This document shows, piece after piece, positions 1 through 40,516 of a stretch of 40,516 nucleotides of DNA. Source of the stretch: Minisyncoccota bacterium (GTDB lineage Bacteria > Patescibacteriota > Minisyncoccia > Phycocordibacterales > SBAW01); assembly GCA_035546615.1 (NCBI GenBank), contig DASZWM010000001.1, forward strand, positions 1 to 40,516, in the 5' to 3' direction. Position 1 is the stretch's first letter; each line of letters begins with the position of its first letter. The translations under genes were made by a program, and so were the position numbers. The notes under the pieces were generated by a model. That model was given only the letters and a program-made list of their open reading frames with translations. It searched no databases and had not been told where the DNA came from.

Positions 1-22
1 GCTAGCGCGGCCGCGCGGCCGC
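1..22. other. Synthetic linker/adaptor: GCTAGC (NheI), GCGGCCGC (NotI), GCGGCCGC (NotI) in tandem
   Basis: Exact 6-bp and 8-bp restriction sites in tandem at the extreme 5' end; two adjacent NotI octamers are very unlikely in native DNA. Confidence 0.55.
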
Positions 23-23
23 T

Positions 24-71
24 AAAATCGGTCGGAACCCGCACAACGGGCTCCGACCGATTTTCTTTTTA
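24..71. terminator. Strong GC-rich hairpin (AAAATCGGTCGGA..CACAA..TCCGACCGATTTT) followed by TTTTCTTTTT; bidirectional terminator-like, downstream of the comM homolog
   Basis: About 17-bp stem with one mismatch, 5-nt loop, U-tract on the plus strand and a shorter one on the minus strand. Confidence 0.5.
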
Positions 72-82
72 TAAAAGTAGTT

Positions 83-1630
83 TTAGCTTTTACGCTGTCG
101 GTATTGCAGGGCTTCCAACACGTGCGATTCCTCAACATCCTCTGATGCGTCGAGGTCTGCTATCGTGCGGGCCACTTTGATGACGCGATGGAACGCGCGC
201 GGTGAAAGCTGCAGCCGCTCCCCCGCCTTCTCGAGCGTCGCGCGCACGCTCGGGGCAAGCGGCACGAGGTCGTCGAGTTCGCGCGGGCTCATGTCGCTGT
301 TCGTGCGGCCCGGAGCGCCGAACCTGTTCTCCTGGCGCTTGCGCGCGTCCGCTACCTTCGCTCGCGCGTCGGCGGTTTCAGTTCCCTCTTTGTTGCGCTT
401 GCCAAGTTCTCCAAGTTCGACCGGGCCCATCGTTATCCAAAGGTCGATGCGGTCGGCGATGGGGCCCGATATCTTGCGGCGGTAGCGCTCAAGGCTCATC
501 GGTGTGCAGATGCAGGCGATAGTCGGATGCCCCCAGTTGCCGCAGGGGCACGGGTTCATGGCCGCGACGAGCGTAAAGCGCGCGGGAAATTGCGCGGTGC
601 CGCGGGCCCGGGCTACCGACACCACGCGGTCTTCAAGCGGCTGGCGCAAAGCCTCGATGACGCGCCGGTCGAACTCGGGGAACTCGTCCAAAAACAGCAC
701 GCCGCGGTGCGCGAGCGTCGCCTCTCCCGGCCGCGGGTTGGCTCCGCCGCCGACGATGGATACATGGGAGGCGGTATGGTGCGGGCTGCGCATGGGCGGC
801 ACGGTCATGAGCCCTTCGCGCAAAGTGCCCGCGATGGAGTGGATGCCGTTCACTTCAAGTATTTCGTCGAACGAAAGCGGGGGCAAAACCGAAGCCAGTG
901 CGCGGGCGAGCATGGTCTTGCCTGTTCCCGGCGGCCCCAAGAGGCCGAGGTTGTGCCCGCCTGCGGCGGCGATGATGGCGGCGCGCTTGGCAGACTCTTG
1001 TCCGCGGATATCCTCGAGCGCGAATTTTCCCTCGCCCCATGAGGGCTCAAGCTTGGTCTGCGGGGCGGGCGCGAGCTTGCCCAGGCCGGATTCCGCGATC
1101 TCTTTGGAGACTTTCGTATTCACGTGGCCTATGACTTCTTTCAAATTCTTCGCGCCGTATATGTCGATGCCGCCCACGAGCGCGGCTTCCTCGATATTGC
1201 TCTCGGGTACGAACACGCTCTCCATGCCTTGGCGCTTCGCTTCTGCCACGAGCGGGAGCACTCCCCGCACAGGCCTCAGCTCCCCATCAAGCGATAATTC
1301 TCCGACGAACAGGCAGTGCTTCGGGTCAAAGTGTATGTCTCCGGCGGCGAGGAGGTAGGAAAGCGCGATAGGAAGGTCGAACATCGGTCCCTCCTTCTTG
1401 AGGTCCGCGGGGGCGAGCGAAATGACTATCTTTTCGTTGCGCTGCTTGGGCGATTTGAAGCCGGCGTGCTTTATCGCAGCCGCCACTCGGTCGCGCGACT
1501 CCTCGACCGCCTTGTCGGGGAGCCCTACGACGGCGAAGTTGTGCAGGCCCTGGGAGATGTCCGTTTCTACGGAGACGAGATACGGGGACAAGAGCGAAGT
1601 CTGTGCGCCCCATACGCGTGCATAGTGCAT
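83..1630 (-). CDS. comM: Mg-chelatase-like AAA+ ATPase, ComM/YifB family
   Basis: Walker A GPPGTGKT, ChlI-like AAA+ core, C-terminal Cys cluster (CPCG..C.C) and C-terminal helical domain characteristic of YifB/ComM. Confidence 0.9.
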   Translation of the reverse strand: MHYARVWGAQTSLLSPYLVSVETDISQGLHNFAVVGLPDKAVEESRDRVAAAIKHAGFKSPKQRNEKIVISLAPADLKKEGPMFDLPIALSYLLAAGDIHFDPKHCLFVGELSLDGELRPVRGVLPLVAEAKRQGMESVFVPESNIEEAALVGGIDIYGAKNLKEVIGHVNTKVSKEIAESGLGKLAPAPQTKLEPSWGEGKFALEDIRGQESAKRAAIIAAAGGHNLGLLGPPGTGKTMLARALASVLPPLSFDEILEVNGIHSIAGTLREGLMTVPPMRSPHHTASHVSIVGGGANPRPGEATLAHRGVLFLDEFPEFDRRVIEALRQPLEDRVVSVARARGTAQFPARFTLVAAMNPCPCGNWGHPTIACICTPMSLERYRRKISGPIADRIDLWITMGPVELGELGKRNKEGTETADARAKVADARKRQENRFGAPGRTNSDMSPRELDDLVPLAPSVRATLEKAGERLQLSPRAFHRVIKVARTIADLDASEDVEESHVLEALQYRQRKS

Positions 1631-1656
1631 CGCGATATCTTACTCAGGGTATCGGT

Positions 1657-1995
1657 TTATGCAAGCGTCCCCTCCGAATCCATATGTTCCTTGCAGGTGC
1701 GCGCGGCCGGATTGGCCTCAAGCCGGTCTTCCTCTATGTTCTCGCCGCTTATTTCGCAGATGCCGTACGTGCCGTCCGCAATTTTGCCGAGCGCGCGCTT
1801 GATGTCCCCAAGCCGCGCCTTGAGCGCCGCGTTCTCCTCGTTTTCCTCTTCCAGGCTCTCAACCTTGTCGGCAAGCTCGTCGCTTTCGGTCGCTGACGCA
1901 TCCTCGCGGCGCGGCGCGGCCGCATTTTCGCCGATCTGCCTTTCGGCGACGCGCAGTTCCTCTTCCAGCTTTGCCTTGAAGTGTTCGGTATTCAT
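1657..1995 (-). CDS. DksA/TraR-family regulator; zinc finger partly substituted (CxxS..CxxH)
   Basis: Acidic coiled-coil N-terminus followed by ...GTYGICEISGE...ARTCKEH, matching the DksA C-terminal finger region. Confidence 0.55.
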   Translation of the reverse strand: MNTEHFKAKLEEELRVAERQIGENAAAPRREDASATESDELADKVESLEEENEENAALKARLGDIKRALGKIADGTYGICEISGENIEEDRLEANPAARTCKEHMDSEGTLA

Positions 1996-2042
1996 ATACG
2001 AGCAATACTACCAAGCGCGTCCGCCCGCGCGCAACCGGGAGC

Positions 2043-3401
2043 TTACGGCGTCGGGACGATGGGCGAACTCCGGAGCCTGCTGATTATCTCGCGCAGGGTC
2101 GCCTCGTTGGTCGTGATGACGAGCACGTTGCGGTTAATGAAGGTCCACAGCAGGAGTATCTGTTCGTCCGCATTCTGCAGGACACGCGCGTCATGATTCT
2201 CCACGATGCGGTCTATAAACCCGGCATTCACCGGAGACGCTTCCGGCGCCGGAGGCGACGCATCATCAGTGGAGCTTGCCGCAGAGCCCTCAGTGGATGT
2301 GGCGGTTGTGGTGGCGACGGGCGCGGACGGCGCGGTCCGTATCAGGACCGGCGGCACGCGCACGAACAAGGGGGACAGGTCGGCGCGCATATACGGCTCC
2401 CAAGCGAGCATGCCGGCGTACGCGCCCTCGTAGGAATCGGCTTTCAGTATGAGGAAGGGCTGGTTGCCGTCGAAGGAATGTATGCCCAAAAGGTACGTGT
2501 TCGGCTCGATGGAGCGCAGAAGCGTGTCGGGCACGCTAGGGGAAAGATATCGGACGAACGCGGCAGCGGAAAGCGGAATGAATGCCTGTCCCGCGGCCGT
2601 AGTCGAAGCGACGCCCAGCTGCAGCCGCTCCATGAGGCCGAGCGAAAGGGCGACCCCGCTGCGCTGGTCTTCGAGCGCCCGGATGAAATTAGAGTGGGTA
2701 AACGTCTGCTCCGGCACGGTAAGCGCTTTCGTGGCGTCCACCTGTATGAACGGCGCGTCTTCCTGAAGCGGCACGTCGACTGCCCGGGGCGGCTGGAGCA
2801 CCCAGAAAAGGGCTCCGGCGGCCGCCACCAATAACACTACTCCTCCTGCGATAAGGCCGATACGCTGCGCCCACGCCTTGATGTCGATGGGCGCGCTTTG
2901 CGCGGGCGCTTCCACTTGCGCCCCGCGTCGCGCCGCTTCGGCCGCGGCTATGGACAGTATGGAAACGTTCTTGCTCTGCACGAGCCCTTCGATATCGCCC
3001 TGATAGGTTTCGATAGACCGGACTCCCGTTGCCTCTTTCTTCGGCTGTGCGGCAGGCGCGGGGGCGGGCGTTTTCGGCAATACGGCCGTTTGCTCCGACT
3101 GCAAAAGCGCGCCCGCGTTCACGCGCTGCGCGCTGTCTACCGACTTCCCCGGCGCGTCTTTTTTCGGAAGCAGAATCTTCCCAAGGTCTATGCCCGTGGA
3201 AGGCGCCTTCGCTTCCGGAGCTGCGGGAACCGGCACGGGAGCCTGAGGCGCGGCGGGTATTGCAGCCGGAGTCGAGGCCGGAGGAGGAGTTATCGGAGGA
3301 ACTGCGACTGCGGGAGCGGCAGGGGGCGCCGCAGGAGGTGCGGGCGGATTATTTGCCGCCGAAGCGGGGCCTGCGGTCGGTTGAGCTTTGTCCGGTTCCA
3401 T
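2043..3401 (-). CDS. Hypothetical membrane protein: Pro/Ala-rich N-terminal region, one TM helix, extracytoplasmic domain, Ser/Thr/Pro-rich linker and a C-terminal domain
   Basis: Long ORF with GC3-rich codon usage; TM helix IGLIAGGVVLLVAAAGALFWVL; no recognisable catalytic motif; same strand as pnp and directly downstream of it. Confidence 0.55.
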   Translation of the reverse strand: MEPDKAQPTAGPASAANNPPAPPAAPPAAPAVAVPPITPPPASTPAAIPAAPQAPVPVPAAPEAKAPSTGIDLGKILLPKKDAPGKSVDSAQRVNAGALLQSEQTAVLPKTPAPAPAAQPKKEATGVRSIETYQGDIEGLVQSKNVSILSIAAAEAARRGAQVEAPAQSAPIDIKAWAQRIGLIAGGVVLLVAAAGALFWVLQPPRAVDVPLQEDAPFIQVDATKALTVPEQTFTHSNFIRALEDQRSGVALSLGLMERLQLGVASTTAAGQAFIPLSAAAFVRYLSPSVPDTLLRSIEPNTYLLGIHSFDGNQPFLILKADSYEGAYAGMLAWEPYMRADLSPLFVRVPPVLIRTAPSAPVATTTATSTEGSAASSTDDASPPAPEASPVNAGFIDRIVENHDARVLQNADEQILLLWTFINRNVLVITTNEATLREIISRLRSSPIVPTP

Positions 3402-5571
3402 TTGGTTGGGTGGAAGGCGTAAGGCCTTTGCGAATAGCGAAGTCCGGGTCTGCCATCTTGATGGAGAGGTTGATGCGGCCCTTCTCGTCTATTTCCTTTA
3501 TCATAACCCGAACTTTATCCCCTATCGCGACCGCGCTGGATATTTTCTCGATGCGGAACGGCGCCACTTCGGACACATGCACCAGCCCTTCGGCGTCCTT
3601 GCCCGGGCCGATGCGCACGAACGCGCCGAAGTCCATGAGCCGCGTCACTTCTCCGTCGTAGACTTCTCCCGCCTTATATTCCTTTACGAGCGCTTCGATC
3701 ATGGCTTTGGCCATCTGGGCCGCCCCGTTCTTGCCGGTAATGAATACCGAGCCGTCGTCCTCTATCGTGATGTCGTCAACCTCCGAAACGTCCTTGATTC
3801 CGTTTATAGTTTTGCCGCCGCCGCCGATAACAAGCCCGATCTGGTCGGGCTTCACCTTCATGGTAAGTATTTCGGGCGCGCGCGCCGAGATGGAGGCTCG
3901 CGGCGCCGCGAGCTCTTTCGTTATAACCTCGAGTATCTCAAGCCGCGCCTTCCGGGCAGCCCCGAGCGCTTCAACAAGAACGGGCACCGGAATGCCGTCG
4001 AGCTTGATGTCGAGCTGTATCGCGGTAATGCCGTTTTTCGTACCCGCCACCTTGAAGTCCATGCCGCCGAACTCGTCTTCCGGGCCCTGGATGTCGGTTA
4101 GCACGCGGTTCTCGCCGTTATGCGTCATGAGGCCCATCGCGATGCCGGCAACCGGCGCCTTAATAGGCACGCCGCCGTCCATGAGCGCGAGCGTCGAGGC
4201 GCATACCGAGCCCATCGAGGTTGAGCCGTTGGACGCAAAACATTCCGATACGAGGCGTATCGTGTACGGGAACGCCACTGCGTCCGGAATAACGGCCTCA
4301 AGCGCTTTTTCCGCGAGCGCGCCGTGTCCGATGGCGCGGCGATTGATGCCGCCCATGCGGCCGGTCTCCCCTGCCGAAAACGGCGGGAAATTATAGTGAT
4401 GCATAAATCGCTTTTTGACGTCGTGCTCCTCCATCGTGTCGACAAGCTGGCTGTCGCCCGGTCCGCCGAGCGTGAGCGCGGTAAACACGTGCGTGCCGCC
4501 GCGGTAGAAGATGCCGGAGCCGTGGAGCATGGGCGAGACCCCGCCGGCCTTGGCGAATAGCGGGCGTATCCGGTCGAACGGGCGGTTATCGGGGCGCTTA
4601 TTGTCCTCGATGGCGCCGCGGTGTATCTCCTCGTCGACCTTGTCTTCAAGGAACCGTTTCACAAGCCCTGATTTTATTTCTTTCAGCGTCTCGTCGGCCG
4701 CGACCGCATCCATCCATTCATGCTGGACCTCATGGATCGCATCTTTGCCGGCCACTCCGCAGAAGACCGCGTCGCGAACTTTGGTTGCGAATTGCGAATC
4801 GTAGAGCGCCGCGAGCGCCGCGGGAATCTCCGGCTTCGCCGCATCGGTCTTCGCCTTGCCTATTTCGGAGATTATCTTTTTCTGCCAGTCCAGTATCTTG
4901 TTGTGCTCCTCCACAGAGAGCGCGAAGCCCGCGGCGACATCCGCCTCGCTCGCCTCCTGTCCCGCCACTTCTATCATATTAATAGTGCCGTCCTTGCCGC
5001 ACGCCAGAATGTCGAGCGTCGTTTCTGCGGCATCGCGCTGCGCGTAGGTCGGATTGATGATGAAGCCGCCGCTTCCCTCACCGCCGCCTGCGGCGGTCTT
5101 ATTTGAAAGTCCGATGCGCACCGCGGCAACCGGGCCGCCCCACGGAATCTGCGAAGTAGCCAGGGCGAGCGATGCGGCATTGACCGCCACTACGTCCGGA
5201 TCCTCTTCGTCGAGCGCCAATACCGTAATAACTACCTGGATCTCGTTGCGGATGTGCGACGGGAACAGCGGGCGAATCGTGCGGTCCACTACGCGGCCGG
5301 AGAGCGTGGCCTGCTCGGAGGGCCTACCCTCGCGCTTGATAAAGCGGCTGCCGAGAATCTTGCCGGCTGCGTAAAAGCGCTCCTCGTAGTCGACGGTGAG
5401 CGGGAAGTAATCGATATCGTCGCGGGTCTTCTGCGACATGACTGCAGTTGCGAGCACGGCGGTATTGCCGTAGCGCAAGATAACCGAGCCGCTGGCCTGC
5501 TCCGCCAGGTCGGTAAACTCCGCGACCATCTTCTTTCCGCCGACCTCCGTCTCGAATATTTTGCTTTGCAT
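3349..5571 (-). CDS. pnp: Polynucleotide phosphorylase (PNPase)
   Basis: Two RNase PH-like domains, KH and S1 domains; typical N-terminal sequence ...GSVILRYGNTAVLATAV... Confidence 0.95.
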   Translation of the reverse strand: MQSKIFETEVGGKKMVAEFTDLAEQASGSVILRYGNTAVLATAVMSQKTRDDIDYFPLTVDYEERFYAAGKILGSRFIKREGRPSEQATLSGRVVDRTIRPLFPSHIRNEIQVVITVLALDEEDPDVVAVNAASLALATSQIPWGGPVAAVRIGLSNKTAAGGGEGSGGFIINPTYAQRDAAETTLDILACGKDGTINMIEVAGQEASEADVAAGFALSVEEHNKILDWQKKIISEIGKAKTDAAKPEIPAALAALYDSQFATKVRDAVFCGVAGKDAIHEVQHEWMDAVAADETLKEIKSGLVKRFLEDKVDEEIHRGAIEDNKRPDNRPFDRIRPLFAKAGGVSPMLHGSGIFYRGGTHVFTALTLGGPGDSQLVDTMEEHDVKKRFMHHYNFPPFSAGETGRMGGINRRAIGHGALAEKALEAVIPDAVAFPYTIRLVSECFASNGSTSMGSVCASTLALMDGGVPIKAPVAGIAMGLMTHNGENRVLTDIQGPEDEFGGMDFKVAGTKNGITAIQLDIKLDGIPVPVLVEALGAARKARLEILEVITKELAAPRASISARAPEILTMKVKPDQIGLVIGGGGKTINGIKDVSEVDDITIEDDGSVFITGKNGAAQMAKAMIEALVKEYKAGEVYDGEVTRLMDFGAFVRIGPGKDAEGLVHVSEVAPFRIEKISSAVAIGDKVRVMIKEIDEKGRINLSIKMADPDFAIRKGLTPSTQPNGTGQSSTDRRPRFGGK

Positions 5572-5739
5572 TTCGCTTTTGGCGAAACCGGTGAATTTTA
5601 GGTCTCGACTATATTCGAGAGCTACCTATCCACCCGCTTCGCGATTACGTATATACGGAAACTGTAGCAAAAGAAAGCTCGAAATGCTATGGTTTCCGAG
5701 GACCAGATTCCCTTTCATGTGAAGTAGTGGGAGACACCA

Positions 5740-6249
5740 ATGACACAAAGCAGGACGGACGTCGATGTGCTCCTGGGCGTTCCGGAGCAGATCTTCCTCG
5801 AATTCTCCGAACGGTATGGTCAGGGGGATGCCGGCCAGAAGCGGACTTCCGCGTTCGGCGGTTCTGACCACAGGCTTGTCCGGCCGCTCAAGGAAAGCGG
5901 AGCGCTCCTGTATGACCACAGCAGCTATCCGAACTTCGCCGAGCGGCACGCCCGCGTAGAACTTCTCAGCAAGGTTCCCTCGAGGGAAGACCTCGAATCT
6001 GCGGGAGGTACCAATCCGCTGCTCATTCTTCGTGTCGGCAAGCGGTTCCACCGCGAGGGGTTACGTCCCGGCCAGAAAGTGTACATCCTGAACGCATCGG
6101 CGGAGTTCACTTTTTCCAAAGGCTTCTCGTTCGTCGAGTACGAGCGCTACTGGCCTCTGGTGCGCGAGATGCTCGACCGGTTCCACGAGCTTGCTGCCGG
6201 ATTTTCCTTCACGTTTGAGGAAGTTAACCGGGCCATGCTCGCCGGATAA
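5740..6249 (+). CDS. Hypothetical protein of 169 aa, orphan; sits between pnp and the NYN gene on the opposite strand
   Basis: SD-like GGGAGA 5 nt upstream of the ATG; GC3-rich codon usage; rho-independent terminator immediately downstream; no recognisable motif. Confidence 0.5.
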   Translation: MTQSRTDVDVLLGVPEQIFLEFSERYGQGDAGQKRTSAFGGSDHRLVRPLKESGALLYDHSSYPNFAERHARVELLSKVPSREDLESAGGTNPLLILRVGKRFHREGLRPGQKVYILNASAEFTFSKGFSFVEYERYWPLVREMLDRFHELAAGFSFTFEEVNRAMLAG

Positions 6250-6265
6250 GCAGTGGCGCCGGACA

Positions 6266-6307
6266 ATAAAAAAACGCGCGGGACCAAGCCCCGCGCGTTT
6301 TTATTTT
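6266..6307. terminator. Bidirectional rho-independent terminator between convergent genes
   Basis: 9-bp GC stem ACGCGCGGG/CCCGCGCGT, loop ACCAAG, flanked by A7 upstream and a T-rich tract downstream. Confidence 0.65.
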
Positions 6308-6312
6308 TGTAT

Positions 6313-6978
6313 CTATTCCCCCGACATCTTTATTGCCGGGTCCTCGCCGCCGCTGTCTTCCGTGATCGCCGTATCCTCCGGCGCCTCGGTGTTCTCGGGG
6401 CTGGTGTCCGCGCTCTGCGCGCGGTCGTTGGTGCCGCTCGTGAAGCTCGGTATCCAGCGGCCGCCTCCGCGGTAGCCGATGAGGAAATTCTTCGGGTCGT
6501 CGGACATGTCGGTGAAGTCGTCCACCGTCTCGCGCAGCTGGGCGCTTGAGGACTTGCCGAACGCGATGCACTCCACCTGGCACCCTTCCGTGTAGCGCAG
6601 GTACTCGACCAGCGGCACGAAGTCGCCGTCGCCGGTCGCCAGTATTATGGTGTCGAGCTTGTTGGCCATGGCGAGGGCGTCGATGGCCATGCCGATGTCC
6701 CAGTCGGCCTTCTTGGCGCCGCCGGCGAATACGCGGATGTCCTTGACCTTGGTCTCGATGCCGAGCTTGTTGAGCGCCTCGAAGAAGCCTTTCTCCTCCT
6801 CGGACTCGGTGCGGATAACGTAGGCGATGGCGCGGATAAGGGTGCGCCCCGCGAGCGCTTCCTTTACGACGTTGCCGAAGTTCACCTTCGCCTTATAGAG
6901 ATTCTTCGCGGAGTGGTAAAGATTCTGCGTGTCTATAAAAATGCCGACGCGCTGGCTTTTGTGTTTTATTATTGCCAT
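6313..6978 (-). CDS. NYN-domain (LabA-like, PIN-like) putative RNase with an acidic C-terminal tail
   Basis: N-terminal VGIFIDTQNLYHS..., central ILATGDGDFVPLV motif typical of NYN/LabA; acidic low-complexity C-terminus. Confidence 0.75.
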   Translation of the reverse strand: MAIIKHKSQRVGIFIDTQNLYHSAKNLYKAKVNFGNVVKEALAGRTLIRAIAYVIRTESEEEKGFFEALNKLGIETKVKDIRVFAGGAKKADWDIGMAIDALAMANKLDTIILATGDGDFVPLVEYLRYTEGCQVECIAFGKSSSAQLRETVDDFTDMSDDPKNFLIGYRGGGRWIPSFTSGTNDRAQSADTSPENTEAPEDTAITEDSGGEDPAIKMSGE

Positions 6979-7120
6979 AAAATATGAGCTTAGTAACTAA
7001 AAATGCTTCCGTCTGGCGAACAAAGGATGCAGGGATACAGGAAGATGTAGTCGGCATAGCCTCCTTAATCTTCCAATAAAATCGACCTCCCCTACCAATA
7101 TACTACAAACCAGGCAGCTG

Positions 7121-7143
7121 AAAAATTTCGCGCCGAGGCGGCG
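7121..7143 (-). terminator. Putative rho-independent terminator of rpsO
   Basis: On the minus strand, CGCCG-CCT-CGGCG hairpin followed by GAAATTTTT, directly after the rpsO stop. Confidence 0.4.
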
Positions 7144-7145
7144 AA

Positions 7146-7412
7146 TTACTTCTTGAGACCGAGCTTCTTGACGACCGCGTTGTAGCGGCGCTTGTCGGAG
7201 CCCTCGAGATACTTCAAATGCGTGCGGCGGTCTGCAACCATCTGCAGAAGGCCGCGGCGCGAGTGCTTGTCCTTGAGGTGTTTCTTCAAATGCGAGGTGA
7301 GTTCCTCTATTTTGCGCGACAAAAGAGCGATCTGGACCTCGGGAGAGCCCGTATCCGCATCGTGAATCGCCGATTCCTTTATTACTTTGGTCTTGCGCTG
7401 CTTGGTAAGCAT
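7146..7412 (-). CDS. rpsO: 30S ribosomal protein S15 (start taken at the internal Met, MLTKQRKTK...)
   Basis: 89-aa product ...LLSRKIEELTSHLKKHLKDKHSRRGLLQMV... is the S15 signature. Confidence 0.9.
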   Translation of the reverse strand: MLTKQRKTKVIKESAIHDADTGSPEVQIALLSRKIEELTSHLKKHLKDKHSRRGLLQMVADRRTHLKYLEGSDKRRYNAVVKKLGLKK

Positions 7413-7543
7413 ATACAAATGCAGGGTCTTTCTGTACCCTGCTAAAGAACAGCATATCACGGCCTCGTCCTTTTTGCAAGCCCTTCCCTATATAAGGAAG
7501 AAGGGCCCGCTGGCGCATGCCGGCGGGCCCCTTCAAGATATTT

Positions 7544-8116
7544 TCAGCTAATCAGATCGGTCGGAACCGTACTTTTGTACTTGCCGCATCCAAACGAGGG
7601 CGGGACAAGCCAGGCGGGTGCTTCCGAATAGAAGTAGTGATCGCCCACCACCCCAACCTGCCGGTAGTGAGTCGCCATCCGGCATTTCTCCTTTTGGGAG
7701 GCCGTGCGCGGATTCATGTAGTAGACAGCTTCCCCTAGCAGGCCTGAGGGAGGGGTGAAGTTACCCCGCAGCACCTTCAGGCTTATCTTGATAGCCTGGT
7801 CCCACTCTGGACCAGTCGGGGCCTTTCTCTTGGAGTCGAGTGTCCACGAGAATTGGAACTTCTTGTAGATGACTCCGAGGATAGTGCCCCCGCCCCACAT
7901 GGGACGATCAGCCTTGGCCCGCATGACGGTGAGGTAAGCCACCATCTCTTGGCCCAATTCCGACTCGCCTCGCGCTTCGTAGTACACGTTCAGAGCGGTG
8001 TGATAGAGCTCCTTCACGAACAAATCGTCGCCTTCCGACAATCCGCCCGCTTTGGCACCCCCCGCCACAGTACATGCAAGCAGGATGGCCCAGATAATCG
8101 TACGCACGTGCCGCAT
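7544..8116 (-). CDS. Secreted cell-wall hydrolase, SleB/Hydrolase_2-like
   Basis: Signal peptide; YYEARGES motif (the EARGE core of Hydrolase_2); GC appears lower than in neighbouring genes. Confidence 0.55.
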   Translation of the reverse strand: MRHVRTIIWAILLACTVAGGAKAGGLSEGDDLFVKELYHTALNVYYEARGESELGQEMVAYLTVMRAKADRPMWGGGTILGVIYKKFQFSWTLDSKRKAPTGPEWDQAIKISLKVLRGNFTPPSGLLGEAVYYMNPRTASQKEKCRMATHYRQVGVVGDHYFYSEAPAWLVPPSFGCGKYKSTVPTDLIS

Positions 8117-8265
8117 TTCAATTACCTCGTCGTTTGGTTACTTGATACTGGATACCGAACGACCCCGCTATCTATTATAGCATAGTACAGTATAATTGTC
8201 AAGCATGCTAAAACGCCCCCGGCATTGCTGCGCAGGAGCGTTTTGAGCCCGTATTTCTTAGCTTT

Positions 8266-9423
8266 TTAGAGGGCGTCTTCCGCGTCGTTCGCGTAGTCCT
8301 CCGCGTCCTGCGCATAGTCTATCGCGTCGTCATACTCCTCGTCATCGTACGAGTCCTCCGCGTCGTCGAGCTTGTCATACGCCTTGTCGAGCAGGTCGTT
8401 CGCTTCGTCTATATCGTCATTGTTATCCGCATCATCTATCGCGTCCTCCGCGTCATAAATAGCGTCCTTGGCGTCGTTGATGGCGTTCTTCGCGTCGGTC
8501 TTGTCGCCTGAGGAGGACGAGCTGCTGTCGAGCAGGTCAAGCGCGTCGTTGATGAGCGCGAGCGCCTTCTTGGCGTCCGCCTTGGCGCCGTCGTAGTCCT
8601 TGTCATCAAGCGCGTCGTACGCGTCGTCGATATAGTCCTCCGCGTCGTCGAGCTTGTCGCCGGCCTTGTTCGCGTTCTTGCTGGTCGAGTCGTCCACGGT
8701 ATCGCGCGCGTCGTCGAGCTTGTCGTTCACGTCGTCGACGTAGTCCTCCGCCTTGTCGTCATCCGTCTTGCCTCCCGCGTCCTCAAAGGCGTCCACCGCG
8801 TTGTCGTACGCGTTGTCCGCCGACTCCTTCGCGTCGTCAAAGTTATTGCGGAAGTACGAATCTATCGCGTCGAACAGGTCGTCGTTGGCGTCGCCGATCT
8901 CGCGGTCCGCATAGCCGGTGTCCTTGCCGTCGTCCTTCGCGTCATCTATCTGGTCCCGCGCGTCCTTTATCTGCTCTATCGCCTTTTTAATCGAGCTCTG
9001 CGCGTTAAGGGCGGCGGAACTGGTTGTGGGCGGCGGGTTCGGTATGACGACCGGCGGGTTCACTACCGGCGGAGGTACGGAAGAAACGGTCGTGAGATAC
9101 ACGTACTTGGCGCGCGATACCGCTCCGAAGTAGCCGGTCGCCGGATTTACGCCGTTGGCGGCCTGCCACGCCATGACGGCCGTCTGGGTGAGGCCCTTGA
9201 ACTCGGTCGTCTCGTGGCCCGGCGAACCCACGCCCGAAGCCGAGACGATGAATCCCGCGCCGTTGAGGTATTGCTGGAGGCAGCGCACATCCTCCCCCAC
9301 TGTGCCGACGGTCAGGTCGCGCGTGAAGCTGCAGAGTACAGCCGCCTGCGCATTGGTCGGGGCGAACGCCGCCAGGGCGGCGAAAGAAAGGACTGCACCG
9401 AGCATGAGCGAATATGATTTCAT
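8266..9423 (-). CDS. Secreted protein: peptidoglycan-binding domain (PG_binding_1-like), Pro-rich linker, then about 250 aa of Asp/Ala/Lys-rich low-complexity repeats
   Basis: Signal peptide ...AQA; CLQQYLNGAGF...GYFGAVSRAKY resembles PG_binding_1; C-terminus dominated by recurring DDA(K/E/R)D and (Y/I)DDA units. Confidence 0.7.
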   Translation of the reverse strand: MKSYSLMLGAVLSFAALAAFAPTNAQAAVLCSFTRDLTVGTVGEDVRCLQQYLNGAGFIVSASGVGSPGHETTEFKGLTQTAVMAWQAANGVNPATGYFGAVSRAKYVYLTTVSSVPPPVVNPPVVIPNPPPTTSSAALNAQSSIKKAIEQIKDARDQIDDAKDDGKDTGYADREIGDANDDLFDAIDSYFRNNFDDAKESADNAYDNAVDAFEDAGGKTDDDKAEDYVDDVNDKLDDARDTVDDSTSKNANKAGDKLDDAEDYIDDAYDALDDKDYDGAKADAKKALALINDALDLLDSSSSSSGDKTDAKNAINDAKDAIYDAEDAIDDADNNDDIDEANDLLDKAYDKLDDAEDSYDDEEYDDAIDYAQDAEDYANDAEDAL

Positions 9424-9557
9424 ATATTAGCGTTACGAAGTAAGGGTTCCTATACTATTCAGTATAGAGGGTGGGCTCATGATGAACAACAGCGCTCCTG
9501 TGGGCTTCCGCGACTCGATGACATTGTGCGACGCTCCTATATACTTGATATGACACT

Positions 9558-10469
9558 ATGGCTCAGAGCGAACTTAGCAAGCTTAAGACCGAATTCCTCG
9601 AGTATTTGGAGATAGAAAAAGGCCGCTCGGTGAAGACGGTCGAGAACTACGACCGCTATCTCAACCGCTTTCTCGCTTTTTCGAAGGTTTCCTCACCTTC
9701 CGGCATTACCGAGCGGGGCGTGCGCGAATTCCGCCTCCACCTCAACCGGCAGGACGGCACGTCGGGCACCATGAAGCACAAGACCCAGAACTACTACATG
9801 ATCAGTCTGCGCGCGTTCCTCAAGTTCCTGCGCAAGCGCGACATCGAGTCGCTCAATCCGGAAAAGATAGAGCTTGCCAAGGTGGGCGCCCGCGACCTCG
9901 ATCTCATCTCAAGCGACGAGCTCAACCGCCTCATCCAGGGCCCGAAGGGAGATTCTCTGACCGCCTTGCGCGACCGCGCCATCATGGAGCTCTTCTTTTC
10001 GACCGGCCTGCGCGTATCGGAGCTGGTCGGCCTCAATCGCGACCTTGACCTCTCGCGCGACGAGTTCTCCGTGCGCGGCAAGGGCGAGAAGGTCCGCGTG
10101 GTATTCCTCTCGCCCGCCGCGAAGAGGGCCATCAAGGCGTATCTGGACAAGCGCGGCGACATAGACGACGCGCTCTTCGTGCAGATGGGCAAAGCCTCAA
10201 AGAACGCCAAGCAGCTGCGCCTCACTCCCCGCTCTATAGAGCGCATGATAAAGCAGTACGCCACGAAGGCCGGCATTACGCGCAAAGTGACGCCGCACGT
10301 CATCCGCCACTCCTTTGCCACCGACCTGCTTGAGAGCGGCGCCGACATCCGTTCGGTGCAGGCATTGCTCGGCCACGCCAATATCGCGACGACGCAGGTC
10401 TACACGCACATTACCGACAAGCACCTGCGCGAGATACACAAAAAGTTCCACGGCCAGCGCAGGAAATAA
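9558..10469 (+). CDS. Tyrosine recombinase, XerC/XerD type
   Basis: C-terminal RHSFATDLLESGADIRSVQALLGHANIATTQVYTH catalytic region (R..HxxR..Y). Confidence 0.85.
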   Translation: MAQSELSKLKTEFLEYLEIEKGRSVKTVENYDRYLNRFLAFSKVSSPSGITERGVREFRLHLNRQDGTSGTMKHKTQNYYMISLRAFLKFLRKRDIESLNPEKIELAKVGARDLDLISSDELNRLIQGPKGDSLTALRDRAIMELFFSTGLRVSELVGLNRDLDLSRDEFSVRGKGEKVRVVFLSPAAKRAIKAYLDKRGDIDDALFVQMGKASKNAKQLRLTPRSIERMIKQYATKAGITRKVTPHVIRHSFATDLLESGADIRSVQALLGHANIATTQVYTHITDKHLREIHKKFHGQRRK

Positions 10470-10475
10470 AAAGAA

Positions 10476-10495
10476 ATCGGCCCCGTAGGGCCGAT
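10476..10495. terminator. Hairpin ATCGGCCC-CGTA-GGGCCGAT between convergent genes
   Basis: 8-bp perfect stem; T-tract on the minus-strand side and A-tract on the plus-strand side. Confidence 0.5.
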
Positions 10496-10511
10496 CGAGT
10501 AGTATGTACCT

Positions 10512-10979
10512 TTATCGCTCAGGCGTGAACGTTACATCCAGCTCTTCAGAAGATTCGTCCTTCAGCGGGGAGAGAATAGTCGCTTGGAAAAAACCGTTTT
10601 GAAAGACGGCGCCGAGCTCTGATCCTTCAGATATGCGCATGCCGTTCTTGCTGGCTGCTACATACAGGCAAAGAATGTAAAAGCTTCCGCAGAGCCCGAT
10701 TTTGATTTCTTGGGTCTTGATCCAGCCCTCCTTATCTTTTTCATCCTGAAGTCGGGCTTCTTGCTCTACGACTTCCTGAAGCTGTTGCGTTAGCTGCGAT
10801 ATTGCAACGAATGCCCTTCCGGCCTCAGTAATGTCATCAAGCGAGCTTCCAAGACTTATTCCCAACAGCCTGCTATTTTCCGTGGGCAGAGCTGCTTCTT
10901 TCGCACGTTCAACATCCGCCTGAGAAATGCTGTTCATGAGAAAGTGCATTTCGTCCCATTGAGGAGTCTTTGAGGTCAT
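10512..10979 (-). CDS. Hypothetical protein, about 155 aa (start at the internal Met, MTSKTPQW...)
   Basis: GGAGAC SD 6 nt upstream of the internal ATG; visibly lower GC than the flanking genes; no recognisable motif. Confidence 0.45.
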   Translation of the reverse strand: MTSKTPQWDEMHFLMNSISQADVERAKEAALPTENSRLLGISLGSSLDDITEAGRAFVAISQLTQQLQEVVEQEARLQDEKDKEGWIKTQEIKIGLCGSFYILCLYVAASKNGMRISEGSELGAVFQNGFFQATILSPLKDESSEELDVTFTPER

Positions 10980-11051
10980 CGGCGGGTCTCCTTTCCAAAG
11001 CGAATGTATCACTTATGCTTACATACGGCCACCCCATGCTAGGATAGGCGC

Positions 11052-11846
11052 ATGAAAATCATCTCCTGGAACGTCAACGGCATACGGGCGGTCCACAACA
11101 AGGGCCTTTTCGCTCCTTTTATAGCCAAGTACAAGCCGGATATCCTCTGTCTGCAGGAAACCAAAGCCGAGCAGGGCCAGGCGGAGGTGGATCTCTCCGG
11201 CTATGAGGAGTACTGGAACTCATCCCAGGGTAAGAAAGGCTACAGCGGCACCGCTATATTTACTAAAGAAAAGCCTCTTACAGTCGCACTTGGCCTGCCG
11301 GAACACATAACCGCCAAGTACAAGCTTGAAGACAAGTACGGCGACCCCAATAAGGAGGGCCGGGTCATTGCCGCCGAATTTAAGGATTTTTGGGTCGTTA
11401 CCGTCTATACCCCCAACGCCAAGCCCGACCTGTCCAGGCTGGCGCTCAGACACAAGCAGTGGGACCCCGCATTCCTTGCATATATAAAGGAGCTTGAGAA
11501 GGAAAAACCCGTTATTTTCTGCGGCGACCTCAATGTGGCGCACACGGAGGACGACCTGGCAAACCCTAAGGCGAACCGGGGCGAGCACGGTTTCACCGAC
11601 GAGGAGCGCGAGGGCATAGATGCCATCCTTAAGGCCGGGTATATAGACTCTTTCCGGCACTTTACTCCCCAGGGCAAGGGCTTTTACACCTGGTGGAGCC
11701 ATTGGTCTCATGCCCGGGCCCGCAACATCGGCTGGCGCATAGACTACCTCTTTATATCCAAAAAGCTGCTCCCCCGGCTCAAAAAGGCGGAAATCCTGCC
11801 CGAAGTCATGGGTTCCGACCACTGCCCTATTTCGATAGAGATGTAG
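11052..11846 (+). CDS. xth: Exodeoxyribonuclease III (AP endonuclease, Xth/APE1 family)
   Basis: MKIISWNVNGIRA...LCLQETK...SDHCPI EEP-family signature. Confidence 0.9.
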   Translation: MKIISWNVNGIRAVHNKGLFAPFIAKYKPDILCLQETKAEQGQAEVDLSGYEEYWNSSQGKKGYSGTAIFTKEKPLTVALGLPEHITAKYKLEDKYGDPNKEGRVIAAEFKDFWVVTVYTPNAKPDLSRLALRHKQWDPAFLAYIKELEKEKPVIFCGDLNVAHTEDDLANPKANRGEHGFTDEEREGIDAILKAGYIDSFRHFTPQGKGFYTWWSHWSHARARNIGWRIDYLFISKKLLPRLKKAEILPEVMGSDHCPISIEM

Positions 11847-12153
11847 CCTCTTGGATTGTTTCGGGTAATACAAAAGCCCGCAACACGGAGGCGTTACGGG
11901 CTTCGAACGGAATTTGGGTCGGCGTGTGAGCGGACTTGGAGCCTTGCGGCTCCCCAAATGCTACGTGTCGGTGAATCCACAAATTTTATCGAACGTTTGA
12001 GGGATTACCACACTTGCGTTTGTGACAATGAATCTAATCACACAACCCTAATTTCAGTTCAACGCTTGATCAGAGCGCGACAGACAGAACAAGTACTTTG
12101 TTCCGTCCCAGGGCATTAGACGGCCAAAGAATTTTATCTGCTGTTGATAGTAT

Positions 12154-12209
12154 GTCCTTTAAGAGACATCGTAAAGGACATTTCTGTGGATATCTTTTAA
12201 TTAAAGGAC
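12154..12209. repeat. TAAAGGAC motif cluster: an 8-bp inverted pair (GTCCTTTA..TAAAGGAC) plus a third direct copy
   Basis: Seen directly in the AT-rich stretch at the distal end of the convergent xth/cca intergenic region. Confidence 0.4.
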
Positions 12210-12225
12210 AAATACCAAACGAGCC

Positions 12226-13698
12226 TTAATCTACAAAGTGTTTTTGACGCAGCTTTTTAATCTCCGCCTCCTCCGCATCCTCCTTTTTCTCCTTCCCCTC
12301 CTCCCCTTTCACGCGCAGTTCGGTATCGGAAAGTTTTGAAAACGCCAGAAGCTTCTTCTCTAAATAGTCTTTCGTGTTGCGCTCCGGGTCGTCGAGCACT
12401 TCCTCCAAGAGCGCGTGCAGCATCCAGCCGATGCGCGGACCGGGCTTTTCGTGGGTAACTTCCATAACCGCCTTTCCGTCAACCTTAAGCATGCCGACCG
12501 ATATGGGGTCGCGCAGGGCCTGCTCTATCATCGAGTGGTACTTCCGCAGGCGGAAGGGCTGTTCCTTTGGCCTCCCCGTCCCTATCCGGTCGCATATGCG
12601 CAGTTCCACAAGCTGTTCAATATTCTCCCGCCCGACATTGGTGATTATCCGGCGCACTGCCGAAAGGGTAACCTTGTCCGGGTCGGAAAAGAACATGTGC
12701 CAGCGGACTAGCTTTTCTACCTTGTCGATGGTTTCACGTGCTACATGGAGGCCTTCCAGGGCCTTTTTGGTCATCCTCGCCCCTACTACTTCGTGGCCAT
12801 GGAAGGTCCAATCCCCTTTCTCTTCTGACCAGCGACGAGCCTTGGGCTTCCCTACGTCGTGAAACAGGGCCGCCAGGCGCACGTCCAGGCTCCAGCCCTT
12901 ATCGGCGGCATGCTGAAGCGCCCGTATATTGTGCTCGAATACATCGAAGCTATGCGCCTGGTTCTGCTCCACCCCTATCCCCTGCTCCAGATCCGGAGCT
13001 ATATATTTCAGGAGCCCCATTCCTTGAGCCAAAATAAGGGCCTTCATCGGCTTTTCCGACTGCAGTATCCGCATAAACTCGTCGCGAATGCGCTCTTTGG
13101 ATATCTTCCCCAGCTGGGCGGCATTCTTGGCCATGGCAACCCGCGTTGCTTCGTCTATGGCAAAGTCGAGTTCGGCGCTGATGCGGATAGCGCGCAGGAT
13201 GCGCAGCGCGTCTTCCTCAAAACGCTTGTCCGGCTCCCCCACTGCCCGGACTATTTTGTCCTTTATGTCCTTTACTCCCTCGAAAAGGTCAACAATCTCC
13301 TTTTTGGAAGGGCTATAAGCCAAGGCGTTTATCGTAAAATCGCGTCTTTTAAGGTCGTCTTCCAGTTTATGGCTAAAAATAACGCTATCCGGACGCCTAG
13401 CGTCGCTATACTTCCCTTCCAGGCGGTATGGGGTTGCCTCTATAACCTTTAAAGTGTCCGGCGCTCCTTCCGTAACTATGCCTACGGTGCCAAAATCGTT
13501 GGTATAGAAGGTGTTCTCGAACAAAGCCTGTATCTGCTCCGGATCGGCGTTGGTGGTAACGTCCCAATCCTTAGGCTCCCTGCCTAAAAGCAGGTCCCTG
13601 ATGCACCCTCCTACTATCCAAGCTTCAAAACCGCCCTTTTCAAGGGTTTCTATGACGCCCAGCACCTCAGGAGGCATTTGGTTCGGGCGCAATTGCAT
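12226..13698 (-). CDS. cca: CCA-adding enzyme (poly(A) polymerase-family nucleotidyltransferase with HD domain) and a Lys/Glu-rich C-terminal tail
   Basis: GGCIRDLLLGREPKDWDVTT head domain, HD motif (FHDVGK), tRNA-NT body. Confidence 0.85.
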   Translation of the reverse strand: MQLRPNQMPPEVLGVIETLEKGGFEAWIVGGCIRDLLLGREPKDWDVTTNADPEQIQALFENTFYTNDFGTVGIVTEGAPDTLKVIEATPYRLEGKYSDARRPDSVIFSHKLEDDLKRRDFTINALAYSPSKKEIVDLFEGVKDIKDKIVRAVGEPDKRFEEDALRILRAIRISAELDFAIDEATRVAMAKNAAQLGKISKERIRDEFMRILQSEKPMKALILAQGMGLLKYIAPDLEQGIGVEQNQAHSFDVFEHNIRALQHAADKGWSLDVRLAALFHDVGKPKARRWSEEKGDWTFHGHEVVGARMTKKALEGLHVARETIDKVEKLVRWHMFFSDPDKVTLSAVRRIITNVGRENIEQLVELRICDRIGTGRPKEQPFRLRKYHSMIEQALRDPISVGMLKVDGKAVMEVTHEKPGPRIGWMLHALLEEVLDDPERNTKDYLEKKLLAFSKLSDTELRVKGEEGKEKKEDAEEAEIKKLRQKHFVD

Positions 13699-13730
13699 GG
13701 CACAATTCTAGCACGCCCCCTAGGGCTTAT

Positions 13731-13803
13731 GCCCTCGTGGCTCAATGGATAGAGCGCCTGGCTTCGAACCAGGAGGTTCCAGGTTCAAGTCCTGGCGAGG
13801 GCA
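13731..13803 (+). tRNA. tRNA-Arg (anticodon TCG)
   Basis: Manual cloverleaf: acceptor GCCCTCG/CGAGGGC, anticodon arm CCTGG-CTTCGAA-CCAGG, T arm CCAGG-TTCAAGT-CCTGG. Confidence 0.8.
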
Positions 13804-13850
13804 CAAACTTGGAGTTTAAAAATTGGTGCGCTACTATAGTGTGTGTACAA

Positions 13851-13921
13851 GCGGTCATTGTTTAATGGTAGGACGCGTCCTTGCCAAGGACGAGGTGGGA
13901 GTTCGATTCTCCCTGACCGCA
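13851..13921 (+). tRNA. tRNA-Gly (anticodon GCC)
   Basis: Acceptor GCGGTCA/TGACCGC, anticodon arm CGTCC-TTGCCAA-GGACG, T arm GGGAG-TTCGATT-CTCCC. Confidence 0.8.
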
Positions 13922-14137
13922 CAGGATTTACGTTGTTCTAAAAGGAGAAGTTGGTCCGTTTTGAGGTAAAAGACAGGGTGTGGCCGTTTGGGGATATTGA
14001 AATGGCTTAAAATAAGGCTTTTTCAATAAGACCTGTGGATAAGACTGTGGAAATGTGCATAAAGGACGTCCTTTTTACCCTTTGCGGAAGTCTGATTTCC
14101 AAAAAACCAGCAAAATAGGGCTTAAAATGAGCTTTTT

Positions 14138-14155
14138 ACGTTTCATATGAAACGT
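14138..14155. promoter_or_regulatory. 18-bp perfect palindrome ACGTTTCATATGAAACGT, about 40 bp upstream of yraN
   Basis: Seen directly; lies in the AT-rich tRNA-Gly/yraN intergenic region; candidate operator. Confidence 0.35.
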
Positions 14156-14193
14156 TACACGTGAACCCTCGTCAGGATTCTGATGCATTAAAT

Positions 14194-14589
14194 ATGGCTA
14201 AAACTCACAAAAGAGCTATAGGAGATGCCGGCGAAGGTGTTGTTTGCCGGTATTTAGAAGGAAAAGGCTATCGGATTGTTGGTAGGAATTACTGGAAACC
14301 GTGGGGAGAGATAGACATCGTCGCTGAAAAAGGCGATTTGACCATATTTATAGAGGTTAAAACCGTTTCACGTGAAATGGACGGGGAGGGGATTTCACGC
14401 GAAACCTTCAGACCGGAGGAGAATATGCATCCGGATAAGGTAAAAAGGCTGCACCGGACTATACAAACCTACCTTTTAGAGAAAAAAGTCCCTGAAGCAA
14501 GGCCGTGGCGGCTAGACCTTGCCTGCGCCTATTTGGACTTTAAAACCCTTCAGGCGCGTGTTGAAATGTTGGAGAATGTGGTGTTGTAG
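14194..14589 (+). CDS. yraN: YraN/UPF0102-family endonuclease-like protein
   Basis: GEGVVCRYLEGKGYRIVGRNYWKPWGEIDIVAEKGDLTIFIEVKT matches the UPF0102 core; visibly lower GC than surrounding genes. Confidence 0.7.
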   Translation: MAKTHKRAIGDAGEGVVCRYLEGKGYRIVGRNYWKPWGEIDIVAEKGDLTIFIEVKTVSREMDGEGISRETFRPEENMHPDKVKRLHRTIQTYLLEKKVPEARPWRLDLACAYLDFKTLQARVEMLENVVL

Positions 14590-14658
14590 TGCTATCCTCA
14601 AATAATCCAGGCGAGGCAACGCACCGGTAGTACGATTGCGTGGGGTCAAATGCTGTGT

Positions 14659-14729
14659 CGGGGCGTCGTATATCGGTAGTACGCTTGCTTTGGGAGCAAG
14701 ATGGCCCAGTTCGATTCTGGGCGCCCCGA
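14659..14729 (+). tRNA. tRNA-Pro (anticodon TGG)
   Basis: Acceptor CGGGGCG/CGCCCCG, anticodon arm CTTGC-TTTGGGA-GCAAG, T arm CCCAG-TTCGATT-CTGGG; flanks extend the acceptor stem (CTGTGT/ACACAG). Confidence 0.8.
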
Positions 14730-14757
14730 CACAGTATTTGACCGTTAAAGACTTACA

Positions 14758-15630
14758 ATGGAACGCATACTTCTTACTACAAAGCCGCAAAAGGACTACG
14801 AGCTGCTCGACTCCGGCGGGGAAGAGAAGCTTGAACGGTACGGAAATGTCCTTTTGAGCCGGCCCGACCCGCAGGCGCTATGGCCCAAGCAGCTTCCTGA
14901 AGGGGAGTGGACGAAGGCGAATGCCCGCTATATCCGGGAAGGGAATACCGGCAAGTGGGTAGGGGAGTTGCCCAAAGAATGGCCTATAGAGCTCGGAAAT
15001 CTCAAATTCCTCATACGCCCGACGCCATTCAAACACACCGGCCTTTTTCCCGAGCAGATTTGCAATTGGGAGTGGGCAGGCGAGCTGATACGGGGCGCAG
15101 GAAGGCCTGTGTCGGCGTTAAACCTCTTTGGGTATACAGGAGGCGCTTCCCTTGCCGCGGCGGCCGCAGGCGCATCTGTAGTGCACGTAGACGCGTCTAA
15201 AACGGCCGTAGCGTGGGCGCGTGAGAATGCGGAACTCTCGGGCCTGGCTGACAAGCCTATACGATGGATAACGGAAGACGTGAAACTGTTCGTGGAGCGC
15301 GAGCTGAAGCGGGGGAATCGCTATGATCTGATATTGATGGACCCGCCCGCCTTCGGCCATGGGCCAAAAGACGAGTTGTGGAAGATTGAGGAGGACCTGC
15401 TGCCGCTTATAGAGGCTTGCACGCGGCTGTTGTCCGAAACGCCCGTAGGCATGCTGGTAAACGGCTATGCTGCCGGGTATTCGCCGCTGGCATTCGCGTA
15501 TAATCTGGAGCCTCTCGCGCAAAAAATGGGCGGCGCAACAGAATACGGCGACCTTACGATAGAAGAAAAGGGGAGCGGGCGGCTCCTACCGTGCGGCATT
15601 TTCGCGCGCTGGCGCGCAAAAAACCTTTAG
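14758..15630 (+). CDS. Class I SAM-dependent RNA methyltransferase, RlmI/RlmK-like
   Basis: LFGYTGGASL SAM-binding motif I and ILMDPPAFG motif IV; overall arrangement like 23S rRNA m5C methyltransferases. Confidence 0.65.
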   Translation: MERILLTTKPQKDYELLDSGGEEKLERYGNVLLSRPDPQALWPKQLPEGEWTKANARYIREGNTGKWVGELPKEWPIELGNLKFLIRPTPFKHTGLFPEQICNWEWAGELIRGAGRPVSALNLFGYTGGASLAAAAAGASVVHVDASKTAVAWARENAELSGLADKPIRWITEDVKLFVERELKRGNRYDLILMDPPAFGHGPKDELWKIEEDLLPLIEACTRLLSETPVGMLVNGYAAGYSPLAFAYNLEPLAQKMGGATEYGDLTIEEKGSGRLLPCGIFARWRAKNL

Positions 15631-16764
15631 TTACTGGGCTTTCAGGGCTTTTATAAGCGCTGCGCGCTCTTGCGCCGCCGCAGACGATTCAAAGTCTTTG
15701 GCTTCCTGCACGACATCTTTCGAAAGCAGCCCTTCGATACCGCCCTTGTCGTAGCTGAGAAGGCTGCGATTGATATGCGCGAGCGTTACGGCCCTGAGGT
15801 CGCGGCCTTCGGTCGTACCGGCGGTCGTGCTTGTCGTAATGATGCCCTGCAGGCGCCCGTCCTGCGTCCGAACCGCCGCTCCGCCTGAAGAGCCGCCTTG
15901 CGATACGACCGTGCCGCCTATCGAGACCAGGTCTACAGTGCGCTTCGTGAACGTGAAAAGTTCCTTAACCGCGGCGAAGGCCGAAGAAGGGTAAAGGTTC
16001 TGCCGGATGGACGTGCCGTCCAGGAAGCCGGCGGGATAGGCGGCCAAGAACATGTTCTGCCCGACCTTGGGCGCGTCTATGGTCATCGAAAGGGCAGGGA
16101 AGGAGGCGGGAAGCGAATCTTTCGCGCTGACCGTATCCGTCACGATAAGGAAAGCGTAATCGTTCTCGCCCGTGCCGCGGGCGTCCGTGAGCGTTATCTG
16201 CGGCGCATGGTCTTCTATCCAGGCGGGCGGCAAGTATAGGAGCCTGGCTTTGTATGCGGCAGCGGCGGGGCTTCCGGTGCGGAGCGTGCAGTCGACGTCG
16301 CCGCGGGTAGGGTAGTCGGAGAGCAGGAACATCTGCCCGACGTGGGCATTGGTAAGCACTATGCCGCGAGAGTCTACGAACACGCCGCTTCCGGATATGG
16401 GATGCACTTTATTGGTTTTTGTGAGGCACAGGATATTTACAAGCGCGGCGCGGGTTTTGTCGTTGAGCACGTCGGCGGAGAGTTCCGCGGCCGGCGGCTG
16501 CGCGGGAGTCGTTGATGCAGCCAGCGGTTTCGGCGCATTGGCGGAAACAGGAGCGGAAACAGGAATATATTCCTCCTGTTCGATCGGTATATCGTTCGGC
16601 ACAACCTGGAAGCGGGGCGGGGGAGGGGATACCGCGCCCGTTACGGGCGCGACCGATACGACCGTGTCGCTCGGAATGTAGGTATCCACGACGTTGCCGA
16701 CGAACATGGTCAGCGCTGCCCCCATGGCCACGAACGCCGACAGTAGCGTCGAGATTATTTCCAT
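15631..16764 (-). CDS. Membrane-anchored trypsin-like (S1) serine protease
   Basis: N-terminal TM helix; catalytic triad contexts TNAHV (His), DYAFL (Asp), GGSSGGA (Ser). Confidence 0.7.
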   Translation of the reverse strand: MEIISTLLSAFVAMGAALTMFVGNVVDTYIPSDTVVSVAPVTGAVSPPPPRFQVVPNDIPIEQEEYIPVSAPVSANAPKPLAASTTPAQPPAAELSADVLNDKTRAALVNILCLTKTNKVHPISGSGVFVDSRGIVLTNAHVGQMFLLSDYPTRGDVDCTLRTGSPAAAAYKARLLYLPPAWIEDHAPQITLTDARGTGENDYAFLIVTDTVSAKDSLPASFPALSMTIDAPKVGQNMFLAAYPAGFLDGTSIRQNLYPSSAFAAVKELFTFTKRTVDLVSIGGTVVSQGGSSGGAAVRTQDGRLQGIITTSTTAGTTEGRDLRAVTLAHINRSLLSYDKGGIEGLLSKDVVQEAKDFESSAAAQERAALIKALKAQ

Positions 16765-16830
16765 AGTAAATATAGTATACGCTCCAATAAGAATGCGCGA
16801 TTCATTAGCGGCGCAGTTGCGATGCGAAAT

Positions 16831-16904
16831 GCGGGATTAGTTTAGTGGTAAAACGACAGTTTTCCAAACTGTAGTTGGGAGTTCGATTCTCCCATCCCGC
16901 ACCA
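16831..16904 (+). tRNA. tRNA-Gly (anticodon TCC) with encoded CCA
   Basis: Acceptor GCGGGAT/ATCCCGC, anticodon arm ACAGT-TTTCCAA-ACTGT, T arm GGGAG-TTCGATT-CTCCC, 3' ACCA. Confidence 0.8.
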
Positions 16905-16925
16905 TAAGGAACGTAGTGACTATAT

Positions 16926-17088
16926 GGTGCGCGGATGAGCAACACGCTTGAGCGTGTTGCGGGGAGAATCGAACGCCGGAGCGATGTTTCGCGAGTACGC
17001 GAAACCGCGAGGCGGTGCCCAGACAAACCTTTTTGACGAAAAAGGTTTAGTCGCGGGCGATTCTCTTTGTACTGGTCCTGTAAGGACC
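16926..17088. other. Cluster of four perfect hairpins plus an inverted tRNA-3'-end-like fragment; candidate structured RNA or terminator array
   Basis: Hairpins at 16940-16959 (8-bp stem), 16986-17005 (8 bp), 17025-17048 (10 bp) and 17074-17088 (5 bp); minus strand of 16926-16973 reads TTCGATTCTCCC..[hairpin insert]..CATCCGCGCACCA, mirroring the tRNA-Gly(TCC) 3' end. Confidence 0.3.
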
Positions 17089-17174
17089 GATCTCCCATCC
17101 ATGTTTTAAGCCGTGACCGATTTTCCCATGACCAACTTCACCATCTTTTTCCTTCAATATGCTATAAAAGACCT

Positions 17175-17969
17175 ATGACCCTCAAACAAGGCATATACGC
17201 GTTCGGGCTGCTCGCGATACTCGCGGTTATTTTTGGCGTATGGGCTTCCTTCACGAAACCGCCGACCTTTAGTGCTCCCGAGTCGCATCCGCTCCCCGGC
17301 GAGGTGATAGGCGAAGGGCTCTATCAATACACCGAGGACAAGCCGTACTACCACATCGAAGTTCTGTACCCGCCCCACACGGCCCTCAAGGGCTCGGCGG
17401 ATGTTGCGGCGCGTGCGTACATGGAAGGGGAGCTGGCAAAGCAGGTCGCGAGCTTTAAGGAAGAGAACAACCTCGACGCGCTGACGCCTGAGGATGTCCA
17501 AATACAGGGTCTTGGCGGCGACCGGAAATACACGCTCGGAATCGACTACAAAGCATACGCCTGGAAAGACACGGTTTCCTTCGTCTATAGCGTCTATGTC
17601 GACACGCTCGGCGCCCATCCGAACGGCTTCTACCGCACGTTCGTATTCGATGCCGGCGGCAACAATCTTACTCTTGAGAACCTTTTCGTATCCGGAAGCC
17701 CCTATCTTAACCGCTTGTCGGCCGCGGCATATTCGCTCGTGCTTGCACAGCTCAAGGAAAAGGCCGGCGAGGTAACTCCGGATATGGAGGAGACGGTCCG
17801 CATGGGCACCGAGCCCACTCCTGAAGCGCTCCAGTTCTTTTATCTGCAGGACGGGGATCTCCACCTTCTCTTCCCGCCGTATCAGGTCGCCGCATATGCC
17901 GCAGGTTCGTTCGACGTTGCGATTCCGCTGTCTGATCTCGCGGATATACTCGACCCCCGGTTCAAATAG
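17175..17969 (+). CDS. Membrane-anchored DUF4163/DUF3298-like (RsiV-like) extracytoplasmic protein
   Basis: N-terminal TM helix; ...VYVDTLGAHPNGFYRTFVFD resembles the DUF3298 GAHG motif; start taken at MTLKQGIY. Confidence 0.55.
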   Translation: MTLKQGIYAFGLLAILAVIFGVWASFTKPPTFSAPESHPLPGEVIGEGLYQYTEDKPYYHIEVLYPPHTALKGSADVAARAYMEGELAKQVASFKEENNLDALTPEDVQIQGLGGDRKYTLGIDYKAYAWKDTVSFVYSVYVDTLGAHPNGFYRTFVFDAGGNNLTLENLFVSGSPYLNRLSAAAYSLVLAQLKEKAGEVTPDMEETVRMGTEPTPEALQFFYLQDGDLHLLFPPYQVAAYAAGSFDVAIPLSDLADILDPRFK

Positions 17970-17983
17970 AGTGCTATGCAAAG

Positions 17984-18012
17984 AAAAAACCCGCCGTAGG
18001 GCGGGTTTTTTC
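17984..18012. terminator. Bidirectional rho-independent terminator (AAAAAACCCGCC-GTAG-GGCGGGTTTTTT)
   Basis: Perfect GC stem flanked by A6 and T6, between convergent genes. Confidence 0.75.
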
Positions 18013-18042
18013 TTCTCGAGAGGATAAAAAGCCCAGCGCTTT

Positions 18043-18315
18043 TTATTTGACGGCGTCCTTAAGCGCCTTCGCTGCCTGGAACTTGGGCACACGCATGGAG
18101 GGCACGTGTACCGCCTCGCCGGTGCGAGGATTGCGGGCAGTGCGAGCCGCGCGCATCTTGGTCTTGAAGATGCCAAGGCCTGCGACGGAGACCTCCTCGT
18201 TCTTTTTGAGAGCTCCCACGATAGTCTCTATCATGGCCTCGACGGCGCGCTCCGCGTCCGCCTTAGTGCCTCCCAGAACGCTTTGCACCTTCTCTGCTAT
18301 ATCCTGCTTATTCAT
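18043..18315 (-). CDS. hup: HU-family DNA-binding protein (start at MNKQDIAEKV)
   Basis: ...GFGIFKT..RAARTARNPRTGE... HU/IHF beta-arm signature. Confidence 0.85.
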   Translation of the reverse strand: MNKQDIAEKVQSVLGGTKADAERAVEAMIETIVGALKKNEEVSVAGLGIFKTKMRAARTARNPRTGEAVHVPSMRVPKFQAAKALKDAVK

Positions 18316-18462
18316 GGGAATAACGGTTAGATGGCGAATAATCTGCTTTTGCCCTGTGCCCACAGTATAGACTTTCCAAAAAACGGCGCAATAGAGCCAC
18401 GCCGATAGAAAAGTTTGACAAAAATGCCAAAAATTCTCTAGTTTTTATGACTTTTCCCTATC

Positions 18463-20001
18463 TTAGCGGGCAAACTCGATGGAGCGGGTCTCGCGGATGA
18501 CCGTGATCTTGATCTCTCCCGGGTATTTGAGCTCGTTTTCTATGCGCAGGGCGATGTTGCGGGCCAGTTCGCGCGCCGCAAAGTCGGTCATTTCCTCGGG
18601 TTTTACGAATACGCGCACCTCGCGGCCTGCCGATATGGCATAGGACTTCTCGACGCCGGGGAAGGAGTTGGCGATGCCCTCGATGTCGGAGAGGCGCTTG
18701 AGGTAGTTCTCCACGCTGTCGCGGCGGGCGCCGGGGCGGCCTCCGGAAATGGCGTCGGCTACCTGCACGATGACCGATTCGGTCGTCTCGTACGGGTATT
18801 CCTCATGGTGGGCCTGCATCGCCTTGACCACCTCCTCGGATACGCCGAACTTCTGGAGGACGCGGCGGCCTATTTCCACGTGCGTACCCTGTACTTCGTG
18901 GTCCAAGGCCTTTCCGATGTCGTGCAGGAGCGCTCCGGCGCGCGCTATCTGCGGGTTGGCGCCCACTTCTTCGGCTATCATGCCGGCGATGTGCGCCATC
19001 TCGACCGAGTGCTGGAGCACCGACTGGCCGTATGACGTGCGGAAGTGGAGGCGGCCGAGTATCTGGATGAGGCGGGGATCGAGGTTGAGCACGCCGGCCT
19101 CGAATGCGGCCGCGTCGCCCTTCTCTTTGATTATCTTGTTGATGTCGCCCTTCGCTTTCTCGACTATTTCCTCGATCTTGGCCGGCTGGATGCGGCCGTC
19201 GATGATGAGGTTCTCAAGCGCCACGCGCGCGATGGCCCGGCGGATGGGGTCGTAGGAGGACATGACGATGGAGCCCGGGGTGTCGTCGATGATGACTTCA
19301 ACACCCGTGGCGCGCTCGAATGCCTTGATATTGCGTCCTTCCTTGCCGATTATTTTGCCTTTGATGTCGTCGTTCGGGATGGTTATGGCCGTTGCCATCG
19401 TGTCGCTTGCGACCGAGTTGCCGAGGCGGTGAATGGCGGTCGTCAGGATGTCCTTGGCCTTGCGGTCGAGCTTCTCCATGCCGTCGCGCTCGAGCTTCGC
19501 CGCGCGCATCATGAAATCCTCGTTGCTTTCGCGCTCAAGCTCCTGGTACAACTGTTCCTTCGCCTGGTCCTTCGTGAGGCCGGCTACCTTGGCCAGCTCG
19601 TTTGCGCGCTCCGCGACCATTGCTTCCGCCTTTTCTTTTATGGTCTTAACCTCCTCGATGCGGTTCTTTACCGTCTCAATCTCGCGGTCGAGCTCGGCGG
19701 ACTTCTTGTCGAGCGCTTCCTCGCGCTTGAATACGCGCTCTTCCTGGCGCGTCACTTTCTCTTCTTTTTCCTTGAGCGAGTTCTCGGCGGAGGCGAGGAG
19801 CTCCTTGGCCTGCTCCTCGGAGTCCGCGGTTATCCGCTTGGCCTCCTCGCGGGCGTCCAAGAGGAGCTGCTTGACCTCGACCTCGACGGAGTTCTTCTCT
19901 CCGCGGGCGACCGCCTGGCGGATCTTGTATCCGATCCCGCTGCCCAGGAGGATGCCGGCGCATCCGGCGCCGATGACTATTGCTAACGTGGTAAGCGACA
20001 T
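18463..20001 (-). CDS. rny: Ribonuclease Y
   Basis: N-terminal TM helix, coiled coil, KH domain (GKIIGKEGRNIK), HD domain (LLHDIGK). Confidence 0.9.
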   Translation of the reverse strand: MSLTTLAIVIGAGCAGILLGSGIGYKIRQAVARGEKNSVEVEVKQLLLDAREEAKRITADSEEQAKELLASAENSLKEKEEKVTRQEERVFKREEALDKKSAELDREIETVKNRIEEVKTIKEKAEAMVAERANELAKVAGLTKDQAKEQLYQELERESNEDFMMRAAKLERDGMEKLDRKAKDILTTAIHRLGNSVASDTMATAITIPNDDIKGKIIGKEGRNIKAFERATGVEVIIDDTPGSIVMSSYDPIRRAIARVALENLIIDGRIQPAKIEEIVEKAKGDINKIIKEKGDAAAFEAGVLNLDPRLIQILGRLHFRTSYGQSVLQHSVEMAHIAGMIAEEVGANPQIARAGALLHDIGKALDHEVQGTHVEIGRRVLQKFGVSEEVVKAMQAHHEEYPYETTESVIVQVADAISGGRPGARRDSVENYLKRLSDIEGIANSFPGVEKSYAISAGREVRVFVKPEEMTDFAARELARNIALRIENELKYPGEIKITVIRETRSIEFAR

Positions 20002-20253
20002 ATGCGATTTGGGTTCCCTGCAACCCTCTCGCCCACGTCACATGACGGCTGCTGTGATTAGCGCCCCGCTGAACCGTTCAGTGCTTTGCTCACAGTGGTA
20101 ATCATTGAGATAGGGTCGAAGAGAGGGAAGGGAACATGCTAAAAATTTGTATAAATTACGATTGAAGTTGAGAACACGAAAACAGAGTATGAACGCTTTA
20201 GACAATACCAAAATTCGCGTTTCCTGGCAACCGGGCCGCGGGAGGCCTAAAAG

Positions 20254-20868
20254 CTACTGTTTCTTGGCCTTATTGATGAAAATCTCATCCACAATGCCGT
20301 ATTTCTTGGCTTCGTCGGCCATCATGAAGTAGTCGCGGTCGACGTCTTTCTCTATCTTGTCGAGCGGCTGGCCGGTCGCCTTGGAAAGGATCTTGTTGAG
20401 GCGCTCCCGGGTGGCCACGATATGGCGGGCGGTTATCTCTATGTCCGTCGCCTGGCCCTGCGCTCCTCCCCACGGCTGGTGGATCATTACCTCGGCGTTA
20501 GGGAGCGCGAAGCGCTTGCCCTTCTGGCCTGCGGCCAGGATGACCGCCGCCGCGGATGCCGCCATGCCCACGCAGACGGTCGCTACGTCGGGCTTCACGA
20601 AATTCATGGTGTCCAATATTGCGAGGCCGGCTGTTACCGAGCCGCCGGGGGAGTTTATGTAGAGCTGTATGTCTTTCTTCGGGTCTTCGGATGCCAGGAA
20701 GAGGAGCTGGGCGATAACGAGGTTAGCGGTGTGGTCCTCGATGGGGCCCGAGAGGAAGATGATGCGCTCCTTGAGGAGGCGCGAGTAGATGTCGAAGGCG
20801 CGTTCGCCGAAGGGGGACTTCTCGATAACCATCGGCACCAGCTGGTCGTAGATATTCTTGTCTTGCAT
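20254..20868 (-). CDS. clpP: ATP-dependent Clp protease proteolytic subunit
   Basis: ...[19 protein letters not shown]...MIHQP... ClpP signature (Ser/His). Confidence 0.95.
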
Positions 20869-20958
20869 GCGCCAACTGTACTCCTTTTCACCGCTTGATT
20901 CAAGGTTTGCCTCGGATGATATACTTAAAATGTAGTTATTCTTTAATTGCGATCCTCT

Positions 20959-21354
20959 ATGAATATGGAAGCAGGTCCGTTCGATAAGTCCTCAGCCCAA
21001 GAGCACGCAAGCATGACGCAGGAAGCGATTAATCTTCTGCGCAAAAAAGTATCTGAAGCAGCGCATAAGGTCGCGTCTTTGGAGATAAGCGAGGACGACA
21101 TCGCTCTCGTTACGAAGGCCGTAGTTATCGGCGCGGAACGCTCGGGGAATCCGATCACTGAGGAAGAGTTGAACGCCTTCGGTCCGGAGCTTCAGACGGT
21201 TATTTTGGGCGGCCTTATCAGGCGGATTGAGGCGCGACCGAGCAATTCAAAATACGGCGTTATCGACGAACGAACGCTTGAGTATGTAGCCGGTGGCGAA
21301 TCTCCGGCGAAGGCAGGCGAAAAGGCCCGCGAGCAGCGAGGTATCGCTCAGTAA
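20959..21354 (+). CDS. Hypothetical protein, about 131 aa
   Basis: ORF with coding-like codon usage; no SD; no recognisable motif; inserted between clpP and tig. Confidence 0.35.
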
Positions 21355-21362
21355 AACGTAAG

Positions 21363-21394
21363 CGCGGCCCGATTCCCAAAAGGAAACCGGGCCG
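21363..21394. terminator. Hairpin GCGGCCCG..(16-nt loop)..CGGGCCGC between convergent small ORFs
   Basis: 8-bp GC stem; weak U-tracts on both strands. Confidence 0.35.
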
Positions 21395-21399
21395 CGAGA

Positions 21400-21591
21400 T
21401 TATTGGAGCGTCTTGTGCGCTCTTGAGCGGAAAAATTGAACTGTCTCGTCAACTGTCCCCAGGATGGCAAGCTGCAAGCGCAGCGGCCGTGTCCTGATTT
21501 CAGCCAACGTGCTGTCATCCAAGTCGAGCCTGGCGACAAGCAGGTCGATTTCCCGCTGGAGTCCCTCCCCACGATGTTGCACGTGGTCCAT
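21400..21591 (-). CDS. Small hypothetical protein, 63 aa
   Basis: AGGGAG SD 8 nt upstream of the ATG; AT-rich promoter-like region upstream; predicted helical/coiled-coil composition. Confidence 0.4.
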   Translation of the reverse strand: MDHVQHRGEGLQREIDLLVARLDLDDSTLAEIRTRPLRLQLAILGTVDETVQFFRSRAHKTLQ

Positions 21592-21696
21592 AACAGGCTC
21601 CCTGTTTATTTTCTTTGTACTGCAGCCTCGTTATACATAATAGCGCATAAGACAATATTTGTCAATACTGCCTAAAAACTGTTTTGCAGTAATGCC

Positions 21697-22764
21697 TTAT
21701 TCGTGCGAATGGTCGTGCGGTGCCGCAATCACCGGAGCGGTGTCGCCTTCGAGTATGCGAAGGACCTGTTCGTTCTTGAGCACTGTCTCTATATGGATGC
21801 GAACGAGTTCGGGGTTGGCTTCGGGGAAGTGCTCGAACGCGTGCTTGATCTCGGCCTCAACAGCCTCTTTGTCCGCTTCGATATTCTCGACCTCTGCTAT
21901 CTTATTCAGCGTTAGCTGCAACTTGGCGCGCTTCTTTGCCTGGTCGCGGAACTCGTCGCGGATAGCGTCTTCGGTCTTATTAGAGTGCTTCAGGTAATCC
22001 TCGAACTTGAGCCCCATGCGGCCGATATCCTCGCGCATCTGGGCCAGGATCTTCTCAAGCTCGCTTTCCACGAATATGCGCGGCACTTCCACTTCGGTCT
22101 TAGCGAGCAGCGCGTCTATTATCTTGCCGCGGCGGGCGTCTTTCGCCGCACGCTCCTTCTCTTCGCCAATGCCTTTCTTGATCTGCGCTTTCAGCTCGTC
22201 TACGGTCTGGAACGCGCCGAGAGATTTTGCAAATTCGTCCGTAACCTCCGGAATTTCCTCGGTACCGTCTTCCTTTTTGGTCTTCCGGGCCTGGCGCAGC
22301 GATTCTATCGTCTTCTCTACGTCCTCGTCAGTCGCAAGCGCCGCCGGTTCGGCGGTTATTTTATCGCCGGTCTTCTTCCAATCCTTCGGAAGCGCGATCT
22401 CCGGGTATACCGCGGCGCGAATCTTGAGGCCGACCGGGTTTTCCGGGGCGAGTTTGGTGATAGCTATCTCAGGACGGCCGACGGCATCAACCTTCTGAGT
22501 CTCCAAAAGCACGGGGTAGAAGTCCTGCATGAACATTTCAACCGCCTCCTGCAGTACGCCGGCTTCTCCTACCTTTTTGAGGAGTATATCGGGCGGCACG
22601 TGTCCCGGACGGAAGCCGGGGAGCTCGGCATGTTCGGCCAGGTGCTTAAGCGCCCGCGCGCGATAGGGGACTATGGTATCAAACGGTATGTCGCCGCCGA
22701 GCTCCACCTCGGAGTCCGGAAGCTTTGTAACTGCAAATGACTTCGCTATTTCGTCCAAAGACAT
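21697..22764 (-). CDS. tig: Trigger factor (short form, about 355 aa; start at MSLDEIAK)
   Basis: N-terminal ribosome-binding region and PPIase-like middle region; adjacent to clpP as in the canonical tig-clpP arrangement. Confidence 0.8.
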   Translation of the reverse strand: MSLDEIAKSFAVTKLPDSEVELGGDIPFDTIVPYRARALKHLAEHAELPGFRPGHVPPDILLKKVGEAGVLQEAVEMFMQDFYPVLLETQKVDAVGRPEIAITKLAPENPVGLKIRAAVYPEIALPKDWKKTGDKITAEPAALATDEDVEKTIESLRQARKTKKEDGTEEIPEVTDEFAKSLGAFQTVDELKAQIKKGIGEEKERAAKDARRGKIIDALLAKTEVEVPRIFVESELEKILAQMREDIGRMGLKFEDYLKHSNKTEDAIRDEFRDQAKKRAKLQLTLNKIAEVENIEADKEAVEAEIKHAFEHFPEANPELVRIHIETVLKNEQVLRILEGDTAPVIAAPHDHSHE

Positions 22765-22782
22765 CGCGAGATAGTAGCACAA

Positions 22783-22956
22783 TTAATAGAGATTTGCCTG
22801 GTTTTCCGTAGGCGCCGCCCGACGCTCCAGTTCTTGCGTCACCAGGAAATAAATGCCTCCTGCAAGGAGCAGGCCGACGATAATAATTATCCCGACGAAC
22901 GGTCCGACACCCTCCTTCTCTTCTTTCTTTTCGTAATCAGCAGGAGGGATTTCCAT
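22783..22956 (-). CDS. Possible small membrane protein, 57 aa (MEIPPADYEKKEEKEGVGPFVGIIIIVGLLLAGGIYFLV...)
   Basis: Unlisted short ORF with one clear TM helix; no SD; weak evidence. Confidence 0.25.
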   Translation of the reverse strand: MEIPPADYEKKEEKEGVGPFVGIIIIVGLLLAGGIYFLVTQELERRAAPTENQANLY

Positions 22957-23019
22957 AGCATCAATATAGCATAATTGCAGTTGAAATTAGATGCGATGTC
23001 GCTATACTTACCTCCATCT

Positions 23020-23949
23020 ATGGCAAATATCGTAAAAGTCTTCGGACACAAGTCGCCCGACACCGACACCACCGGCTCGGCTATCGCCTGGGCATGGTAT
23101 CTAAACACGCACACGACAACGAAAGCGGAGCCCTTCGTGTTGGGGGAGCTCAATAAGGAGACAATGTTCATGCTCAACCGCTGGGGTGTGGCGCAGCCGG
23201 CACTTCTTGAGGGTGTTACTGCAGAAGATGACGTAGTCATCGTGGATACGAACAATCCTCAGGAGCTGTTCGACAACATAAACGATGCAAATATCCTCGC
23301 CATTATCGACCACCACAAGCTGGTCGGAGGCCTTTCAAGCAAGGTGCCGCCTACGGTTACCATGCGGCCGCTCGCCTCGACCGCGGCGCTGCTCTACGAC
23401 CTGATGGGAGACGCCGTACAAACCCTCCCGAACGACATAGCGGGAATCATTCTCTCCTGCATCCTGTCCGACACGTTGGAATTCCGTTCCCCCACGACGA
23501 CCCCGCACGACAAAGAGGTGGCTGAAACCCTCGCGCAGAAGCTTGGAGTGGAAATTCCCGCATACGCGGCTGAGATGTTTGCTGCGAAGTCGGATGTCTC
23601 GGACTATACCGACAAGGGCCTCATACATCTCGACAGCAAAAAGTTCGCGGTAGGGGACAAGAATATCCGCGTATCGGTCATGGAGACGACGACACCAGAT
23701 ATCGCGCTTGCGCGCAAGGACGGGCTTGTTGCGGCAATTCAGGAGGTTGTTGCGGAGGAAGCCGACGTCGATGACGTACTGTTCTTCATAGTAGACATCC
23801 TGAAGGAAGAGGCGACCGTGCTTACCTACAATGATCTCACCAAAAAGATAATCGAGGCATCGTTCGGTGTTTCGGTTTCCGGCGACACGGTCGTGCTGCC
23901 GGGCGTCGTATCCCGCAAAAAGCAGATCATCCCCGCACTGAAAATATAA
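23020..23949 (+). CDS. ppaC: Manganese-dependent inorganic pyrophosphatase (family II, DHH)
   Basis: MANIVKVFGHKSPDTDTTGSAIAWAWYL, DHH motif (IIDHHK), C-terminal GVVSRKKQIIPAL nearly identical to the Bacillus PpaC tail. Confidence 0.85.
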   Translation: MANIVKVFGHKSPDTDTTGSAIAWAWYLNTHTTTKAEPFVLGELNKETMFMLNRWGVAQPALLEGVTAEDDVVIVDTNNPQELFDNINDANILAIIDHHKLVGGLSSKVPPTVTMRPLASTAALLYDLMGDAVQTLPNDIAGIILSCILSDTLEFRSPTTTPHDKEVAETLAQKLGVEIPAYAAEMFAAKSDVSDYTDKGLIHLDSKKFAVGDKNIRVSVMETTTPDIALARKDGLVAAIQEVVAEEADVDDVLFFIVDILKEEATVLTYNDLTKKIIEASFGVSVSGDTVVLPGVVSRKKQIIPALKI

Positions 23950-23960
23950 TACTCAATACA

Positions 23961-23996
23961 AAAGCGGACGGTACTGAGTACCGTCCGCTTTTGTTC
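23961..23996. terminator. Bidirectional rho-independent terminator (GCGGACGGTAC-TGA-GTACCGTCCGC + TTTTGTTCTT)
   Basis: Perfect 11-bp stem flanked by A-tract and T-tract, between convergent ppaC and nusA. Confidence 0.75.
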
Positions 23997-24009
23997 TTCC
24001 TATTTTTTA

Positions 24010-25221
24010 TTATTCGGCCTTCGGAGCCTCTTCAACCGGCTTCTCCTCTTCTTTCAGTTCGCCGGTCTCGGTCGCTTCAGCTACCTTTGCTCCGCCCATA
24101 GACTGTATGTCTATCCTCCAGCCGGTAAGCTTTGCGGCAAGACGTACGTTCTGTCCGCCGCGGCCTATAGCGAGGCTCTGCTGGTCCTCGGCCACTTTTA
24201 TGGTCGCCTTGTGTTCAGTCTCGTCGAGCACCACTTCAAGCACGCGAGCGGGGGAGAGCGCTTCTTGGATGAATGCCTTGGTGTCCTCGTTCCATTCGAT
24301 GATGTCTATCTTTTCGCCGCCGAGCTCGGAGGTAACGGTTGAGACGCGCACCCCGCGCTGGCCGACAAGAGAGCCGACCGGGTCTACGTGCGCGTCGGTC
24401 GAAGCTACTGCCACCTTAGAGCGGCTGCCGGCCTCGCGCGCGACCGCCTTGAATATGACGGTGCCGTGCGCTGCCTCCGGCACTTCCATCTCGAAGAGCT
24501 TCTTGAGGAAATCAGGATGCGCGCGGGAAAGGCGCAGATAAATGCCGCGAGGAGATTCCTCTACCTGGTAGAGAAGCGCGCGGATGCGCTCGCCCTGGCG
24601 ATAGCGCTCGCCGGGAATCTGCTCCTCGTAGGGGAGGATGCCGGTCGCGCGGCCGAGGTCCACGTACAGATTGCCGCGCTCCATGCGCTGCACGGTGCCG
24701 GACACTATCTCGCCCTGGCGCTTGCCGAACTCGGCCACGACCGAGACCTTCTCCGCTTCGCGGATCTTCTGGATAATGACCTGCTTGGCGGTCTGGGCCG
24801 CGATGCGGCCGTAGTCTTCCTTGTTCTCAAGCGGGAAGACGAGCTCCTCGCCAACATGCGCGTCGCGCTTAATGAACTTGGCGTCCGCAAGCATGATGTG
24901 CTGCTCTTCGTTGAAATACGGAAGCTCGGGGATGGGGTTGCCTTCGGCGTCGAGCTTAGGCTCTGCGGGTGCCTCAGGCTCTTCGCCCTCTGTCGCGAAG
25001 CGGACGGTATTCTCGTCCACGACCTCCTTCACCTGCACGAACTGGGTCGTGCCGGCGTCCATATCTATGACCGCGCGGATTATCTGACCCTTCTTGGCGT
25101 ATTCCTTCTTATATGCGGTCGCGAGCGCGGCCTCGATGGCTTCGATGACCTTGGCGCGCGGTATGCCGCGTTCCTCCTCGAGCTCGCCCAGGACCGAATT
25201 CATTACTTTAAGATCGAACAT
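24010..25221 (-). CDS. nusA: Transcription termination/antitermination factor NusA
   Basis: N-terminal RNAP-binding domain, S1 domain, two KH domains (GxxGxxI motifs). Confidence 0.9.
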   Translation of the reverse strand: MFDLKVMNSVLGELEEERGIPRAKVIEAIEAALATAYKKEYAKKGQIIRAVIDMDAGTTQFVQVKEVVDENTVRFATEGEEPEAPAEPKLDAEGNPIPELPYFNEEQHIMLADAKFIKRDAHVGEELVFPLENKEDYGRIAAQTAKQVIIQKIREAEKVSVVAEFGKRQGEIVSGTVQRMERGNLYVDLGRATGILPYEEQIPGERYRQGERIRALLYQVEESPRGIYLRLSRAHPDFLKKLFEMEVPEAAHGTVIFKAVAREAGSRSKVAVASTDAHVDPVGSLVGQRGVRVSTVTSELGGEKIDIIEWNEDTKAFIQEALSPARVLEVVLDETEHKATIKVAEDQQSLAIGRGGQNVRLAAKLTGWRIDIQSMGGAKVAEATETGELKEEEKPVEEAPKAE

Positions 25222-25309
25222 ATTGAGTGATTTGATTTTTGGTAAAAAGAAAACCGACCTTATTCAGGACGGTTATCAGTCAATAAGAGTATATAGAAAA
25301 TAGGCAGGG

Positions 25310-25338
25310 TTGTCAAACGGCTTGAAAGTCATTAGTAT
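25310..25338 (+). promoter_or_regulatory. Sigma70-like promoter candidate (TTGTCA-N17-TAGTAT) for the EEP nuclease gene
   Basis: Seen directly; followed by GAAGGAG SD and ATG at 25371. Confidence 0.35.
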
Positions 25339-25370
25339 CCGAACCATAGAGGTCTTCAACATAGAAGGAG

Positions 25371-26180
25371 ATGCCCATGCGCATCGTATCGCTTAACTGC
25401 TGGGATGACCGCACGGGCACGGTAATACCGTACCTTACGGGGCTCGACGCGGATATCTATTGTCTGCAGGAAATCGCCTCATCGGAGACGCTGTCTGCCG
25501 ACAGGGGATCATTCCGTATCAATACCAGGCTCTTCGCGGAACTGCAGCGGGCCTTGCCGGGCCACACCGGTTATTTCTTTGCCGCGTCCCGCTGGTACTA
25601 CGAAAGCGAGTACATGAAGCCGGGCGACGATCTGCGGCTGGGGAACGCGGTGTTCGTGCGGAACATCTATCCGGTGTGCGACTTTGTTGCGCGATTCACC
25701 TACGGTTCGTTCCGGGATTTGCCATACGGCGAGAAGACATTCCCGAGCCGGGCCGAGGCGTTTCGCGTCGAATTGCCGTCGGGCAAAAGCCTTGTCGTTG
25801 CGAATATGCACGGGGTGTGGGACCCGACGGGCAAGGGCGACACAATGCCCCGGATAGGCCAGACAGCGGCCCTCCTTGGTCTGCTGAAGGGCGTACGGGA
25901 AGAGATCGCGCTGCCGACCGTAGTGTGCGGCGATTTCAACCTCCTTCCCGACAGCGTCTTCTTCAAGGAGTTCCGAACCCGCGGGTTCACGGATCTCGTC
26001 ACTGCAAACGGCCACACGAGTACACGCACCAGCCACTATACCGGCAATCCGGAGAAGAAAGGCAAGCCGCTGTTCGCGGACTACATGCTGGTGAGCGAGC
26101 AGGTCAAGGTGCTGAAGTTCGAAATCGTCCGCGAGCCGGAAGTGTCCGATCACTGCCCGCTCGTACTCGACATCGAATGA
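25371..26180 (+). CDS. Endonuclease/exonuclease/phosphatase (EEP) family protein
   Basis: N-terminal LNCW...CLQE and C-terminal SDHCPLVLDI EEP catalytic motifs. Confidence 0.75.
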   Translation: MPMRIVSLNCWDDRTGTVIPYLTGLDADIYCLQEIASSETLSADRGSFRINTRLFAELQRALPGHTGYFFAASRWYYESEYMKPGDDLRLGNAVFVRNIYPVCDFVARFTYGSFRDLPYGEKTFPSRAEAFRVELPSGKSLVVANMHGVWDPTGKGDTMPRIGQTAALLGLLKGVREEIALPTVVCGDFNLLPDSVFFKEFRTRGFTDLVTANGHTSTRTSHYTGNPEKKGKPLFADYMLVSEQVKVLKFEIVREPEVSDHCPLVLDIE

Positions 26181-26202
26181 TGTCATTCGCAGCAAAAGGC
26201 CG

Positions 26203-26230
26203 CCCACGGGCGGCCTTTTCTCTTACATAT
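26203..26230 (+). terminator. Rho-independent terminator (AAAAGGCCGCCC-ACG-GGCGGCCTTTTCTC)
   Basis: GC stem followed by a U-tract right after the EEP gene stop. Confidence 0.7.
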
Positions 26231-26237
26231 CATCGAT

Positions 26238-26301
26238 ATAACAGGTTCGCTCGCTCGGAATAAGAAAGTAAACTTTCTATTCCTCGCTCGCTGCCTGTTA
26301 T
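26238..26301. promoter_or_regulatory. Composite operator-like element: 9-bp inverted repeat TATAACAGG/CCTGTTATA enclosing two TCGCTCGCT direct repeats and a central AGAAAGT..ACTTTCT palindrome
   Basis: Seen directly, 10 bp upstream of the PilB-like ATG. Confidence 0.35.
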
Positions 26302-26311
26302 ACTAGAAGCA

Positions 26312-27976
26312 ATGCACGTCGATAGTGGGGCACTGCGGGATTTTTTGATTTCAAACGGGCTTGTTACCCGCGCGCAATTGGCTGATGTTCTTTCCGCAGG
26401 ACAGGGAGAGGCCCTGTACGACACGCTTGCCGCGCGGGGCGTGGTCTCGCAGGACGAATTGCGCCGCGCGGCGGCGCATGTTGCAGGCGTTTCTTTCGTA
26501 TCGCTCTCGCCGCACGACATAGCCCTGGAGACCTTGAGCCTCATTCCCGAGCCGCTATCGCGCGTTCACAATGTCGTGGCTTTCAGGCAGGAGGGAAATG
26601 TCGTCGAGGTGGCGATGCTCGATCTCGGTTCGCTTGAGCATCTCGCTTTCCTGCGCGACCAGAAAGGCTTTACGGTTCTGCCGCGCCTCACTACTTCGGA
26701 TTCGATAAAACAAACGCTTCGGGCGTACCAGCAGCGCTTAAAGGAGAATTTCAAGGCGCTCCTCCAGAACAGCGCCCATGCGGTCGATGCGCTTATCCGC
26801 CACGCGCTTCTTTCAAACGCCGGGAGCGTTCATCTTGATCTGCATCAGACGGGATTACTCGTGCGCTACCGCATACAGGGCATGCTCCACGAAGCGATGC
26901 TTTTGCCGAAGGAAGCCGCGCATATCTTCGAGCGCATCAAGGAGGCGGCGAATCTCTCGCTTACGCTCCACGTGCCGCAGGAAGGAAGTTTCAAGACGGA
27001 GCTCAGCGGCGGGGAATCGGTCAGCGTGCGGGTCGCTGTGTCGCCGACTCTTTCCGGCGACCGAATGACGCTGCACTTGGCGCCCGAGCGCTCCCGCCGG
27101 CAGGGCTTTGCCCTTGAGTCGCTCGGCCTGCACGGCCGCGCGCTTGAGGATGCGCACGCGCTGCTCCGGACGCGCGACGGGCTTATAATCGTTGCCGGTC
27201 CTCTTAACGCAGGCAAGACAACGACCCTCTATACGCTGCTCGATATCCTGAGCGAGCGCGGCGTATCCGTTGCCACGGTGGAAGAGAATATAGAGTACGC
27301 GCTGCCGCATGTTGCCCAGACGCAAGTGCGCTCCGAACTCGGGCTCACTTCGGCCGCCGCTTTGCGCGCGGTCCTTCGGCAGGATCCGGATATCGTGATG
27401 CTGGGCGACGTTGCCGACGAGCAGACTGCCGCTTTAGCTGCGCAGGCGGCTTCGCGCGGGGTGCTGGTCTTGATGGGTATTGAAGCGTCCTCGGCTGCCG
27501 CGGCGGTAGGGAAGCTGCGCGACTGGAGGATCCCGTCCTCGCTCGTCGCTTCTGTACTTAAGGGCGCCATAGGCGTGCAGGTCGTGCAGAAACTTTGCAC
27601 GAAAGAACGCGAAGAGTACCGGCTCGCGCGGATCGAGAGCGCGCCGCTCGAGCCCAAGGCGAACTTCGGCCGCGTGCTTGCGGCGCTCAAGGAAGAGGGG
27701 ATAGTGGGGAAGGATATGCAGTGGAAGGAGCTTCTTTTCGCGCGCGCTTCCTCCTGCGAGGAGTGCGCCGGAGGATATCAGGGCAAGATCGGGCTCCAGG
27801 AAGTGCTTCCAGTCACTGCTCCTATAAAGGATGCATTAAAGGAAGGCGCGGGAGCAGAAAGAGTAGAGGAAATAGCGCGAGAGGACGGCATGCTCACCAT
27901 AGCCGAAGACGGATTATTTAAAGCCGCGCAAGGCACTACGAGCGTCGAGGAAGTAGTGCGGGTAGTTCAAGCGTAG
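26312..27976 (+). CDS. Type II secretion / type IV pilus assembly ATPase (GspE/PilB family) with a T2SSE_N-like N-domain; catalytic motifs appear degenerate
   Basis: Walker A GPLNAGKTTTLY; RQDPDIVMLGDVAD in the Walker B region; C-terminal CEECAGGYQGKIGLQEV finger; His-box position reads LMGIEAS. Confidence 0.8.
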   Translation: MHVDSGALRDFLISNGLVTRAQLADVLSAGQGEALYDTLAARGVVSQDELRRAAAHVAGVSFVSLSPHDIALETLSLIPEPLSRVHNVVAFRQEGNVVEVAMLDLGSLEHLAFLRDQKGFTVLPRLTTSDSIKQTLRAYQQRLKENFKALLQNSAHAVDALIRHALLSNAGSVHLDLHQTGLLVRYRIQGMLHEAMLLPKEAAHIFERIKEAANLSLTLHVPQEGSFKTELSGGESVSVRVAVSPTLSGDRMTLHLAPERSRRQGFALESLGLHGRALEDAHALLRTRDGLIIVAGPLNAGKTTTLYTLLDILSERGVSVATVEENIEYALPHVAQTQVRSELGLTSAAALRAVLRQDPDIVMLGDVADEQTAALAAQAASRGVLVLMGIEASSAAAAVGKLRDWRIPSSLVASVLKGAIGVQVVQKLCTKEREEYRLARIESAPLEPKANFGRVLAALKEEGIVGKDMQWKELLFARASSCEECAGGYQGKIGLQEVLPVTAPIKDALKEGAGAERVEEIAREDGMLTIAEDGLFKAAQGTTSVEEVVRVVQA

Positions 27977-27982
27977 CTGTTA

Positions 27983-28011
27983 TTGACTATTTATAGTTTT
28001 AGTATTATATT
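27983..28011 (+). promoter_or_regulatory. Sigma70-like promoter candidate (TTGACT-N17-TATATT) upstream of tpiA
   Basis: Seen directly in the AT-rich 200-bp intergenic region. Confidence 0.3.
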
Positions 28012-28176
28012 TTATTTGAGGAGGGGGATTGTATGTGCGTACCCCTCCGCTTTCGCCCGCGTCTATAGTTGGACAGCGGGCATTCTTATTGGAAAATAAC
28101 GAAGTCAGCTGAGTATATTTTCCTGTATCCCGAGGAGCGCGAGGGGCGTATCCAATACAATGGTATATTTTCAGAG

Positions 28177-28935
28177 ATGGCTAAAAAGCGCCTTGTCGCC
28201 GGAAACTGGAAAATGTATATGGCCGATGCCGCCGAGGCCCGCAAGTTCGCGGTGGGTCTCCGCCGCCGCACCCGCGGCTTCTCGGGGGTAGAGGTATTCC
28301 TTGCCCCGCCCCTTCCTTTTATAGCCGATATCGCGAAAGCGCTTGAAAGCTCGCCAATTGAGGTGGGCGCTCAGATTATATCCGCGCATGAGGACGCGCC
28401 GCATACCGGCGAAGTATCGGGCCGTATGCTCAAGGGTGCGGGCGCTTCTTTCGTCATCGTCGGCCATTCGGAGCGCCGCGCTTCCGGCGAGACGAACGAC
28501 GTGGTGCGCGCAAGCCTCGAGCGCGCGGTGGAGGCGGGCCTTACGCCGGTCCTGTGCGTCGGGGAGCGCGAGCGCGAGGCCGACGGCGAACACTTTGCTT
28601 TTATCGAAGCCCAGCTTTCGTCCGCTTTGAACAATTTTCCGAAGAACCTCCTCAAAAAGCTTGTCGTGGCCTACGAGCCGGTGTGGGCGATAGGGAAGTC
28701 GTCCGTCGGCGCGATGAAGGCGCCCGAGCTTGAGGAAATGGTCATATTCGTGCGCAAGACGCTTACGGATCTGCTTGACCGCAAGGCCGCGCTCAATATC
28801 CGCGTGCTGTACGGGGGTTCGGTCGAGCCCGGCAACGCGTCGGAGCTTCTCGCGGCCGGCGTCAACGGGTTCTTGGTGGGCCATGCGAGCGCGGATCTGA
28901 ATTCGTTCGTGCAGATCATACAGGCATGCAAGTAA
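28177..28935 (+). CDS. tpiA: Triosephosphate isomerase (start at MAKKRLVAGNWKMY)
   Basis: AGNWKM, VIVGHSERR and YGGS TIM signatures. Confidence 0.9.
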   Translation: MAKKRLVAGNWKMYMADAAEARKFAVGLRRRTRGFSGVEVFLAPPLPFIADIAKALESSPIEVGAQIISAHEDAPHTGEVSGRMLKGAGASFVIVGHSERRASGETNDVVRASLERAVEAGLTPVLCVGEREREADGEHFAFIEAQLSSALNNFPKNLLKKLVVAYEPVWAIGKSSVGAMKAPELEEMVIFVRKTLTDLLDRKAALNIRVLYGGSVEPGNASELLAAGVNGFLVGHASADLNSFVQIIQACK

Positions 28936-29894
28936 CTTCAATACGAGACGCGGATGTTTCCGGCAAACGCGTACTGGTGCGCGTTGATTTCAATGTGCCG
29001 ATGAAAGACGGACAGGTCGTAGACGACGCTCGTATCAAGGCGGCGCTGCCCACTATTGGTTTTTTGCACGAGCGCGGCGCCGCGCAGATAATCCTGCTCG
29101 CGCATCTTGGCCGGCCGGATGGGAAAGTGGTGGAAGACCTGCGTCTGGCGCCGATTGAGGCGCGCGCGAGGGCGCTCATAAACGCGCCGTTTGAGATGCA
29201 TGAGAACCTGCGCTTTGATGCCCGTGAGGAGGCCAATGACGAAGGGTTCGCGAAGGAGCTTGCCGGCCTCGGCGACATATTCGTGAACGAGGCGTTCGCC
29301 GATTCCCACCGCGCGCACGCTTCCATTGTCGGGATTCCGAAGTTCCTGCCCAGCTATGCCGGGCTCAGGTTCGAGGAGGAAGTGACAAAGCTTTCCGCCG
29401 CGCTTACGCCGCCACCGGGCGCCGTCGCCATTATCGGCGGGGCAAAAATAGAGACGAAGGCGCCGCTTATCGAGAAATTCGCCGCCACCTACAGCCTCAT
29501 ATTGGTGGGAGGCGCCATCGCTAACGAGTACACCGCAAAGACCAATAACGTGATGTTGCCGCAGGACGGCGTCAGCGACGCAACACATGTGGCCGATATC
29601 GGCCCCGAGACCGCCCGCGCGTGGACCGAAATCATCGCGCAGGCGCCGTTTGTCGTATGGAACGGCACTATGGGTATGTACGAGCAGTCCGCGTTCATCG
29701 GAGGCACGGACGCCATAGCCAAGGCTATTATCGGCAGCCGCGCCGTCGCCATCATCGGGGGCGGCGACACCGCGGCGGCGGTCGCGAAGTTCGCATTCGA
29801 TCCCGCGCGCATTTTCATCTCAACCGGCGGGGGAGCGATGCTCGAATTTTTGATACAAGGCACATTGCCCGGCATTGAGGCGCTCAAGCGGTAG
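28926..29894 (+). CDS. pgk: Phosphoglycerate kinase (short form, 322 aa)
   Basis: VRVDFNVP, HLGRP, GGGD/GGGA motifs; overlaps the tpiA stop by 10 nt. Confidence 0.85.
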   Translation: MQVTSIRDADVSGKRVLVRVDFNVPMKDGQVVDDARIKAALPTIGFLHERGAAQIILLAHLGRPDGKVVEDLRLAPIEARARALINAPFEMHENLRFDAREEANDEGFAKELAGLGDIFVNEAFADSHRAHASIVGIPKFLPSYAGLRFEEEVTKLSAALTPPPGAVAIIGGAKIETKAPLIEKFAATYSLILVGGAIANEYTAKTNNVMLPQDGVSDATHVADIGPETARAWTEIIAQAPFVVWNGTMGMYEQSAFIGGTDAIAKAIIGSRAVAIIGGGDTAAAVAKFAFDPARIFISTGGGAMLEFLIQGTLPGIEALKR

Positions 29895-29985
29895 AAGATT
29901 TCGTTGTCCACAGGTTGTGGCATCCGCGATTCTGTTTATAGTGTGAAAGGGAACGTGGGGCATTGAAACGACAAGGCTTTTAGTG

Positions 29986-30162
29986 ATGCGGGACTCCGTT
30001 CAGCAGCAAGAAGAACCGACTTCAATTTTCAACAAGCGTACTTTGTTCGTCGCCGCGTTCATCGCGGCGCTATTCTCGCTTTTCCTGCTTCCGCGGGAGA
30101 CGCTGAAGGGGTGGGTAACCCCATCCGCAGATCATTCTATGACAGCGAAGGCGCTGCCATAG
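29986..30162 (+). CDS. Possible small membrane protein, 58 aa (MRDSVQQQEEPTSIFNKRTLFVAAFIAALFSLFLLP...)
   Basis: Unlisted short ORF with one TM helix, immediately followed by a strong terminator. Confidence 0.3.
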   Translation: MRDSVQQQEEPTSIFNKRTLFVAAFIAALFSLFLLPRETLKGWVTPSADHSMTAKALP

Positions 30163-30171
30163 CCAGACGAA

Positions 30172-30198
30172 GGCCCGCCGGATGGCGGGCCTTTTTGC
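30172..30198 (+). terminator. Rho-independent terminator (GGCCCGCC-GGAT-GGCGGGCC + TTTTT)
   Basis: Perfect 8-bp GC stem plus T5. Confidence 0.7.
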
Positions 30199-30225
30199 TG
30201 TAAGGCGCGTTATACTATAAGGAGT

Positions 30226-30576
30226 ATGCCGCCGGAATCGCAACCGCAACCGCAGCAGCCCCGCATTCTTTTTCCGAAAGCGCATCTTTTTGTCGCGCTT
30301 GCGGCCGGCGCCTTGTGCGTCGCGGGCGGCACGGCGGCCCTTTTCTTTTCCCGCTCGCCGGACGTTTCTCCTGCGGCGCAGGCTCCAGAGCCTCCGGCAT
30401 ACGACAGCCGCTCTCTTACCGCCGAGGAAAAATTGAAACTCATCTCGGAGCATCCCGCCCCTCCGGGCCTTTCCGCCGAGGAGAAGGAAGCCGCGTACGA
30501 ACACAGCGGTGCAACAGCTCCGGAAGGCCTTACGTCGCAGGAAAAGCAGCGCATGGCCGAAGAAGCGCAGAACTGA
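30226..30576 (+). CDS. Small membrane-anchored protein with three (L)(T/S)AEEK-type repeats
   Basis: AAGGAG SD; TM helix LFVALAAGALCVAGGTAALFF; repeats LTAEEKLKLI / LSAEEKEAAY / LTSQEKQRMA. Confidence 0.55.
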   Translation: MPPESQPQPQQPRILFPKAHLFVALAAGALCVAGGTAALFFSRSPDVSPAAQAPEPPAYDSRSLTAEEKLKLISEHPAPPGLSAEEKEAAYEHSGATAPEGLTSQEKQRMAEEAQN

Positions 30577-30582
30577 TCACGC

Positions 30583-31533
30583 ATGAAACCTGCTACGACT
30601 TTAAAACGGCATATGCGAACTGCGCTTGCATGGATGGTCGCGCTCGCGGCTGGCATAGCGGTGCTCGCGACGCTTTCTCGTGTCATGCCGGCGCCCCCCC
30701 TTTACGCGCAGGTGCCCGCCGCCAACGGAGGCGTCCTTGCGCACGCCGCATGGAGCTCGAATATTGGCTGGGTAGAGTTTTCGGGAACAGGCTGGGGCGT
30801 GTATCTTTCGCCAAGCGACGGCACTTCGCTCCTCGGCTACGCCTGGAGCTCGAACGTGGGATGGATACAGTTCGGCGCGACATCGTGCGGCGCGGCGCCA
30901 AGCATAAGCGGCACCAAGCCCACCGTATCGCTCACGGGCTGGGCCAAGGCGCTCGCCACGGGCGGCGGCTGGAATGGCTGCATCAAACTTTCTAATACCG
31001 GCTCGCCGTCATATGGCGTCGCCGTCTCCTCGTATTCGCAGGCCAGTCAAGGGGGCTTGCTTCAAGGCTACGCGTGGGGGAGCGATGTGGTCGGCTGGCT
31101 TCGGTTCGATCCGGCGCCCGGCGGCGTGTATCTCAAGTTTACCTCCTGCAACAACGGCCTCGACGATGACCATGACGGCCTCGCCGACGCGGCCGACTCC
31201 GACTGCCCCGACCTGACTTCAAACGGCGAAGTAGTGACGAATCCGGCCGCGACGGTCGATATCAAGGCTAACGGTAAGGACACGCTGTCGGTGCGTCAGG
31301 ACTCGAGCGTGAGCGTCACCTGGAGCACGAGCCTCGTCGGAGGCTGCACGCTGACCGACCCTTCCGGAACCAGCGCTGTTTCCGATCAGAATACCGTGGG
31401 CTCGGCCTATACTGTCTCGGCCGCGAGCGGCTTCACTCTCGCCTGCCGCGAGCTCGTGGGCGGCCTGCCTACGGGCCCCGCGCATAGCGATAGGGTCGTG
31501 GTGCACCTGCTTCCTATGTACCGCGAGATTTAG
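30583..31533 (+). CDS. Secreted/anchored protein with three WSSN(I/V)GW(I/V)xF tandem repeats, a thrombospondin-type-3-like Ca-binding motif and a C-terminal beta-rich domain
   Basis: N-terminal hydrophobic segment; repeats AWSSNIGWVEF, GYAWSSNVGWIQF, GYAWGSDVVGWLRF; DDDHDGLADAADSDCPD matches DxDxDGxxDxxDxCP. Confidence 0.65.
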   Translation: MKPATTLKRHMRTALAWMVALAAGIAVLATLSRVMPAPPLYAQVPAANGGVLAHAAWSSNIGWVEFSGTGWGVYLSPSDGTSLLGYAWSSNVGWIQFGATSCGAAPSISGTKPTVSLTGWAKALATGGGWNGCIKLSNTGSPSYGVAVSSYSQASQGGLLQGYAWGSDVVGWLRFDPAPGGVYLKFTSCNNGLDDDHDGLADAADSDCPDLTSNGEVVTNPAATVDIKANGKDTLSVRQDSSVSVTWSTSLVGGCTLTDPSGTSAVSDQNTVGSAYTVSAASGFTLACRELVGGLPTGPAHSDRVVVHLLPMYREI

Positions 31534-31548
31534 TGATAAAATAAACTC

Positions 31549-32697
31549 ATGTTCAAAAAGACGCGCGAAGAATTCCTCCGGTTTTCAAAAGCTTTCCTGC
31601 TAGCCGCTTTAGTTCTTCTGGGAAGCGCGGCGCTCGCCGATTGGACCGCGCCCGTTGCCGCGCCACCCACCTGCGCTTCCGGCAACCAGGGCTGCGACGC
31701 GCCCATCAACGTAAGCGCAACAGCACAAACCAAAACGGGCAATCTCACCATCGGCTCAGGCGGCACGAACGTGCTCATTTCCGCCACCGGTTATATCTGG
31801 CCTACTATCCTGAATGTCGGCAGCACCTATCCAACCACGCCCCCTCCCAACAGCATTTGCCTATCGGGTTCGTGCATTACCGCCTGGAGCCAAGCCGGCG
31901 GAGGCGGGACTGACTATCAGGCCTTCACTACTGCGGGTGCTGGGTCATGCCCCGGCACTGGCACTAATTGCTGGACGAAGCCAAGCGGCACCACCGCGTC
32001 ATCACGTACGCTCATAGAGTGCTGGGGAGCGGGCGGCGGAGGCAGCGCTAATGGCGGGGGTGGGGGCGGCGCATATCGCGGGCGCTGGGTCCTGACCTCA
32101 TCTCTCGGCGCGACCGAACCGGTTACTATCCCTGGCACAAGCAACACAGCAACCGCAGGAGCGGCAGCTTCTTTCGGAACCTGGGCAACAGCACCGGGGG
32201 GTGGGGCAAGCAACACGACAAGCGGCGGAGGCGGAGGCGGAGGTGGCGGGTATGATGCGGCAGGCGGCAATGCCGGCGTCGGCGGCGGGGGCTATGCCGC
32301 CAGCGGCGGTAACGGCGGCAATGCCGCGTATAGTTACGGCCTTGCAGGCCTGTGCAGCCTTTCTTCCAACGTGGCACTGCGTACCGGTACTGACGCTACC
32401 AGCGGAGGCGGAGGCGGAGGCGCGGCAGGCTGCGAGGGCGCAGACAAAGGAGGCGACTCCATTACCGGCGGCGGGGGTGGCGGCGGCAACCATGGAGACG
32501 GTAACCCGAAGAACGGCGGCAACTCAATATGGGGCGGCGGAGGAGGCTCAGCCGGGTCTTCAGGAGGAAGCGGAGGGCGCAGTATGTACGGCGGCGCGGG
32601 CGGCGCGACCGGTGTTGCGGGTACCGCGCCGGGCGGCGGCGGCGGGCGCAACGCCCAAGGAGCCCGCGGCGAATGCAGGGTTACGACGTTTAAGTAG
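31549..32697 (+). CDS. Secreted glycine-rich protein (Gly_rich / polyglycine-II-like), with an N-terminal Cys-containing domain
   Basis: Sec signal peptide ...AALA; IECWGAGGGGS, GGGGGGGGGYDAAGGNAGVGGGGY and further Gly runs; antisense frames are Pro-rich artefacts. Confidence 0.65.
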   Translation: MFKKTREEFLRFSKAFLLAALVLLGSAALADWTAPVAAPPTCASGNQGCDAPINVSATAQTKTGNLTIGSGGTNVLISATGYIWPTILNVGSTYPTTPPPNSICLSGSCITAWSQAGGGGTDYQAFTTAGAGSCPGTGTNCWTKPSGTTASSRTLIECWGAGGGGSANGGGGGGAYRGRWVLTSSLGATEPVTIPGTSNTATAGAAASFGTWATAPGGGASNTTSGGGGGGGGGYDAAGGNAGVGGGGYAASGGNGGNAAYSYGLAGLCSLSSNVALRTGTDATSGGGGGGAAGCEGADKGGDSITGGGGGGGNHGDGNPKNGGNSIWGGGGGSAGSSGGSGGRSMYGGAGGATGVAGTAPGGGGGRNAQGARGECRVTTFK

Positions 32698-32705
32698 ATT
32701 ATTTT

Positions 32706-33065
32706 TTAGAGCGCCGCGCGGATCTTCCGCGCGTTCCCTTCAAGGTCCGTTTTTTCGCCCTTCGCGTTGTTATTGGGAAATACCCAGATATGCGCGTGCT
32801 CCACTTCGTCGCCCACTGTTTTTGAAAGTATCCAGTCGGTGTCGAACGCCTGTTGCTGGGCTTTGGCTATTTTTTTCGCTACCTCAAAATATGCTCCGGC
32901 ATTCGGCACGTCCCAGACCCAGCGGTAGTGCTCTTTCGGAATTACCTGGGCATGTCCCGGCGATTGCGGGTGTATGTCGAGGAAGGCGAGGAAATGCTCG
33001 TCCTCATACACCTTCTGCGCGGGAATCTCTCCGGCTACTATTTTGCAGAAAATACAGTCAGGCAT
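32706..33065 (-). CDS. HIT-family (histidine triad) nucleotide hydrolase
   Basis: HAHIWVFP histidine-triad motif and an N-terminal CxxC. Confidence 0.85.
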   Translation of the reverse strand: MPDCIFCKIVAGEIPAQKVYEDEHFLAFLDIHPQSPGHAQVIPKEHYRWVWDVPNAGAYFEVAKKIAKAQQQAFDTDWILSKTVGDEVEHAHIWVFPNNNAKGEKTDLEGNARKIRAAL

Positions 33066-33088
33066 GCCTCTATAGTATACTTCTTCCG

Positions 33089-34768
33089 ATGAAATCCTAC
33101 CGATTGCGCGAGCGGGCGCACGATGAGCTGCTCCCGGACCTCATGCTCGCCCGCGGCGTCGTCGGCGATGAGGCGCAGAAGCAGTTCCTCGCGCCCGACT
33201 TCGAGCGCGACTCCGGCGATCCCTTTCTGCTGCCTGACATGGATAAGGCGGTCGACCGCATTCTGTCCGCGGTGAAGAATGCCGAGGCGGTGTGCGTGTG
33301 GAGCGACTACGACTGCGACGGGATTCCCGGCGGCGTCATGCTCACGGAGTTTTTGCGCTCCATCGGTTTGACCGTTCGCCACTATATTCCGCATCGCCAC
33401 ACCGAAGGGTACGGATTGAACGAAGAGGGAATAGAAGAGCTCGTACAGCAGGGCATCAAGCTCATCATCACCATTGATCTCGGCACGACCGAGATAGAAC
33501 AGATCGCGTACGCCAATTCCAAAGGCGTCGACGTCATCGTCACCGATCACCACATCGTGCAGGACGATCTTCCGGATGCGTTCGCTCTGCTCAATCCGAA
33601 GCGTCCCGACAGCGCGTACCCGTTCGACGGATTGTGCGGCGCGGGCGTTGCGTGGAAGTTGGTGCAAGCAACGCTCGCGCGTTTGCGCGCGAGCGACAAT
33701 CAAATAGACTGGCGCGGTTTTCCGGAAGGCCAGGAGAAATGGCTGCTTGACCTGGTCGGCATCGCCACGCTTTCCGACATGGTGCCGCTCGTCGGCGAGA
33801 ATCGCATGCTCGCGCATTTCGGTTTGCGCGTTCTTCGCCGCGACCGGCGCCCCGGCCTTTCCGCGCTTTTGAAATTGCTGCGCATCAAGCCGTCCACGCT
33901 TACGGAAGACGATATCGGATTCATGGTGTCTCCGCGCATCAACGCCGCCTCAAGGATGGACAAGCCCGACACCGCGGCGCGCCTGCTTGCTACGTCCAAT
34001 GCCGTGGAAGCATCCGACATCGCCTTCGAGCTCAACCGCATCAACGACGAGCGCAAGGGAGTGGTTGCCGCGATAGTGAAGGAGGCGAACAAGCGCATGG
34101 AGGATATGCCTGCCGACGGTCCCGTCATCGTCATGGGAAATCCGAAGTGGCGCCCCGGCGTGCTCGGTCTCGTCGCAAACAGCTTGATGGAAGCGCAGGG
34201 GAAGCCCGCGTTCTTGTGGGGCCGGGAAGGCGGAGAAACAATAAAGGGCTCGTGCCGCTCCGACGGTTCCGTCAGCGTCGTCGATCTCATGGCTGCGGCC
34301 GGAGACGTGTTCCTCGGGTTCGGCGGACATACCGCCTCCGGCGGATTCTCGGTCGATGCCGGGCGCGTGCACGAGCTCTTGCCGCGGCTGACGTCTGCGT
34401 ATGAAATGCTGCGCGCGAAAGCGTCTGTCGCGCAAGATGTTGTTATAGACCGGCAGGCTGACCTGTCTGAGATCTCCCACGCCCACCGCGACTTGGTAAA
34501 GCTTGCCCCGTTCGGTATCGGCAATAGCAAGCCCCTGTTCATGTTCCCCGACGTCTCAATCGGCAACACGAAGATGTTCGGCAAGACCAATAATCATCTG
34601 GATATGAGCCTGGAGAAAGGCGGCAGCCGTATCTCCGGCATCGCGTTCTTCTCCGGCCACGATTCGTTCACGAAGAAGGTGGAGAAGGGCGCCCGCGCCG
34701 ACATCGTGGGCCACATAGAGAGCGACTGGAGGGGGCAGTCGCGCATCCGGGTTGTTGATATACTCTAA
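33089..34768 (+). CDS. recJ: Single-stranded-DNA-specific exonuclease RecJ (DHH + DHHA1); start at MKSYRLRE
   Basis: DHH motifs (DYDCDG, ITDHH), DHHA1 GGGH region; the longer upstream in-frame extension is not coding. Confidence 0.9.
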   Translation: MKSYRLRERAHDELLPDLMLARGVVGDEAQKQFLAPDFERDSGDPFLLPDMDKAVDRILSAVKNAEAVCVWSDYDCDGIPGGVMLTEFLRSIGLTVRHYIPHRHTEGYGLNEEGIEELVQQGIKLIITIDLGTTEIEQIAYANSKGVDVIVTDHHIVQDDLPDAFALLNPKRPDSAYPFDGLCGAGVAWKLVQATLARLRASDNQIDWRGFPEGQEKWLLDLVGIATLSDMVPLVGENRMLAHFGLRVLRRDRRPGLSALLKLLRIKPSTLTEDDIGFMVSPRINAASRMDKPDTAARLLATSNAVEASDIAFELNRINDERKGVVAAIVKEANKRMEDMPADGPVIVMGNPKWRPGVLGLVANSLMEAQGKPAFLWGREGGETIKGSCRSDGSVSVVDLMAAAGDVFLGFGGHTASGGFSVDAGRVHELLPRLTSAYEMLRAKASVAQDVVIDRQADLSEISHAHRDLVKLAPFGIGNSKPLFMFPDVSIGNTKMFGKTNNHLDMSLEKGGSRISGIAFFSGHDSFTKKVEKGARADIVGHIESDWRGQSRIRVVDIL

Positions 34769-34782
34769 ATACACAAAGTTTC

Positions 34783-35208
34783 ATGGAGCGCATCATTATG
34801 CATACCGATGGAGGTTCGAGAGGCAACCCGGGGCCAGCGGGCATTGGCGTTGTGGTTAAGCGGGAAAACGGGGAAGTTGTGTATGAGGTTTCACGGTACA
34901 TCGGGGAGACGACCAATAACATCGCCGAGTACGAAGCACTCATCGCCGGCCTTGAAGAAGCCAAGAAAAAGTTCGGCAGCACCCTCCGGGAGATGACTAT
35001 AGATGTCCGTATGGATTCAGAACTGGTGGTGCGCCAGCTCACCGGAGTCTACAAGGTAAAGGATCCGGGCATGAAGGAGCGGTTTGCGCGCGTGGCGAAG
35101 ATACGCATGGAAGACGCGCCCAATATGACCTTCACTCATGTCTACCGCGAGGAAAATTCCCATGCTGACGAACTCGTGAATAAGGCGATAGATGCGGCGG
35201 TGAGATAA
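34783..35208 (+). CDS. rnhA: Ribonuclease HI
   Basis: TDGGSRGNPGPAG, NNIAEYEALIAGL, DSELVVRQ, HAD catalytic contexts. Confidence 0.85.
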   Translation: MERIIMHTDGGSRGNPGPAGIGVVVKRENGEVVYEVSRYIGETTNNIAEYEALIAGLEEAKKKFGSTLREMTIDVRMDSELVVRQLTGVYKVKDPGMKERFARVAKIRMEDAPNMTFTHVYREENSHADELVNKAIDAAVR

Positions 35209-35210
35209 GT

Positions 35211-35741
35211 ATGAAAATCATAATCGGATCGGAAAGCAAAAGAAAGATAGAAGTTGCTGAACGCACCCTTAGGCAATTCTTTAAGGATGAGCTAGAAGTA
35301 CTGGGATACAAGGCTCTTTCAGGCGTTCCAGAGACCCCATACGATAAAGAGACATTTGATGGAGCCAGAAACAGAGCACTTGACGCGAAGGTTCATGCAC
35401 CGGACGCTGAACTATACGTCGGTATGGAAAGCGGCCTTATTGAACGCTACGGACATATATTTGAAGAAGCATGGAGCGTTATTCTCGCGGGCGGCAAAGA
35501 GTACTTTGGATACTCCAGCGGTCTGAAAGTCCCCGATTTTATATTGGCGAAAATGAACGCGCTCAAAATGCCGCACTCGGAAGTTATGGGGATGCTTGAA
35601 AAAGAATATGACCTGCCTCCAAGCGACACATGGAAGACCTATTCCGGAGGGACGATTTTAAGGGAAATAAGTTTAGAAGAATCGCTGCGCAATGCGCTTA
35701 TACAAGTTACGGCGCCAGAAAAAAGCTTCTATAGAAAATAG
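35211..35741 (+). CDS. Non-canonical purine NTP phosphatase, YjjX/DUF84 family (inosine/xanthosine triphosphatase-like)
   Basis: SGVPETP...GARNRA core resembles YjjX; visibly lower GC than the flanking genes. Confidence 0.6.
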   Translation: MKIIIGSESKRKIEVAERTLRQFFKDELEVLGYKALSGVPETPYDKETFDGARNRALDAKVHAPDAELYVGMESGLIERYGHIFEEAWSVILAGGKEYFGYSSGLKVPDFILAKMNALKMPHSEVMGMLEKEYDLPPSDTWKTYSGGTILREISLEESLRNALIQVTAPEKSFYRK

Positions 35742-35744
35742 TCT

Positions 35745-35773
35745 TTGACACTATAAAAAAATAAAAGTAGTCT
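35745..35773 (+). promoter_or_regulatory. Sigma70-like promoter candidate (TTGACA-N17-TAGTCT) upstream of comEC
   Basis: Perfect -35 hexamer seen directly; GTG start at 35781. Confidence 0.3.
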
Positions 35774-35780
35774 GCCCTGC

Positions 35781-37136
35781 GTGGCAAATCGTTTCATATT
35801 GGGTCTGCTTATTTTGGCCTATGTTGGCGCGCTTATCGTGCGGACAGATTTTCTTTTACGAAGCGAGGCAGGGGAGACGCTTAAGAATTACGTCGGCACT
35901 TCTGCGACTGTTGAAGGGAGGGTCGTGAACGACCCAGAACATCGCGACACGTCGCTCCACGTCAACGTCGAAGTTTCTAAAATAAATGATGAAGCTGCAA
36001 GCGGCGTATTGCTTGCGATACTGCCGCGAGAAGCGCAACTTCAGTACGGAGACAGAGTCGCGCTTAAAGGAAAAGTAACCGCGCCGGAATCTTTTGAAAC
36101 TGATACCGGGAGAATATTTGATTACGCCGGCTACCTGCGCGTGCAGGGAGTATCGGCGATGCTTAAATACGGAACGATTGAAGAAATAAATCCCGGCGGA
36201 TGGTCGCTCCAAAAAACGCTGTTCGATATCAAGCACGGGTTCGAACACTCGCTTGAGCGAATGCTGCCGGAGCCGGACAACTCGCTGCTCGAAGGGGTAC
36301 TCCTCGGCGAGCGGCGCGGATTGCCCGACAGCCTCAACCATGCGTTTATCGTCTCAAGCCTGGTGCATGTTGTCGTGCTCTCCGGCTACAACATTTCTAT
36401 CGTCGCCAATGCGATGCTGTACGCGACCAGCATTTTGCCTCGCACGCTTAGCTACGGGCTCGGCGGCGTGCTGATGGTCCTCTTCGCTATCATGACGGGC
36501 GCCGGCGCCACGACGGTACGCGCGTGCGCCATGGGTATCATCGCGATAGTGGCGCAGTATATGCGCCGCAGGGCCGTAGCTATGCGCAGCCTCATTGCGG
36601 CGGCGGGCGCCATGGCGTTGTGGAATCCGCTCATTATCCTGCACGACACTTCCTTCATATTGAGCGTGCTGGCGACCTTCGGGCTCATTACGCTGTCGCC
36701 GTGGGTGGAAACATACCTCTCTTGGATGCCGCGGTGGAAATATCTGGACGTACGCGCCATAGCCGCCTCTACCATTGCGGTGCAGATATACATATTGCCC
36801 GCGCTGCTGTACTTCATGGGCATACTTTCGTTCGTAGCGCTTCCGGCCAATATGCTGGCGCTCCCGGTCGTGCCGTTCGCGATGCTCTTAGGTTTTTTTG
36901 CAGGGGTTGTGGGGCTGATCCAGCCGGTTCTTGGGCTGCCGCTGGCATTCCTCGCGGATATTCTGTTGCGCTGGATGATGTTGGTGGCAAACACCGCCGC
37001 ATCCCTGCCGTTTTCTTCAGCCACCATAGCCGCGTTCCCTGCATGGGTCGCAGTTGCGGTCTATATTCCCCTGACGGGCTTCGCTATCTGGCTATATCGA
37101 AACGCTTCTCGAGAACAGACCAGTTCAAGTTCTTAA
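35781..37136 (+). CDS. comEC: ComEC/Rec2 DNA-uptake channel: DUF4131 OB-fold plus Competence domain, lacking the C-terminal metallo-beta-lactamase domain
   Basis: N-terminal OB-like region, then a polytopic TM region with LLGERRGLPD...FIVSSLVHVVVLSGYNIS typical of the Competence domain. Confidence 0.8.
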   Translation: MANRFILGLLILAYVGALIVRTDFLLRSEAGETLKNYVGTSATVEGRVVNDPEHRDTSLHVNVEVSKINDEAASGVLLAILPREAQLQYGDRVALKGKVTAPESFETDTGRIFDYAGYLRVQGVSAMLKYGTIEEINPGGWSLQKTLFDIKHGFEHSLERMLPEPDNSLLEGVLLGERRGLPDSLNHAFIVSSLVHVVVLSGYNISIVANAMLYATSILPRTLSYGLGGVLMVLFAIMTGAGATTVRACAMGIIAIVAQYMRRRAVAMRSLIAAAGAMALWNPLIILHDTSFILSVLATFGLITLSPWVETYLSWMPRWKYLDVRAIAASTIAVQIYILPALLYFMGILSFVALPANMLALPVVPFAMLLGFFAGVVGLIQPVLGLPLAFLADILLRWMMLVANTAASLPFSSATIAAFPAWVAVAVYIPLTGFAIWLYRNASREQTSSSS

Positions 37137-37674
37137 GGAATGCCTCGACGTACTTAGCTTTTCCGGTAGCGCCATAATCCAAAAGGAATGCATGTTCCCA
37201 CACATCCAATGCCAGGATGACGGGGAGCGTTACAAAATGCCCTTGGTGCTGTTCGCCTGAGAAACCGGTTATGAATTGCTTGCCCTGCGGGTCCCAATAG
37301 AGCATGGCCCAGCCCGGGCCGCGCATCATGGCTATCATCTTGAACATCTCGAGGAAGTATTCCGGTTTGTGGTATTCGGCCTCCAATTGCTTGGCCAGAG
37401 GGCTGTCGGGGGAGAGGGGAGCTCCTCCTCCTTCGAATTGCGAGAAATACAGCTCGTGGAGGCGCATGCCGTCCCATTCGAACGAGCGGCGGCGGATAAG
37501 CTCCGCAAGCGCGTGATTATTCTTCTCGGCTTCTTTCGCGTATTCCGGCAAAAGTGCCGACATCGCGTTGAAATTCTTGACGTACCCGGCGTAAAGTACC
37601 AAATGCTGCTCTATGGACTCCTTAGAAATGCCTTCCAGTGCCGGCAGATCAAACTTTTTTTCTTGGTATTGCAT
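37084..37674 (-). CDS. sodA: Fe/Mn-family superoxide dismutase
   Basis: DVWEHAF..DY C-terminal metal-ligand motif and overall Fe/Mn SOD layout; 3' end overlaps the comEC 3' end by 53 nt (convergent). Confidence 0.85.
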   Translation of the reverse strand: MQYQEKKFDLPALEGISKESIEQHLVLYAGYVKNFNAMSALLPEYAKEAEKNNHALAELIRRRSFEWDGMRLHELYFSQFEGGGAPLSPDSPLAKQLEAEYHKPEYFLEMFKMIAMMRGPGWAMLYWDPQGKQFITGFSGEQHQGHFVTLPVILALDVWEHAFLLDYGATGKAKYVEAFLKNLNWSVLEKRFDIAR

Positions 37675-37832
37675 CTACTCAGTAAAACACCATCCGGGTG
37701 AAGCCCTAATAAAGATATCCCCAGCAAGGCTTGCTAAAAAACGCCCTTGTAGCATAGTTATGGCGGTTACGGTGTACTGCCGCTCTGGCAGATCAAAAGT
37801 CGAGAATTCACCGCGCATCCAGGAGGCACCCT

Positions 37833-38312
37833 ATGCGCTATCTATTAGCCGCAGTCGGAGCCTGTGTGGCCTTGGCTGCTGTATCATCAGCGAATGCATT
37901 CGACGGGCTTTATCCGAAGATCGTGTCTGTGCCGCAGGATGATGCGGGTTATGGCGGAGAAACAACAATATCGCCATTACCCGATCCTCCTCTAGCGGAC
38001 GAAGATAACGTCAACGGGACTGATGATGTCGACCTTGTTGTTGAAGGCAAGGGTGACATCATCTTCTGTACCGCCGAGGACTACTACTGCTACGCCAGCT
38101 CTTCCTGGAAAGAGGCTCGAGAAAAGGCCCTTCCTCTCGTTGAGGCGGGAATCTTTTTTCCACTTCCCGGAGCTCGCGTGCTGGAGGAGACCGAGGTTGT
38201 CTGGCTGTTCGATTCCGACGTTCTGATCGAGCGGGCTTCCCGTTTCAGTCATGAACCGCCGTATGACCGGCCGTCGGTCGGCCGAGAGCCGATCGTCGCA
38301 TCGGCACCATGA
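37833..38312 (+). CDS. Secreted hypothetical protein, 159 aa, translationally coupled (ATGA) to the downstream MBL gene
   Basis: CAGGAGG SD; Sec signal peptide MRYLLAAVGACVALAAVSSANA; acidic mature part. Confidence 0.5.
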   Translation: MRYLLAAVGACVALAAVSSANAFDGLYPKIVSVPQDDAGYGGETTISPLPDPPLADEDNVNGTDDVDLVVEGKGDIIFCTAEDYYCYASSSWKEAREKALPLVEAGIFFPLPGARVLEETEVVWLFDSDVLIERASRFSHEPPYDRPSVGREPIVASAP

Positions 38313-39250
38313 AGGAAGTCGTGAGCCCGGACGACCATATGTCGCCCGGGTTCCTGCTTTTTATGTATACTTTCCGCATGCGGTTTTTGCGGCAGTATTT
38401 TTCATACATCGTGTTCGTGGCGCTTGTCCTTGCCTCCATCGGCATCTGGAGCGCGGTATTCGCCGCAACGCCCAGCGGCGTCCTTACGTTCGCGGTACTC
38501 GATATCGGGCAAGGAGACTCCTTATATATAGAGTCTCCTGTGGGTACGCAGATACTCATTGACGGGGGGCCTGACGGATCGGTTTTGCACGAGCTGCCGA
38601 AAGTGATGAGCTTTTCAGACCGCTCCATTGATGCGGTCATCGCGACGCATCCGGACGCGGACCATATCGCAGGGCTGGTCGATGTGCTCAAGCGCTACAG
38701 CGTCGGTGATTTTCTCGAGCCGGGCATCGCCAAGAGCACGGTTACCGCGCAGGCGCTTGAAGACGGCGTGGACGCAGCAGATATTCCGCGCATCAAAGCT
38801 ATGCGCGGCATGTGGCTGGACCTCGGCGGGGGAGCGCGCCTCGACATTTTGTCGCCGGACTTTGACGTTTCGACCCTTAAGCCCGACGAGGCAAACGAAG
38901 GCTGTGTTGTTTCAAGGCTCACCTACGGCGCCACATCCGTTCTGCTCATGTGCGACGCGCCGATGGACGTGGAAGGTCACTTGATGGGTATCGAACCCGT
39001 TGCCGATCTGAAGAGCAACATTTTAAAAGTAGGCCATCACGGCTCCGCAGGCTCGACGGGGGACGCGTTCGTTTCTGAAGTGGATCCGTCCGTGGCGGTT
39101 ATCTCGGTAGGGGCCGGGAACCGGTACGGTCATCCTACCCGGCAAACGCTCGATACGCTTGCAGGCCACAATATAAAAACCCTCCGGACCGACGAGGAGG
39201 GGACTATCGAGTTTATATCGAACGGGGAGACCTTCGAGCGGATTAGATAA
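38309..39250 (+). CDS. Stand-alone membrane-anchored metallo-beta-lactamase domain of ComEC type (the ComEC C-terminal domain as a separate gene)
   Basis: TM helix, then VLDIGQGDSLYI, HPDADH and VGHHGS motifs typical of the ComEC MBL domain. Confidence 0.7.
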   Translation: MKEVVSPDDHMSPGFLLFMYTFRMRFLRQYFSYIVFVALVLASIGIWSAVFAATPSGVLTFAVLDIGQGDSLYIESPVGTQILIDGGPDGSVLHELPKVMSFSDRSIDAVIATHPDADHIAGLVDVLKRYSVGDFLEPGIAKSTVTAQALEDGVDAADIPRIKAMRGMWLDLGGGARLDILSPDFDVSTLKPDEANEGCVVSRLTYGATSVLLMCDAPMDVEGHLMGIEPVADLKSNILKVGHHGSAGSTGDAFVSEVDPSVAVISVGAGNRYGHPTRQTLDTLAGHNIKTLRTDEEGTIEFISNGETFERIR

Positions 39251-39485
39251 GGCCTGCTGCCTTCAAAGTCTTGTAGGCGCCGTTCTTGGTGACAGTGCGC
39301 ATGCCCTTGGTGGAAAGCGTTACGGTGACGGTGCGGTTAAGCTCCGGCACGAAGATGCGCTTCTTCTGCATGTTCGGCTGCTTGCGGACCATGCCGGTCG
39401 GGTTGAACTTGGTGGCGCGCACGCGGTTAGAATAGCCGCCTGCGACTTTGGAGCCCTTTTTTGCTACCGGACAATACTTTGCCAT
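39243..39485 (-). CDS. rpmB: 50S ribosomal protein L28
   Basis: MAKYCPVAKKG...VTVTLSTKGMRTV pattern of L28. Confidence 0.8.
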   Translation of the reverse strand: MAKYCPVAKKGSKVAGGYSNRVRATKFNPTGMVRKQPNMQKKRIFVPELNRTVTVTLSTKGMRTVTKNGAYKTLKAAGLI

Positions 39486-39525
39486 AAATTTCGTTGTTCA
39501 GGCATGATATCATGACTTTACAGAC

Positions 39526-40164
39526 ATGCCAACTGACCTTATTTTCAGCGTCCTTATCCTCATAGTGTCGGTCATCCTCCACGAGGTGGCCCACGGATAT
39601 ATGGCCAATTGGCTGGGCGATCCGACGGCGCGGCTCCAGGGGAGGCTCACCCTCAACCCCATATCCCATATCGACCCGATAGGGACGATCATCCTGCCGG
39701 CCATCCTGGTATTTACGCACTCTCCTATATTGATCGGCTACGCCAAGCCGGTGCCGTACAACCCGTATAACCTGAAAGGGAAGTATGACGAGGGGCTGGT
39801 GGCGTTCGCCGGCCCGGGCACCAACATCCTTTTGGCGCTCATTTTCGGCCTCACGATACGGTTCTTCGGGGGAGCATTGGACCAGGAGCTCCTCCAGGCA
39901 TTCGCGCTCATCACGTACATCAACATGCTGCTGGCGCTCTTCAATCTCATTCCCATCCCGCCCCTGGACGGCTCCAAAGTGCTCTCGAGCATACTGCCGG
40001 GGGAATTGGGCCGATGGTACGATTCGTTCCGTGCGAACTTCGAGCGCCTGGGCACGCTCTCGGGCACGCTCCTACTTCTTTTTATCTTCTACTACTTTCT
40101 CTCGCCGTTTTTCGGAGCGGCGCTTCAGAATCTGTTCGCGCTTTTGACCGGGGTTTCCATATAA
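39526..40164 (+). CDS. Site-2 protease (M50-like) family membrane metalloprotease
   Basis: HEVAHG (HExxH) within a TM helix and a downstream NLIPIPPLDGS motif. Confidence 0.7.
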   Translation: MPTDLIFSVLILIVSVILHEVAHGYMANWLGDPTARLQGRLTLNPISHIDPIGTIILPAILVFTHSPILIGYAKPVPYNPYNLKGKYDEGLVAFAGPGTNILLALIFGLTIRFFGGALDQELLQAFALITYINMLLALFNLIPIPPLDGSKVLSSILPGELGRWYDSFRANFERLGTLSGTLLLLFIFYYFLSPFFGAALQNLFALLTGVSI

Positions 40165-40219
40165 GGTGTGGACAGGGGAGGCCGTGGCCGTACTTAAACA
40201 CATATAGAATAGGGGTACA

Positions 40220-40516
40220 GTGGAAAATCTTATAGCGACGGCCCGCCAAAACATCGGCGCCATAGCCAAGCTTTCGGGCGGCGCGGCTTTCCTTGTGGCC
40301 GTAGCGCTTGTTGCGGGCGGTACGAATCTCAAGCACGGCGGGCTTGGCGCCGCAACAATGACATTTGGGGCCTCAACGCTTACCATCACTGCGGCGAGCA
40401 ATACGGTGCAATTGGGAAACCAGACCACGATTTCGTGGAATGCGAGCGTGCCTCTCACTTGTTTTGGAAATGTCTCTACCGGATGCGGCAAGACAAGCTC
40501 TTTTATGGCAAACATA
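40220..40516 (+). CDS. Partial ORF (GTG start, runs off the window end): probable secreted/anchored protein
   Basis: Open plus-strand frame with a hydrophobic N-terminal segment; preferred over the overlapping minus-strand ORF 40072..40515, whose composition looks antisense. Confidence 0.25.
   Translation, partial: MENLIATARQNIGAIAKLSGGAAFLVAVALVAGGTNLKHGGLGAATMTFGASTLTITAASNTVQLGNQTTISWNASVPLTCFGNVSTGCGKTSSFMANI

Follow-up and report, generated by a model that had tools for sequence, protein, structure and literature searches.

A PilB-family protein with eroded catalytic motifs and no adjacent pilus genes, probably a non-motor pseudo-ATPase, in a lineage of Paceibacteria

We have identified a full-length PilB/GspE-family protein with eroded catalytic motifs in a 40,516-nucleotide stretch of DNA (the window), based on its open reading frame, Pfam matches, alignment to PDB sequences, an AF2 model, Foldseek and synteny. 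From its sequence, it is probably a non-motor pseudo-ATPase, kept for binding or regulation after the other genes of the pilus operon had been deleted. Essential catalytic residues have been lost yet purifying selection keeps the gene, the combination that marks a pseudoenzyme, and thus its present role is probably a different one from driving a pilus. It belongs to a clade of about 70 members, hereafter clade A, in all of which the His box is missing. Coordinates of the features discussed are collected in Table 1.

Table 1. Features of the window, in order of position; residue numbers refer to the clade-A PilB of the window
Feature	Position	Strand	Details
nusA	24010-25221	-	Divergently oriented upstream anchor of the syntenic frame; Pfam in relatives' loci, tblastn maps
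EEP-family (endonuclease/exonuclease/phosphatase) gene	25371-26180	+	Pfam Exo_endo_phos E 7.6e-14; between nusA and the PilB gene
PilB/GspE-family ORF	26312..27976	+	554 aa, ATG to stop
N1 domain, T2SSE_N/MshEN fold	26312..26746	+	aa 1-145; Pfam MshEN 40.5 bits
N2-domain arginine-finger region	26975..27079	+	aa 222-256; residue mapping to PilB-Gm
Walker A / P-loop	27197..27220	+	GPTGSGKT to GPLNAGKT, aa 296-303; K302, T303 intact
Asp box TVEENIEY	27275..27298	+	E324, E328 kept; 'EDP' to 'EEN', 'DP' lost
Atypical Walker B and catalytic position	27383..27418	+	DPDIVMLGDVAD
Former His box	27455..27496	+	TGHLVLSTLHTNDA to RGVLVLMGIEASSA
Cys-rich C-terminal subdomain	27596..27766	+	C429 (CTKE) ... 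C482-E-E-C485
Promoter-like site TTGACT-17-TATATT	27983..28011	+	Consensus match only
tpiA	28177-28935	+	Downstream anchor of the syntenic frame
pgk	28926-29894	+	Downstream anchor of the syntenic frame

Family membership is supported along the whole protein. Pfam T2SSE (PF00437) matched with 231.2 bits (E 2e-68; cutoff 24.9) over profile positions 10-370 of 370, and MshEN/T2SSE_N (PF05157) exceeded its cutoff of 23.1, identifying a PilB/GspE-type N1 domain. The alignment by phmmer to the solved PilBs 5zfr and 5tsg was ungapped (E 1e-62 to 1e-64). The AF2 model (pLDDT 88) has the three-domain fold, including the N2 and C-terminal RecA-like pair, and its best PDB matches in Foldseek were GspE 4pht and PilB 5tsh (E 1e-39 to 1e-37), with the set 4pht, 5tsh, 5oiu and 1p9w spanning E 1e-39 to 1e-35 at probability 1.0. 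The PilB equivalog model TIGR02538 gave 279.2 bits, below its cutoff of 675.65, under which canonical Paceibacteria PilBs likewise fall; scores decrease stepwise from these canonical proteins (513-545 bits) through an intermediate, L136 (411), to clade A (257-307). In the N1 domain, residues D48, R52, G59, F62, P79-E80-P81, R84 and T127 are invariant and common to this protein and canonical PilBs, and N1 residues common to canonical PilBs are 90-98% conserved across the clade. The N terminus was also considered as a c-di-GMP receptor and rejected: the c-di-GMP-binding motif model NF053729 scored 22.1 bits (cutoff 38). Where the c-di-GMP motif would begin with 'RLG', the PilB alignment shows A in place of Arg and R in place of Gly.

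Synteny identifies where the gene came from. In canonical loci (L009-L038, L103-L167), PilB, PilC and, further along, a pilin gene lie between nusA and the TIM and PGK genes. The same nusA/tpiA-pgk frame holds a clade-A PilB alone in 14 full-length loci (the window, L001, L003, L005-L008, L029, L090, L092, L094, L095, L098 and L099; at most about 45 kb around the gene was inspected per member), and two short contigs (L002, L004) carry the gene without the nusA/tpiA context. In L102, whose nusA is 75% identical, the PilB is canonical and the contig stops within pilB. The clade-A PilB is thus orthologous by position to the operon pilB and no extra paralog; an ancient extra paralog is ruled out by the canonical PilB that occupies the nusA-tpiA slot of L036. 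An NJ tree, in which long-branch attraction may play a part, notably in the placement of L136, recovers clade A (58 sequences) as monophyletic and nested among syntenic canonical PilBs. We attribute its isolation to a deletion that removed pilC, the pilin gene and accessory genes from the interval up to tpiA.

Among ORFs of at least 150 aa across the whole window, there was no match to T2SSF/PilC, PilM, PilT, prepilin peptidase or N_methyl pilin, and scanning the window and all clade-A loci for pilin motifs yielded no pilin-like ORF. Remnants of pilC, pilin or accessory genes were likewise not found by tblastn in any clade-A locus (best E 0.005, noise). In L001, L003 and L005, small ORFs occupy the PilB-tpiA interval; they were considered as divergent pilins or pilC fragments and rejected, as they carry no class III signal motif and show no tblastn similarity to PilC, pilin or accessory proteins (again with a best E of 0.005). 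The preliminary description of this DNA had presented the gene as isolated from other pilus genes and flanked by an EEP nuclease, tpiA and pgk. The flanks and the lack of adjacent pilus genes hold in the 40.5-kb window, but not the implication of a separate paralog apart from a pilus cluster, given its orthology to the operon pilB. The EEP gene itself is a lineage-variable insertion outside the conserved frame, with a 40%-identity homolog in the same place only in L090. A promoter-like site lies in the 200-bp spacer between PilB and tpiA, the place of pilC and the pilin genes in canonical relatives.

An alternative is that the protein serves a type IV pilus or competence machine whose genes lie elsewhere in the genome, as a regulatory or scaffolding subunit that docks through N1 or forms mixed hexamers with canonical PilB. 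The conserved N1 residues are consistent with such a role, as is the retention of ComEC and RecJ a few kb downstream of the gene in all members, and Patescibacteria commonly have type IV pili (PMC8672522). If a canonical PilB and a complete pilus system were present elsewhere in the genome, the clade-A PilB could still act on pili. However, a positional ortholog is not an added paralog, and no pilus gene was found in the window or in the roughly 45-kb non-redundant neighbourhoods of its relatives. Additionally, a profile search of genome contigs returned, among the matches listed, almost exclusively canonical PilBs of other genomes, with L029 the only clade-A sequence, and none of the matches listed was a canonical PilB linked to a clade-A genome. 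PilC/M/O are missing from 12-36% of groundwater Patescibacteria MAGs (PMC8672522), and thus a pilus-less lineage is plausible. We therefore regard a role in a pilus encoded elsewhere as unlikely.

Turning to the non-motor pseudo-ATPase that we favour, the motifs were placed by phmmer to 5zfr and 5tsg and by MAFFT with 61 canonical Paceibacteria PilBs, and residues were mapped to G. metallireducens PilB (PilB-Gm numbering). Both placements agree and show no shift, bearing out the proposal that Walker A is intact while the catalytic Glu has become Asp and the following Arg and the His-box His are lost. The Walker B stretch MIGEIRD reads MLGDVAD, so that the catalytic Glu (E395) corresponds to D366 and the next Arg to A368. 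In the former His box, T411 is replaced by R382, H413 by V384 and H420, which contacts the gamma-phosphate, by E391. Only one of three arginine fingers is kept (R271 as R240, in VRV); R257 is S226 (QDGR to QEGS, within PQEGS) and the gamma-phosphate Arg R286 is H255 ('LRL' to LHL). Neither of these finger losses, nor the Asp-box change from 'EDP' to 'EEN', nor the replacement of the R455 equivalent by Q426, was on the preliminary description's list. E328, the equivalent of the Mg2+ ligand E357, is present.

Roles of the lost residues are those assigned in the mechanism of G. metallireducens PilB (PMC5424180). The P-loop Lys and Thr and both Asp-box glutamates are kept, and thus the protein can probably still bind Mg-nucleotide. 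Both gamma-phosphate sensors (R286 and H420), the water-activating Glu and the subunit-coupling residues R257, T411/H413 and R455 are all gone. By analogy with the G. metallireducens enzyme, these losses most likely make a PilB-type rotary hydrolysis cycle driving PilC impossible. Asp at the catalytic position, together with a conserved acidic residue at the former H420, could in principle permit some hydrolysis.

Variation within the clade (n=59 for residue statistics) is concordant at the His box and broad at the other catalytic positions. His occurs at neither position 384 nor 391 in any of the 59 members, and position 391 is acidic in 50 (E45, D5). Position 366 is D in 22 members, E in 14 (24%), S in 11, N in 6, H in 3 and A in 2, so that S, N, H or A stand there in 22/59. 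G301 of Walker A is universal (100%) and K302 is kept in 88%; the Lys is replaced by R, V or T in 7/59 members (about 12%) and in three of six further metagenome members (L092, L094, L099). Either nucleotide binding is dispensable in the members without the Lys, or these are drifting toward loss. E328 is replaced in 9/59, and the arginine-finger positions 226 and 255 are variable.

The spread of residues also speaks to the suggestion, left as a choice in the preliminary description, that the protein is a divergent enzyme; it would then be a still active ATPase, with D366 as base and E391 replacing the His. The window's protein does retain Walker A and the two Asp-box glutamates, its residue at 366 is acidic, the fold is intact, and the prevalence of E or D at 391 would fit a substitute for the His. 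However, a conserved mechanism would not tolerate such spread at position 366, the Walker A Lys, E328 and positions 226 and 255, which weakens this explanation. The ATPase core is also the region with the greatest loss of constraint, with a ratio of conservation between clade A and canonical PilBs (A/B) of 0.61, falling to 0.48-0.53 around the Asp box. We thus consider an active enzyme improbable, and a pseudo-ATPase the best reading of the sequence.

The Cys-rich C-terminal subdomain follows the opposite trend from the ATPase core, being the best-conserved part of the clade-A PilB relative to canonical relatives, with conservation in clade A at least equal to that in canonical PilBs. Three of the four Zn-ligand Cys of the tetracysteine CxxC...CxxC are present, the first CxxC reading CTKE and the second CEEC. 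CTKE had been listed as a sign of degeneracy, a point that we do not uphold: canonical, fully catalytic Paceibacteria PilBs have at most two of these Cys left, while clade A conserves C482 in 59/59 members, C429 and C485 in at least 90%, and all four in some members. Constraint falls chiefly on this subdomain, the T2SSE_N domain at the N terminus and the fold.

Rates of divergence indicate both acceleration and continued selection. Clade-A genomes share 85.5% identity in NusA and 47.2% in their PilB, compared with 65.0% in NusA and 65.6% in PilB for canonical genomes, so that the clade-A PilB has diverged about five times faster than canonical PilB relative to NusA. Nevertheless, pN was far below pS in every pair. 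For L095-L098, the least saturated pair, omega was about 0.2, compared with 0.10 for NusA and 0.13 for TIM; these values are rough because dS is saturated in most pairs, leaving only this one informative. The open frame is retained and dozens of residues are invariant in the clade.

The gene is also consistently present. In a nusA-anchored sample of the window's lineage (delimited by a nusA identity of at least 79%), collected independently of PilB, it was found in 9/9 assessable contigs, and nusA adjoining tpiA without the gene was not seen. For three further contigs (L091, L093, L097), the sequence upstream of nusA extends over 520-860 bp and includes no PilB. It is an ORF-free, low-GC spacer without an Rfam match, and the three were set aside as not assessable rather than taken as evidence of loss. 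A functionless relic nearing loss, its frame open by chance or its DNA carrying tpiA-pgk expression signals, would accord with the roughly fivefold acceleration, the stepwise loss of catalytic and even nucleotide-binding residues and the lack of about 45 aa at the N terminus of some members, but is very improbable given full-length ORFs of 500-600 aa in about 70 lineages despite saturated synonymous sites, the low pN, the invariant residues and conserved C-terminal subdomain, the confident AF2 model, the promoter-like consensus match that tpiA has of its own and the lack of any assessable lineage member without the gene.

We thus return to a pseudo-ATPase that outlasted its operon, for which a stepwise history can be proposed. 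The ancestral order would have been nusA on the minus strand, followed by pilB, pilC, a gene for a large CarboxypepD_reg-domain protein, the pilin gene, a gene for a protein of about 500 aa, and tpiA and pgk. In the window's lineage of tiny Paceibacteria, the whole stretch between pilB and tpiA was presumably deleted. A single loss of the His box, in the ancestor common to the lineage, would have come next; since then the catalytic Glu and the arginine fingers, and among some members also the Walker A Lys of the P-loop, would have eroded separately in individual lineages, with L136 as an intermediate stage. The resulting protein is most likely no motor but a binding protein, serving as a scaffold or as a regulator that senses nucleotide or a partner, and a regulatory or scaffolding role, as already proposed for this gene, is what we infer from its sequence. 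It is possible, and we suggest it tentatively, that PilB outlived a lost pilus and was exapted to a hydrolysis-independent role through its N1 domain and Zn-finger subdomain, perhaps regulating functions of the neighbouring tpiA-pgk or ComEC/RecJ in response to nucleotide or a partner.

If this exaptation took place, clade A would be the first description, within the PilT-like superfamily, of a naturally occurring clade of pseudo-ATPases; the literature searched in full text contained no description of a degenerate PilB/GspE or of a PilT-like or secretion pseudo-ATPase clade. These findings also have implications for annotation. Under JGI naming, such genes routinely appear as 'type IV pilus assembly protein PilB', and metabolic reconstructions of Patescibacteria take PilB as evidence of pili, pilus-mediated attachment or DNA uptake, which is probably wrong in this lineage. 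The presence of a His box and an adjacent pilC offers a simple test for a real pilus PilB. The clade may additionally record the stepwise conversion of a motor enzyme into a pseudoenzyme, and a retained role, if found, would reveal a hydrolysis-independent activity of the PilB family that may hide in canonical motors too, as hinted by Myxococcus xanthus PilB.

Compared with type IVa PilB (TIGR02538; 5TSG/5TSH from G. metallireducens, 5ZFR, and PilF 5IT5/5OIU), the clade-A PilB has the same three-domain architecture and fold, and keeps Walker A, the Asp-box glutamates, one arginine finger and the syntenic position of the Paceibacteria operon PilB. It differs in the Glu-to-Asp change, in the loss of both His-box histidines and two arginine fingers, in the lack of adjacent pilC and pilin genes and in its faster divergence relative to NusA (about fivefold). 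GspE/EpsE (TIGR02533; 4PHT, 1P9R, 4KSR) provides the best full-length structural match, 4PHT, N1 included, and both share a Cys-rich metal-binding subdomain. However, the protein scores 279 bits against a GspE cutoff of 630, its catalytic losses are the same as those relative to PilB, no T2SS genes accompany it, and Patescibacteria are monoderm-like.

Motors of this family can have further functions. Bacillus subtilis ComGA has roles in growth arrest beyond DNA uptake. PilB of M. xanthus serves as a signalling protein in exopolysaccharide production and needs no ATP hydrolysis or pili for this (PMC5544727); an orphaned PilB could retain a regulatory effect of this kind, independent of hydrolysis and pilus assembly. 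In contrast to the protein described here, which has lost its motor chemistry and operon partners, M. xanthus PilB and ComGA are fully catalytic, moonlighting motors. Pseudoenzymes in general offer a further parallel, being likewise homologs of active enzymes that have lost catalytic residues and kept their fold and purifying selection. For the clade-A PilB, synteny directly records how it arose, as an orphan left by deletion of its operon partners.

The protein encoded by the window's PilB-family ORF (the query) matches Pfam T2SSE at 231 bits and, at its N-terminus, MshEN/T2SSE_N at 40.5 bits; it scores ~279 bits against each of the NCBIfam PilB and GspE equivalogs, whose cutoffs (675 and 630, respectively) lie far above. 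A confident AlphaFold2 model (pLDDT 88) with full N1-N2-CTD architecture has GspE 4pht and PilB 5tsh as its top PDB structural matches, and the predicted structure shows a PilB fold.

By phmmer against PDB sequences, the ATPase core aligns with Geobacter PilB (5zfr/5tsg) gap-free around the motifs, and the offset to G. metallireducens PilB (PilB-Gm) numbering was taken from this alignment, with coordinates then checked. The query retains the P-loop and Mg-ligand glutamates; neither gamma-phosphate sensor is left, and the catalytic Glu and subunit-coupling residues are gone as well. Following the residue roles assigned for PilB-Gm (PMC5424180), it keeps the phosphate-binding Walker A Lys (K302), Asp-box E353 and E357, the latter a Mg2+ ligand (E324 and E328), and R271 of RVS, which binds E357 (R240). 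Substituted are the catalytic Glu E395 (D366), the next Arg in GEIRD (A368), R257 of QDGR, which forms a salt bridge with E357 (S226), the gamma-phosphate contact R286 (H255), the inter-subunit backbone contact T411 (R382), His-box H413 (V384) and H420, the latter also contacting gamma-phosphate (E391), and R455, the T411-binding residue at the open interface (Q426). Motif losses read by eye in the preliminary description were correct; that list was incomplete, lacking S226, H255, R382 and Q426.

No pilus genes were found among the larger ORFs scanned over the 40.5-kb window, in line with the earlier view that the query lies apart from them. Six members of the query's degenerate clade (clade A), spanning 43-61% identity, share one gene frame: RNase Y(-), ClpP(-), trigger factor(-), pyrophosphatase(-), NusA(-), PilB(+), 0-7 small unannotated ORFs, TIM(+), PGK(+), HIT(-), RecJ(+), RNase H(+) and ComEC(+). 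The decisive result for the placement of clade-A PilB is a canonical locus, L036 (a Kaiserbacteria MAG; L-numbers denote relatives' loci or contigs), where a motif-intact PilB occupies the same nusA/tpiA-pgk slot, with genes for PilC (T2SSF), a 602-aa CarboxypepD_reg-domain protein, an N_methyl pilin and a 496-aa protein coming after it. When all retrieved loci were mapped by tblastn, many canonical Paceibacteria had this five-gene pilus block in the nusA-tpiA interval; in every mapped clade-A locus PilB was alone there. Remnants of pilC, pilin and accessory genes were undetectable in clade-A loci and in the Paceibacteria contig L136, and clade-A loci held no pilin-like ORFs, with positive controls detected in canonical loci. 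With lower probability, clade-A PilB may instead regulate a pilus encoded elsewhere in the genome; the inspected neighbourhood covers about 45 kb of non-redundant sequence.

Several further features of these loci were observed (see table). The window's phosphoglycerate kinase, like that of L001, is just 322 aa (359-391 aa in other lineage members), and its Pfam PGK match falls in three separate stretches, which suggests internal deletions. The three ORFs between pgk and recJ all have a hydrophobic N-terminal segment and no Pfam match; similar-size counterparts at this place occur in L001 only, other members having a HIT-family gene. The EEP gene beside the query is missing from the nusA-pilB gap in members other than L090, and L007 and L008 have other insertions there. 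L006, L007 and L029 share the split-ComEC arrangement. The slot vacated by pilC and pilin genes is variable in some members; it spans just 30-200 bp in the window, L007 and L008.

Coordinates of features in the window and in relatives' loci
Locus	Coordinates	Feature	Details
Window	11052-11846	Second EEP gene	Scores higher than 25371-26180
Window	13731-14730, 16831-16904	Four tRNAs	Arg-TCG, Gly-GCC, Pro-TGG, Gly-TCC; ~740 bp between tRNA-Gly and tRNA-Pro with no ORF of at least 150 aa and no Rfam match
Window	25371-26180	EEP-family (Exo_endo_phos) insertion, nusA-pilB gap	40% identical to L090 gene
L090	6985-7827	EEP-family insertion, same gap
Window	26312-27976 (+)	Query	554 aa
Window	28926-29894	pgk
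Window	30226-32697	pgk-to-recJ interval	ORFs 30226-30576, 30583-31533, 31549-32697; the last 382 aa, extremely Gly-rich, GGGGG runs
Window	35781-37136	ComEC, DUF4131+Competence gene
Window	37084-37674	Fe/Mn superoxide dismutase	Between ComEC halves with a 159-aa ORF; opposite orientation
Window	38309-39250	ComEC, Lactamase_B gene
L003, L005	11700-17600, 11700-15800	Vacated slot	4-6 kb of small unannotated ORFs; includes HicB-like antitoxin, MJ1673-family gene
L036	12856-14664	First conserved large operon gene, role unassigned	~600-aa CarboxypepD_reg/Ig-like protein, between pilC and pilin; equivalents in L009, L010, L035, L103 and others
L036	15275-16765	Second conserved large operon gene, role unassigned	~500 aa, no Pfam match, 3' of pilin; equivalents as above
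L034	10001-20735	Pilus cluster, other Patescibacteria	Two canonical PilB genes ~4 kb apart, then shorter PilT-like match and pilC
L087	2752-8545	Pilus cluster, other Patescibacteria	Two adjacent canonical PilB genes, then as L034
L097	1-856	Contig end upstream of nusA	ORF-free, low GC (34-46%); no PilB similarity, no Rfam match
L136	6099-7835 (-)	PilB

The window makes up a complete contig of a 'Candidatus Paceibacterota' MAG. Motif extraction over the best 120 homologues of the query separated 59 clade-A proteins (45-71% identity to the query) from 61 wholly canonical ones (clade B; 41-44%) with RLPQDGRF, GPTGSGKTTT, STIEDPIEY, MVGEIRD and TGHLVLSTLHTNSA. Within clade A, none of the 59 has His at either His-box position, D224E is fixed, and the catalytic position holds D (22), E (14), S (11), N (6), H (3) or A (2); the GEIRD Arg is present in 27%, R226 in 68%, R240 in 49% and the Walker A Lys in 88%. 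This wide variation at catalytic and P-loop positions weakens the reading of clade-A PilB as a divergent yet active enzyme. Conservation reaches 97-100% at G301, E324, R352, the RYR triplet, Q223/G225/F227 and many N-terminal residues, and TIGR02538 scores fall stepwise from canonical proteins (513-545 bits) through L136 (411) to clade A (257-307). Degenerate PilB forms a conserved clade and is no isolated case. C482 is present in 59/59 and C429 and C485 in at least 90%. The CTKE reading of the first CxxC was accurate but fails as a sign of degeneracy, as the tetracysteine motif is more eroded in canonical Paceibacteria PilBs than in clade A.

Using the window's NusA as a PilB-independent probe of metagenome contigs, we found that contigs with NusA of at least 79% identity carry degenerate PilB followed directly by tpiA-pgk, without PilC, in 9/9 cases reaching far enough; three short lineage contigs that end in ORF-free spacer were left out of this count. 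Contigs at 57-69% carry canonical PilB and PilC, and L102 (75%) has a canonical PilB within which the contig ends. L136 (Ga0070727_10000309, NusA 65%) is intermediate between canonical PilB and clade A: its PilB abuts tpiA without PilC and retains the Walker A Lys, catalytic Glu and Arg fingers, and it has a His box reading SGHLMLGGMY (second His to Tyr), GEIKD (Arg to Lys) and R455 changed to Glu. It represents either an early stage of clade A's orphaning event or a separate orphaning. In a neighbour-joining (NJ) tree of 153 sequences, core clade A is monophyletic on a long stem with L136 as its sister, and both nest within syntenic canonical PilBs. Thus, clade A is the pilus-operon PilB's ortholog, left behind without its operon, and not an old extra paralog.

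Mean identities among canonical syntenic genomes are 65.0% for NusA, 65.6% for PilB, 42% for TIM and 45% for PGK; among clade-A genomes they are 85.5%, 47.2%, 56% and 57%, PilB falling below TIM and PGK. PilB:NusA identity is ~1:1 in canonical genomes (PilB 75-81% at NusA ~80%), and Kimura correction of the mean identities makes clade-A PilB ~five-fold faster relative to NusA. An open frame of 500-600 aa is found in about 70 lineages, pN is well below pS in every pair, and for L095-L098, the pair with the least saturation (NusA dS 0.54), omega is ~0.21 for PilB, 0.10 for NusA and 0.13 for TIM. Clade-A PilB is maintained by purifying selection, relaxed yet persisting, and these selection and retention data weaken the view of it as a decaying relic. 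Constraint moved to other regions and did not disappear: the ratio of clade-A to clade-B conservation, obtained even though clade A covers the narrower taxonomic range, is 0.61 in the ATPase core, 0.48-0.53 around the Asp box, 0.76 in N1 and 0.89 across the Cys-rich C-terminal subdomain, within which residues 431-500 reach 1.0-1.36. A promoter-like site lies directly 3' of the PilB stop, upstream of tpiA; thus, the ORF is not obviously retained for the sake of tpiA-pgk expression.

In a full-text literature search, no account of a degenerate PilB/GspE clade, or of Patescibacteria with orphaned PilB genes, turned up. The result is of practical use for annotation: the degenerate genes carry the name PilB and serve as evidence for pili. 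PilC/M/O are reported to be absent from 12-36% of groundwater Patescibacteria MAGs (PMC8672522).

The query, its operon partners missing from the locus, probably retains nucleotide binding. It would be unable to perform the sequential hydrolysis by which PilC is turned, and there is no adjacent PilC gene; it would thus be expected to act through binding, as a scaffold or regulator, with N1 and the Zn-finger subdomain, whose surfaces are still constrained, as the likeliest functional parts. Pseudoenzymes are a category already known, of which this protein offers a clean example of change from a motor. M. xanthus PilB has a signalling role independent of hydrolysis and pili (PMC5544727), a precedent showing that the family does include such activities.

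Follow-up and report, generated by a model that had tools for sequence, protein, structure and literature searches.

The window analysed here, a stretch of 40,516 nt, is an entire contig of a Candidatus Paceibacterota MAG, and the region of interest is flanked by housekeeping genes. ORFs called by a simple longest-ORF heuristic include four in succession on the + strand: a tiny ORF, followed by three genes that we refer to as A, B and C, with gaps of 63, 6 and 15 nt. This agrees with the initial annotation, which had described three same-strand genes, 6–15 nt apart, downstream of a terminated tiny ORF with a transmembrane (TM) segment. The tiny ORF (29983–30162, + strand) encodes 59 aa from a GTG, or 58 aa from an ATG at 29986, and has one hydrophobic segment; its GC3 of 0.67 is gene-like. 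Downstream of it, the sequence reads as an intrinsic-terminator-like hairpin (30172–30196, + strand), GGCCCGCC-GGAT-GGCGGGCC, followed by TTTTT. A consensus terminator scanner did not list this hairpin, and we therefore folded it directly, which gave −23.8 kcal/mol (z = −4.28), a value equalled by 0 of 200 shuffles. The hairpin forms the boundary between a tpi-pgk(-tiny ORF) unit and A-B-C. The closest relative of the locus, L001, has no equivalent of the tiny ORF, and there PGK is followed after 6 nt by an A-like gene. Because of this absence, and because the terminator lies between the tiny ORF and A, the tiny ORF is probably outside the module in which the initial annotation had placed it, and it is possibly no gene at all. 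An AAGGAG box (30219–30224) is found just 5ʹ of the gene A ATG. Located 2.2 kb upstream is a gene for a PilB-type type IV pilus assembly ATPase (26312–27976, + strand; T2SSE E 2e-68) that includes an MshEN domain. None of the larger window ORFs that were scanned has a Pfam match to a phage structural protein.

Gene A (30226–30576, + strand) encodes a small single-pass membrane protein of 116 aa and lies directly upstream of B. Hydropathy places its hydrophobic segment at aa 21–39 (nt 30286–30342, + strand), and three [ST]xxEK helical-type repeats can be read in the sequence of aa 64–113 (nt 30415–30564, + strand), as L[TS][AS][EQ]EK units at residues 64, 82 and 102. Thus, the earlier description of A as membrane-anchored with three repeats holds. 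A single-sequence search with A of 1.84e9 representatives returned only A itself and one low-complexity match; hence, family assignment needed a local profile. An HMM built from 28 A-like proteins, with A left out, scores A at 16.3 bits (E 6.5e-4). The alignment brings the TM segment and all three repeats into register, and shuffling the tail 300 times gave one score as high; against the same HMM, the L002 A-like protein reaches 25 bits. We used the first-round model only, as further iteration drew in unrelated small TM ORFs. With modest confidence, we place A, as a divergent member, in a family of small proteins that span the membrane once, bear three [ST]xxEK repeats and accompany B.

Gene B (30583–31533, + strand; 316 aa, including 6 Cys) begins with a leader (30583–30708, + strand) that has a basic n-region and a hydrophobic stretch at aa 13–31, located by the maximum Kyte-Doolittle window; AlphaFold2 models a helix at residues 6–34. 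A signal-peptidase site, LYA|Q, is possible after aa 42, and B homologues have AxA-type sites ~10 residues ahead of the first repeat; the leader may be either removed or retained as an anchor. The leader is followed by a beta-hairpin repeat domain (aa 50–186; 30730–31140, + strand) of four GYAWSxNIGWIxF-type units, each followed by a YGV strand. The initial annotation had reported three WSSN(I/V)GW repeats 35–45 aa apart. Three are indeed present (WSSNIGWVEF at residue 57, WSSNVGWIQF at 88 and WGSDVVGWLRF at 165), but they are spaced by 31 and 77 aa, and the family alignment reveals a fourth, degenerate unit, GWAKAL..GGGWNGCIKLS, at residues 119–136, between the second and third of these. Positions W57, G62, W63, W88, G93, G119, W120, G171 and W172 are invariant across 77 B homologues, which indicates that the repeats are not due to chance.

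The repeat domain is followed by an acidic, Cys-flanked loop, CNNGLDDDHDGLADAADSDC (aa 189–208; 31147–31206, + strand), with a DxDxDG-type motif, which is probably a Ca-binding linker. The loop had been likened to thrombospondin type 3, and it does carry DxDxDGxxDxxD between two Cys; relative to TSP3 spacing, however, it has one extra residue before the closing Cys. Assignment as a thrombospondin type 3 repeat protein was rejected: the motif is present in single copy and has no Pfam TSP_3 match at E ≤ 1. Instead, residues 187–210 match the NCBIfam model NF033662 (acid_disulf_rpt) below threshold (30.4 bits, with a cut-off of 41), and this model matches 18 of the 77 B-family members. AlphaFold2 confidence is low at the loop. 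The beta-rich C-terminal domain seen initially corresponds to an Ig-like beta-sandwich (aa 224–309; 31252–31509, + strand), which occupies the variable position of the B family. The protein ends HLLPMYREI, and its extreme C-terminal tail, PMYREI (31513–31530, + strand), fits a family motif, P-x-[FYW]-x-E-[IFL], in which E315 is nearly invariant in the family alignment. This conserved tail had been overlooked. Among 81 B proteins from genome loci, 52 end in the relaxed form of the motif and 29 in the strict form, whatever their middle domains. Whether a B protein has the motif is not significantly related to whether A or a fibre gene is present (p = 0.16), and there is a weak negative trend with type IV pilus (T4P) loci (p = 0.03, uncorrected).

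B is the founder of a large, uncatalogued family that is defined by the repeat domain. Its layout runs from a leader through four beta-hairpin repeats to an acidic disulfide loop, then a variable Ig-type domain and, at the C-terminus, a conserved hexapeptide. All the defining features of this WSxNIGW hairpin-repeat family, as drawn up here, are found in B. The family has 353 protein matches and more than 537 genome loci, and phmmer with B recovers hundreds of members with E-values from 1e-86 to 1e-11. Of 80 loci that were kept, 79 have titles naming Patescibacteria lineages, “Saccharibacteria” MAGs or a generic “uncultured bacterium”; only L072 departs from this, with Hyphomicrobium in its title. 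The repeat is covered by neither Pfam nor NCBIfam (B searched at E ≤ 1; 77 family members searched against Pfam at E ≤ 0.1), consistent with the initial annotation, which could not name a family for it. The hairpin repeats, which are short and have conserved Trp, Tyr and Gly in a protein exported from a monoderm-type cell, presumably resemble the wall-binding repeats of choline-binding proteins (CW_binding_1), and this likeness suggests a way in which B might be held in the wall. Nonetheless, the B repeat is ~30 aa long, consists of a hairpin and an extra strand, and is unlike CW_binding_1 in both length and consensus; furthermore, neither CW_binding_1 (PF01473) nor any other Pfam repeat family matches B (E ≤ 1) or the 77 family members (E ≤ 0.1).

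Gene C (31549–32697, + strand) encodes a protein of 382 aa with a Sec-type leader at aa 1–30 (31549–31638, + strand), in which a hydrophobic segment precedes a predicted cleavage site, ALA|DW. In the family of fibre proteins to which C belongs, a conserved W is found at median residue 29; position −1 is Ala in 40 of the 57 proteins, and position −3 is V/A. The leader is followed by an N-terminal module (aa 31–116; 31639–31896, + strand) of the form WTAP..PP..(Cys loop)..APINVS..QTKTGNL. An HMM of 60 fibre-family N-termini, with C left out, matches residues 14–82 of C at 55.9 bits (E 5e-17). Conserved positions in C are W32, P35, P40, N46, P52, Q60, K62 and G64, and C has the family signature as we define it: a leader, then W-T-x-P..PP..N..A-P-I-N..Q-x-K-x-G-x-L. 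The module is the predicted common mount of a Patescibacteria fibre family. It is covered by no NCBIfam or Pfam model, and AlphaFold2 confidence over it is low because the alignment is shallow.

The distal domain of C (aa 121–382; 31909–32694, + strand) is modelled as a TNF-like beta part followed by a lattice of stacked glycine-rich motifs. The Sec signal, cysteines and poly-Gly part of the initial description are all present: besides its leader, C contains 10 Cys and nine runs of four or more Gly, and residues 121–382 are 35% Gly. GGGGxGG-type motifs are repeated with variable segments between them, and Gly columns are invariant across 51 relatives. The predicted structure shares its fold with the tip by which phage tail fibres bind their receptor, contrary to the earlier statement that C is without recognizable domains. 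The corresponding Pfam family, Gly_rich_2 (PF21722), is carried by many sequence relatives of C, but hmmscan of C itself against Pfam returned no family at E ≤ 1, PF21722 included, probably because of composition filtering. Indeed, searches of A, B and C against Pfam, NCBIfam and PHROGs found nothing above threshold apart from a weak match of C to a tail PHROG. Other members of the fibre family have different ends. Pfam identifies Peptidase_S74 in nine members, Collagen in six, Gly_rich_2 in three, and Fibrinogen_C, T4 gp36 and TSP1 in one member each; for 21 of 62 aligned members, these other ends are typical parts of trimeric fibres. Since C is an exported fibre with a phage-type receptor-binding tip fold, the trio is probably a cell-surface attachment device. 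All three proteins have N-terminal hydrophobic leaders, in which SPase-I-like sites are found; together with the paired cysteines of B and C, these leaders fit an extracytoplasmic location.

The phage tips that C resembles in its combination of TNF-like and glycine-rich parts are those of cyanophage Pam3 gp24 (PDB 7ypx) and the “tail wing brush” of mycobacteriophage Bxb1, gp33 (PDB 9d93). In Pam3, the TNF-like/glycine-rich domains recognize the host receptor, and the N-terminal end of the fibre docks to the baseplate (PMC9608196). C differs in having a Sec leader and a module specific to Patescibacteria in place of the baseplate- or head-binding end of the phage proteins; moreover, C is encoded among cellular housekeeping genes and is itself below Pfam detection, and we recognized no fibre chaperone like gp25. 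Likeness of C to the cytokine-binding glycine-rich domain of the eukaryotic ALK/LTK receptor kinases is much weaker than that to the phage proteins, and the functional parallel is limited to ligand binding. Collagen-like and other fibrous adhesins of monoderms (Scl1/Scl2, Lcl; NF038329, NF038330, NF046116) are likewise Sec-exported, fibrous and probably trimeric, and their distal binding domain is variable; six fibre-family members match these collagen-like NCBIfam models. However, Scl1/Scl2 and Lcl-type adhesins rely on LPXTG and sortase or on other known anchors, whereas A, B and C have no LPXTG with a C-terminal TM signal. We rejected the possibility of sortase substrates on the same grounds: B ends HLLPMYREI and C ends RVTTFK, and neither has a C-terminal hydrophobic segment. 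C-type fibres also differ from the collagen-like adhesins in that their conserved end is N-terminal and they have two dedicated partner genes.

Is the proximity of A, B and C meaningful? The order PilB .. TIM, PGK, A-like, B, C, HIT, RecJ, RNase H, ComEC recurs in a MAG with 50% identity in B and 55% in C, so that A-B-C has the same order between pgk and HIT/recJ, as expected for the compact module proposed initially. Of 73 B loci, 31 have an A-like gene within three genes of B, 39 have a fibre gene there and 24 have both; these are raw counts, and enrichment near B is argued from them rather than computed against the genome-wide density of fibre and A genes. The order of the genes is shuffled between loci (BAF, ABF, FAB and AFB are among the arrangements), the ratio of fibre genes to B varies (e.g. 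4:1 in L007), and the housekeeping flanks differ from locus to locus. Thus, A-like, B and fibre families recur as neighbours in many Patescibacteria lineages, with changing order; they are not scattered in relatives, the outcome that would have spoken against a module. We found no description of the A, B or fibre families in literature on the motif strings and on Patescibacteria surface fibres.

An alternative explanation for these data is that A, B and C are three functionally independent secreted or surface proteins, brought together by shared regulation of envelope genes or by a small, compact genome. The variable gene order, the lack of significant association between the B tail motif and the partners, and the 22 of 73 B loci that have neither partner in the fetched flanks are consistent with this. 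Nevertheless, 31 of the 42 A-like genes found among ~1,150 called genes are within three genes of B, and the fibre genes accompany B in many lineages while the flanking housekeeping genes change. Recurrence despite shuffled order is the usual mark of functional coupling, and we consider independence of the three proteins doubtful. A decayed prophage tail-fibre cassette, consisting of a fibre gene and its assembly or accessory genes, is far less credible still and is largely refuted. This origin would account for the fold of the distal domain of C and its weak tail PHROG match, for the tailspike head-binding N-termini of the closest non-CPR sequence relatives of C, and for the S74 chaperone domain, typical of phage fibres, at the end of some family members. 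It does not account for the Sec-type leaders of A, B and C, which phage fibres lack, for the tpi, pgk, HIT and recJ flanks with their conserved order in a distant relative, for the lack of Pfam phage structural matches in the larger window ORFs scanned, or for the spread of the trio over many Patescibacteria lineages. Furthermore, a search of 2.9 million IMG/VR viral contigs found the Gly-rich domain but no relative of B and no fibre N-terminal module. Assignment of C as a virion tail fibre was rejected for the same reasons: its N-terminus is a Sec leader with a cellular module, its flanks are housekeeping genes, and the module is absent from the viral contigs.

Among the attachment organelles of Patescibacteria, T4P are the best documented (PMC6744442; PMC11880426), and a link between the trio and T4P genes, not mentioned in the initial annotation, raises the possibility that the trio is an accessory of the pilus machine. 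In such a system, B would be located at wall level or associated with the tip, and the fibres would be either adhesins that the pilus presents or cargo that is exported by Sec and that the pilus then pushes across the wall, in a manner similar to type II secretion. T4P genes are present within 8 kb in 18 of 74 loci, and they are no more than three genes from the module in 12 of the 74. PilB is a neighbour in L001 as it is in the window. In L038, a full T4P operon includes B between an apparent major pilin gene and PilD, both assigned only from N-terminal sequence; in L077, B is among pilin genes, and in L080 the module comes after pilin genes. B is directly upstream of PilB-PilC in L017, L019, L060 and L064, B-A-fibre is followed directly by PilB in L043, and the trio is within three genes of T4P genes in L012, L061 and L078. 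The trio probably shares with the T4P of Patescibacteria and monoderm bacteria a role in host attachment, and it is recurrently linked to pilB, pilC, pilD and pilin genes. We nonetheless think it rather unlikely that the trio is part of the pilus machine, given that 56 of the 74 loci are without a T4P gene within 8 kb, that a terminator and two glycolytic genes lie between PilB and A in the window, that no T4P family of Pfam matches A, B or C, and that the C-termini of the fibre family are of a self-standing, trimeric fibre type. A, B and C are not themselves pilins, since they lack a class III prepilin leader (G|FTLIE): their leaders are Sec- or TM-type, and a regex over all window ORFs found no class III leader and thus no pilin-like ORF anywhere in the window.

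We favour, as the probable explanation, that A-B-C is one copy of a Patescibacteria-specific three-gene envelope module, which most likely builds a surface fibre that attaches to a host cell or substrate. A role in adhesion or host interaction, as suggested initially, is still the best reading. C would be exported by Sec, its leader would be cut before Trp32, and the protein would trimerize. The conserved N-terminal module of C would be the counterpart of the baseplate-docking end of a phage fibre, and would fix the fibre to the cell via B or A. We infer the roles of A and B from synteny only: A may be a membrane anchor or assembly factor, and B may be a wall-spanning or wall-binding adaptor, with its aromatic hairpin repeats binding wall polymer or a partner, and its tail docking another component. 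The glycine-rich tip of C would bind the target surface, and may work together with T4P, which would make first contact and then retract.

More speculatively, the trio could represent an undescribed Sec-dependent fibre-display system, in which interchangeable phage-type ends (glycine-rich tips, collagen stalks and S74-matured fibres) are carried on one N-terminal module and held by B and A, beside a T4P with which the system works. We raise this broader model as a tentative possibility. Such a system would be the cellular counterpart of a phage tail-fibre set, and would determine the host to which an episymbiont attaches.

What is the significance of this module for the biology of Patescibacteria? 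How these ultra-small, host-dependent bacteria recognize and hold their hosts is little understood beyond T4P. Protein families enriched in Patescibacteria are mostly unannotated membrane or secreted proteins (PMC6744442). Here, three such families are named and shown to travel together, and the variable member has a predicted phage-type end of the kind that chooses hosts by receptor binding. The B repeat domain, the fibre N-terminal module and the A repeats provide three family definitions that domain databases could take up, and the families themselves are concrete, testable candidates for host-range determinants.

Genes A (30226-30576, 116 aa), B (30583-31533, 316 aa) and C (31549-32697, 382 aa) follow one another on the + strand with gaps of 6 nt (A-B) and 15 nt (B-C), and an AAGGAG box lies upstream of A. 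A tiny ORF (29983-30162, + strand, 59 aa) precedes them and has on its 3ʹ side a strong hairpin with a T-run (30172-30196), which folds at -23.8 kcal/mol; 0/200 shuffled sequences folded equally well. The positions, common strand and spacing of the four ORFs agree with the initial annotation. A PilB-type ATPase, TIM and PGK are encoded upstream of the trio, and HIT, RecJ and ComEC downstream; other housekeeping genes in the window encode NusA, trigger factor, RNase Y, PNPase and the CCA-adding enzyme. In a related metagenome-assembled genome (MAG; L001), whose B and C are 50% and 55% identical to those in the window, the order is PilB .. TIM, PGK, a 108-aa protein, B, C, HIT, RecJ, RNase H, ComEC. 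The tiny ORF is missing there, and a gene for an A-like protein, one of the small transmembrane (TM) proteins found near B, starts 6 nt after PGK. Therefore, the tiny ORF, which had been counted with the module, and its terminator are part of the unit upstream, if indeed this ORF is a true gene.

The region has other features of note. PGK (28926-29894; L001 6695-7663) is just 322 aa long in both MAGs, has a match to the Pfam model (379 positions) that is split into three stretches, and looks like a shortened form; the first 10 nt of pgk overlap with the end of tpi. The TGA stop of A and the ATG of B are in the same frame with just TCA CGC between them (30574-30585), such that UGA read-through would produce an A-B fusion. 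The ends of C and of the convergent HIT gene are 8 nt apart, and no hairpin lies between them. An 855-aa ORF (32201-34768) that opens at a GTG within C is an artefact of high G+C; the true RecJ gene (DHH, DHHA1, RecJ_OB) starts near 33101. The trio sits between genes of DNA-uptake type, the PilB-type ATPase (26312-27976) and a RecJ .. ComEC group (33101-34768, 35781-37136), an arrangement kept in the related MAG (L001 2476-4155, 10426-13858) that might reflect a competence or pilus neighbourhood. In the window, an NTPase gene (35211-35741) takes the place that RNase H has in L001. Elsewhere in the window, a 452-aa ORF with no Pfam match (2043-3401, - strand) and a 385-aa protein with PG_binding_1, a peptidoglycan-binding domain, and DUF4398 (8266-9423, - strand) are further envelope candidates. 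The window also carries an XerC/D-type tyrosine recombinase gene (9558-10469, + strand), and four tRNA genes (Arg-TCG, Gly-GCC, Pro-TGG, Gly-TCC; 13731-16904) dispersed around a trypsin-like protease gene.

In C, a leader is present, along with ten cysteines and nine poly-Gly runs; poly-Gly blocks already appear in the initial annotation. C itself matches no Pfam or NCBIfam model. Its relatives fall into two sets: one close full-length orthologue, and many proteins that have in common only the region of residues ~120-382. Several of the latter carry Pfam PF21722 (Gly_rich_2), and the N-termini of many match a solved tailspike head-binding domain. Thus, the poly-Gly blocks of C, a protein previously described as having no recognizable enzymatic domain, represent a receptor-binding fold already known from phage fibres; more distant is the likeness to the glycine-rich domain of the ALK receptor kinase. 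By fold, the tip (the distal glycine-rich part of C) belongs to the glycine-rich tail-fibre tip class; the complete C protein is not a phage fibre.

The N-terminal module of C is referred to below as the head. When the neighbours of B homologues in 80 genome loci were clustered, a fibre family of 60 proteins emerged, all with a hydrophobic leader followed by the pattern A|W-T-G-P-T-x-x-P-P-x-G-N-x-x-A-P-I-N-V-G-x-x-x-Q-x-K-x-G-x-L. C scored 55.9 bits against a profile of fibre-family N-termini from which it had been left out. The conserved Trp lies at median residue 29 and is preceded by Ala at -1 in 40/57 proteins, a pattern that is, as predicted from sequence, of the signal-peptidase I site type. 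C belongs to a sub-type, also present in L042, L043 and L080, in which a small Cys loop is inserted before APIN. Beyond the head, family members carry Peptidase_S74 (nine members), collagen triple helix (six) and Gly_rich_2 (three), as well as fibrinogen C, T4 gp36 and TSP1; all but TSP1 are standard parts of trimeric fibres. Fibre-type ends are found in a third of the family (21/62 members). No curated model covers the head, and it was not found in 2.9 million viral contigs, in which the glycine-rich domain is present. With a cellular, lineage-specific head and a phage-type tip, C is therefore a chimera of mount and tip. Some loci carry three or four fibre paralogues in tandem (L007 433-5221; L033 9334-11879; L020 12159-15103), with near-identical leaders and heads and differing distal parts, which suggests a diversifying tip repertoire.

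B belongs to a large family, with 353 significant relatives among the candidates scored and more than 537 loci in a scan of one genome per species, of which 80 were kept. The named lineages among these 80 are Paceibacterota, Kaiser-, Nomura-, Giovannoni-, Taylor-, Yonath-, Nealsonbacteria and similar groups; many other loci have only generic titles (“uncultured bacterium” or “Saccharibacteria”). An A-B-fibre locus whose 3.5-kb contig was assigned to an alphaproteobacterial bin (L072, titled Hyphomicrobium sp. MAG) and a B homologue recorded on a 2.2-Mb contig (P0040) are either binning errors or rare cases outside Patescibacteria. No relatives of B were found in the viral contigs searched; B and the fibre head are distributed in cells, not in viruses.

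Family members are built from a leader, four hairpin units in which Trp and Gly are invariant, often a Cys-flanked loop of acidic character, at least one variable Ig-type domain and a conserved extreme C-terminus. In B, the three repeats reported initially are present (WSSNIGWVEF at residue 57, WSSNVGWIQF at 88, WGSDVVGWLRF at 165), but at spacings of 31 and 77 aa rather than 35-45; alignment of homologues places a fourth, degenerate repeat between the units at 88 and 165. The structure model (pLDDT 86) predicts a helix (6-34), an all-beta domain (50-186), an acidic linker that is poorly defined and, at 224-309, an Ig-like sandwich. As had been anticipated, the repeat is not a family that can be named: no Pfam or NCBIfam model covers it in any of 77 family members, it has no PDB sequence match, and a Foldseek search with B gave no match at E <= 1e-3. 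The acidic loop, first read as thrombospondin-type-3-like, has no thrombospondin type 3 match; it resembles NF033662, below threshold in B (30.4 bits, cut-off 41) and matched by 18/77 family members. A relaxed form of the C-terminal motif P-x-[FYW]-x-E-[IFL] occurs in 52/81 proteins. This hexapeptide ends B homologues (window 31513-31530; L002-L081) regardless of their middle domains; it is not known to resemble any sorting signal, and it could be a docking peptide.

A consists of one hydrophobic segment and three L[TS][AS][EQ]EK units, as described in the initial annotation. As a single query, it found no relatives among 1.84 billion representatives. Small genes adjacent to B in other genomes encode one TM segment followed by two or three [ST]xxEKxxILxxLS-like units. 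Against a profile of 28 such neighbours, excluding A itself, A scored 16.3 bits (E 6.5e-4), with the TM segment and all three repeats in register; one of 300 shuffled A tails reached this score, and the A-like protein of the related MAG scored 25 bits. Membership of A in this family is supported, but modestly, and carries more weight because of the position of the gene.

Is the trio a functional unit? Of the 73 loci where the ORF calls contain B, 31 have an A-like gene at most three genes away from B, 39 have a fibre-family gene at that distance, and 24 have both; in 22 loci B stands alone, with neither partner in the flanks retrieved. Conversely, 31/42 A-like genes among ~1,150 called genes are within three genes of B. 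The order varies (BAF, ABF, FAB, AFB and others, F being the fibre gene), as do the fibre:B ratio and the flanking housekeeping genes. Such recurrence in many lineages despite a shuffled order commonly points to functional coupling. Hence, the concern that these genes might be scattered in related genomes falls away, and chance adjacency, a poor fit to these data, is improbable. A prophage remnant fits the data poorly too, despite the phage-type tip, and we consider it very improbable.

A closer competitor is a role of the trio as an accessory to the type IV pilus (T4P) machine itself. T4P genes (PilB/PilT, PilC, pilins) occur in 18/74 loci, in 12 of them within three genes of the module. In L038, a pilus operon houses B (521 aa), with the presumed major pilin gene on one side and PilD on the other. 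Judged by N-terminal sequence and clustering, this operon (L038 22-12617) is apparently complete: PilM/N/O-like, PilB, a response regulator, PilT, PilC, major pilin, PilD and four minor pilins. L077 has a similar neighbourhood, with three pilin genes directly downstream of B. L080 shows pilins, then A-like, fibre and B; PilB directly follows the B, A-like, fibre series of L043, and in L012 and L078 two other genes separate the trio from PilB. In the window, PilB lies upstream of the trio at a distance of 2.2 kb, and tpi, pgk and a terminator intervene. A, B and C have no prepilin leader. We regard a pilus accessory as unlikely, though it is the main alternative.

We consider it reasonably probable that the trio is an exported fibre or adhesin module that acts in concert with T4P; this confidence attaches mostly to the exported fibre or adhesin, and much less to the roles of A and B. 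C would be exported by Sec, form a trimer and be held on the cell by its conserved head, with B and A as its partners. A may be a membrane anchor or assembly factor. B may serve as an adaptor at the level of the wall: its aromatic hairpins would attach to a wall polymer or a partner, and its tail would dock a further component. C would use its tip to bind a host or substrate surface, together with type IV pili.

Pfam (2025 copy) and NCBIfam (June 2026) both lack the repeat domain of B, the head of the fibre family and the repeats of A, and literature searches found no published description of them. A surface fibre or adhesin is already known as a general kind; the parts and arrangement found here are not. 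Méheust et al. (PMC6744442) reported that the families of proteins that are enriched in CPR bacteria are mostly membrane or secreted proteins lacking annotation, with a probable link to pili and cell-cell contact. The A, B and fibre families match this description and give it content.

Follow-up and report, generated by a model that had tools for sequence, protein, structure and literature searches.

What kind of protein is encoded at 30583..31533 (forward strand) of the window (the whole stretch of DNA analysed here, 40,516 nucleotides), where a tryptophan-rich core recurs ahead of an acidic, calcium-type motif? The open reading frame, which like all features described below lies on the forward strand, translates without internal stop into 316 amino acids comprising a signal peptide or anchor, a Trp barrel, an acidic loop, an Ig-like domain, and a C-terminal tail; the product appears to be a surface protein, secreted by an ultra-small bacterium of the Patescibacteria, with the barrel domain at its start. 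The three Trp-rich cores singled out in the preliminary description are borne out by translation and are near-identical: AWSSNIGWVEF (nt 30748-30780, aa 56-66), YAWSSNVGWIQF (nt 30838-30873, aa 86-97), and YAWGSDVVGWLRF (nt 31069-31107, aa 163-175). Pairwise local alignments of the three repeat segments score 56-71, compared with 21-22 +/- 5 when the domain is shuffled 500 times (z = 7-10, exceeding every one of the shuffles), and this result together with the size of the family rules out chance or low complexity as the source of the repeats; 9 of the 11 Trp residues of the protein fall within aa 45-190. One further hairpin, degenerate in sequence, lies between copies 2 and 3 (aa 114-136, TVSLTGWAKALATGGGWNGCIKL) and had been overlooked. 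By sequence in the target protein alone it is not significant (z about 1), but it is conserved across the family alignment as GWARALS..GGWDGWIxL, and its counterpart is canonical in relatives outside the Patescibacteria. Nor are the Gly/Ser-rich segments between the cores, at first described as spacers, mere linkers: they contain the conserved return strand, Y-G-V-x-V, of each hairpin.

The domain built from these repeats spans aa 45-186 (30715..31140). Foldseek with the full-length model had matched only the Ig-like part of the protein, and the domain was re-predicted alone by AF2, giving a barrel model with pLDDT 91.6 and pTM 0.85 (five models at 88-91.6) and a DSSP strand pattern consistent with eight long strands. 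The fold assignment comes from one prediction method, AF2; taken jointly with export and membership of an uncatalogued family, a small eight-stranded domain built from four beta-hairpins is very probable. The predicted hairpins are hairpin 1 (30730..30780, aa 50-66, GVLAHAAWSSNIGWVEF) with the cross-strand pair W57-W63; hairpin 2 (30826..30873, aa 82-97, SLLGYAWSSNVGWIQF) with W88-W94; the degenerate hairpin 3 (30922..30990), in which the Trp-Trp pair is replaced family-wide by Arg or Lys at position 122 opposite Trp or Cys at position 133; and hairpin 4 (31051..31107, aa 157-175, GGLLQGYAWGSDVVGWLRF) with W165-W172, all pairs being deduced from model strand register and alignment rather than from coordinates. 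Column statistics for 107 sequences reveal a strict alternation of conserved and variable positions along the strands: L52/G54/A56/S58, G62/I64/F66, and Y71/V73/L75 are conserved as hydrophobic or small residues, while variable, polar residues occupy positions 53, 65, and 74, on the face of the invariant W57/W63; charged residues occur in 12-40% of sequences at positions 65, 74, 96, and 174, again on the face of the Trp pairs. Since the conserved hydrophobic or small face opposes the variable polar face that carries the Trp-Trp pairs (inward and outward faces being assigned by conservation and polarity, not from model coordinates), the domain is probably a soluble barrel with its aromatic belt outside. 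The exposed Trp-Trp pairs could of course serve structure alone, by stabilising hairpins, rather than binding. Cross-strand Trp-Trp pairs beside a tight turn on one hairpin face are also found in trpzip peptides, although trpzips are isolated designed peptides and the hairpins described here would belong to a natural barrel.

Behind the barrel lies an acidic loop bracketed by cysteines (31147..31206, C189-NNGLDDDHDGLADAADSD-C208), a putative Ca2+-binding linker module. The preliminary description had taken it for a repeat of the thrombospondin type 3 (TSP3) kind, and by eye the translation does follow the DxDxDGxxDxxD consensus (D194-D-D196-H-D198-G199-L-A-D202-A-A-D205); the Pfam profiles do not agree, as neither TSP_3 nor TSP3_bac was matched in the target at E <= 1 or in six close relatives at E <= 0.1, the MopE motif of Pfam was matched in none of these seven proteins, and TSP3_bac is present only in distant relatives outside the Patescibacteria. 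The best match of CNNGLDDDHDGLADAADSDC is instead NCBIfam NF033662, acid_disulf_rpt (acidic double-disulfide repeat). The single copy in the target aligns to profile positions 5-28 of 32 with E = 2.3e-7 and 30.4 bits, below the whole-protein cut-off of 41 bits, whereas relatives with two or three copies exceed it: P0013 and P0030, with three matched stretches each, reach 95.2 and 59 bits. Only two cysteines, C189 and C208, bracket the target loop, whereas the family name of NF033662 states two disulfides per repeat. The loop is found in 17 of 107 close relatives, is modelled by AF2 at low confidence (pLDDT about 47-57), and aligns weakly to the Ca-binding, Cys-rich domain of Teneurin-4 (PDB 7plp, E = 6.3). 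An acidic D-x-D-x-D-G-x-x-D-x-x-D loop closed by cysteines is a likeness shared with NF033662, Teneurin 7plp, TSP3_bac, and MopE, and TSP3_bac or MopE motifs occupy the same linker position in related barrel proteins of other phyla. The acidic loop is an optional module, and probably one that already has a name. Two further points of the preliminary description have to be withdrawn: such a motif is not rare in bacteria, curated bacterial models for it being available, and the repeats do not flank the putative Ca site, as all four are N-terminal to the loop and close into a separate predicted barrel domain. The pairing of the repeat with acidic Ca-type motifs that it pointed out does recur in unrelated lineages (Pfam TSP3_bac, MopE motif).

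The N-terminal basic stretch and hydrophobic helix (30583..30711, aa 1-43, ending ...LYAQ; AF2 helix at aa 5-34) would act as a Sec signal peptide or else as a signal anchor; relatives bear classical signal peptides, for example ...SFVSA|DG. The Ig-like beta-sandwich domain with two conserved cysteines (31252..31509, aa 224-309) is modelled by AF2 at pLDDT 86-97, and Foldseek on the full model found only Ig, PKD, and CARDB-type structures with weak E-values, all on this C-terminal domain. The protein ends in the tail PMYREI-COOH (31513..31530), for which the family consensus at the protein end is h-x-P-x-[FIY]-[EQR]-E-[IF]; Glu at position -2 is found in 51 of 76 complete family proteins (fetched loci and window) and in at least 90% of alignment A1, and neighbouring secreted proteins that have no barrel bear the same tail. 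NF058595 ('invert_tail, putative C-terminal anchoring domain') matched weakly in P0012 only (E = 0.006) and was dropped because it is absent from the target and from eight other C-terminal regions.

The claim that the repeat was unrecognised holds. Scans of the target, 38 domain sequences, and several relatives against Pfam, NCBIfam, and PHROGs returned no family for it; a PDB sequence search with the single protein and with a profile gave as sole match the weak Teneurin alignment on the acidic loop; and a literature search found nothing relevant for the repeat motif, for tryptophan-rich repeats in Patescibacteria, or for the acidic-repeat names. An Asp-box or BNR hairpin (S-x-D-x-G-x-T-W) was considered and rejected: S58-S-N60-I-G62-W63 resembles S-x-D/N-x-G, but Trp follows directly after Gly, and BNR in Pfam matched neither the target nor any of 38 relatives. 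We conclude that the barrel is a new, previously uncatalogued domain family. A profile search recovered 9,364 clusters at E <= 1e-3, mostly from Patescibacteria, and there are at least 532 matches in GTDB species genomes, 79 of the best 80 being from Patescibacteria or unclassified MAGs. A phage origin of the barrel protein was ruled out because no relative was found among the 2.9 million viral contigs searched. In multi-copy relatives from other bacteria the hairpins number 4, 8, 12, or 16, with true bacterial TSP3 repeats between the quartets; evolution and folding would have the quartet as their unit, not the single repeat. The domain partners of relatives are all extracellular (Laminin_G_3, PKD, Big, cadherin-like, He_PIG, TSP3_bac, MopE, and Lcl_C), and a role in binding a surface or a ligand, in line with the earlier suggestion of a carbohydrate- or surface-binding module, is reasonable because the protein is extracellular.

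The gene lies in the middle of a three-gene operon, between the genes for a small EEK-repeat membrane protein and for a Gly-rich protein resembling tail fibres. A terminator-like GC hairpin after pgk (30171..30198, GGCCCGCC-GGAT-GGCGGGCC followed by TTTTT), which was read from the sequence and is not listed by a consensus terminator scan, and an AAGGAG ribosome-binding site upstream of the ATG at 30226 mark where this separate unit begins. The first, partner gene (30226..30576) ends 6 nt before the target ORF and encodes a single-pass membrane protein of 116 aa with three acidic repeats of the form [LS][TS]xEEKxxhhxxh (LTAEEKLKLISEH, LSAEEKEAAYEHS, and LTSQEKQRMAEEA), for which no family was found in Pfam, NCBIfam, or PHROGs. 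In 33 of 83 loci a jackhmmer homolog of the partner adjoins the barrel gene (same strand, <300 nt), a count that leaves out a few opposite-strand matches apparently belonging to a different acidic family; in more than half of the loci the partner gene is not in the immediate neighbourhood. Its presence tracks that of the C-terminal tail (29/33 vs 22/42 loci; Fisher p = 0.0012, uncorrected for phylogeny). The third gene (31549..32697) begins 15 nt past the target stop codon and encodes a secreted Gly-rich protein of 382 aa with an N-terminal motif W-x-x-P...PINVS...Q-x-K-x-G-x-L; it matches tail fibre assembly in PHROGs weakly (phrog_863, E = 1e-4), and its relatives bear Gly_rich_2 or Peptidase_S74. 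The number of loci with a PINV-motif fibre-like protein encoded on the same strand and no more than 3.5 kb away varies with the filter used, from 24 to 33 of 83. Versions of this three-gene cassette recur across Paceibacteria, often beside nusA and a PilB-type ATPase gene; of 82 loci, 20 have nusA no more than 4 kb from the barrel gene. All of these neighbourhood counts are uncorrected for genome relatedness, and the end of a contig truncates many of the loci.

The reading we favour is as follows. The protein would be exported by Sec to the cell surface of a Paceibacteria-type member of the Patescibacteria; each hairpin would run from a long strand, x-L-x-G-Y-A-W-S, through a tight turn at S-N-I into the return strand G-W-I-x-F ... 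Y-G-V-x-V, and the four hairpins would form a single closed, compact up-and-down barrel of eight strands and about 140 aa, its core packed by the conserved L/G/A/S, I/F, and Y/V/I positions. On the outside, one Trp-Trp pair per hairpin (Arg-Trp in hairpin 3), usually accompanied by a Tyr, would form an exposed aromatic belt, and this belt may be a multivalent docking surface for a glycan, an envelope polymer, or a protein partner, candidates for the last being the co-encoded small membrane protein or the fibre protein. The barrel would be the constant anchoring or assembly head of proteins whose middle parts (Ig, PKD, cadherin-like, and lectin domains) vary; the acidic Cys-bracketed DxDxDG loop would be an optional Ca2+-stiffened linker behind it, and the Ig-like domain and the tail P-x-Y/F-x-E-I/F-COOH would complete the target protein. 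Among the proteins that Paceibacteria express while attached to their hosts are secreted ones with adhesion-related domains of the Ig-like and PKD kinds (bioRxiv 10.1101/2023.08.25.554742). The parts of this reading do not all stand equally firm: that the protein is exported and has a four-hairpin barrel domain whose family is uncatalogued is highly likely, a docking or binding role for the aromatic belt is a tentative proposal, and the whole (exported four-hairpin barrel, docking belt, and operon) is in our judgment reasonably likely. A bolder and rather unlikely extension is that the barrel, the EEK-repeat membrane protein, the portable tail, and the tail-fibre-like proteins together make up an undescribed, Patescibacteria-specific system for anchoring or assembling surface proteins; the tail h-x-P-x-[FIY]-x-E-[IF]-COOH or the amphipathic repeats of the partner would then dock on the aromatic belt, and fibres by which the cell attaches to its host would be built or tethered at the surface, perhaps with the PilB-type ATPase locus acting in concert.

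Other readings of the barrel can be weighed against its nearest structural counterparts. The closest known folds are the eight-stranded up-and-down barrels (the N-terminal domains of OmpA/OprF, NspA, OmpW, PagL, and the designed TMB 6x9z), hemophilin, avidins, and YceI being more distant, and the target domain is predicted to have the same eight-stranded meander as OmpA-like barrels. It differs from these barrels in several respects: it has no sequence relationship (7-16% identity) and no significant Foldseek match; it consists of four sequence repeats with pseudo-four-fold symmetry; it combines a hydrophobic small-residue face with a variable polar one; and it forms the N-terminal part of a secreted protein of several domains, in a member of a group regarded as having no outer membrane. 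The conserved aromatic ring near one strand end might suggest a membrane-inserted barrel of the OmpA/OmpW/NspA type whose Trp belt is an aromatic girdle at the lipid-water interface, in the cell's own envelope or in a host membrane, but the alignment (rather than coordinates) yields the soluble-barrel pattern of a conserved hydrophobic or small face opposite a variable, partly charged one, not a lipid-facing hydrophobic exterior around a polar interior; moreover, the domain occurs as tandem beads between TSP3 repeats inside long soluble adhesin-like proteins, Ig-like domains follow on the same chain, and Patescibacteria are regarded as having neither an outer membrane nor BAM, all of which, together with the low identity to such barrels, makes a membrane barrel barely credible. 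A calycin-like carrier of the lipocalin, avidin, YceI, or hemophilin type, holding a small hydrophobic molecule scavenged from the host (lipid, isoprenoid, or cofactor) inside the barrel, is quite improbable. Foldseek of the barrel-domain model against the PDB gave no significant match, and its weak top matches are indeed lipocalins, the inward positions include conserved Gly, Ala, and Ser that could leave a cavity, and Patescibacteria depend on hosts for lipids; yet the Foldseek probabilities are <= 0.12, conservation is even over the four repeats rather than centred on one pocket, and tandem arrangement in giant adhesins is unusual for carriers. Distant choline- or cell-wall-binding hairpin repeats of the LytA/CbpA type, which would form an open superhelical solenoid with aromatic cages for choline or another cationic wall substituent, are very improbable, even though both kinds of protein are extracellular and made by monoderm bacteria, both have short Gly-Trp-rich hairpins of similar length with about two Trp and one Tyr, as in the CW_binding_1 consensus (GW...G.WYYF...G.M..GW), and the Trp and Tyr of the target share a face with variable polar residues. 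Neither the target nor any of 38 relatives matched CW_binding_1, Choline_bind_2, or Choline_bind_3 of Pfam, even at E <= 10, and the fixed quartets, which are not required of an open solenoid, are predicted to close into a barrel in place of the variable-copy open superhelical array of CW_binding_1; the likeness is plausible as an analogy for multivalent aromatic binding sites.

The gene neighbourhood raises the further prospect that the protein is an accessory or substrate of a type IV pilus or type II secretion-like machine, for example a pilus-associated adhesin in which the Ca loop and barrel would be like the Ca-regulated head of PilY1. A PilB-type ATPase gene (T2SSE and MshEN) lies 2.6 kb upstream in the window, and such genes lie within 4 kb of the barrel gene in 12 of 82 loci, directly downstream of it in four (L010, L013, L046, and L082); L006 has PilM and PilN genes close to the barrel gene, and pilin genes adjoin it in L057 and L066. 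Nevertheless, the target has no class III (G|FTLIE) pilin leader, just 3 of 82 loci have pilin genes near the barrel gene, and the PilB linkage may be inherited gene order rather than function because 7 of the 12 PilB loci also carry nusA. We regard a pilus role as rather improbable.

A large part of bacterial diversity belongs to the Patescibacteria, organisms whose way of life is attachment to other cells and whose surface proteins have hardly been annotated. The barrel is among the commoner secreted domains of these organisms, with thousands of sequence clusters and hundreds of species-level genomes, and is also a bead in giant adhesins of other phyla; it has no entry in Pfam, NCBIfam, or the PDB. 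Its definition as a four-hairpin barrel would give curators a clean domain boundary, and would offer structural biology a natural barrel that is small and highly repetitive and has hairpins of the Trp-zipper kind. For the ultra-small bacteria themselves, the conserved cassette of three genes and the C-terminal tail, as a candidate for recognition, become testable for a part in envelope assembly or host attachment.

The gene at 30583-31533 (+) is a single complete open reading frame of 316 residues, in which the three tryptophan cores claimed in the preliminary description were found at residues 56-66, 86-97, and 163-175. Pairwise local alignments of the repeat segments score 56-71, versus 21-22 +/- 5 for 500 shuffles of the domain, and at z = 7-10 the repetition is therefore not due to chance. 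Copies 2 and 3 enclose a degenerate fourth unit (residues 114-136, TVSLTGWAKALATGGGWNGCIKL); it has no significance by sequence in this protein alone, and across the family it takes the consensus GWARALS..GGWDGWIxL, bringing the confirmed repeat up to four hairpins where three had been described. Together they make up a single conserved domain, which structure prediction folds as an eight-stranded barrel.

Pfam-A yielded no match for the whole protein, and relaxing the threshold to E <= 10 gave none for 38 domain sequences either; no NCBIfam or PHROGs family matches the tryptophan repeat; a domain profile search found no PDB chain at E <= 10; and a full-text literature search with the motif strings found no paper. 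The repeat therefore maps to no known named repeat family in these libraries, and its description as unrecognised holds. The uncatalogued barrel family is also large: among 1.84 billion cluster representatives, the barrel profile matches 9,364 proteins with E <= 1e-3, of which 7,515 reach E <= 1e-10. At least 532 loci in GTDB species genomes encode the domain; 79 of the best 80 come from Patescibacteria lineages or unclassified MAGs, the sole exception lying on a 5-kb contig of a Dehalococcoidales MAG, and the domain occurs in none of 2.9 million viral contigs. Every one of the target protein's nearest homologues is an unnamed protein of a Paceibacterota, Parcubacteria, or Patescibacteria MAG, and a 50%-identical orthologue with the same gene order is present in GCA_035546575.1.

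Hairpin number in multi-copy proteins is 4, 8, 12, or 16, which makes the quartet, and not the single hairpin, the unit; in Patescibacteria the barrel directly follows the signal peptide; and relatives combine it with the MopE metal-binding motif, Laminin_G_3, PKD, Big, cadherin-like, He_PIG, or Lcl_C domains, one such protein being from a Desulfobacterales MAG. Quartet counts, partner domains, and host spread thus identify the module as a general extracellular bead, commonest in Patescibacteria.

With an alignment of 107 sequences, AlphaFold models the whole protein at pLDDT 84.8 as an N-terminal helix (residues 5-34), an all-beta region (51-185), an ill-defined acidic segment (pLDDT 47-57), and a confident Ig-like sandwich (224-309); the barrel region alone (residues 45-190, 38 sequences) reaches pLDDT 91.6 and pTM 0.85. 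Matching the DSSP string to the repeats, we infer eight long strands. Each repeat would begin with the long strand x-L-x-G-Y-A-W-S, turn over the three residues S-N-I, and come back as a strand G-W-I-x-F that continues after a bulge or insertion as Y-G-V-x-V; the last segment, V-Y-L-K-F (residues 182-186), would close the barrel onto the first strand. Structural comparison gives 9.6 for the designed transmembrane barrel 6x9z, 9.2 for OprF, 8.7 for NspA, 8.1 for OmpW and PagL, 7.8 for Hemophilin, and 5.3-7.2 for HpuA, YceI, and avidins, superposing about 100-113 residues at 7-16% identity, and Foldseek finds no significant match to the barrel model; the fold class is therefore clear, with no detectable homologue of known structure.

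We rank a membrane-inserted barrel, a calycin-like carrier, and a choline-binding-type solenoid all below a soluble barrel with an outer aromatic belt. Column statistics over the 107 sequences reveal strict alternation of residue classes along the strands. One face (L52, G54, A56, S58; G62, I64, F66; Y71, V73, L75, and their equivalents in other repeats) is conserved throughout and hydrophobic or small. The other carries variable, polar positions, at most 40% charged (53, 65, 74, 84, 96, 174), together with the invariant pairs W57/W63, W88/W94, and W165/W172 and conserved Tyr 55, 86, and 163; by strand register the two Trp of each pair would sit directly opposite each other across the hairpin turn, and hairpin 3 has Arg/Lys (95%) in place of the first Trp, opposite Trp/Cys. 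The simplest reading of these columns is that the barrel would be soluble with a packed core, its aromatic pairs forming an external belt. This belt could serve for multivalent docking, either to a glycan of the envelope or of the host or to a partner protein.

C-terminal to the barrel, the acidic stretch C189-NNGLDDDHDGLADAADSD-C208 fits DxDxDGxxDxxD by eye, and had been described as an almost exact TSP3 repeat, rare in bacteria, flanked by the tryptophan cores. It matches none of Pfam TSP_3, TSP3_bac, and MopE; its best fit is NCBIfam NF033662, the 'acidic double-disulfide repeat' (E = 2.3e-7; 30.4 bits, under the 41-bit whole-protein cut-off), for which relatives with three matching stretches score 59 and 95 bits. 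Teneurin-4's Ca-binding Cys-rich domain gives a further, weak alignment. Given a match to a named family and presence in only 17 of 107 close relatives, the loop is therefore an optional linker of a named type, lying outside the repeat domain. Loops of this sort are not rare in bacteria, and the repeats do not flank a Ca site. Outside Patescibacteria, strict hairpin quartets alternate with Pfam TSP3_bac or MopE motifs in long adhesin-like proteins, so that barrel plus acidic Ca-type linker is recurrent across phyla; in the related protein P0127, TSP3_bac repeats come after every one of its four quartets (P0127, P0149, and P0192 are metagenomic and not Patescibacteria-like; P0165 is from a Desulfobacterales MAG). 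Such repeated occurrence in distant lineages points to a favoured combination. The loop is putatively Ca2+-binding, and Ca-dependent stiffening between barrel beads would be the obvious role.

The target protein is built for export, upholding the proposed extracellular location, and its barrel gene belongs to a recurrent cassette. Ending 6 nt upstream is the gene of a small protein (30226-30576, +) that spans the membrane once and has three acidic [LS][TS]xEEKxxhhxxh repeats, and a Gly-rich secreted protein (31549-32697, +) begins 15 nt downstream; we read the three genes as one operon. Ahead of the ATG at 30226 stands a perfect GC hairpin of 8 bp with TTTTT behind it (30171-30198, +), unlisted by a consensus terminator scan; TATACT/TATAAG-like boxes and an AAGGAG site lie between.

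Homologues of the small membrane protein, for which Pfam, NCBIfam, and PHROGs hold no family, carry two or three [ST]-x-E-E-K-x-x-I-L-x-x-L repeats and in 33 of 83 loci are encoded immediately beside the barrel. Barrel-family proteins themselves end in h-x-P-x-[FIY]-[EQR]-E-[IF]-COOH (here PMYREI-COOH; residues 311-316, 31513-31530, +), and of 76 complete proteins 51 have Glu at -2 and ten more have Pro there, mostly in K-E-[IV]-x-P-[FR]-type ends. No transmembrane segment follows the motif, and none of the NCBIfam models of C-terminal signals matches it. Tails of identical type occur on adjacent secreted proteins without a barrel (...LFPGYIEI, L003 3707-5908; ...VLPEFQET, L006 3415-4587, both relatives' loci), and the motif resembles a transferable tail for recognition or sorting. 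The Glu tail accompanies the small membrane protein in 29 of 33 cases, versus 22 of 42 without it (Fisher p = 0.0012, not phylogeny-corrected). Both may take part in anchoring or assembly.

The Gly-rich third gene product has an N-terminal PINV-type motif and a weak PHROG tail-fibre-assembly match. In 24-33 of 83 loci, the 3.5 kb around the barrel gene encode secreted proteins with this motif (W..P...PINV...Q.K.G.L; more fully A-W-[TS]-x-P...P-[IV]-N-V-[GS]...Q-x-K-x-G-x-L), which continue into tail-fibre-like regions of Gly-rich, Gly_rich_2, or Peptidase_S74 type. L005 has three, poly-Gly-rich with Pfam Gly_rich_2 (6427-6906, 6924-8081, 8096-10186), and L003 one with a Peptidase_S74 tail-spike chaperone domain (7327-7890). 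These are fibre-like surface proteins, with genes in a cellular setting and not in a prophage.

Neighbouring genes in the window include nusA, a PilB-type T2SSE/MshEN ATPase (26312-27976, +), tpiA, a short pgk, a HIT protein, recJ, and a ComEC-type competence gene. A pilus accessory is one conceivable role, which we rank lower. The gene nusA lies within 4 kb of the barrel gene in 20 of 82 loci and the ATPase gene in 12 of 82, directly downstream in L010 (4768-6507), L013 (4896-6644), L046 (1583-3322), and L082 (5074-6828), and pilin genes are nearby in only 3 of 82. The ATPase linkage may be functional, or it may stem from a gene order around nusA that has been inherited. As separate observations, the start of pgk (28926-29894, +) overlaps by 10 nt the stop of tpiA (28069-28935), and pgk encodes only 322 residues, as does its L001 orthologue, with the Pfam PGK profile matched in three separate stretches, so that it looks like a shortened PGK; and the ComEC-type gene (35781-37136, +; DUF4131 and Competence domains) and a metallo-beta-lactamase-fold gene about 1.2 kb away with other ORFs between (38309-39250, +) may represent a split ComEC.

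Thus the unrecognised repeat and extracellular setting of the original interpretation stand, with binding plausible; its flanked, rare TSP3 site does not. The repeat defines a domain family that is new, although its general kind, the small beta-barrel bead in surface proteins, is familiar. We consider this of moderate interest, and it would be of more if barrel, tail, and small membrane protein constitute a dedicated Patescibacteria surface-assembly system.

Follow-up and report, generated by a model that had tools for sequence, protein, structure and literature searches.

A modular, probably Sec-exported protein with a phage-type glycine-rich head, a probable surface adhesin of a CPR bacterium

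The gene and its chromosomal setting

The stretch of DNA analysed here, 40,516 nucleotides long and hereafter called the window, carries on its forward strand (31549..32697) an open reading frame that begins with ATG and encodes a product of 382 amino acids, followed by a stop codon. This product, hereafter called the target, is 100% identical to the NCBI entry 'MAG TPA: hypothetical protein VHD55_00185 [Candidatus Paceibacterota bacterium]' and has a syntenic orthologue, abbreviated here as P0002. The gene is real. Of the other long frames that overlap it, the proline-rich ones on the reverse strand (31917-32270 and 32334-32651, within 31917..32651) had been considered artefacts in a preliminary description of the locus, and rightly so: both mirror the GGN-rich forward frame, and homologues are found for the forward frame only. 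The overlapping forward frame at 32201-34768 corresponds to recJ, falsely lengthened at its 5' end. A search for tandem repeats and slippage tracts in the DNA under the glycine runs returned just short and weak arrays, while scans for promoters and terminators gave no more sites than are present in shuffled sequence.

Glycine accounts for 105 of the 382 residues (27%), rising to 35% in residues 126-382; together with alanine, serine and threonine it makes up 61% of the protein (233/382 residues). The glycine runs previously described as G5-G9 are indeed present, but their range is really G3-G9, with G3 at position 217, G4 at 117, 162 and 245, G5 at 329 and 362, G6 at 169 and 286, G7 at 307 and G9 at 226; the four sequence motifs quoted in that description are all found in the protein. 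The ten cysteines fall into five evident pairs, namely 42/49, 104/109, 134/141, 158/376 and 269/295.

The target is the third gene of a small cluster. The first (30226..30576, forward strand) encodes a small membrane protein of 116 aa with L(T/S)xEEK repeats, the position of which is kept in three other loci (L001, L007 and L008), even if the similarity of these first-gene proteins across clusters is marginal (about 24% identity, E 5e-4 to 0.3). The second (30583..31533, forward strand), which ends 15 nt 5' of the target, encodes an exported protein of 316 aa with three repeats of the GYAWSxNxGWxxF type; it belongs to a CPR-wide family (353 matches) and is syntenic in L001, in the contig of P0123 and in L007. 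Around this cluster the gene content is housekeeping throughout, comprising comM-like, pnp, xerC/D-like, cca, htrA-like, rny, tig, nusA, pilB, tpiA, pgk, hit, recJ and comEC genes together with four tRNAs. The same order is found in a second Paceibacterota MAG, where it reads PGK-[108 aa]-[329 aa]-[353-aa orthologue]-HIT-RecJ-ComEC. The target gene is chromosomal, with conserved synteny. Within the 40.5 kb of the window there are no phage structural, lysis or replication genes, and the sole integrase-family gene (9558-10469) lies 20 kb away and looks XerC/D-like. A prophage origin was rejected because the window consists of housekeeping genes and their order is kept in the second genome.

The glycine-rich head

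The C-terminal part of the target, spanning residues 121-382 (31909..32694, forward strand), is predicted to form a TNF-like beta-sandwich with about 10-12 glycine-rich motifs, which we assign with high confidence to the type of Pfam family PF21722 (Gly_rich_2) and abbreviate as the head. Sequence searches retrieved 137 relatives at E ≤ 1e-3, all possessing the same C-terminal domain of about 235 residues, with P0002 as a very close match (E 2e-83; 55-61% identity). In the target as in its homologues, the domain starts with (D/N)YQxFTxxGTWTKP, in which Y may be replaced by F, and ends with APGGGGGxNAxGARGExRVxxF. The similarity of the head goes beyond composition, because an HMM built from 100 homologous domains, excluding the target and its orthologue, gives the target domain 151 bits after bias correction, whereas 500 composition-preserving shuffles all score below 0.

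Comparison with curated families requires some care. No family of Pfam or NCBIfam matches the target at E ≤ 1, including PF12810 (Gly_rich), to which the preliminary description had likened this protein; PF12810 does not match any of 108 homologues either (E ≤ 0.01). The earlier proposal is therefore partly supported: it fails for the named Pfam family but holds at the level of the fold, since the model combines a TNF-like sandwich with a packed glycine-rich lattice of the PF12810 type, as in ALK. The HMM of PF21722 (gathering score 24.3 bits) also misses both the target and P0002 when applied directly, the likely cause being the way HMMER handles the compositional bias of glycine runs. Nevertheless, 58 of 108 phmmer homologues of the target are PF21722 members, and the homology extends over the whole domain.

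At their N-termini the PF21722-type homologues carry modules known from tail fibres, namely DUF2793, Mtd_N, PTR, the N domain of the T7 tail fibre and a depolymerase C domain. Among the tail families of PHROG, phrog_863 is matched by the target itself (E 1e-4). Alphaproteobacteria are the only named cellular sources among the best head matches. The four non-CPR homologues that we checked (P0005, P0006, P0008 and P0019) all lie in phage tail modules, in three cases (P0005, P0006 and P0008) with a lysin-type gene closely 3'; these nearest non-CPR relatives among those checked are tail-fibre genes of phage genomes. The target lacks both a surrounding structural module and an N-terminal virion-attachment domain, for none of the N-domains of its homologues (DUF2793, Mtd_N, T7 tail, or the region matching gp47 of 9B45) is present in it. 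Searches of PDB sequences with the target, the family profile, the N-module profile (see below) and the upstream protein gave nothing useful, the family profile matching the gp47 tail fibre (9B45) through its phage N-domain part alone. Similarly, tblastn with the head against 50,697 phage genomes found no match, probably owing to the low-complexity filter, and BLASTP of the target against gp33 of phage Bxb1 was not significant.

The structural relationships of the head emerge from an AF2 model computed with an alignment of 120 sequences, in which pLDDT is mostly above 90 for residues 120-382 and beta strands lie at both ends of the domain. The closest solved structure to the model is the Bxb1 'tail wing brush' gp33, a PF21722 member (fold comparison score 16.8; 2.5 A over 165 residues, 33% identity), followed by the fibre gp24 of cyanophage Pam3 (13.6), the Bxb1 tail spike gp29 (9.2), four glycine-rich domains of ALK (6.5-6.9; 2.6-3.0 A over about 122 residues) and TNF ligands (about 2-2.5). 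Foldseek ranks the same proteins. In BFVD there are 83 viral matches at E ≤ 1e-3, many annotated as 'glycine-rich domain-containing protein', as well as mycobacteriophage minor tail proteins. The head and the distal domain found in phage tail fibres and appendages are homologous, and their folds are predicted to be the same. DSSP leaves nearly all of residues 216-374 of the model unassigned ('-'), save isolated single-residue bridges; these glycine segments of high pLDDT would fit a conformation of the PPII type, short of proving it. In Pam3 the glycine-rich motifs have dihedral angles 'close to beta-sheet' (PMC9608196), and both ALK and S16 gp38 are counted among the natural polyproline-II/polyglycine-II bundle proteins (PMC12227593).

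Two regions of the head depart from the conserved scaffold. The first is a target-specific insertion at residues 131-141 (31939..31971, forward strand), which interrupts the FTxxGTWTKP motif and includes C134 and C141; columns 131-140 have zero occupancy in 119 homologues, P0002 does not have the insertion, and it probably constitutes a small disulphide loop. The second is a hypervariable zone at residues 241-300 (32269..32448, forward strand) that includes C269 and C295. Here the target and P0002 share only 6 of 20 residues at 241-260 and 2 of 21 at 261-280 (8/41 together), as compared with 14-20 per 20-residue window over 301-380 and 16 of 20 over 141-180; alignment occupancy is low, pLDDT falls to 55-56 at 261-280, and the target has further insertions with respect to the family alignment at 243-248 and 260-271. 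We consider this zone a candidate ligand-contact tip and liken it to the variable distal tips of Pam3 gp24 (PMC9608196). The remaining cysteine pair of the head, C158 (in IECWG) and C376 (in GECRV), covaries across the family, with 26 members having both residues and 16 just one (Fisher p = 5e-13, uncorrected for phylogeny). A disulphide that clamps the first strand of the domain to its last is therefore predicted.

The N-terminal region and its link to type IV pili

The first 30 residues of the target (31549..31638, forward strand) look, by eye, like a Sec-type signal peptide. The basic n-region contains K3, K4, R6, R11 and K14 and is followed by a hydrophobic core of 16 residues, with A-L-A immediately ahead of D31, features that by rule of thumb fit the Sec pathway and signal peptidase I, in agreement with the normal Sec signal already proposed for this protein. 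AF2 places a helix at residues 3-29. The target is thus probably exported with cleavage of its signal, though the leader may possibly be an uncleaved signal anchor. A prepilin motif (G|FxxxE) is absent from the first 60 residues of the target and of the other proteins among the 144 sharing its N-terminal module (regex search). The leader also departs from the class III signals of type IV pilins and minor pilins, which combine a short basic leader with Gly at -1, a hydrophobic residue at +1 and Glu at +5, for it ends in an AxA-type signal peptidase I site. Identity with a pilin was ruled out by the lack of the prepilin motif, and pilin genes occur near only one of the loci considered (L046). 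Of the anchors looked for in the target (sortase signal, lipobox, pilin motif), none was identified.

Directly behind the leader lies a conserved module at residues 31-74 (31639..31770, forward strand), hereafter abbreviated as the N-module, which is supported by phmmer, HMM and conservation analysis and reads DWTAPxxxPPTCxSGNxGCDAPINVSxTAQTKTGxL in the target. The core of its family, (D/A)WTAPxxxPPTCxSGNPGCDAPxNVSxTxQxKxGxL, has 12 invariant positions in an alignment of 34 sequences. Residues W32, P35, P39, P40, C42, G45, G48, C49, D50, P52, N54, Q60, K62 and G64 are conserved in at least 90%, among them C42 and C49, a cysteine pair within the Cys-bearing N-terminal domain of the preliminary description. 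The target fits the complete pattern of a signal peptide followed by W-T-x-P-x3-PP-x-C-x2-G-x2-G-C-D-x-P-x-N-x5-Q-x-K-x-G, with all the invariant residues in place. In 119 of 144 family members the invariant Trp sits at median position 30, after x-[LYF]-A-[DA].

This CPR N-module family is uncurated and defined in the present analysis, the N-module having no counterpart in Pfam, NCBIfam or PDB. When residues 28-125 of the target were searched with phmmer against 1.84e9 representative sequences, 357 proteins matched at E ≤ 1e-3; nearly all the matches listed start at about residue 20-60 of the matching protein, directly behind a leader peptide, and the proteins are between 70 and 1444 aa long. 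Scored with an HMM of 142 other members, the target reaches 82.8 bits (E 3.7e-25), as a single copy in the window. Scanning the species representatives of GTDB with the N-module pattern returned 45 loci, mostly in Patescibacteria lineages and a few with proteobacterial labels, whereas a scan of this kind over 2.9 million viral contigs returned zero matches. With an alignment rich in N-module sequences, AF2 models this region with pLDDT of 72-81 and without regular secondary structure, the prediction of the head being degraded. The module is connected to the head by a variable stalk at residues 75-120 (31771..31908, forward strand), delineated by orthologue comparison and AF2, which ends in the Cys hairpin SICLSGSCITAW (C104-C109). 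Residues 41-100 vary between the target and P0002 while 101-120 are conserved; AF2 predicts a small hairpin at 102-105/108-111, and C.xGxC...W is common to 14 of the 144 N-module proteins.

The N-module is thus widespread, chiefly among CPR bacteria, and the heads behind it are interchangeable. According to Pfam, the heads of the 144 members include Peptidase_S74 intramolecular fibre chaperones (n = 14), collagen (n = 2), Shufflon_N (n = 2), H-type lectin, Xlink and Lcl_C, in addition to the phage-type Collar, gp53-like and PRD1 spike domains. Gly_rich_2 heads are recognised in three members by Pfam and in five, including the target and P0002, by our own HMM. Moreover, in two related genomes the syntenic third gene of the cluster keeps the N-module but has a short, non-glycine head. 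Since head types vary even at the syntenic locus, comparison of these sequences indicates that heads have been exchanged on a constant N-module. Proteins of three other CPR genomes (P0384, L027 and L035) combine the N-module with more divergent Gly_rich_2 heads, from which the head of the target differs in being nearer to those of phage tail fibres: P0384 lies outside the best 120 matches of the target and scores 45 bits against the phage-dominated HMM, versus 145-151 for the target.

Genes for N-module proteins frequently adjoin pilB/pilC. Twelve of 44 other loci have a gene for a PilB-type ATPase no more than 4 kb from the N-module gene, on the same strand every time; by our own rough estimate, which assumes one to three copies of pilB in a genome of some 1 Mb, chance adjacency would be about 2%. 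For 30 N-module genes the sequence continues for at least 1.5 kb on the downstream side; pilB is 3' of the N-module gene in nine of them, and five of the downstream gaps overall measure just 3-110 nt. The order in L015 is [GYAWS-repeat protein]-[N-module protein]-PilB-PilC, that in L039 nusA | N-module-PilB. This adjacency may partly reflect shared ancestry. In the window, pilB (26312..27976, forward strand; T2SSE and MshEN domains in Pfam), which encodes the type IV pilus assembly ATPase, lies 2.2 kb upstream of the target cluster with tpiA and pgk in between and represents genomic context, not an operon partner; the pilus link consequently rests on the other members of the N-module family. 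In cultivated Saccharibacteria, type IV pili are required for host association (PMC9894109, PMC11623550), and an adhesin role in CPR pili has been proposed for PilX2, a pilus protein whose signal peptide is non-canonical and whose C-terminal domain is large (PMC11623550). A direct connection of the target with a pilus can be entertained only tentatively.

A probable adhesin and its known counterparts

Taken together, these data lead us to favour, on balance, the view that the target is a Sec-exported, modular surface protein of a CPR bacterium, probably a cell-surface adhesin with a phage-type head; our analysis leans in the same measure towards the adhesin role itself. The signal peptide and N-module take the place of the N-terminus by which phage proteins attach to the virion. 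After export, the N-module might tether the protein to some structure on the cell surface, possibly to the machinery of the type IV pilus or to the tip of a pilus, a role that is a guess because this module is predicted to be without regular structure. The glycine-rich lattice would serve as the rigid scaffold of the head, while the disulphide-braced hypervariable loops (241-300 and the 131-141 insert) would form the putative binding site and determine specificity, in line with proposals for Pam3 gp24 and S16 gp38. The ligand would then reside on another cell, plausibly the host of the CPR bacterium.

An adhesin has to be weighed against a structural component of the envelope, S-layer or wall-associated, in which the lattice would be a rigid, protease-resistant block that binds no specific ligand. 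A high share of glycine, alanine, serine and threonine (61%) typifies exported proteins that are abundant, no ligand is known for gp33, the closest relative with a solved structure, and the gene is syntenic with those for two other exported proteins, all of which would suit such a component. Yet unrelated heads are swapped in at the same locus of related genomes, orthologue variation is concentrated in the loop zone over a scaffold that is more than 75% identical, and other N-module proteins have heads of the lectin, collar and spike types. This pattern is one of recognition rather than structure, and we regard a structural role as unlikely. Phage-type receptor-binding heads are reused by tailocins and bacteriocins, and the target has a signal peptide without any recognisable anchor; it might therefore be a secreted factor of competition or defence, such as a receptor-masking phage decoy or a bacteriocin-like targeting domain. 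We consider this improbable, given that toxin, immunity and tailocin genes, and apparently also defence genes of the PADLOC type, are absent nearby and that the family-wide neighbours are pilB/pilC instead of toxin genes.

Even less probable, and largely refuted, is that the target is a tail-fibre gene encoding the virion protein of a prophage or its cryptic remnant, despite the homology of its head to phage fibre tips, the location of the nearest homologues examined in tail modules and the match to phrog_863. It is contradicted by a 40.5 kb window devoid of phage genes, in which the target is surrounded by nusA, pilB, tpiA, pgk, hit, recJ and comEC, by housekeeping synteny in another genome, where the protein is 55-61% identical, by an N-terminus made of a signal peptide and a module absent from 2.9 million viral contigs, and by the distance (20 kb) and XerC/D-like appearance of the only integrase-family gene. 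Finally, the idea that a GC- and GGN-rich frame merely imitates a gene, with one of the long overlapping frames on either strand being the true one, is refuted by homologues that exist for the forward frame at 31549 only (137 at E ≤ 1e-3, with the orthologue at 2e-83), by a profile score of 151 bits against negative shuffles, by a confident fold prediction and by the nature of the rival frames, which are poly-Pro mirror images on the reverse strand and extended recJ on the forward strand.

The adhesin reading could be extended to a lineage-wide CPR system of exchangeable surface heads, in which a conserved secreted N-module, encoded together with a GYAWS-repeat protein beside pilB/pilC, would be displayed by or on the type IV pilus apparatus and would bear swappable receptor-binding heads, many of them deriving from phage tail fibres; we deem this extension rather doubtful. 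If true, an episymbiont would have borrowed the host-recognition device of a phage to find the same host, and the sequence of the head could predict the attachment partner of an uncultured CPR bacterium. Host recognition by the ultrasmall episymbionts of the CPR/Patescibacteria is largely unknown, almost none of them having been cultivated, and the target provides a concrete, testable candidate for it. It also exemplifies how modules are exchanged between the receptor-binding proteins of phages and the surface proteins of cells, and brings members from the bacterial cell surface into the few known proteins that combine TNF-like and polyglycine elements. The fold of the head is already known from the solved structures of Bxb1 gp33, Pam3 gp24 and ALK; its occurrence as a Gly_rich_2 head on a chromosomal, exported CPR protein, behind an N-module that hundreds of proteins with exchangeable adhesin- or fibre-type heads have in common and that is often encoded next to the pilus ATPase, appears to be undescribed. 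Searches of the literature on PF21722, on Patescibacteria or CPR with tail fibre, and on polyglycine II with tail fibre gave nothing on this combination of head and N-module.

Among known systems, the modular adhesins of type IV pili (PilY1, the shufflon proteins PilV of R64 and PilX2 of TM7x) resemble the N-module proteins in joining a constant N-terminal part to a variable C-terminal binding domain. The likeness extends to pilB/pilC adjacency (12/44 loci) and to the presence of Shufflon_N in 2 of 144 N-module proteins; the differences are that none of the 144 has a prepilin-peptidase motif and that pilB is outside the operon of the target. The closest solved structure to the head, Bxb1 gp33 (PDB 9D93 chain Q; PF21722), is a virion appendage docked via gp30/gp31 (PMC12646305); gp33 has no signal peptide, and its function is not known (PMC12646305). 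With respect to it, the target is chromosomal and adds the insertions 131-140, 243-248 and 260-271 together with the CPR N-module. The Pam3 fibre combines a TNF-like domain with a glycine-rich domain that recognises the host; 12 glycine-rich motifs and a distal tip that varies have been described in it, and it resembles ALK of C. elegans (PMC9608196). Its protein gp24 (PDB 7YPX) possesses an N-terminal alpha-helical domain for trimerisation and baseplate docking and needs the chaperone gp25 (PMC9608196), whereas the target is without a helical shaft and has no chaperone-like gene adjoining it. [quoted passage not shown] The design principle proposed for the target is also that of gp38 of the Salmonella phage S16 (PDB 6F45), a polyglycine-II sandwich in which, as cited in two sources (PMC9608196, PMC12227593), a conserved glycine-rich lattice presents hypervariable receptor-binding loops at the tip of the fibre.

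The gene neighbourhood within the window

The middle gene of the three-gene cluster (30583-31533, + strand), which has a counterpart at 6993-7982 of L001, the syntenic locus of a second Paceibacterota genome, encodes a member of a large CPR family (353 matches), hereafter called the GYAWS-repeat family. Its product contains three repeats of the GYAWSxNxGWxxF type together with a below-threshold match to NF033662 (acidic double-disulfide repeat), and searches of Pfam and PDB retrieved no relatives for it. The extreme C-terminus of the protein is conserved as (L/I)(L/I)P(M/V)Y(R/K)EI.

Directly 5' of the first cluster gene lies a GC hairpin with a perfect 8-bp stem followed by T5 (30172-30196; GGCCCGCC-GGAT-GGCGGGCC-TTTTT), the sequence of which looks like an intrinsic terminator; the hairpin is absent from the output of a consensus terminator scan of the window. 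Between pgk and this hairpin, a possible ORF of 58 aa with a hydrophobic segment can be read by eye (~29987-30163, + strand; MRDSVQQQEEPTSIFNKRTLFVAAFIAALFSLFLLPRE...).

On the other side of the cluster, the 855-aa ORF at 32201-34768 (+ strand; domains DHH, DHHA1 and RecJ_OB) is recJ with an artefactual 5' extension, which overlaps, in different frames, both the target gene (31549-32697) and the convergent HIT gene (32706-33065, - strand). The window also carries genes for a XerC/D-like tyrosine recombinase (9558-10469, + strand) and ComEC (35781-37136, + strand), plus four tRNA genes (Arg-TCG, Gly-GCC, Pro-TGG and Gly-TCC) within 13731-16904. No phage structural genes were found across its whole length.

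Leader sequences of Gly_rich_2 homologues

A signal-peptide-like leader opens approximately 20 of the 120 Gly_rich_2 homologues (for example P0006, P0019, P0008, P0003, P0004 and P0037), and in many of these the leader is followed by the motif 'ATLLPPG..F.D.NG.PL..G.V.FY.P'. All three leader-bearing homologues for which the genomic setting was examined, namely P0006 (locus L004, 10001-11824), P0019 (L006, 10001-11320) and P0008 (L054, 9001-10362), have their genes inside phage tail modules. A virion tail-fibre protein would not be expected to carry a leader of the export type.

N-module loci and their association with pilus genes

Certain N-module loci and certain GYAWS-family genes belong to MAGs labelled Alphaproteobacteria, Gammaproteobacteria or Xanthobacteraceae (non-CPR-labelled loci L026, L020, L023, L025, L042, L046, L047 and L049), among them a 2.2-Mb contig labelled uncultured Alphaproteobacteria (L026). 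Either these MAGs are mislabelled or the N-module is not exclusive to the CPR.

N-module genes are also found beside or near genes for type IV pilus assembly. In locus L015 (1232-7978), four successive genes encode a PKD-containing GYAWS-family protein of 769 aa, a 334-aa N-module protein, PilB (T2SSE plus MshEN) and PilC (T2SSF), with intergenic gaps of a few to ~55 nucleotides, an operon-like arrangement. The N-module gene of locus L039 (2540-7645) is flanked by nusA and pilB. Another CPR genome (L008, 5781-7858) contains a tandem pair of N-module genes separated by that of a small membrane protein, with a T2SSE gene 1.7 kb away. One protein of this pair (256 aa) has a degenerate Gly-rich/TNF-like head and the other (P0384, 299 aa) a PF21722 head.

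Among the 144 N-module proteins of alignment A3, two match the Pfam family Shufflon_N (best E value 2e-12), which represents the constant region of R64 PilV, a pilus-tip adhesin.

What the first reader, a model, noticed from the sequence alone, without database searches (positions are those of the whole stretch)
35781..39250. ComEC split into a channel gene and a separate MBL-domain gene, with sodA (opposite strand) and a secreted ORF in between
The 451-aa ORF has the DUF4131 OB-fold and Competence (channel) domains but ends without the metallo-beta-lactamase nuclease domain. A separate 313-aa ORF 1.2 kb downstream has an N-terminal TM helix plus the ComEC-type MBL signatures (VLDIGQGDSLYI, HPDADH, VGHHGS). 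A convergent superoxide dismutase gene overlaps the comEC 3' end by 53 nt, and a secreted 159-aa ORF is translationally coupled (ATGA) to the MBL gene. Either this is a natural two-piece ComEC with an insertion, or a frameshift or assembly break.
Basis: partly seen in the sequence, partly recalled or inferred. Interest (0 to 1): 0.6.

Follow-up and report, generated by a model that had tools for sequence, protein, structure and literature searches.

The report
Naturally split two-gene ComEC in Paceibacteria
The DNA-uptake protein ComEC is encoded here as two separate genes, a membrane channel and a membrane-anchored nuclease, with a superoxide dismutase gene wedged between them on the opposite strand; this layout recurs in dozens of related ultra-small bacteria, so it is a natural feature and not an assembly error.

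Summary
A 451-aa OB-fold + channel gene (35781-37136, +) and an MBL gene (+ strand, ends 39250) are consecutive, non-overlapping parts of ComEC. On the solved 801-aa ComEC 30bt they map to residues 143-500 and 534-789. A Fe/Mn-SOD gene (37084-37674, -) overlaps the channel gene's 3' end by 53 nt.

The split is real and old. In 65 of 66 related species-level genomes where both pieces are visible, they are separate ORFs. SOD lies between them in 56 loci where both flanks are seen. The best 120 database relatives of each piece are all stand-alone.

The break falls in the cytoplasmic loop before the last TM helix. That helix travels with the nuclease as its membrane anchor.

Two details need correction. 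The MBL gene most likely starts at 38378 (290 aa), not 38309. The stretch between holds a conserved terminator hairpin and a -10-like box 6 nt before the ATG, so the "ATGA coupling" to ORF159 is an artefact of the longest ORF. ORF159 is probably a real small secreted-protein gene, but it evolves fast and is confined to the closest relatives.

This is a new, apparently undescribed variant of a known system, of moderate interest.

The parts
33089..34768 (+). recJ-like ssDNA exonuclease gene. First gene of the co-directional array that ends with the ComEC channel gene (context).
   Evidence: Pfam DHH, DHHA1 and RecJ_OB. The 855-aa ORF from 32201 is over-extended.
34783..35208 (+). RNase H-like gene (context). 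It lies upstream of the channel gene in most relatives.
   Evidence: Pfam RNase_H and RVT_3. tblastn hits upstream of comEC-N in most loci.
35211..35741 (+). NTPase_I-T (DUF84) gene, 39 nt upstream of the channel gene (context). Not found at this place in relatives.
   Evidence: Pfam PF01931, E 2e-24. Only L001 matches.
35781..37136 (+). ComEC channel subunit gene (451 aa): one N-terminal TM helix, the OB fold (DUF4131) and the Competence TM domain. It ends after the helix that corresponds to TM10.
   Evidence: Pfam. TIGR00361 positions 59-390. Residues 87-445 map to 143-500 of the solved ComEC 30bt and to 77-510 of the full-length P0182. The best 120 relatives are all 352-528 aa without an MBL domain.
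37084..37136 (.). 53-nt convergent overlap of the channel gene and SOD gene 3' ends.
   Evidence: An overlap occurs in 25 of 55 related loci, and 21 of those 25 share the same phase (overlap length = 2 mod 3).
37084..37674 (-). Fe/Mn-family superoxide dismutase gene (196 aa) lodged between the two ComEC genes on the opposite strand.
   Evidence: Sod_Fe_C E 2e-19. Full-length match to Aquifex Fe-SOD 1coj, E 4e-22, with all four metal ligands aligned. Same place and strand in 56 loci, plus 8 partial loci.
37833..38312 (+). ORF159: probable small secreted protein, fast-evolving and restricted to the window's closest clade.
   Evidence: Signal-peptide-like N-terminus. AGGAGG 7 nt upstream. No relative among 5.8 billion proteins except itself. 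No Pfam, NCBIfam or PHROGs hit. Weak position-matched similarity to the ORF at the same position in L002 (E 3e-6), which in turn matches L006 (E 8e-6). Small signal-peptide or TM ORFs at the same spot in L004, L005, L008 and L012. Codon score is best in frame 0 but weak.
38318..38362 (+). Hairpin plus T-rich tail: probable intrinsic terminator of ORF159. It lies inside the spurious 5' extension of the 313-aa ORF.
   Evidence: dG -21.4 kcal/mol, z -4.5, 0 of 200 shuffles as good. Hairpins at the same position with different sequences in L002, L006, L007 and L008 (z -3.4 to -6.8). The simple scanner did not call it.
38366..38371 (+). TATACT, a -10-like box ending 6 nt before the MBL ATG. Probable own promoter and a leaderless mRNA.
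   Evidence: A -10-like hexamer ends 4-10 nt before the MBL start in 34 of 47 genomes, against 13 % of random positions. 0 of 47 have an SD-like motif.
38378..39250 (+). ComEC nuclease subunit gene (290 aa): short N-terminus (MRFLRQY), one TM helix corresponding to TM11, a linker, and the ComEC-type MBL domain (HxDxDH). The maximal ORF starts at 38309 (313 aa).
   Evidence: TIGR00361 positions 413-663. All six PDB hits are ComEC; residues 35-284 map to 534-789 of 30bt. The match to full-length ComECs starts in the TM helix (residue 15 to 523 of P0186). The start at M24 is shared by homologues.
39243..39485 (-). rpmB (ribosomal protein L28). Its 3' end overlaps the MBL gene by 8 nt. Conserved downstream neighbour (context).
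   Evidence: Pfam Ribosomal_L28. Synteny in nearly all loci.
39526..40164 (+). M50-family membrane protease gene, conserved downstream neighbour (context).
   Evidence: Pfam Peptidase_M50. Synteny.

Best explanation
This is an ancient, fixed fission of comEC into two genes in Paceibacteria-type Patescibacteria.

Gene 1 encodes the DNA channel with its OB fold. It sits at the end of a recJ / RNase H / NTPase array.

Gene 2 encodes the last TM helix of ComEC plus the extracellular metallo-beta-lactamase nuclease domain. It has its own promoter and is probably translated from a leaderless mRNA.

The break lies in the short cytoplasmic loop between the helices corresponding to TM10 and TM11. As a result, both products insert with the same topology as in one-piece ComEC: the OB fold and the nuclease face outside.

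Inferred mechanism: the anchored nuclease docks back onto the channel subunit, through its TM helix and the small OB-MBL contact. It then degrades the non-transported strand while the channel imports the other strand, as in one-piece ComEC.

A Fe/Mn superoxide dismutase gene was later inserted between the halves in the opposite orientation. It is tail-to-tail and overlapping with the channel gene, and head-to-head with the nuclease gene. It has been inherited in that position by a large clade, most likely as a passenger locked in by tight gene packing. In the window's closest relatives, a small fast-evolving secreted-protein gene (ORF159) with its own SD and terminator was added between SOD and the nuclease gene.

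Shown: domain content, contiguity, conservation of the split and of gene order, intact catalytic motifs, and separate start, terminator and -10 signals. Inferred: physical reassembly, nuclease activity, leaderless transcription, and the order of evolutionary events.

The confidence of 0.8 refers to 'natural, conserved two-gene ComEC'. For physical reassembly of the two products I would give about 0.6.
For: The two pieces are consecutive, non-overlapping parts of ComEC:
- TIGR00361 positions 59-390 and 413-663.
- 30bt residues 143-500 and 534-789.
- P0182 residues 77-510 and 544-793, with one hydrophobic helix between them.

The MBL piece is ComEC-type:
- It matches only ComEC among solved structures.
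- It has the ComEC-type H-x-D-x-D-H motif described in PMC12455585, invariant in homologues.

The split is the rule in this lineage:
- The top 120 relatives of the MBL piece are all 250-327 aa.
- The top 120 relatives of the channel piece are all 352-528 aa with DUF4131 + Competence only.
- 65 of 66 loci are split and 1 is fused (the Chloroflexota-labelled outgroup L073).
- In the 50 %-identity library, about 123 of the best 150 are stand-alone and 19 are full-length ComECs, at the same 40-46 % identity.

Gene order: comEC-N(+) SOD(-) MBL(+) rpmB(-) M50(+) is conserved in 56 loci. The overlap phase is conserved in 21 of 25 overlapping loci.

It is not an assembly artefact: an independent assembly gives the identical locus.

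The MBL gene is expressed on its own: terminator hairpin and -10 box enrichment of 34 of 47 against 13 %.

Structural rationale from PMC13539106: the channel is formed by TM4-9. TM10 and TM11 are peripheral, with a cytoplasmic helix between them. TM11 is mobile. The MBL domain hangs from a flexible linker and makes only a small OB contact.

The NJ tree places SOD-less adjacent split forms (Berkelbacteria L052, L078, L072, L063) basal to one large SOD-containing clade.
Against: - No direct evidence shows that the two proteins interact or that either is expressed.
- In vitro, an OB fold supplied in trans does not stimulate the ComEC nuclease, while tethering gives about 7-fold (PMC12455585). A split form could therefore be less efficient unless it assembles tightly.
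- One relative (L075) keeps SOD and the MBL gene but has no channel gene at the locus, so the nuclease may be able to act alone.
- The tree is a single-protein NJ tree without support values.
- Loci were selected by similarity to the stand-alone MBL, which biases the sample toward split forms.
- Many MAG records carry unreliable taxon labels.
- The -10/leaderless inference rests on sequence pattern only, and the sigma-70 scan found no full promoter there.
Confidence: 0.8

Rival explanations
1. The two genes are functionally uncoupled. The anchored MBL protein acts as a free-standing surface nuclease that degrades environmental DNA, for example to scavenge nucleotides in organisms that cannot make them. 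The channel protein works without a dedicated nuclease, as in Helicobacter.
For: - The MBL gene has its own promoter signal and terminator context, while the channel gene sits in a different transcription array.
- L075 retains the MBL gene without an adjacent channel gene.
- Competent bacteria with MBL-less ComEC exist (PMC12455585).
- The isolated ComEC MBL domain is an active nuclease in vitro.
Against: - The two genes stay neighbours in nearly every genome examined, despite 60-65 % sequence divergence and an intervening gene.
- The MBL piece keeps the ComEC TM helix rather than a cleavable signal peptide.
- The isolated domain binds DNA undetectably weakly without a nearby OB fold.
Confidence: 0.2
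2. The split is an artefact or a recent lesion: a frameshift, mis-assembly or chimeric MAG contig that broke a single comEC.
For: The window is a metagenome-assembled contig.
Against: - An independent assembly gives the same locus.
- 65 of 66 related loci from many studies and assemblers are split.
- Both pieces keep invariant functional residues.
- The MBL piece has its own conserved start.
- A complete, ligand-intact SOD gene lies between the pieces on the other strand.
Confidence: 0.01
3. The interruption is a programmed one. The SOD-containing segment would be an excisable or invertible element, like the skin element in sigK or the prophage in Listeria comK, whose removal restores a one-piece comEC.
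For: A gene is interrupted by foreign DNA on the opposite strand, which superficially resembles known developmentally excised elements (own knowledge).
Against: - No recombinase gene is present and no flanking direct or inverted repeats beyond short chance matches.
- The channel ORF runs 53 nt into the SOD gene.
- The MBL piece has its own start codon and promoter signal.
- SOD-less relatives are still split.
- The insert is only about 0.6-1.2 kb and carries a housekeeping-type gene.
Confidence: 0.01
4. The position of SOD is functional. Convergent overlap with the channel gene and a shared divergent control region with the nuclease gene would couple DNA uptake to oxidative-stress state, through antisense interference or co-regulation.
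For: - The tail-to-tail overlap is conserved in phase in 21 of 25 overlapping loci.
- The SOD-MBL head-to-head spacing is under about 150 nt in most loci.
- SOD presence varies with oxygen exposure among Patescibacteria (PMC8672522).
Against: - Several nested lineages lost SOD and kept the split genes adjacent.
- In 12 loci other DNA separates the channel gene from SOD, and in the window ORF159 separates SOD from the MBL gene.
- Compact genomes often fix arbitrary neighbourhoods.
- No regulatory RNA or Rfam family was found.
Confidence: 0.08

Closest known systems
One-piece ComEC/Rec2 (DUF4131-Competence-Lactamase_B; e.g. Bacillus subtilis ComEC and the solved Moorella/Neomoorella ComEC, PDB 30bt and 9ic4)
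   Same: All three modules are present in the same order and presumably the same topology. The ComEC-type H-x-D-x-D-H nuclease motif is present. Channel-domain similarity runs across the region corresponding to TM4-TM10.
   Different: The modules lie on two polypeptides, cut between the helices corresponding to TM10 and TM11. There is only one TM helix before the OB fold instead of three (PMC13539106). The two genes are separated by an antisense SOD gene and have separate expression signals.
ComEC orthologues described as lacking the beta-lactamase-like domain (the 'DC' profile of Pimentel & Zhang 2018, PMC6299819; Helicobacter pylori ComEC)
   Same: Taken alone, the 451-aa protein has exactly the DC profile (DUF4131 + Competence) and a single N-terminal TM helix, like H. 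pylori ComEC.
   Different: Here the nuclease domain is not lost. It is encoded 1.2 kb downstream as a separate membrane-anchored protein. Protein-by-protein domain surveys would score these genomes as 'Lactamase_B lost'.
Streptococcus pneumoniae EndA with ComEC (a separate membrane nuclease serving the uptake channel)
   Same: A separately encoded, membrane-bound nuclease would degrade the non-transported strand next to the channel (PMC12455585).
   Different: EndA is unrelated to the MBL fold. Here the separate nuclease is the ComEC domain itself, together with ComEC's own last TM helix.
Genes interrupted by excisable elements (B. subtilis sigK/skin, Listeria comK prophage); comparison from own knowledge
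   Same: A coding sequence is interrupted by DNA that carries genes on the other strand.
   Different: There is no recombinase and there are no repeats. Both halves are complete, independently started genes, and the arrangement is fixed across a large clade.

Membership tests
ComEC/Rec2 DNA-uptake channel | Competence transmembrane domain (PF03772) | tested here: met
   E 1.6e-43, 149.5 bits against a cutoff of 23; residues 174-439 cover profile positions 2-268 of 270.
ComEC/Rec2 DNA-uptake channel | N-terminal OB fold (DUF4131, PF13567) | tested here: met
   E 2.2e-14, 53.9 bits against a cutoff of 31.6.
ComEC/Rec2 DNA-uptake channel | C-terminal ComEC-type MBL nuclease domain with metal-binding H-x-D-x-D-H and downstream His/Asp ligands | tested here: met
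   HPDADH, D216 and GHHGS are invariant in 20 homologues. Only ComEC chains are hit in the PDB, with 9ic4 at E 2.8e-31. The domain lies on a separate polypeptide.
ComEC/Rec2 DNA-uptake channel | All domains on one polypeptide (canonical DCL architecture; TIGR00361 equivalog cutoff of 190 bits) | tested here: not met
   There are two ORFs with an antisense gene between them. Each piece alone is below the cutoff (83.6 and 109.0 bits). Their sum of 192.6 just reaches it.
ComEC/Rec2 DNA-uptake channel | Requirement for DNA import or natural transformation | not testable with these tools
   Shown only for one-piece comEC in a Saccharibacterium (PMC10633639). No cultured Paceibacteria data were found.
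Fe/Mn superoxide dismutase | Two-domain fold with four metal ligands (His, His, Asp, His) | tested here: met
   Sod_Fe_C scores 69.9 bits. Sod_Fe_N is below the Pfam cutoff (20.3 against 27). The full-length alignment to 1coj (E 3.8e-22) nevertheless aligns H in EQH, H in LHELYF, and D and H in DVWEH.
Intrinsic (rho-independent) terminator, downstream of ORF159 | Stable GC-rich hairpin followed by a T-run | tested here: met
   dG -21.4, z -4.5, followed by CUUUUU. Equivalent hairpins occur in 4 relatives. The simple scanner did not call it. Termination itself was not tested.
Leaderless mRNA / own promoter for the MBL gene | -10 hexamer about 6-7 nt upstream of the start codon and no Shine-Dalgarno motif | tested here: inconclusive
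   The pattern is present in the window (TATACT, 6 nt) and in 34 of 47 genomes, against 13 % of random positions; 0 of 47 have an SD. No full sigma-70 match was found, and the transcription start site has not been measured.
Excisable intervening element (skin/prophage type) | Site-specific recombinase and flanking repeats that restore the reading frame | tested here: not met
   Only short, imperfect chance repeats were found. No recombinase gene lies among the ORFs of the insert.

The most novel reading that the evidence does not exclude
Paceibacteria run ComEC as an obligate two-subunit machine whose nuclease subunit is regulated separately, through its own leaderless promoter that shares a divergent control region with SOD. 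Cells could then tune the nuclease-to-channel ratio, for example to switch between destroying DNA for nucleotides and importing it intact, possibly in response to oxidative stress. The conserved antisense SOD would be part of that control and not a passenger.
Probability: 0.12. Interest if true: 0.7.

Novelty: new variant of a known kind. Interest (0 to 1): 0.45.

Why it matters
**Annotation and evolution.** Domain surveys that look at one protein at a time would count these very abundant bacteria as having "lost" the ComEC nuclease, when the nuclease is in fact encoded next door. PGAP names it only "MBL fold metallo-hydrolase", because each half falls below the ComEC model cutoff.

**Mechanism.** Nature has cut ComEC at the peripheral, mobile helix TM11 that the 2026 cryo-EM structure singled out. 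This gives a natural test of whether the nuclease must be covalently tethered to the OB fold and channel; in vitro, trans addition of the OB fold did not stimulate it. It also suggests a design for producing the nuclease and channel as separate, more tractable proteins.

**Biology of CPR bacteria.** DNA uptake is thought to be central to these nucleotide-auxotrophic organisms. Separate promoters for the channel and nuclease would allow independent control.

**Synteny marker.** The conserved, phase-locked SOD insertion is a useful marker for this clade.

Tried and rejected
- **Pseudo-fused structure model.** I built a paired channel+MBL alignment from proteins on the same contigs (A4). No structure or fold search was run, because sequence matches to solved ComECs were already decisive.
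- **Excisable-element idea.** The repeat search around SOD gave only chance-level matches.
- **RNA elements.** Rfam gathering-threshold scan of the whole window and a permissive scan of 37000-38500 found only four tRNAs elsewhere.
- **ORF159 function.** No Pfam, NCBIfam or PHROGs hit. No relatives in the 5.8-billion-protein search.
- **Promoter/terminator scanner.** It did not call the hairpin at 38318-38362 or a promoter before 38378. Folding and cross-genome comparison were used instead.
- **Prior descriptions.** Literature searches (ComEC with Patescibacteria/split, candidate phyla radiation/truncated, Parcubacteria/superoxide dismutase, COG2333/COG0658) found no paper describing the split or the SOD insertion. 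The library does not cover subscription-only papers.
- **dN/dS.** Not attempted, because the nearest locus with DNA in hand is only about 60-65 % identical in protein, so synonymous sites would be saturated.


Full report
**Observation**

The window is the 40,516-bp contig of a "Candidatus Paceibacterota" MAG: P0001 and P0271 are 100 % identical proteins from a contig of that length.

[quoted passage not shown] The downstream ORF (38309/38378-39250, +) carries a metallo-beta-lactamase domain. The minus-strand ORF at 37084-37674 is a Fe/Mn-type superoxide dismutase. It overlaps the 3' end of the channel gene by 53 nt. A 159-aa ORF with a signal-peptide-like N-terminus lies at 37833-38312.

**Are the two pieces really the two halves of ComEC?**

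Yes. Three lines of evidence agree.

- On the ComEC/Rec2 model TIGR00361 (663 positions), the channel ORF covers positions 59-390 and the MBL ORF covers 413-663.
- On the solved 801-aa ComEC 30bt, they cover residues 143-500 and 534-789.
- On full-length database ComECs, the picture is the same. On P0182 they cover 77-510 and 544-793, with a single hydrophobic helix between. On P0186 the MBL protein aligns from its own TM helix onward (residue 15 to 523).

The only solved structures the MBL protein matches are ComECs, with the isolated ComEC nuclease domain 9ic4 at E 3e-31. It carries the ComEC-type H-x-D-x-D-H motif (HPDADH) described for that domain (PMC12455585). H114, D116, D118, H119, D216, H243 and H244 are invariant in 20 homologues.

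**Is the split real?**

Yes.

- An independent Logan assembly of run SRR12170516 reproduces the whole locus exactly.
- The 120 best relatives of the MBL protein among 5.8 billion proteins are all 250-327 aa.
- The 120 best relatives of the channel protein are all 352-528 aa, with DUF4131 + Competence and no MBL domain.
- In a scan of one genome per species, 80 related loci were recovered. Both pieces were visible in 66 of them. They are separate ORFs in 65 and fused in one, L073, which is labelled Chloroflexota.
- In the 50 %-identity representative library, about 123 of the best 150 matches are stand-alone proteins. Another 19 are full-length ComECs (623-874 aa) at the same 40-46 % identity, with the match at their C-terminus.

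**Gene order**

The order comEC-channel(+) / SOD(-) / MBL(+) / rpmB(-) / M50 protease(+) recurs in 56 loci, plus 8 more where the contig ends before the channel gene. It is found in Zambryski-, Kaiser-, Taylor-, Yonath-, Campbell- and Nomurabacteria-type MAGs, at protein identities down to about 35-40 %.

The tail-to-tail overlap of the channel gene and SOD is present in 25 of 55 loci. In 21 of those 25 the overlap length is 2 mod 3, like the 53 nt here, so the overlap looks inherited and not reinvented.

Where SOD is absent (L016, L017, L023, L040, L052 Berkelbacteria, L078), the two ComEC genes are directly adjacent or overlapping, but still separate.

A neighbour-joining tree of the MBL proteins, rooted on the fused form, places SOD-less split forms at the base. 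One large SOD-containing clade follows, with a few nested SOD losses. This suggests the sequence fission, then SOD insertion, then occasional SOD loss. The tree comes from a single protein and has no support values.

No repeats or recombinase flank SOD, so an excisable-element model is not supported.

**The SOD gene**

It aligns end to end with Fe-SODs of Aquifex and archaea (1coj, E 4e-22) and retains all four metal ligands. It looks like a working enzyme. SOD presence is known to vary among Patescibacteria with oxygen exposure (PMC8672522). That fits the presence and absence seen at this locus.

**Where the cut falls, and why it may be tolerated**

The 2026 cryo-EM structure of one-piece ComEC (PMC13539106) shows the following:

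- There are 11 TM helices, and the DNA channel is built from TM4-9.
- TM10 and TM11 are peripheral, with a short cytoplasmic helix between them.
- TM11 is mobile and even absent from the density of one protomer.
- The nuclease domain hangs from a flexible linker and makes only a small, weak contact with the OB fold.

The channel protein here ends just after its last hydrophobic helix (…AIWLYRNASREQTSSSS). The nuclease protein begins MRFLRQY, followed by one TM helix and then the MBL domain. By alignment, the cut is in the TM10-TM11 cytoplasmic loop, and TM11 has become the anchor of the nuclease (inference). Both products would keep the native topology, with the OB fold and nuclease outside.

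The channel protein has only one TM helix before the OB fold, where most ComECs have three (PMC13539106).

**Expression signals, and a correction to the finding**

The 313-aa ORF that overlaps ORF159 by ATGA is the longest possible ORF, not the likely gene.

- All homologues start at the position of M24 (38378), and NCBI aa.
- The 65 nt between ORF159's stop and 38378 fold into a stable hairpin followed by a T-run (dG -21.4 kcal/mol, z -4.5). Hairpins of different sequence occupy the same place in L002, L006, L007 and L008.
- Immediately after comes TATACT, ending 6 nt before the ATG.
- Across relatives, a -10-like hexamer ends 4-10 nt (mostly 6-7 nt) before the MBL start in 34 of 47 genomes, against 13 % of random positions. 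None has a Shine-Dalgarno motif there.

The nuclease gene is therefore most likely its own transcription unit, possibly leaderless. This is an inference from sequence pattern; the generic sigma-70 scan found nothing there.

The channel gene sits instead at the end of a tight co-directional array: recJ, an RNase H gene, an NTPase gene, then comEC-channel.

**ORF159**

ORF159 has no relative in the large protein database except itself and no family match. It does have several features of a real gene:

- a strong AGGAGG box;
- a signal-peptide-like N-terminus;
- the terminator described above;
- its best codon score in its own frame, although that score is weak;
- a position-matched similarity to the ORF at the same spot in L002 (E 3e-6), which in turn matches L006 (E 8e-6).

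Small signal-peptide or TM ORFs occupy the same spot in L004, L005, L008 and L012. More distant relatives have only 16-150 nt between SOD and the MBL gene.

ORF159 is best read as a real, fast-evolving, clade-restricted secreted protein that was inserted here. Nothing links it to ComEC function.

**How it probably works**

The most likely model (inference) is a two-subunit ComEC. The anchored nuclease re-associates with the channel subunit in the membrane and degrades the non-transported strand at the channel mouth.

The biochemistry of one-piece ComEC makes this association important. The isolated nuclease binds DNA very weakly. An OB fold added in solution does not help (0.26 vs 0.29 min-1), but tethering gives about 7-fold stimulation (PMC12455585).

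The main rival is that the nuclease acts on its own as a surface DNase. Its independent promoter is consistent with this, as is one genome (L075) that keeps SOD and the MBL gene without a channel gene at the locus. The near-universal linkage of the two genes and the retention of the ComEC TM helix argue against it.

**Comparison with what is known**

ComEC domain surveys classify DUF4131 + Competence proteins as having lost Lactamase_B (PMC6299819). Recent structural papers speak of orthologues that "lack" the domain (PMC12455585).

None of the papers found describes a separately encoded ComEC nuclease, or the SOD-interrupted arrangement in Patescibacteria. The searchable library is incomplete.

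Public annotation is inconsistent. JGI labels both genes "competence protein ComEC". NCBI labels the second "MBL fold metallo-hydrolase". The reason is that each half scores below the TIGR00361 cutoff (83.6 and 109.0 bits against 190), while their sum of 192.6 just reaches it.

ComEC-dependent natural transformation has been shown in a cultured Saccharibacterium (PMC10633639). It has not been shown in Paceibacteria.

**Verdict**

This is a genuine, ancient and widespread gene fission of ComEC, with a conserved antisense SOD insertion. It is a new variant of a known system and not a new kind of system.

It is of moderate interest to people who work on transformation and on CPR biology. It corrects a likely systematic mis-scoring of "nuclease loss", and it offers a natural split-protein experiment at exactly the hinge that the recent structures highlighted.

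Noticed in passing
window 33089-37136 (+): recJ, an RNase H-like gene, an NTPase_I-T (DUF84) gene and the ComEC channel gene form a tight co-directional array with gaps of 2-39 nt, i.e. an operon-like cluster of DNA- and nucleotide-processing genes. The RNase H gene upstream of the channel gene is conserved in most relatives. The NTPase gene is found only in this genome.
   Followed up: partly
window 32201-34768 (+) and 32706-33065 (-): The 855-aa ORF is an over-extended ORF in GC-rich DNA. Its 5' third overlaps a HIT-family gene on the minus strand. The recJ-like gene probably starts at 33089.
   Followed up: partly
window 39243-39250: The MBL gene and rpmB (L28, minus strand) overlap convergently by 8 nt. 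The MBL / rpmB / M50-protease order is conserved in nearly all related loci, so the nuclease gene is boxed in by overlaps or near-overlaps on both sides.
   Followed up: partly
L075:8200-10759: This relative (a 622-kb contig) has the RNase H gene, SOD and the MBL gene, but only about 650 nt where the channel gene should be. The nuclease gene apparently persists there without an adjacent channel gene. The rest of that genome was not examined.
   Followed up: no
window 35781-35900 (channel protein residues 1-40): The channel protein has a single TM helix before the OB fold. Most ComECs are reported to have three; H. pylori ComEC is the known one-helix exception (PMC13539106).
   Followed up: partly
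P0140 (721 aa): This relative has the ComEC-type MBL module at its N-terminus (residues 48-296) and two matched stretches. That is a different architecture from both the stand-alone and the C-terminal forms.
   Followed up: no
L009, L013, L041, L081 and many others (SOD start to MBL start): In most relatives, SOD and the MBL gene are head-to-head with only about 16-150 nt between them. The -10-like box of the MBL gene then lies right next to, or inside, the SOD 5' end, giving a very compact divergent control region.
   Followed up: partly
window 1-5000 and 13700-16900: The first 5 kb are notably GC-rich (0.60-0.65), with long overlapping ORFs on both strands. Four tRNA genes (Arg-TCG, Gly-GCC, Pro-TGG, Gly-TCC) cluster at 13.7-16.9 kb around a GC dip (0.48).
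   Followed up: no
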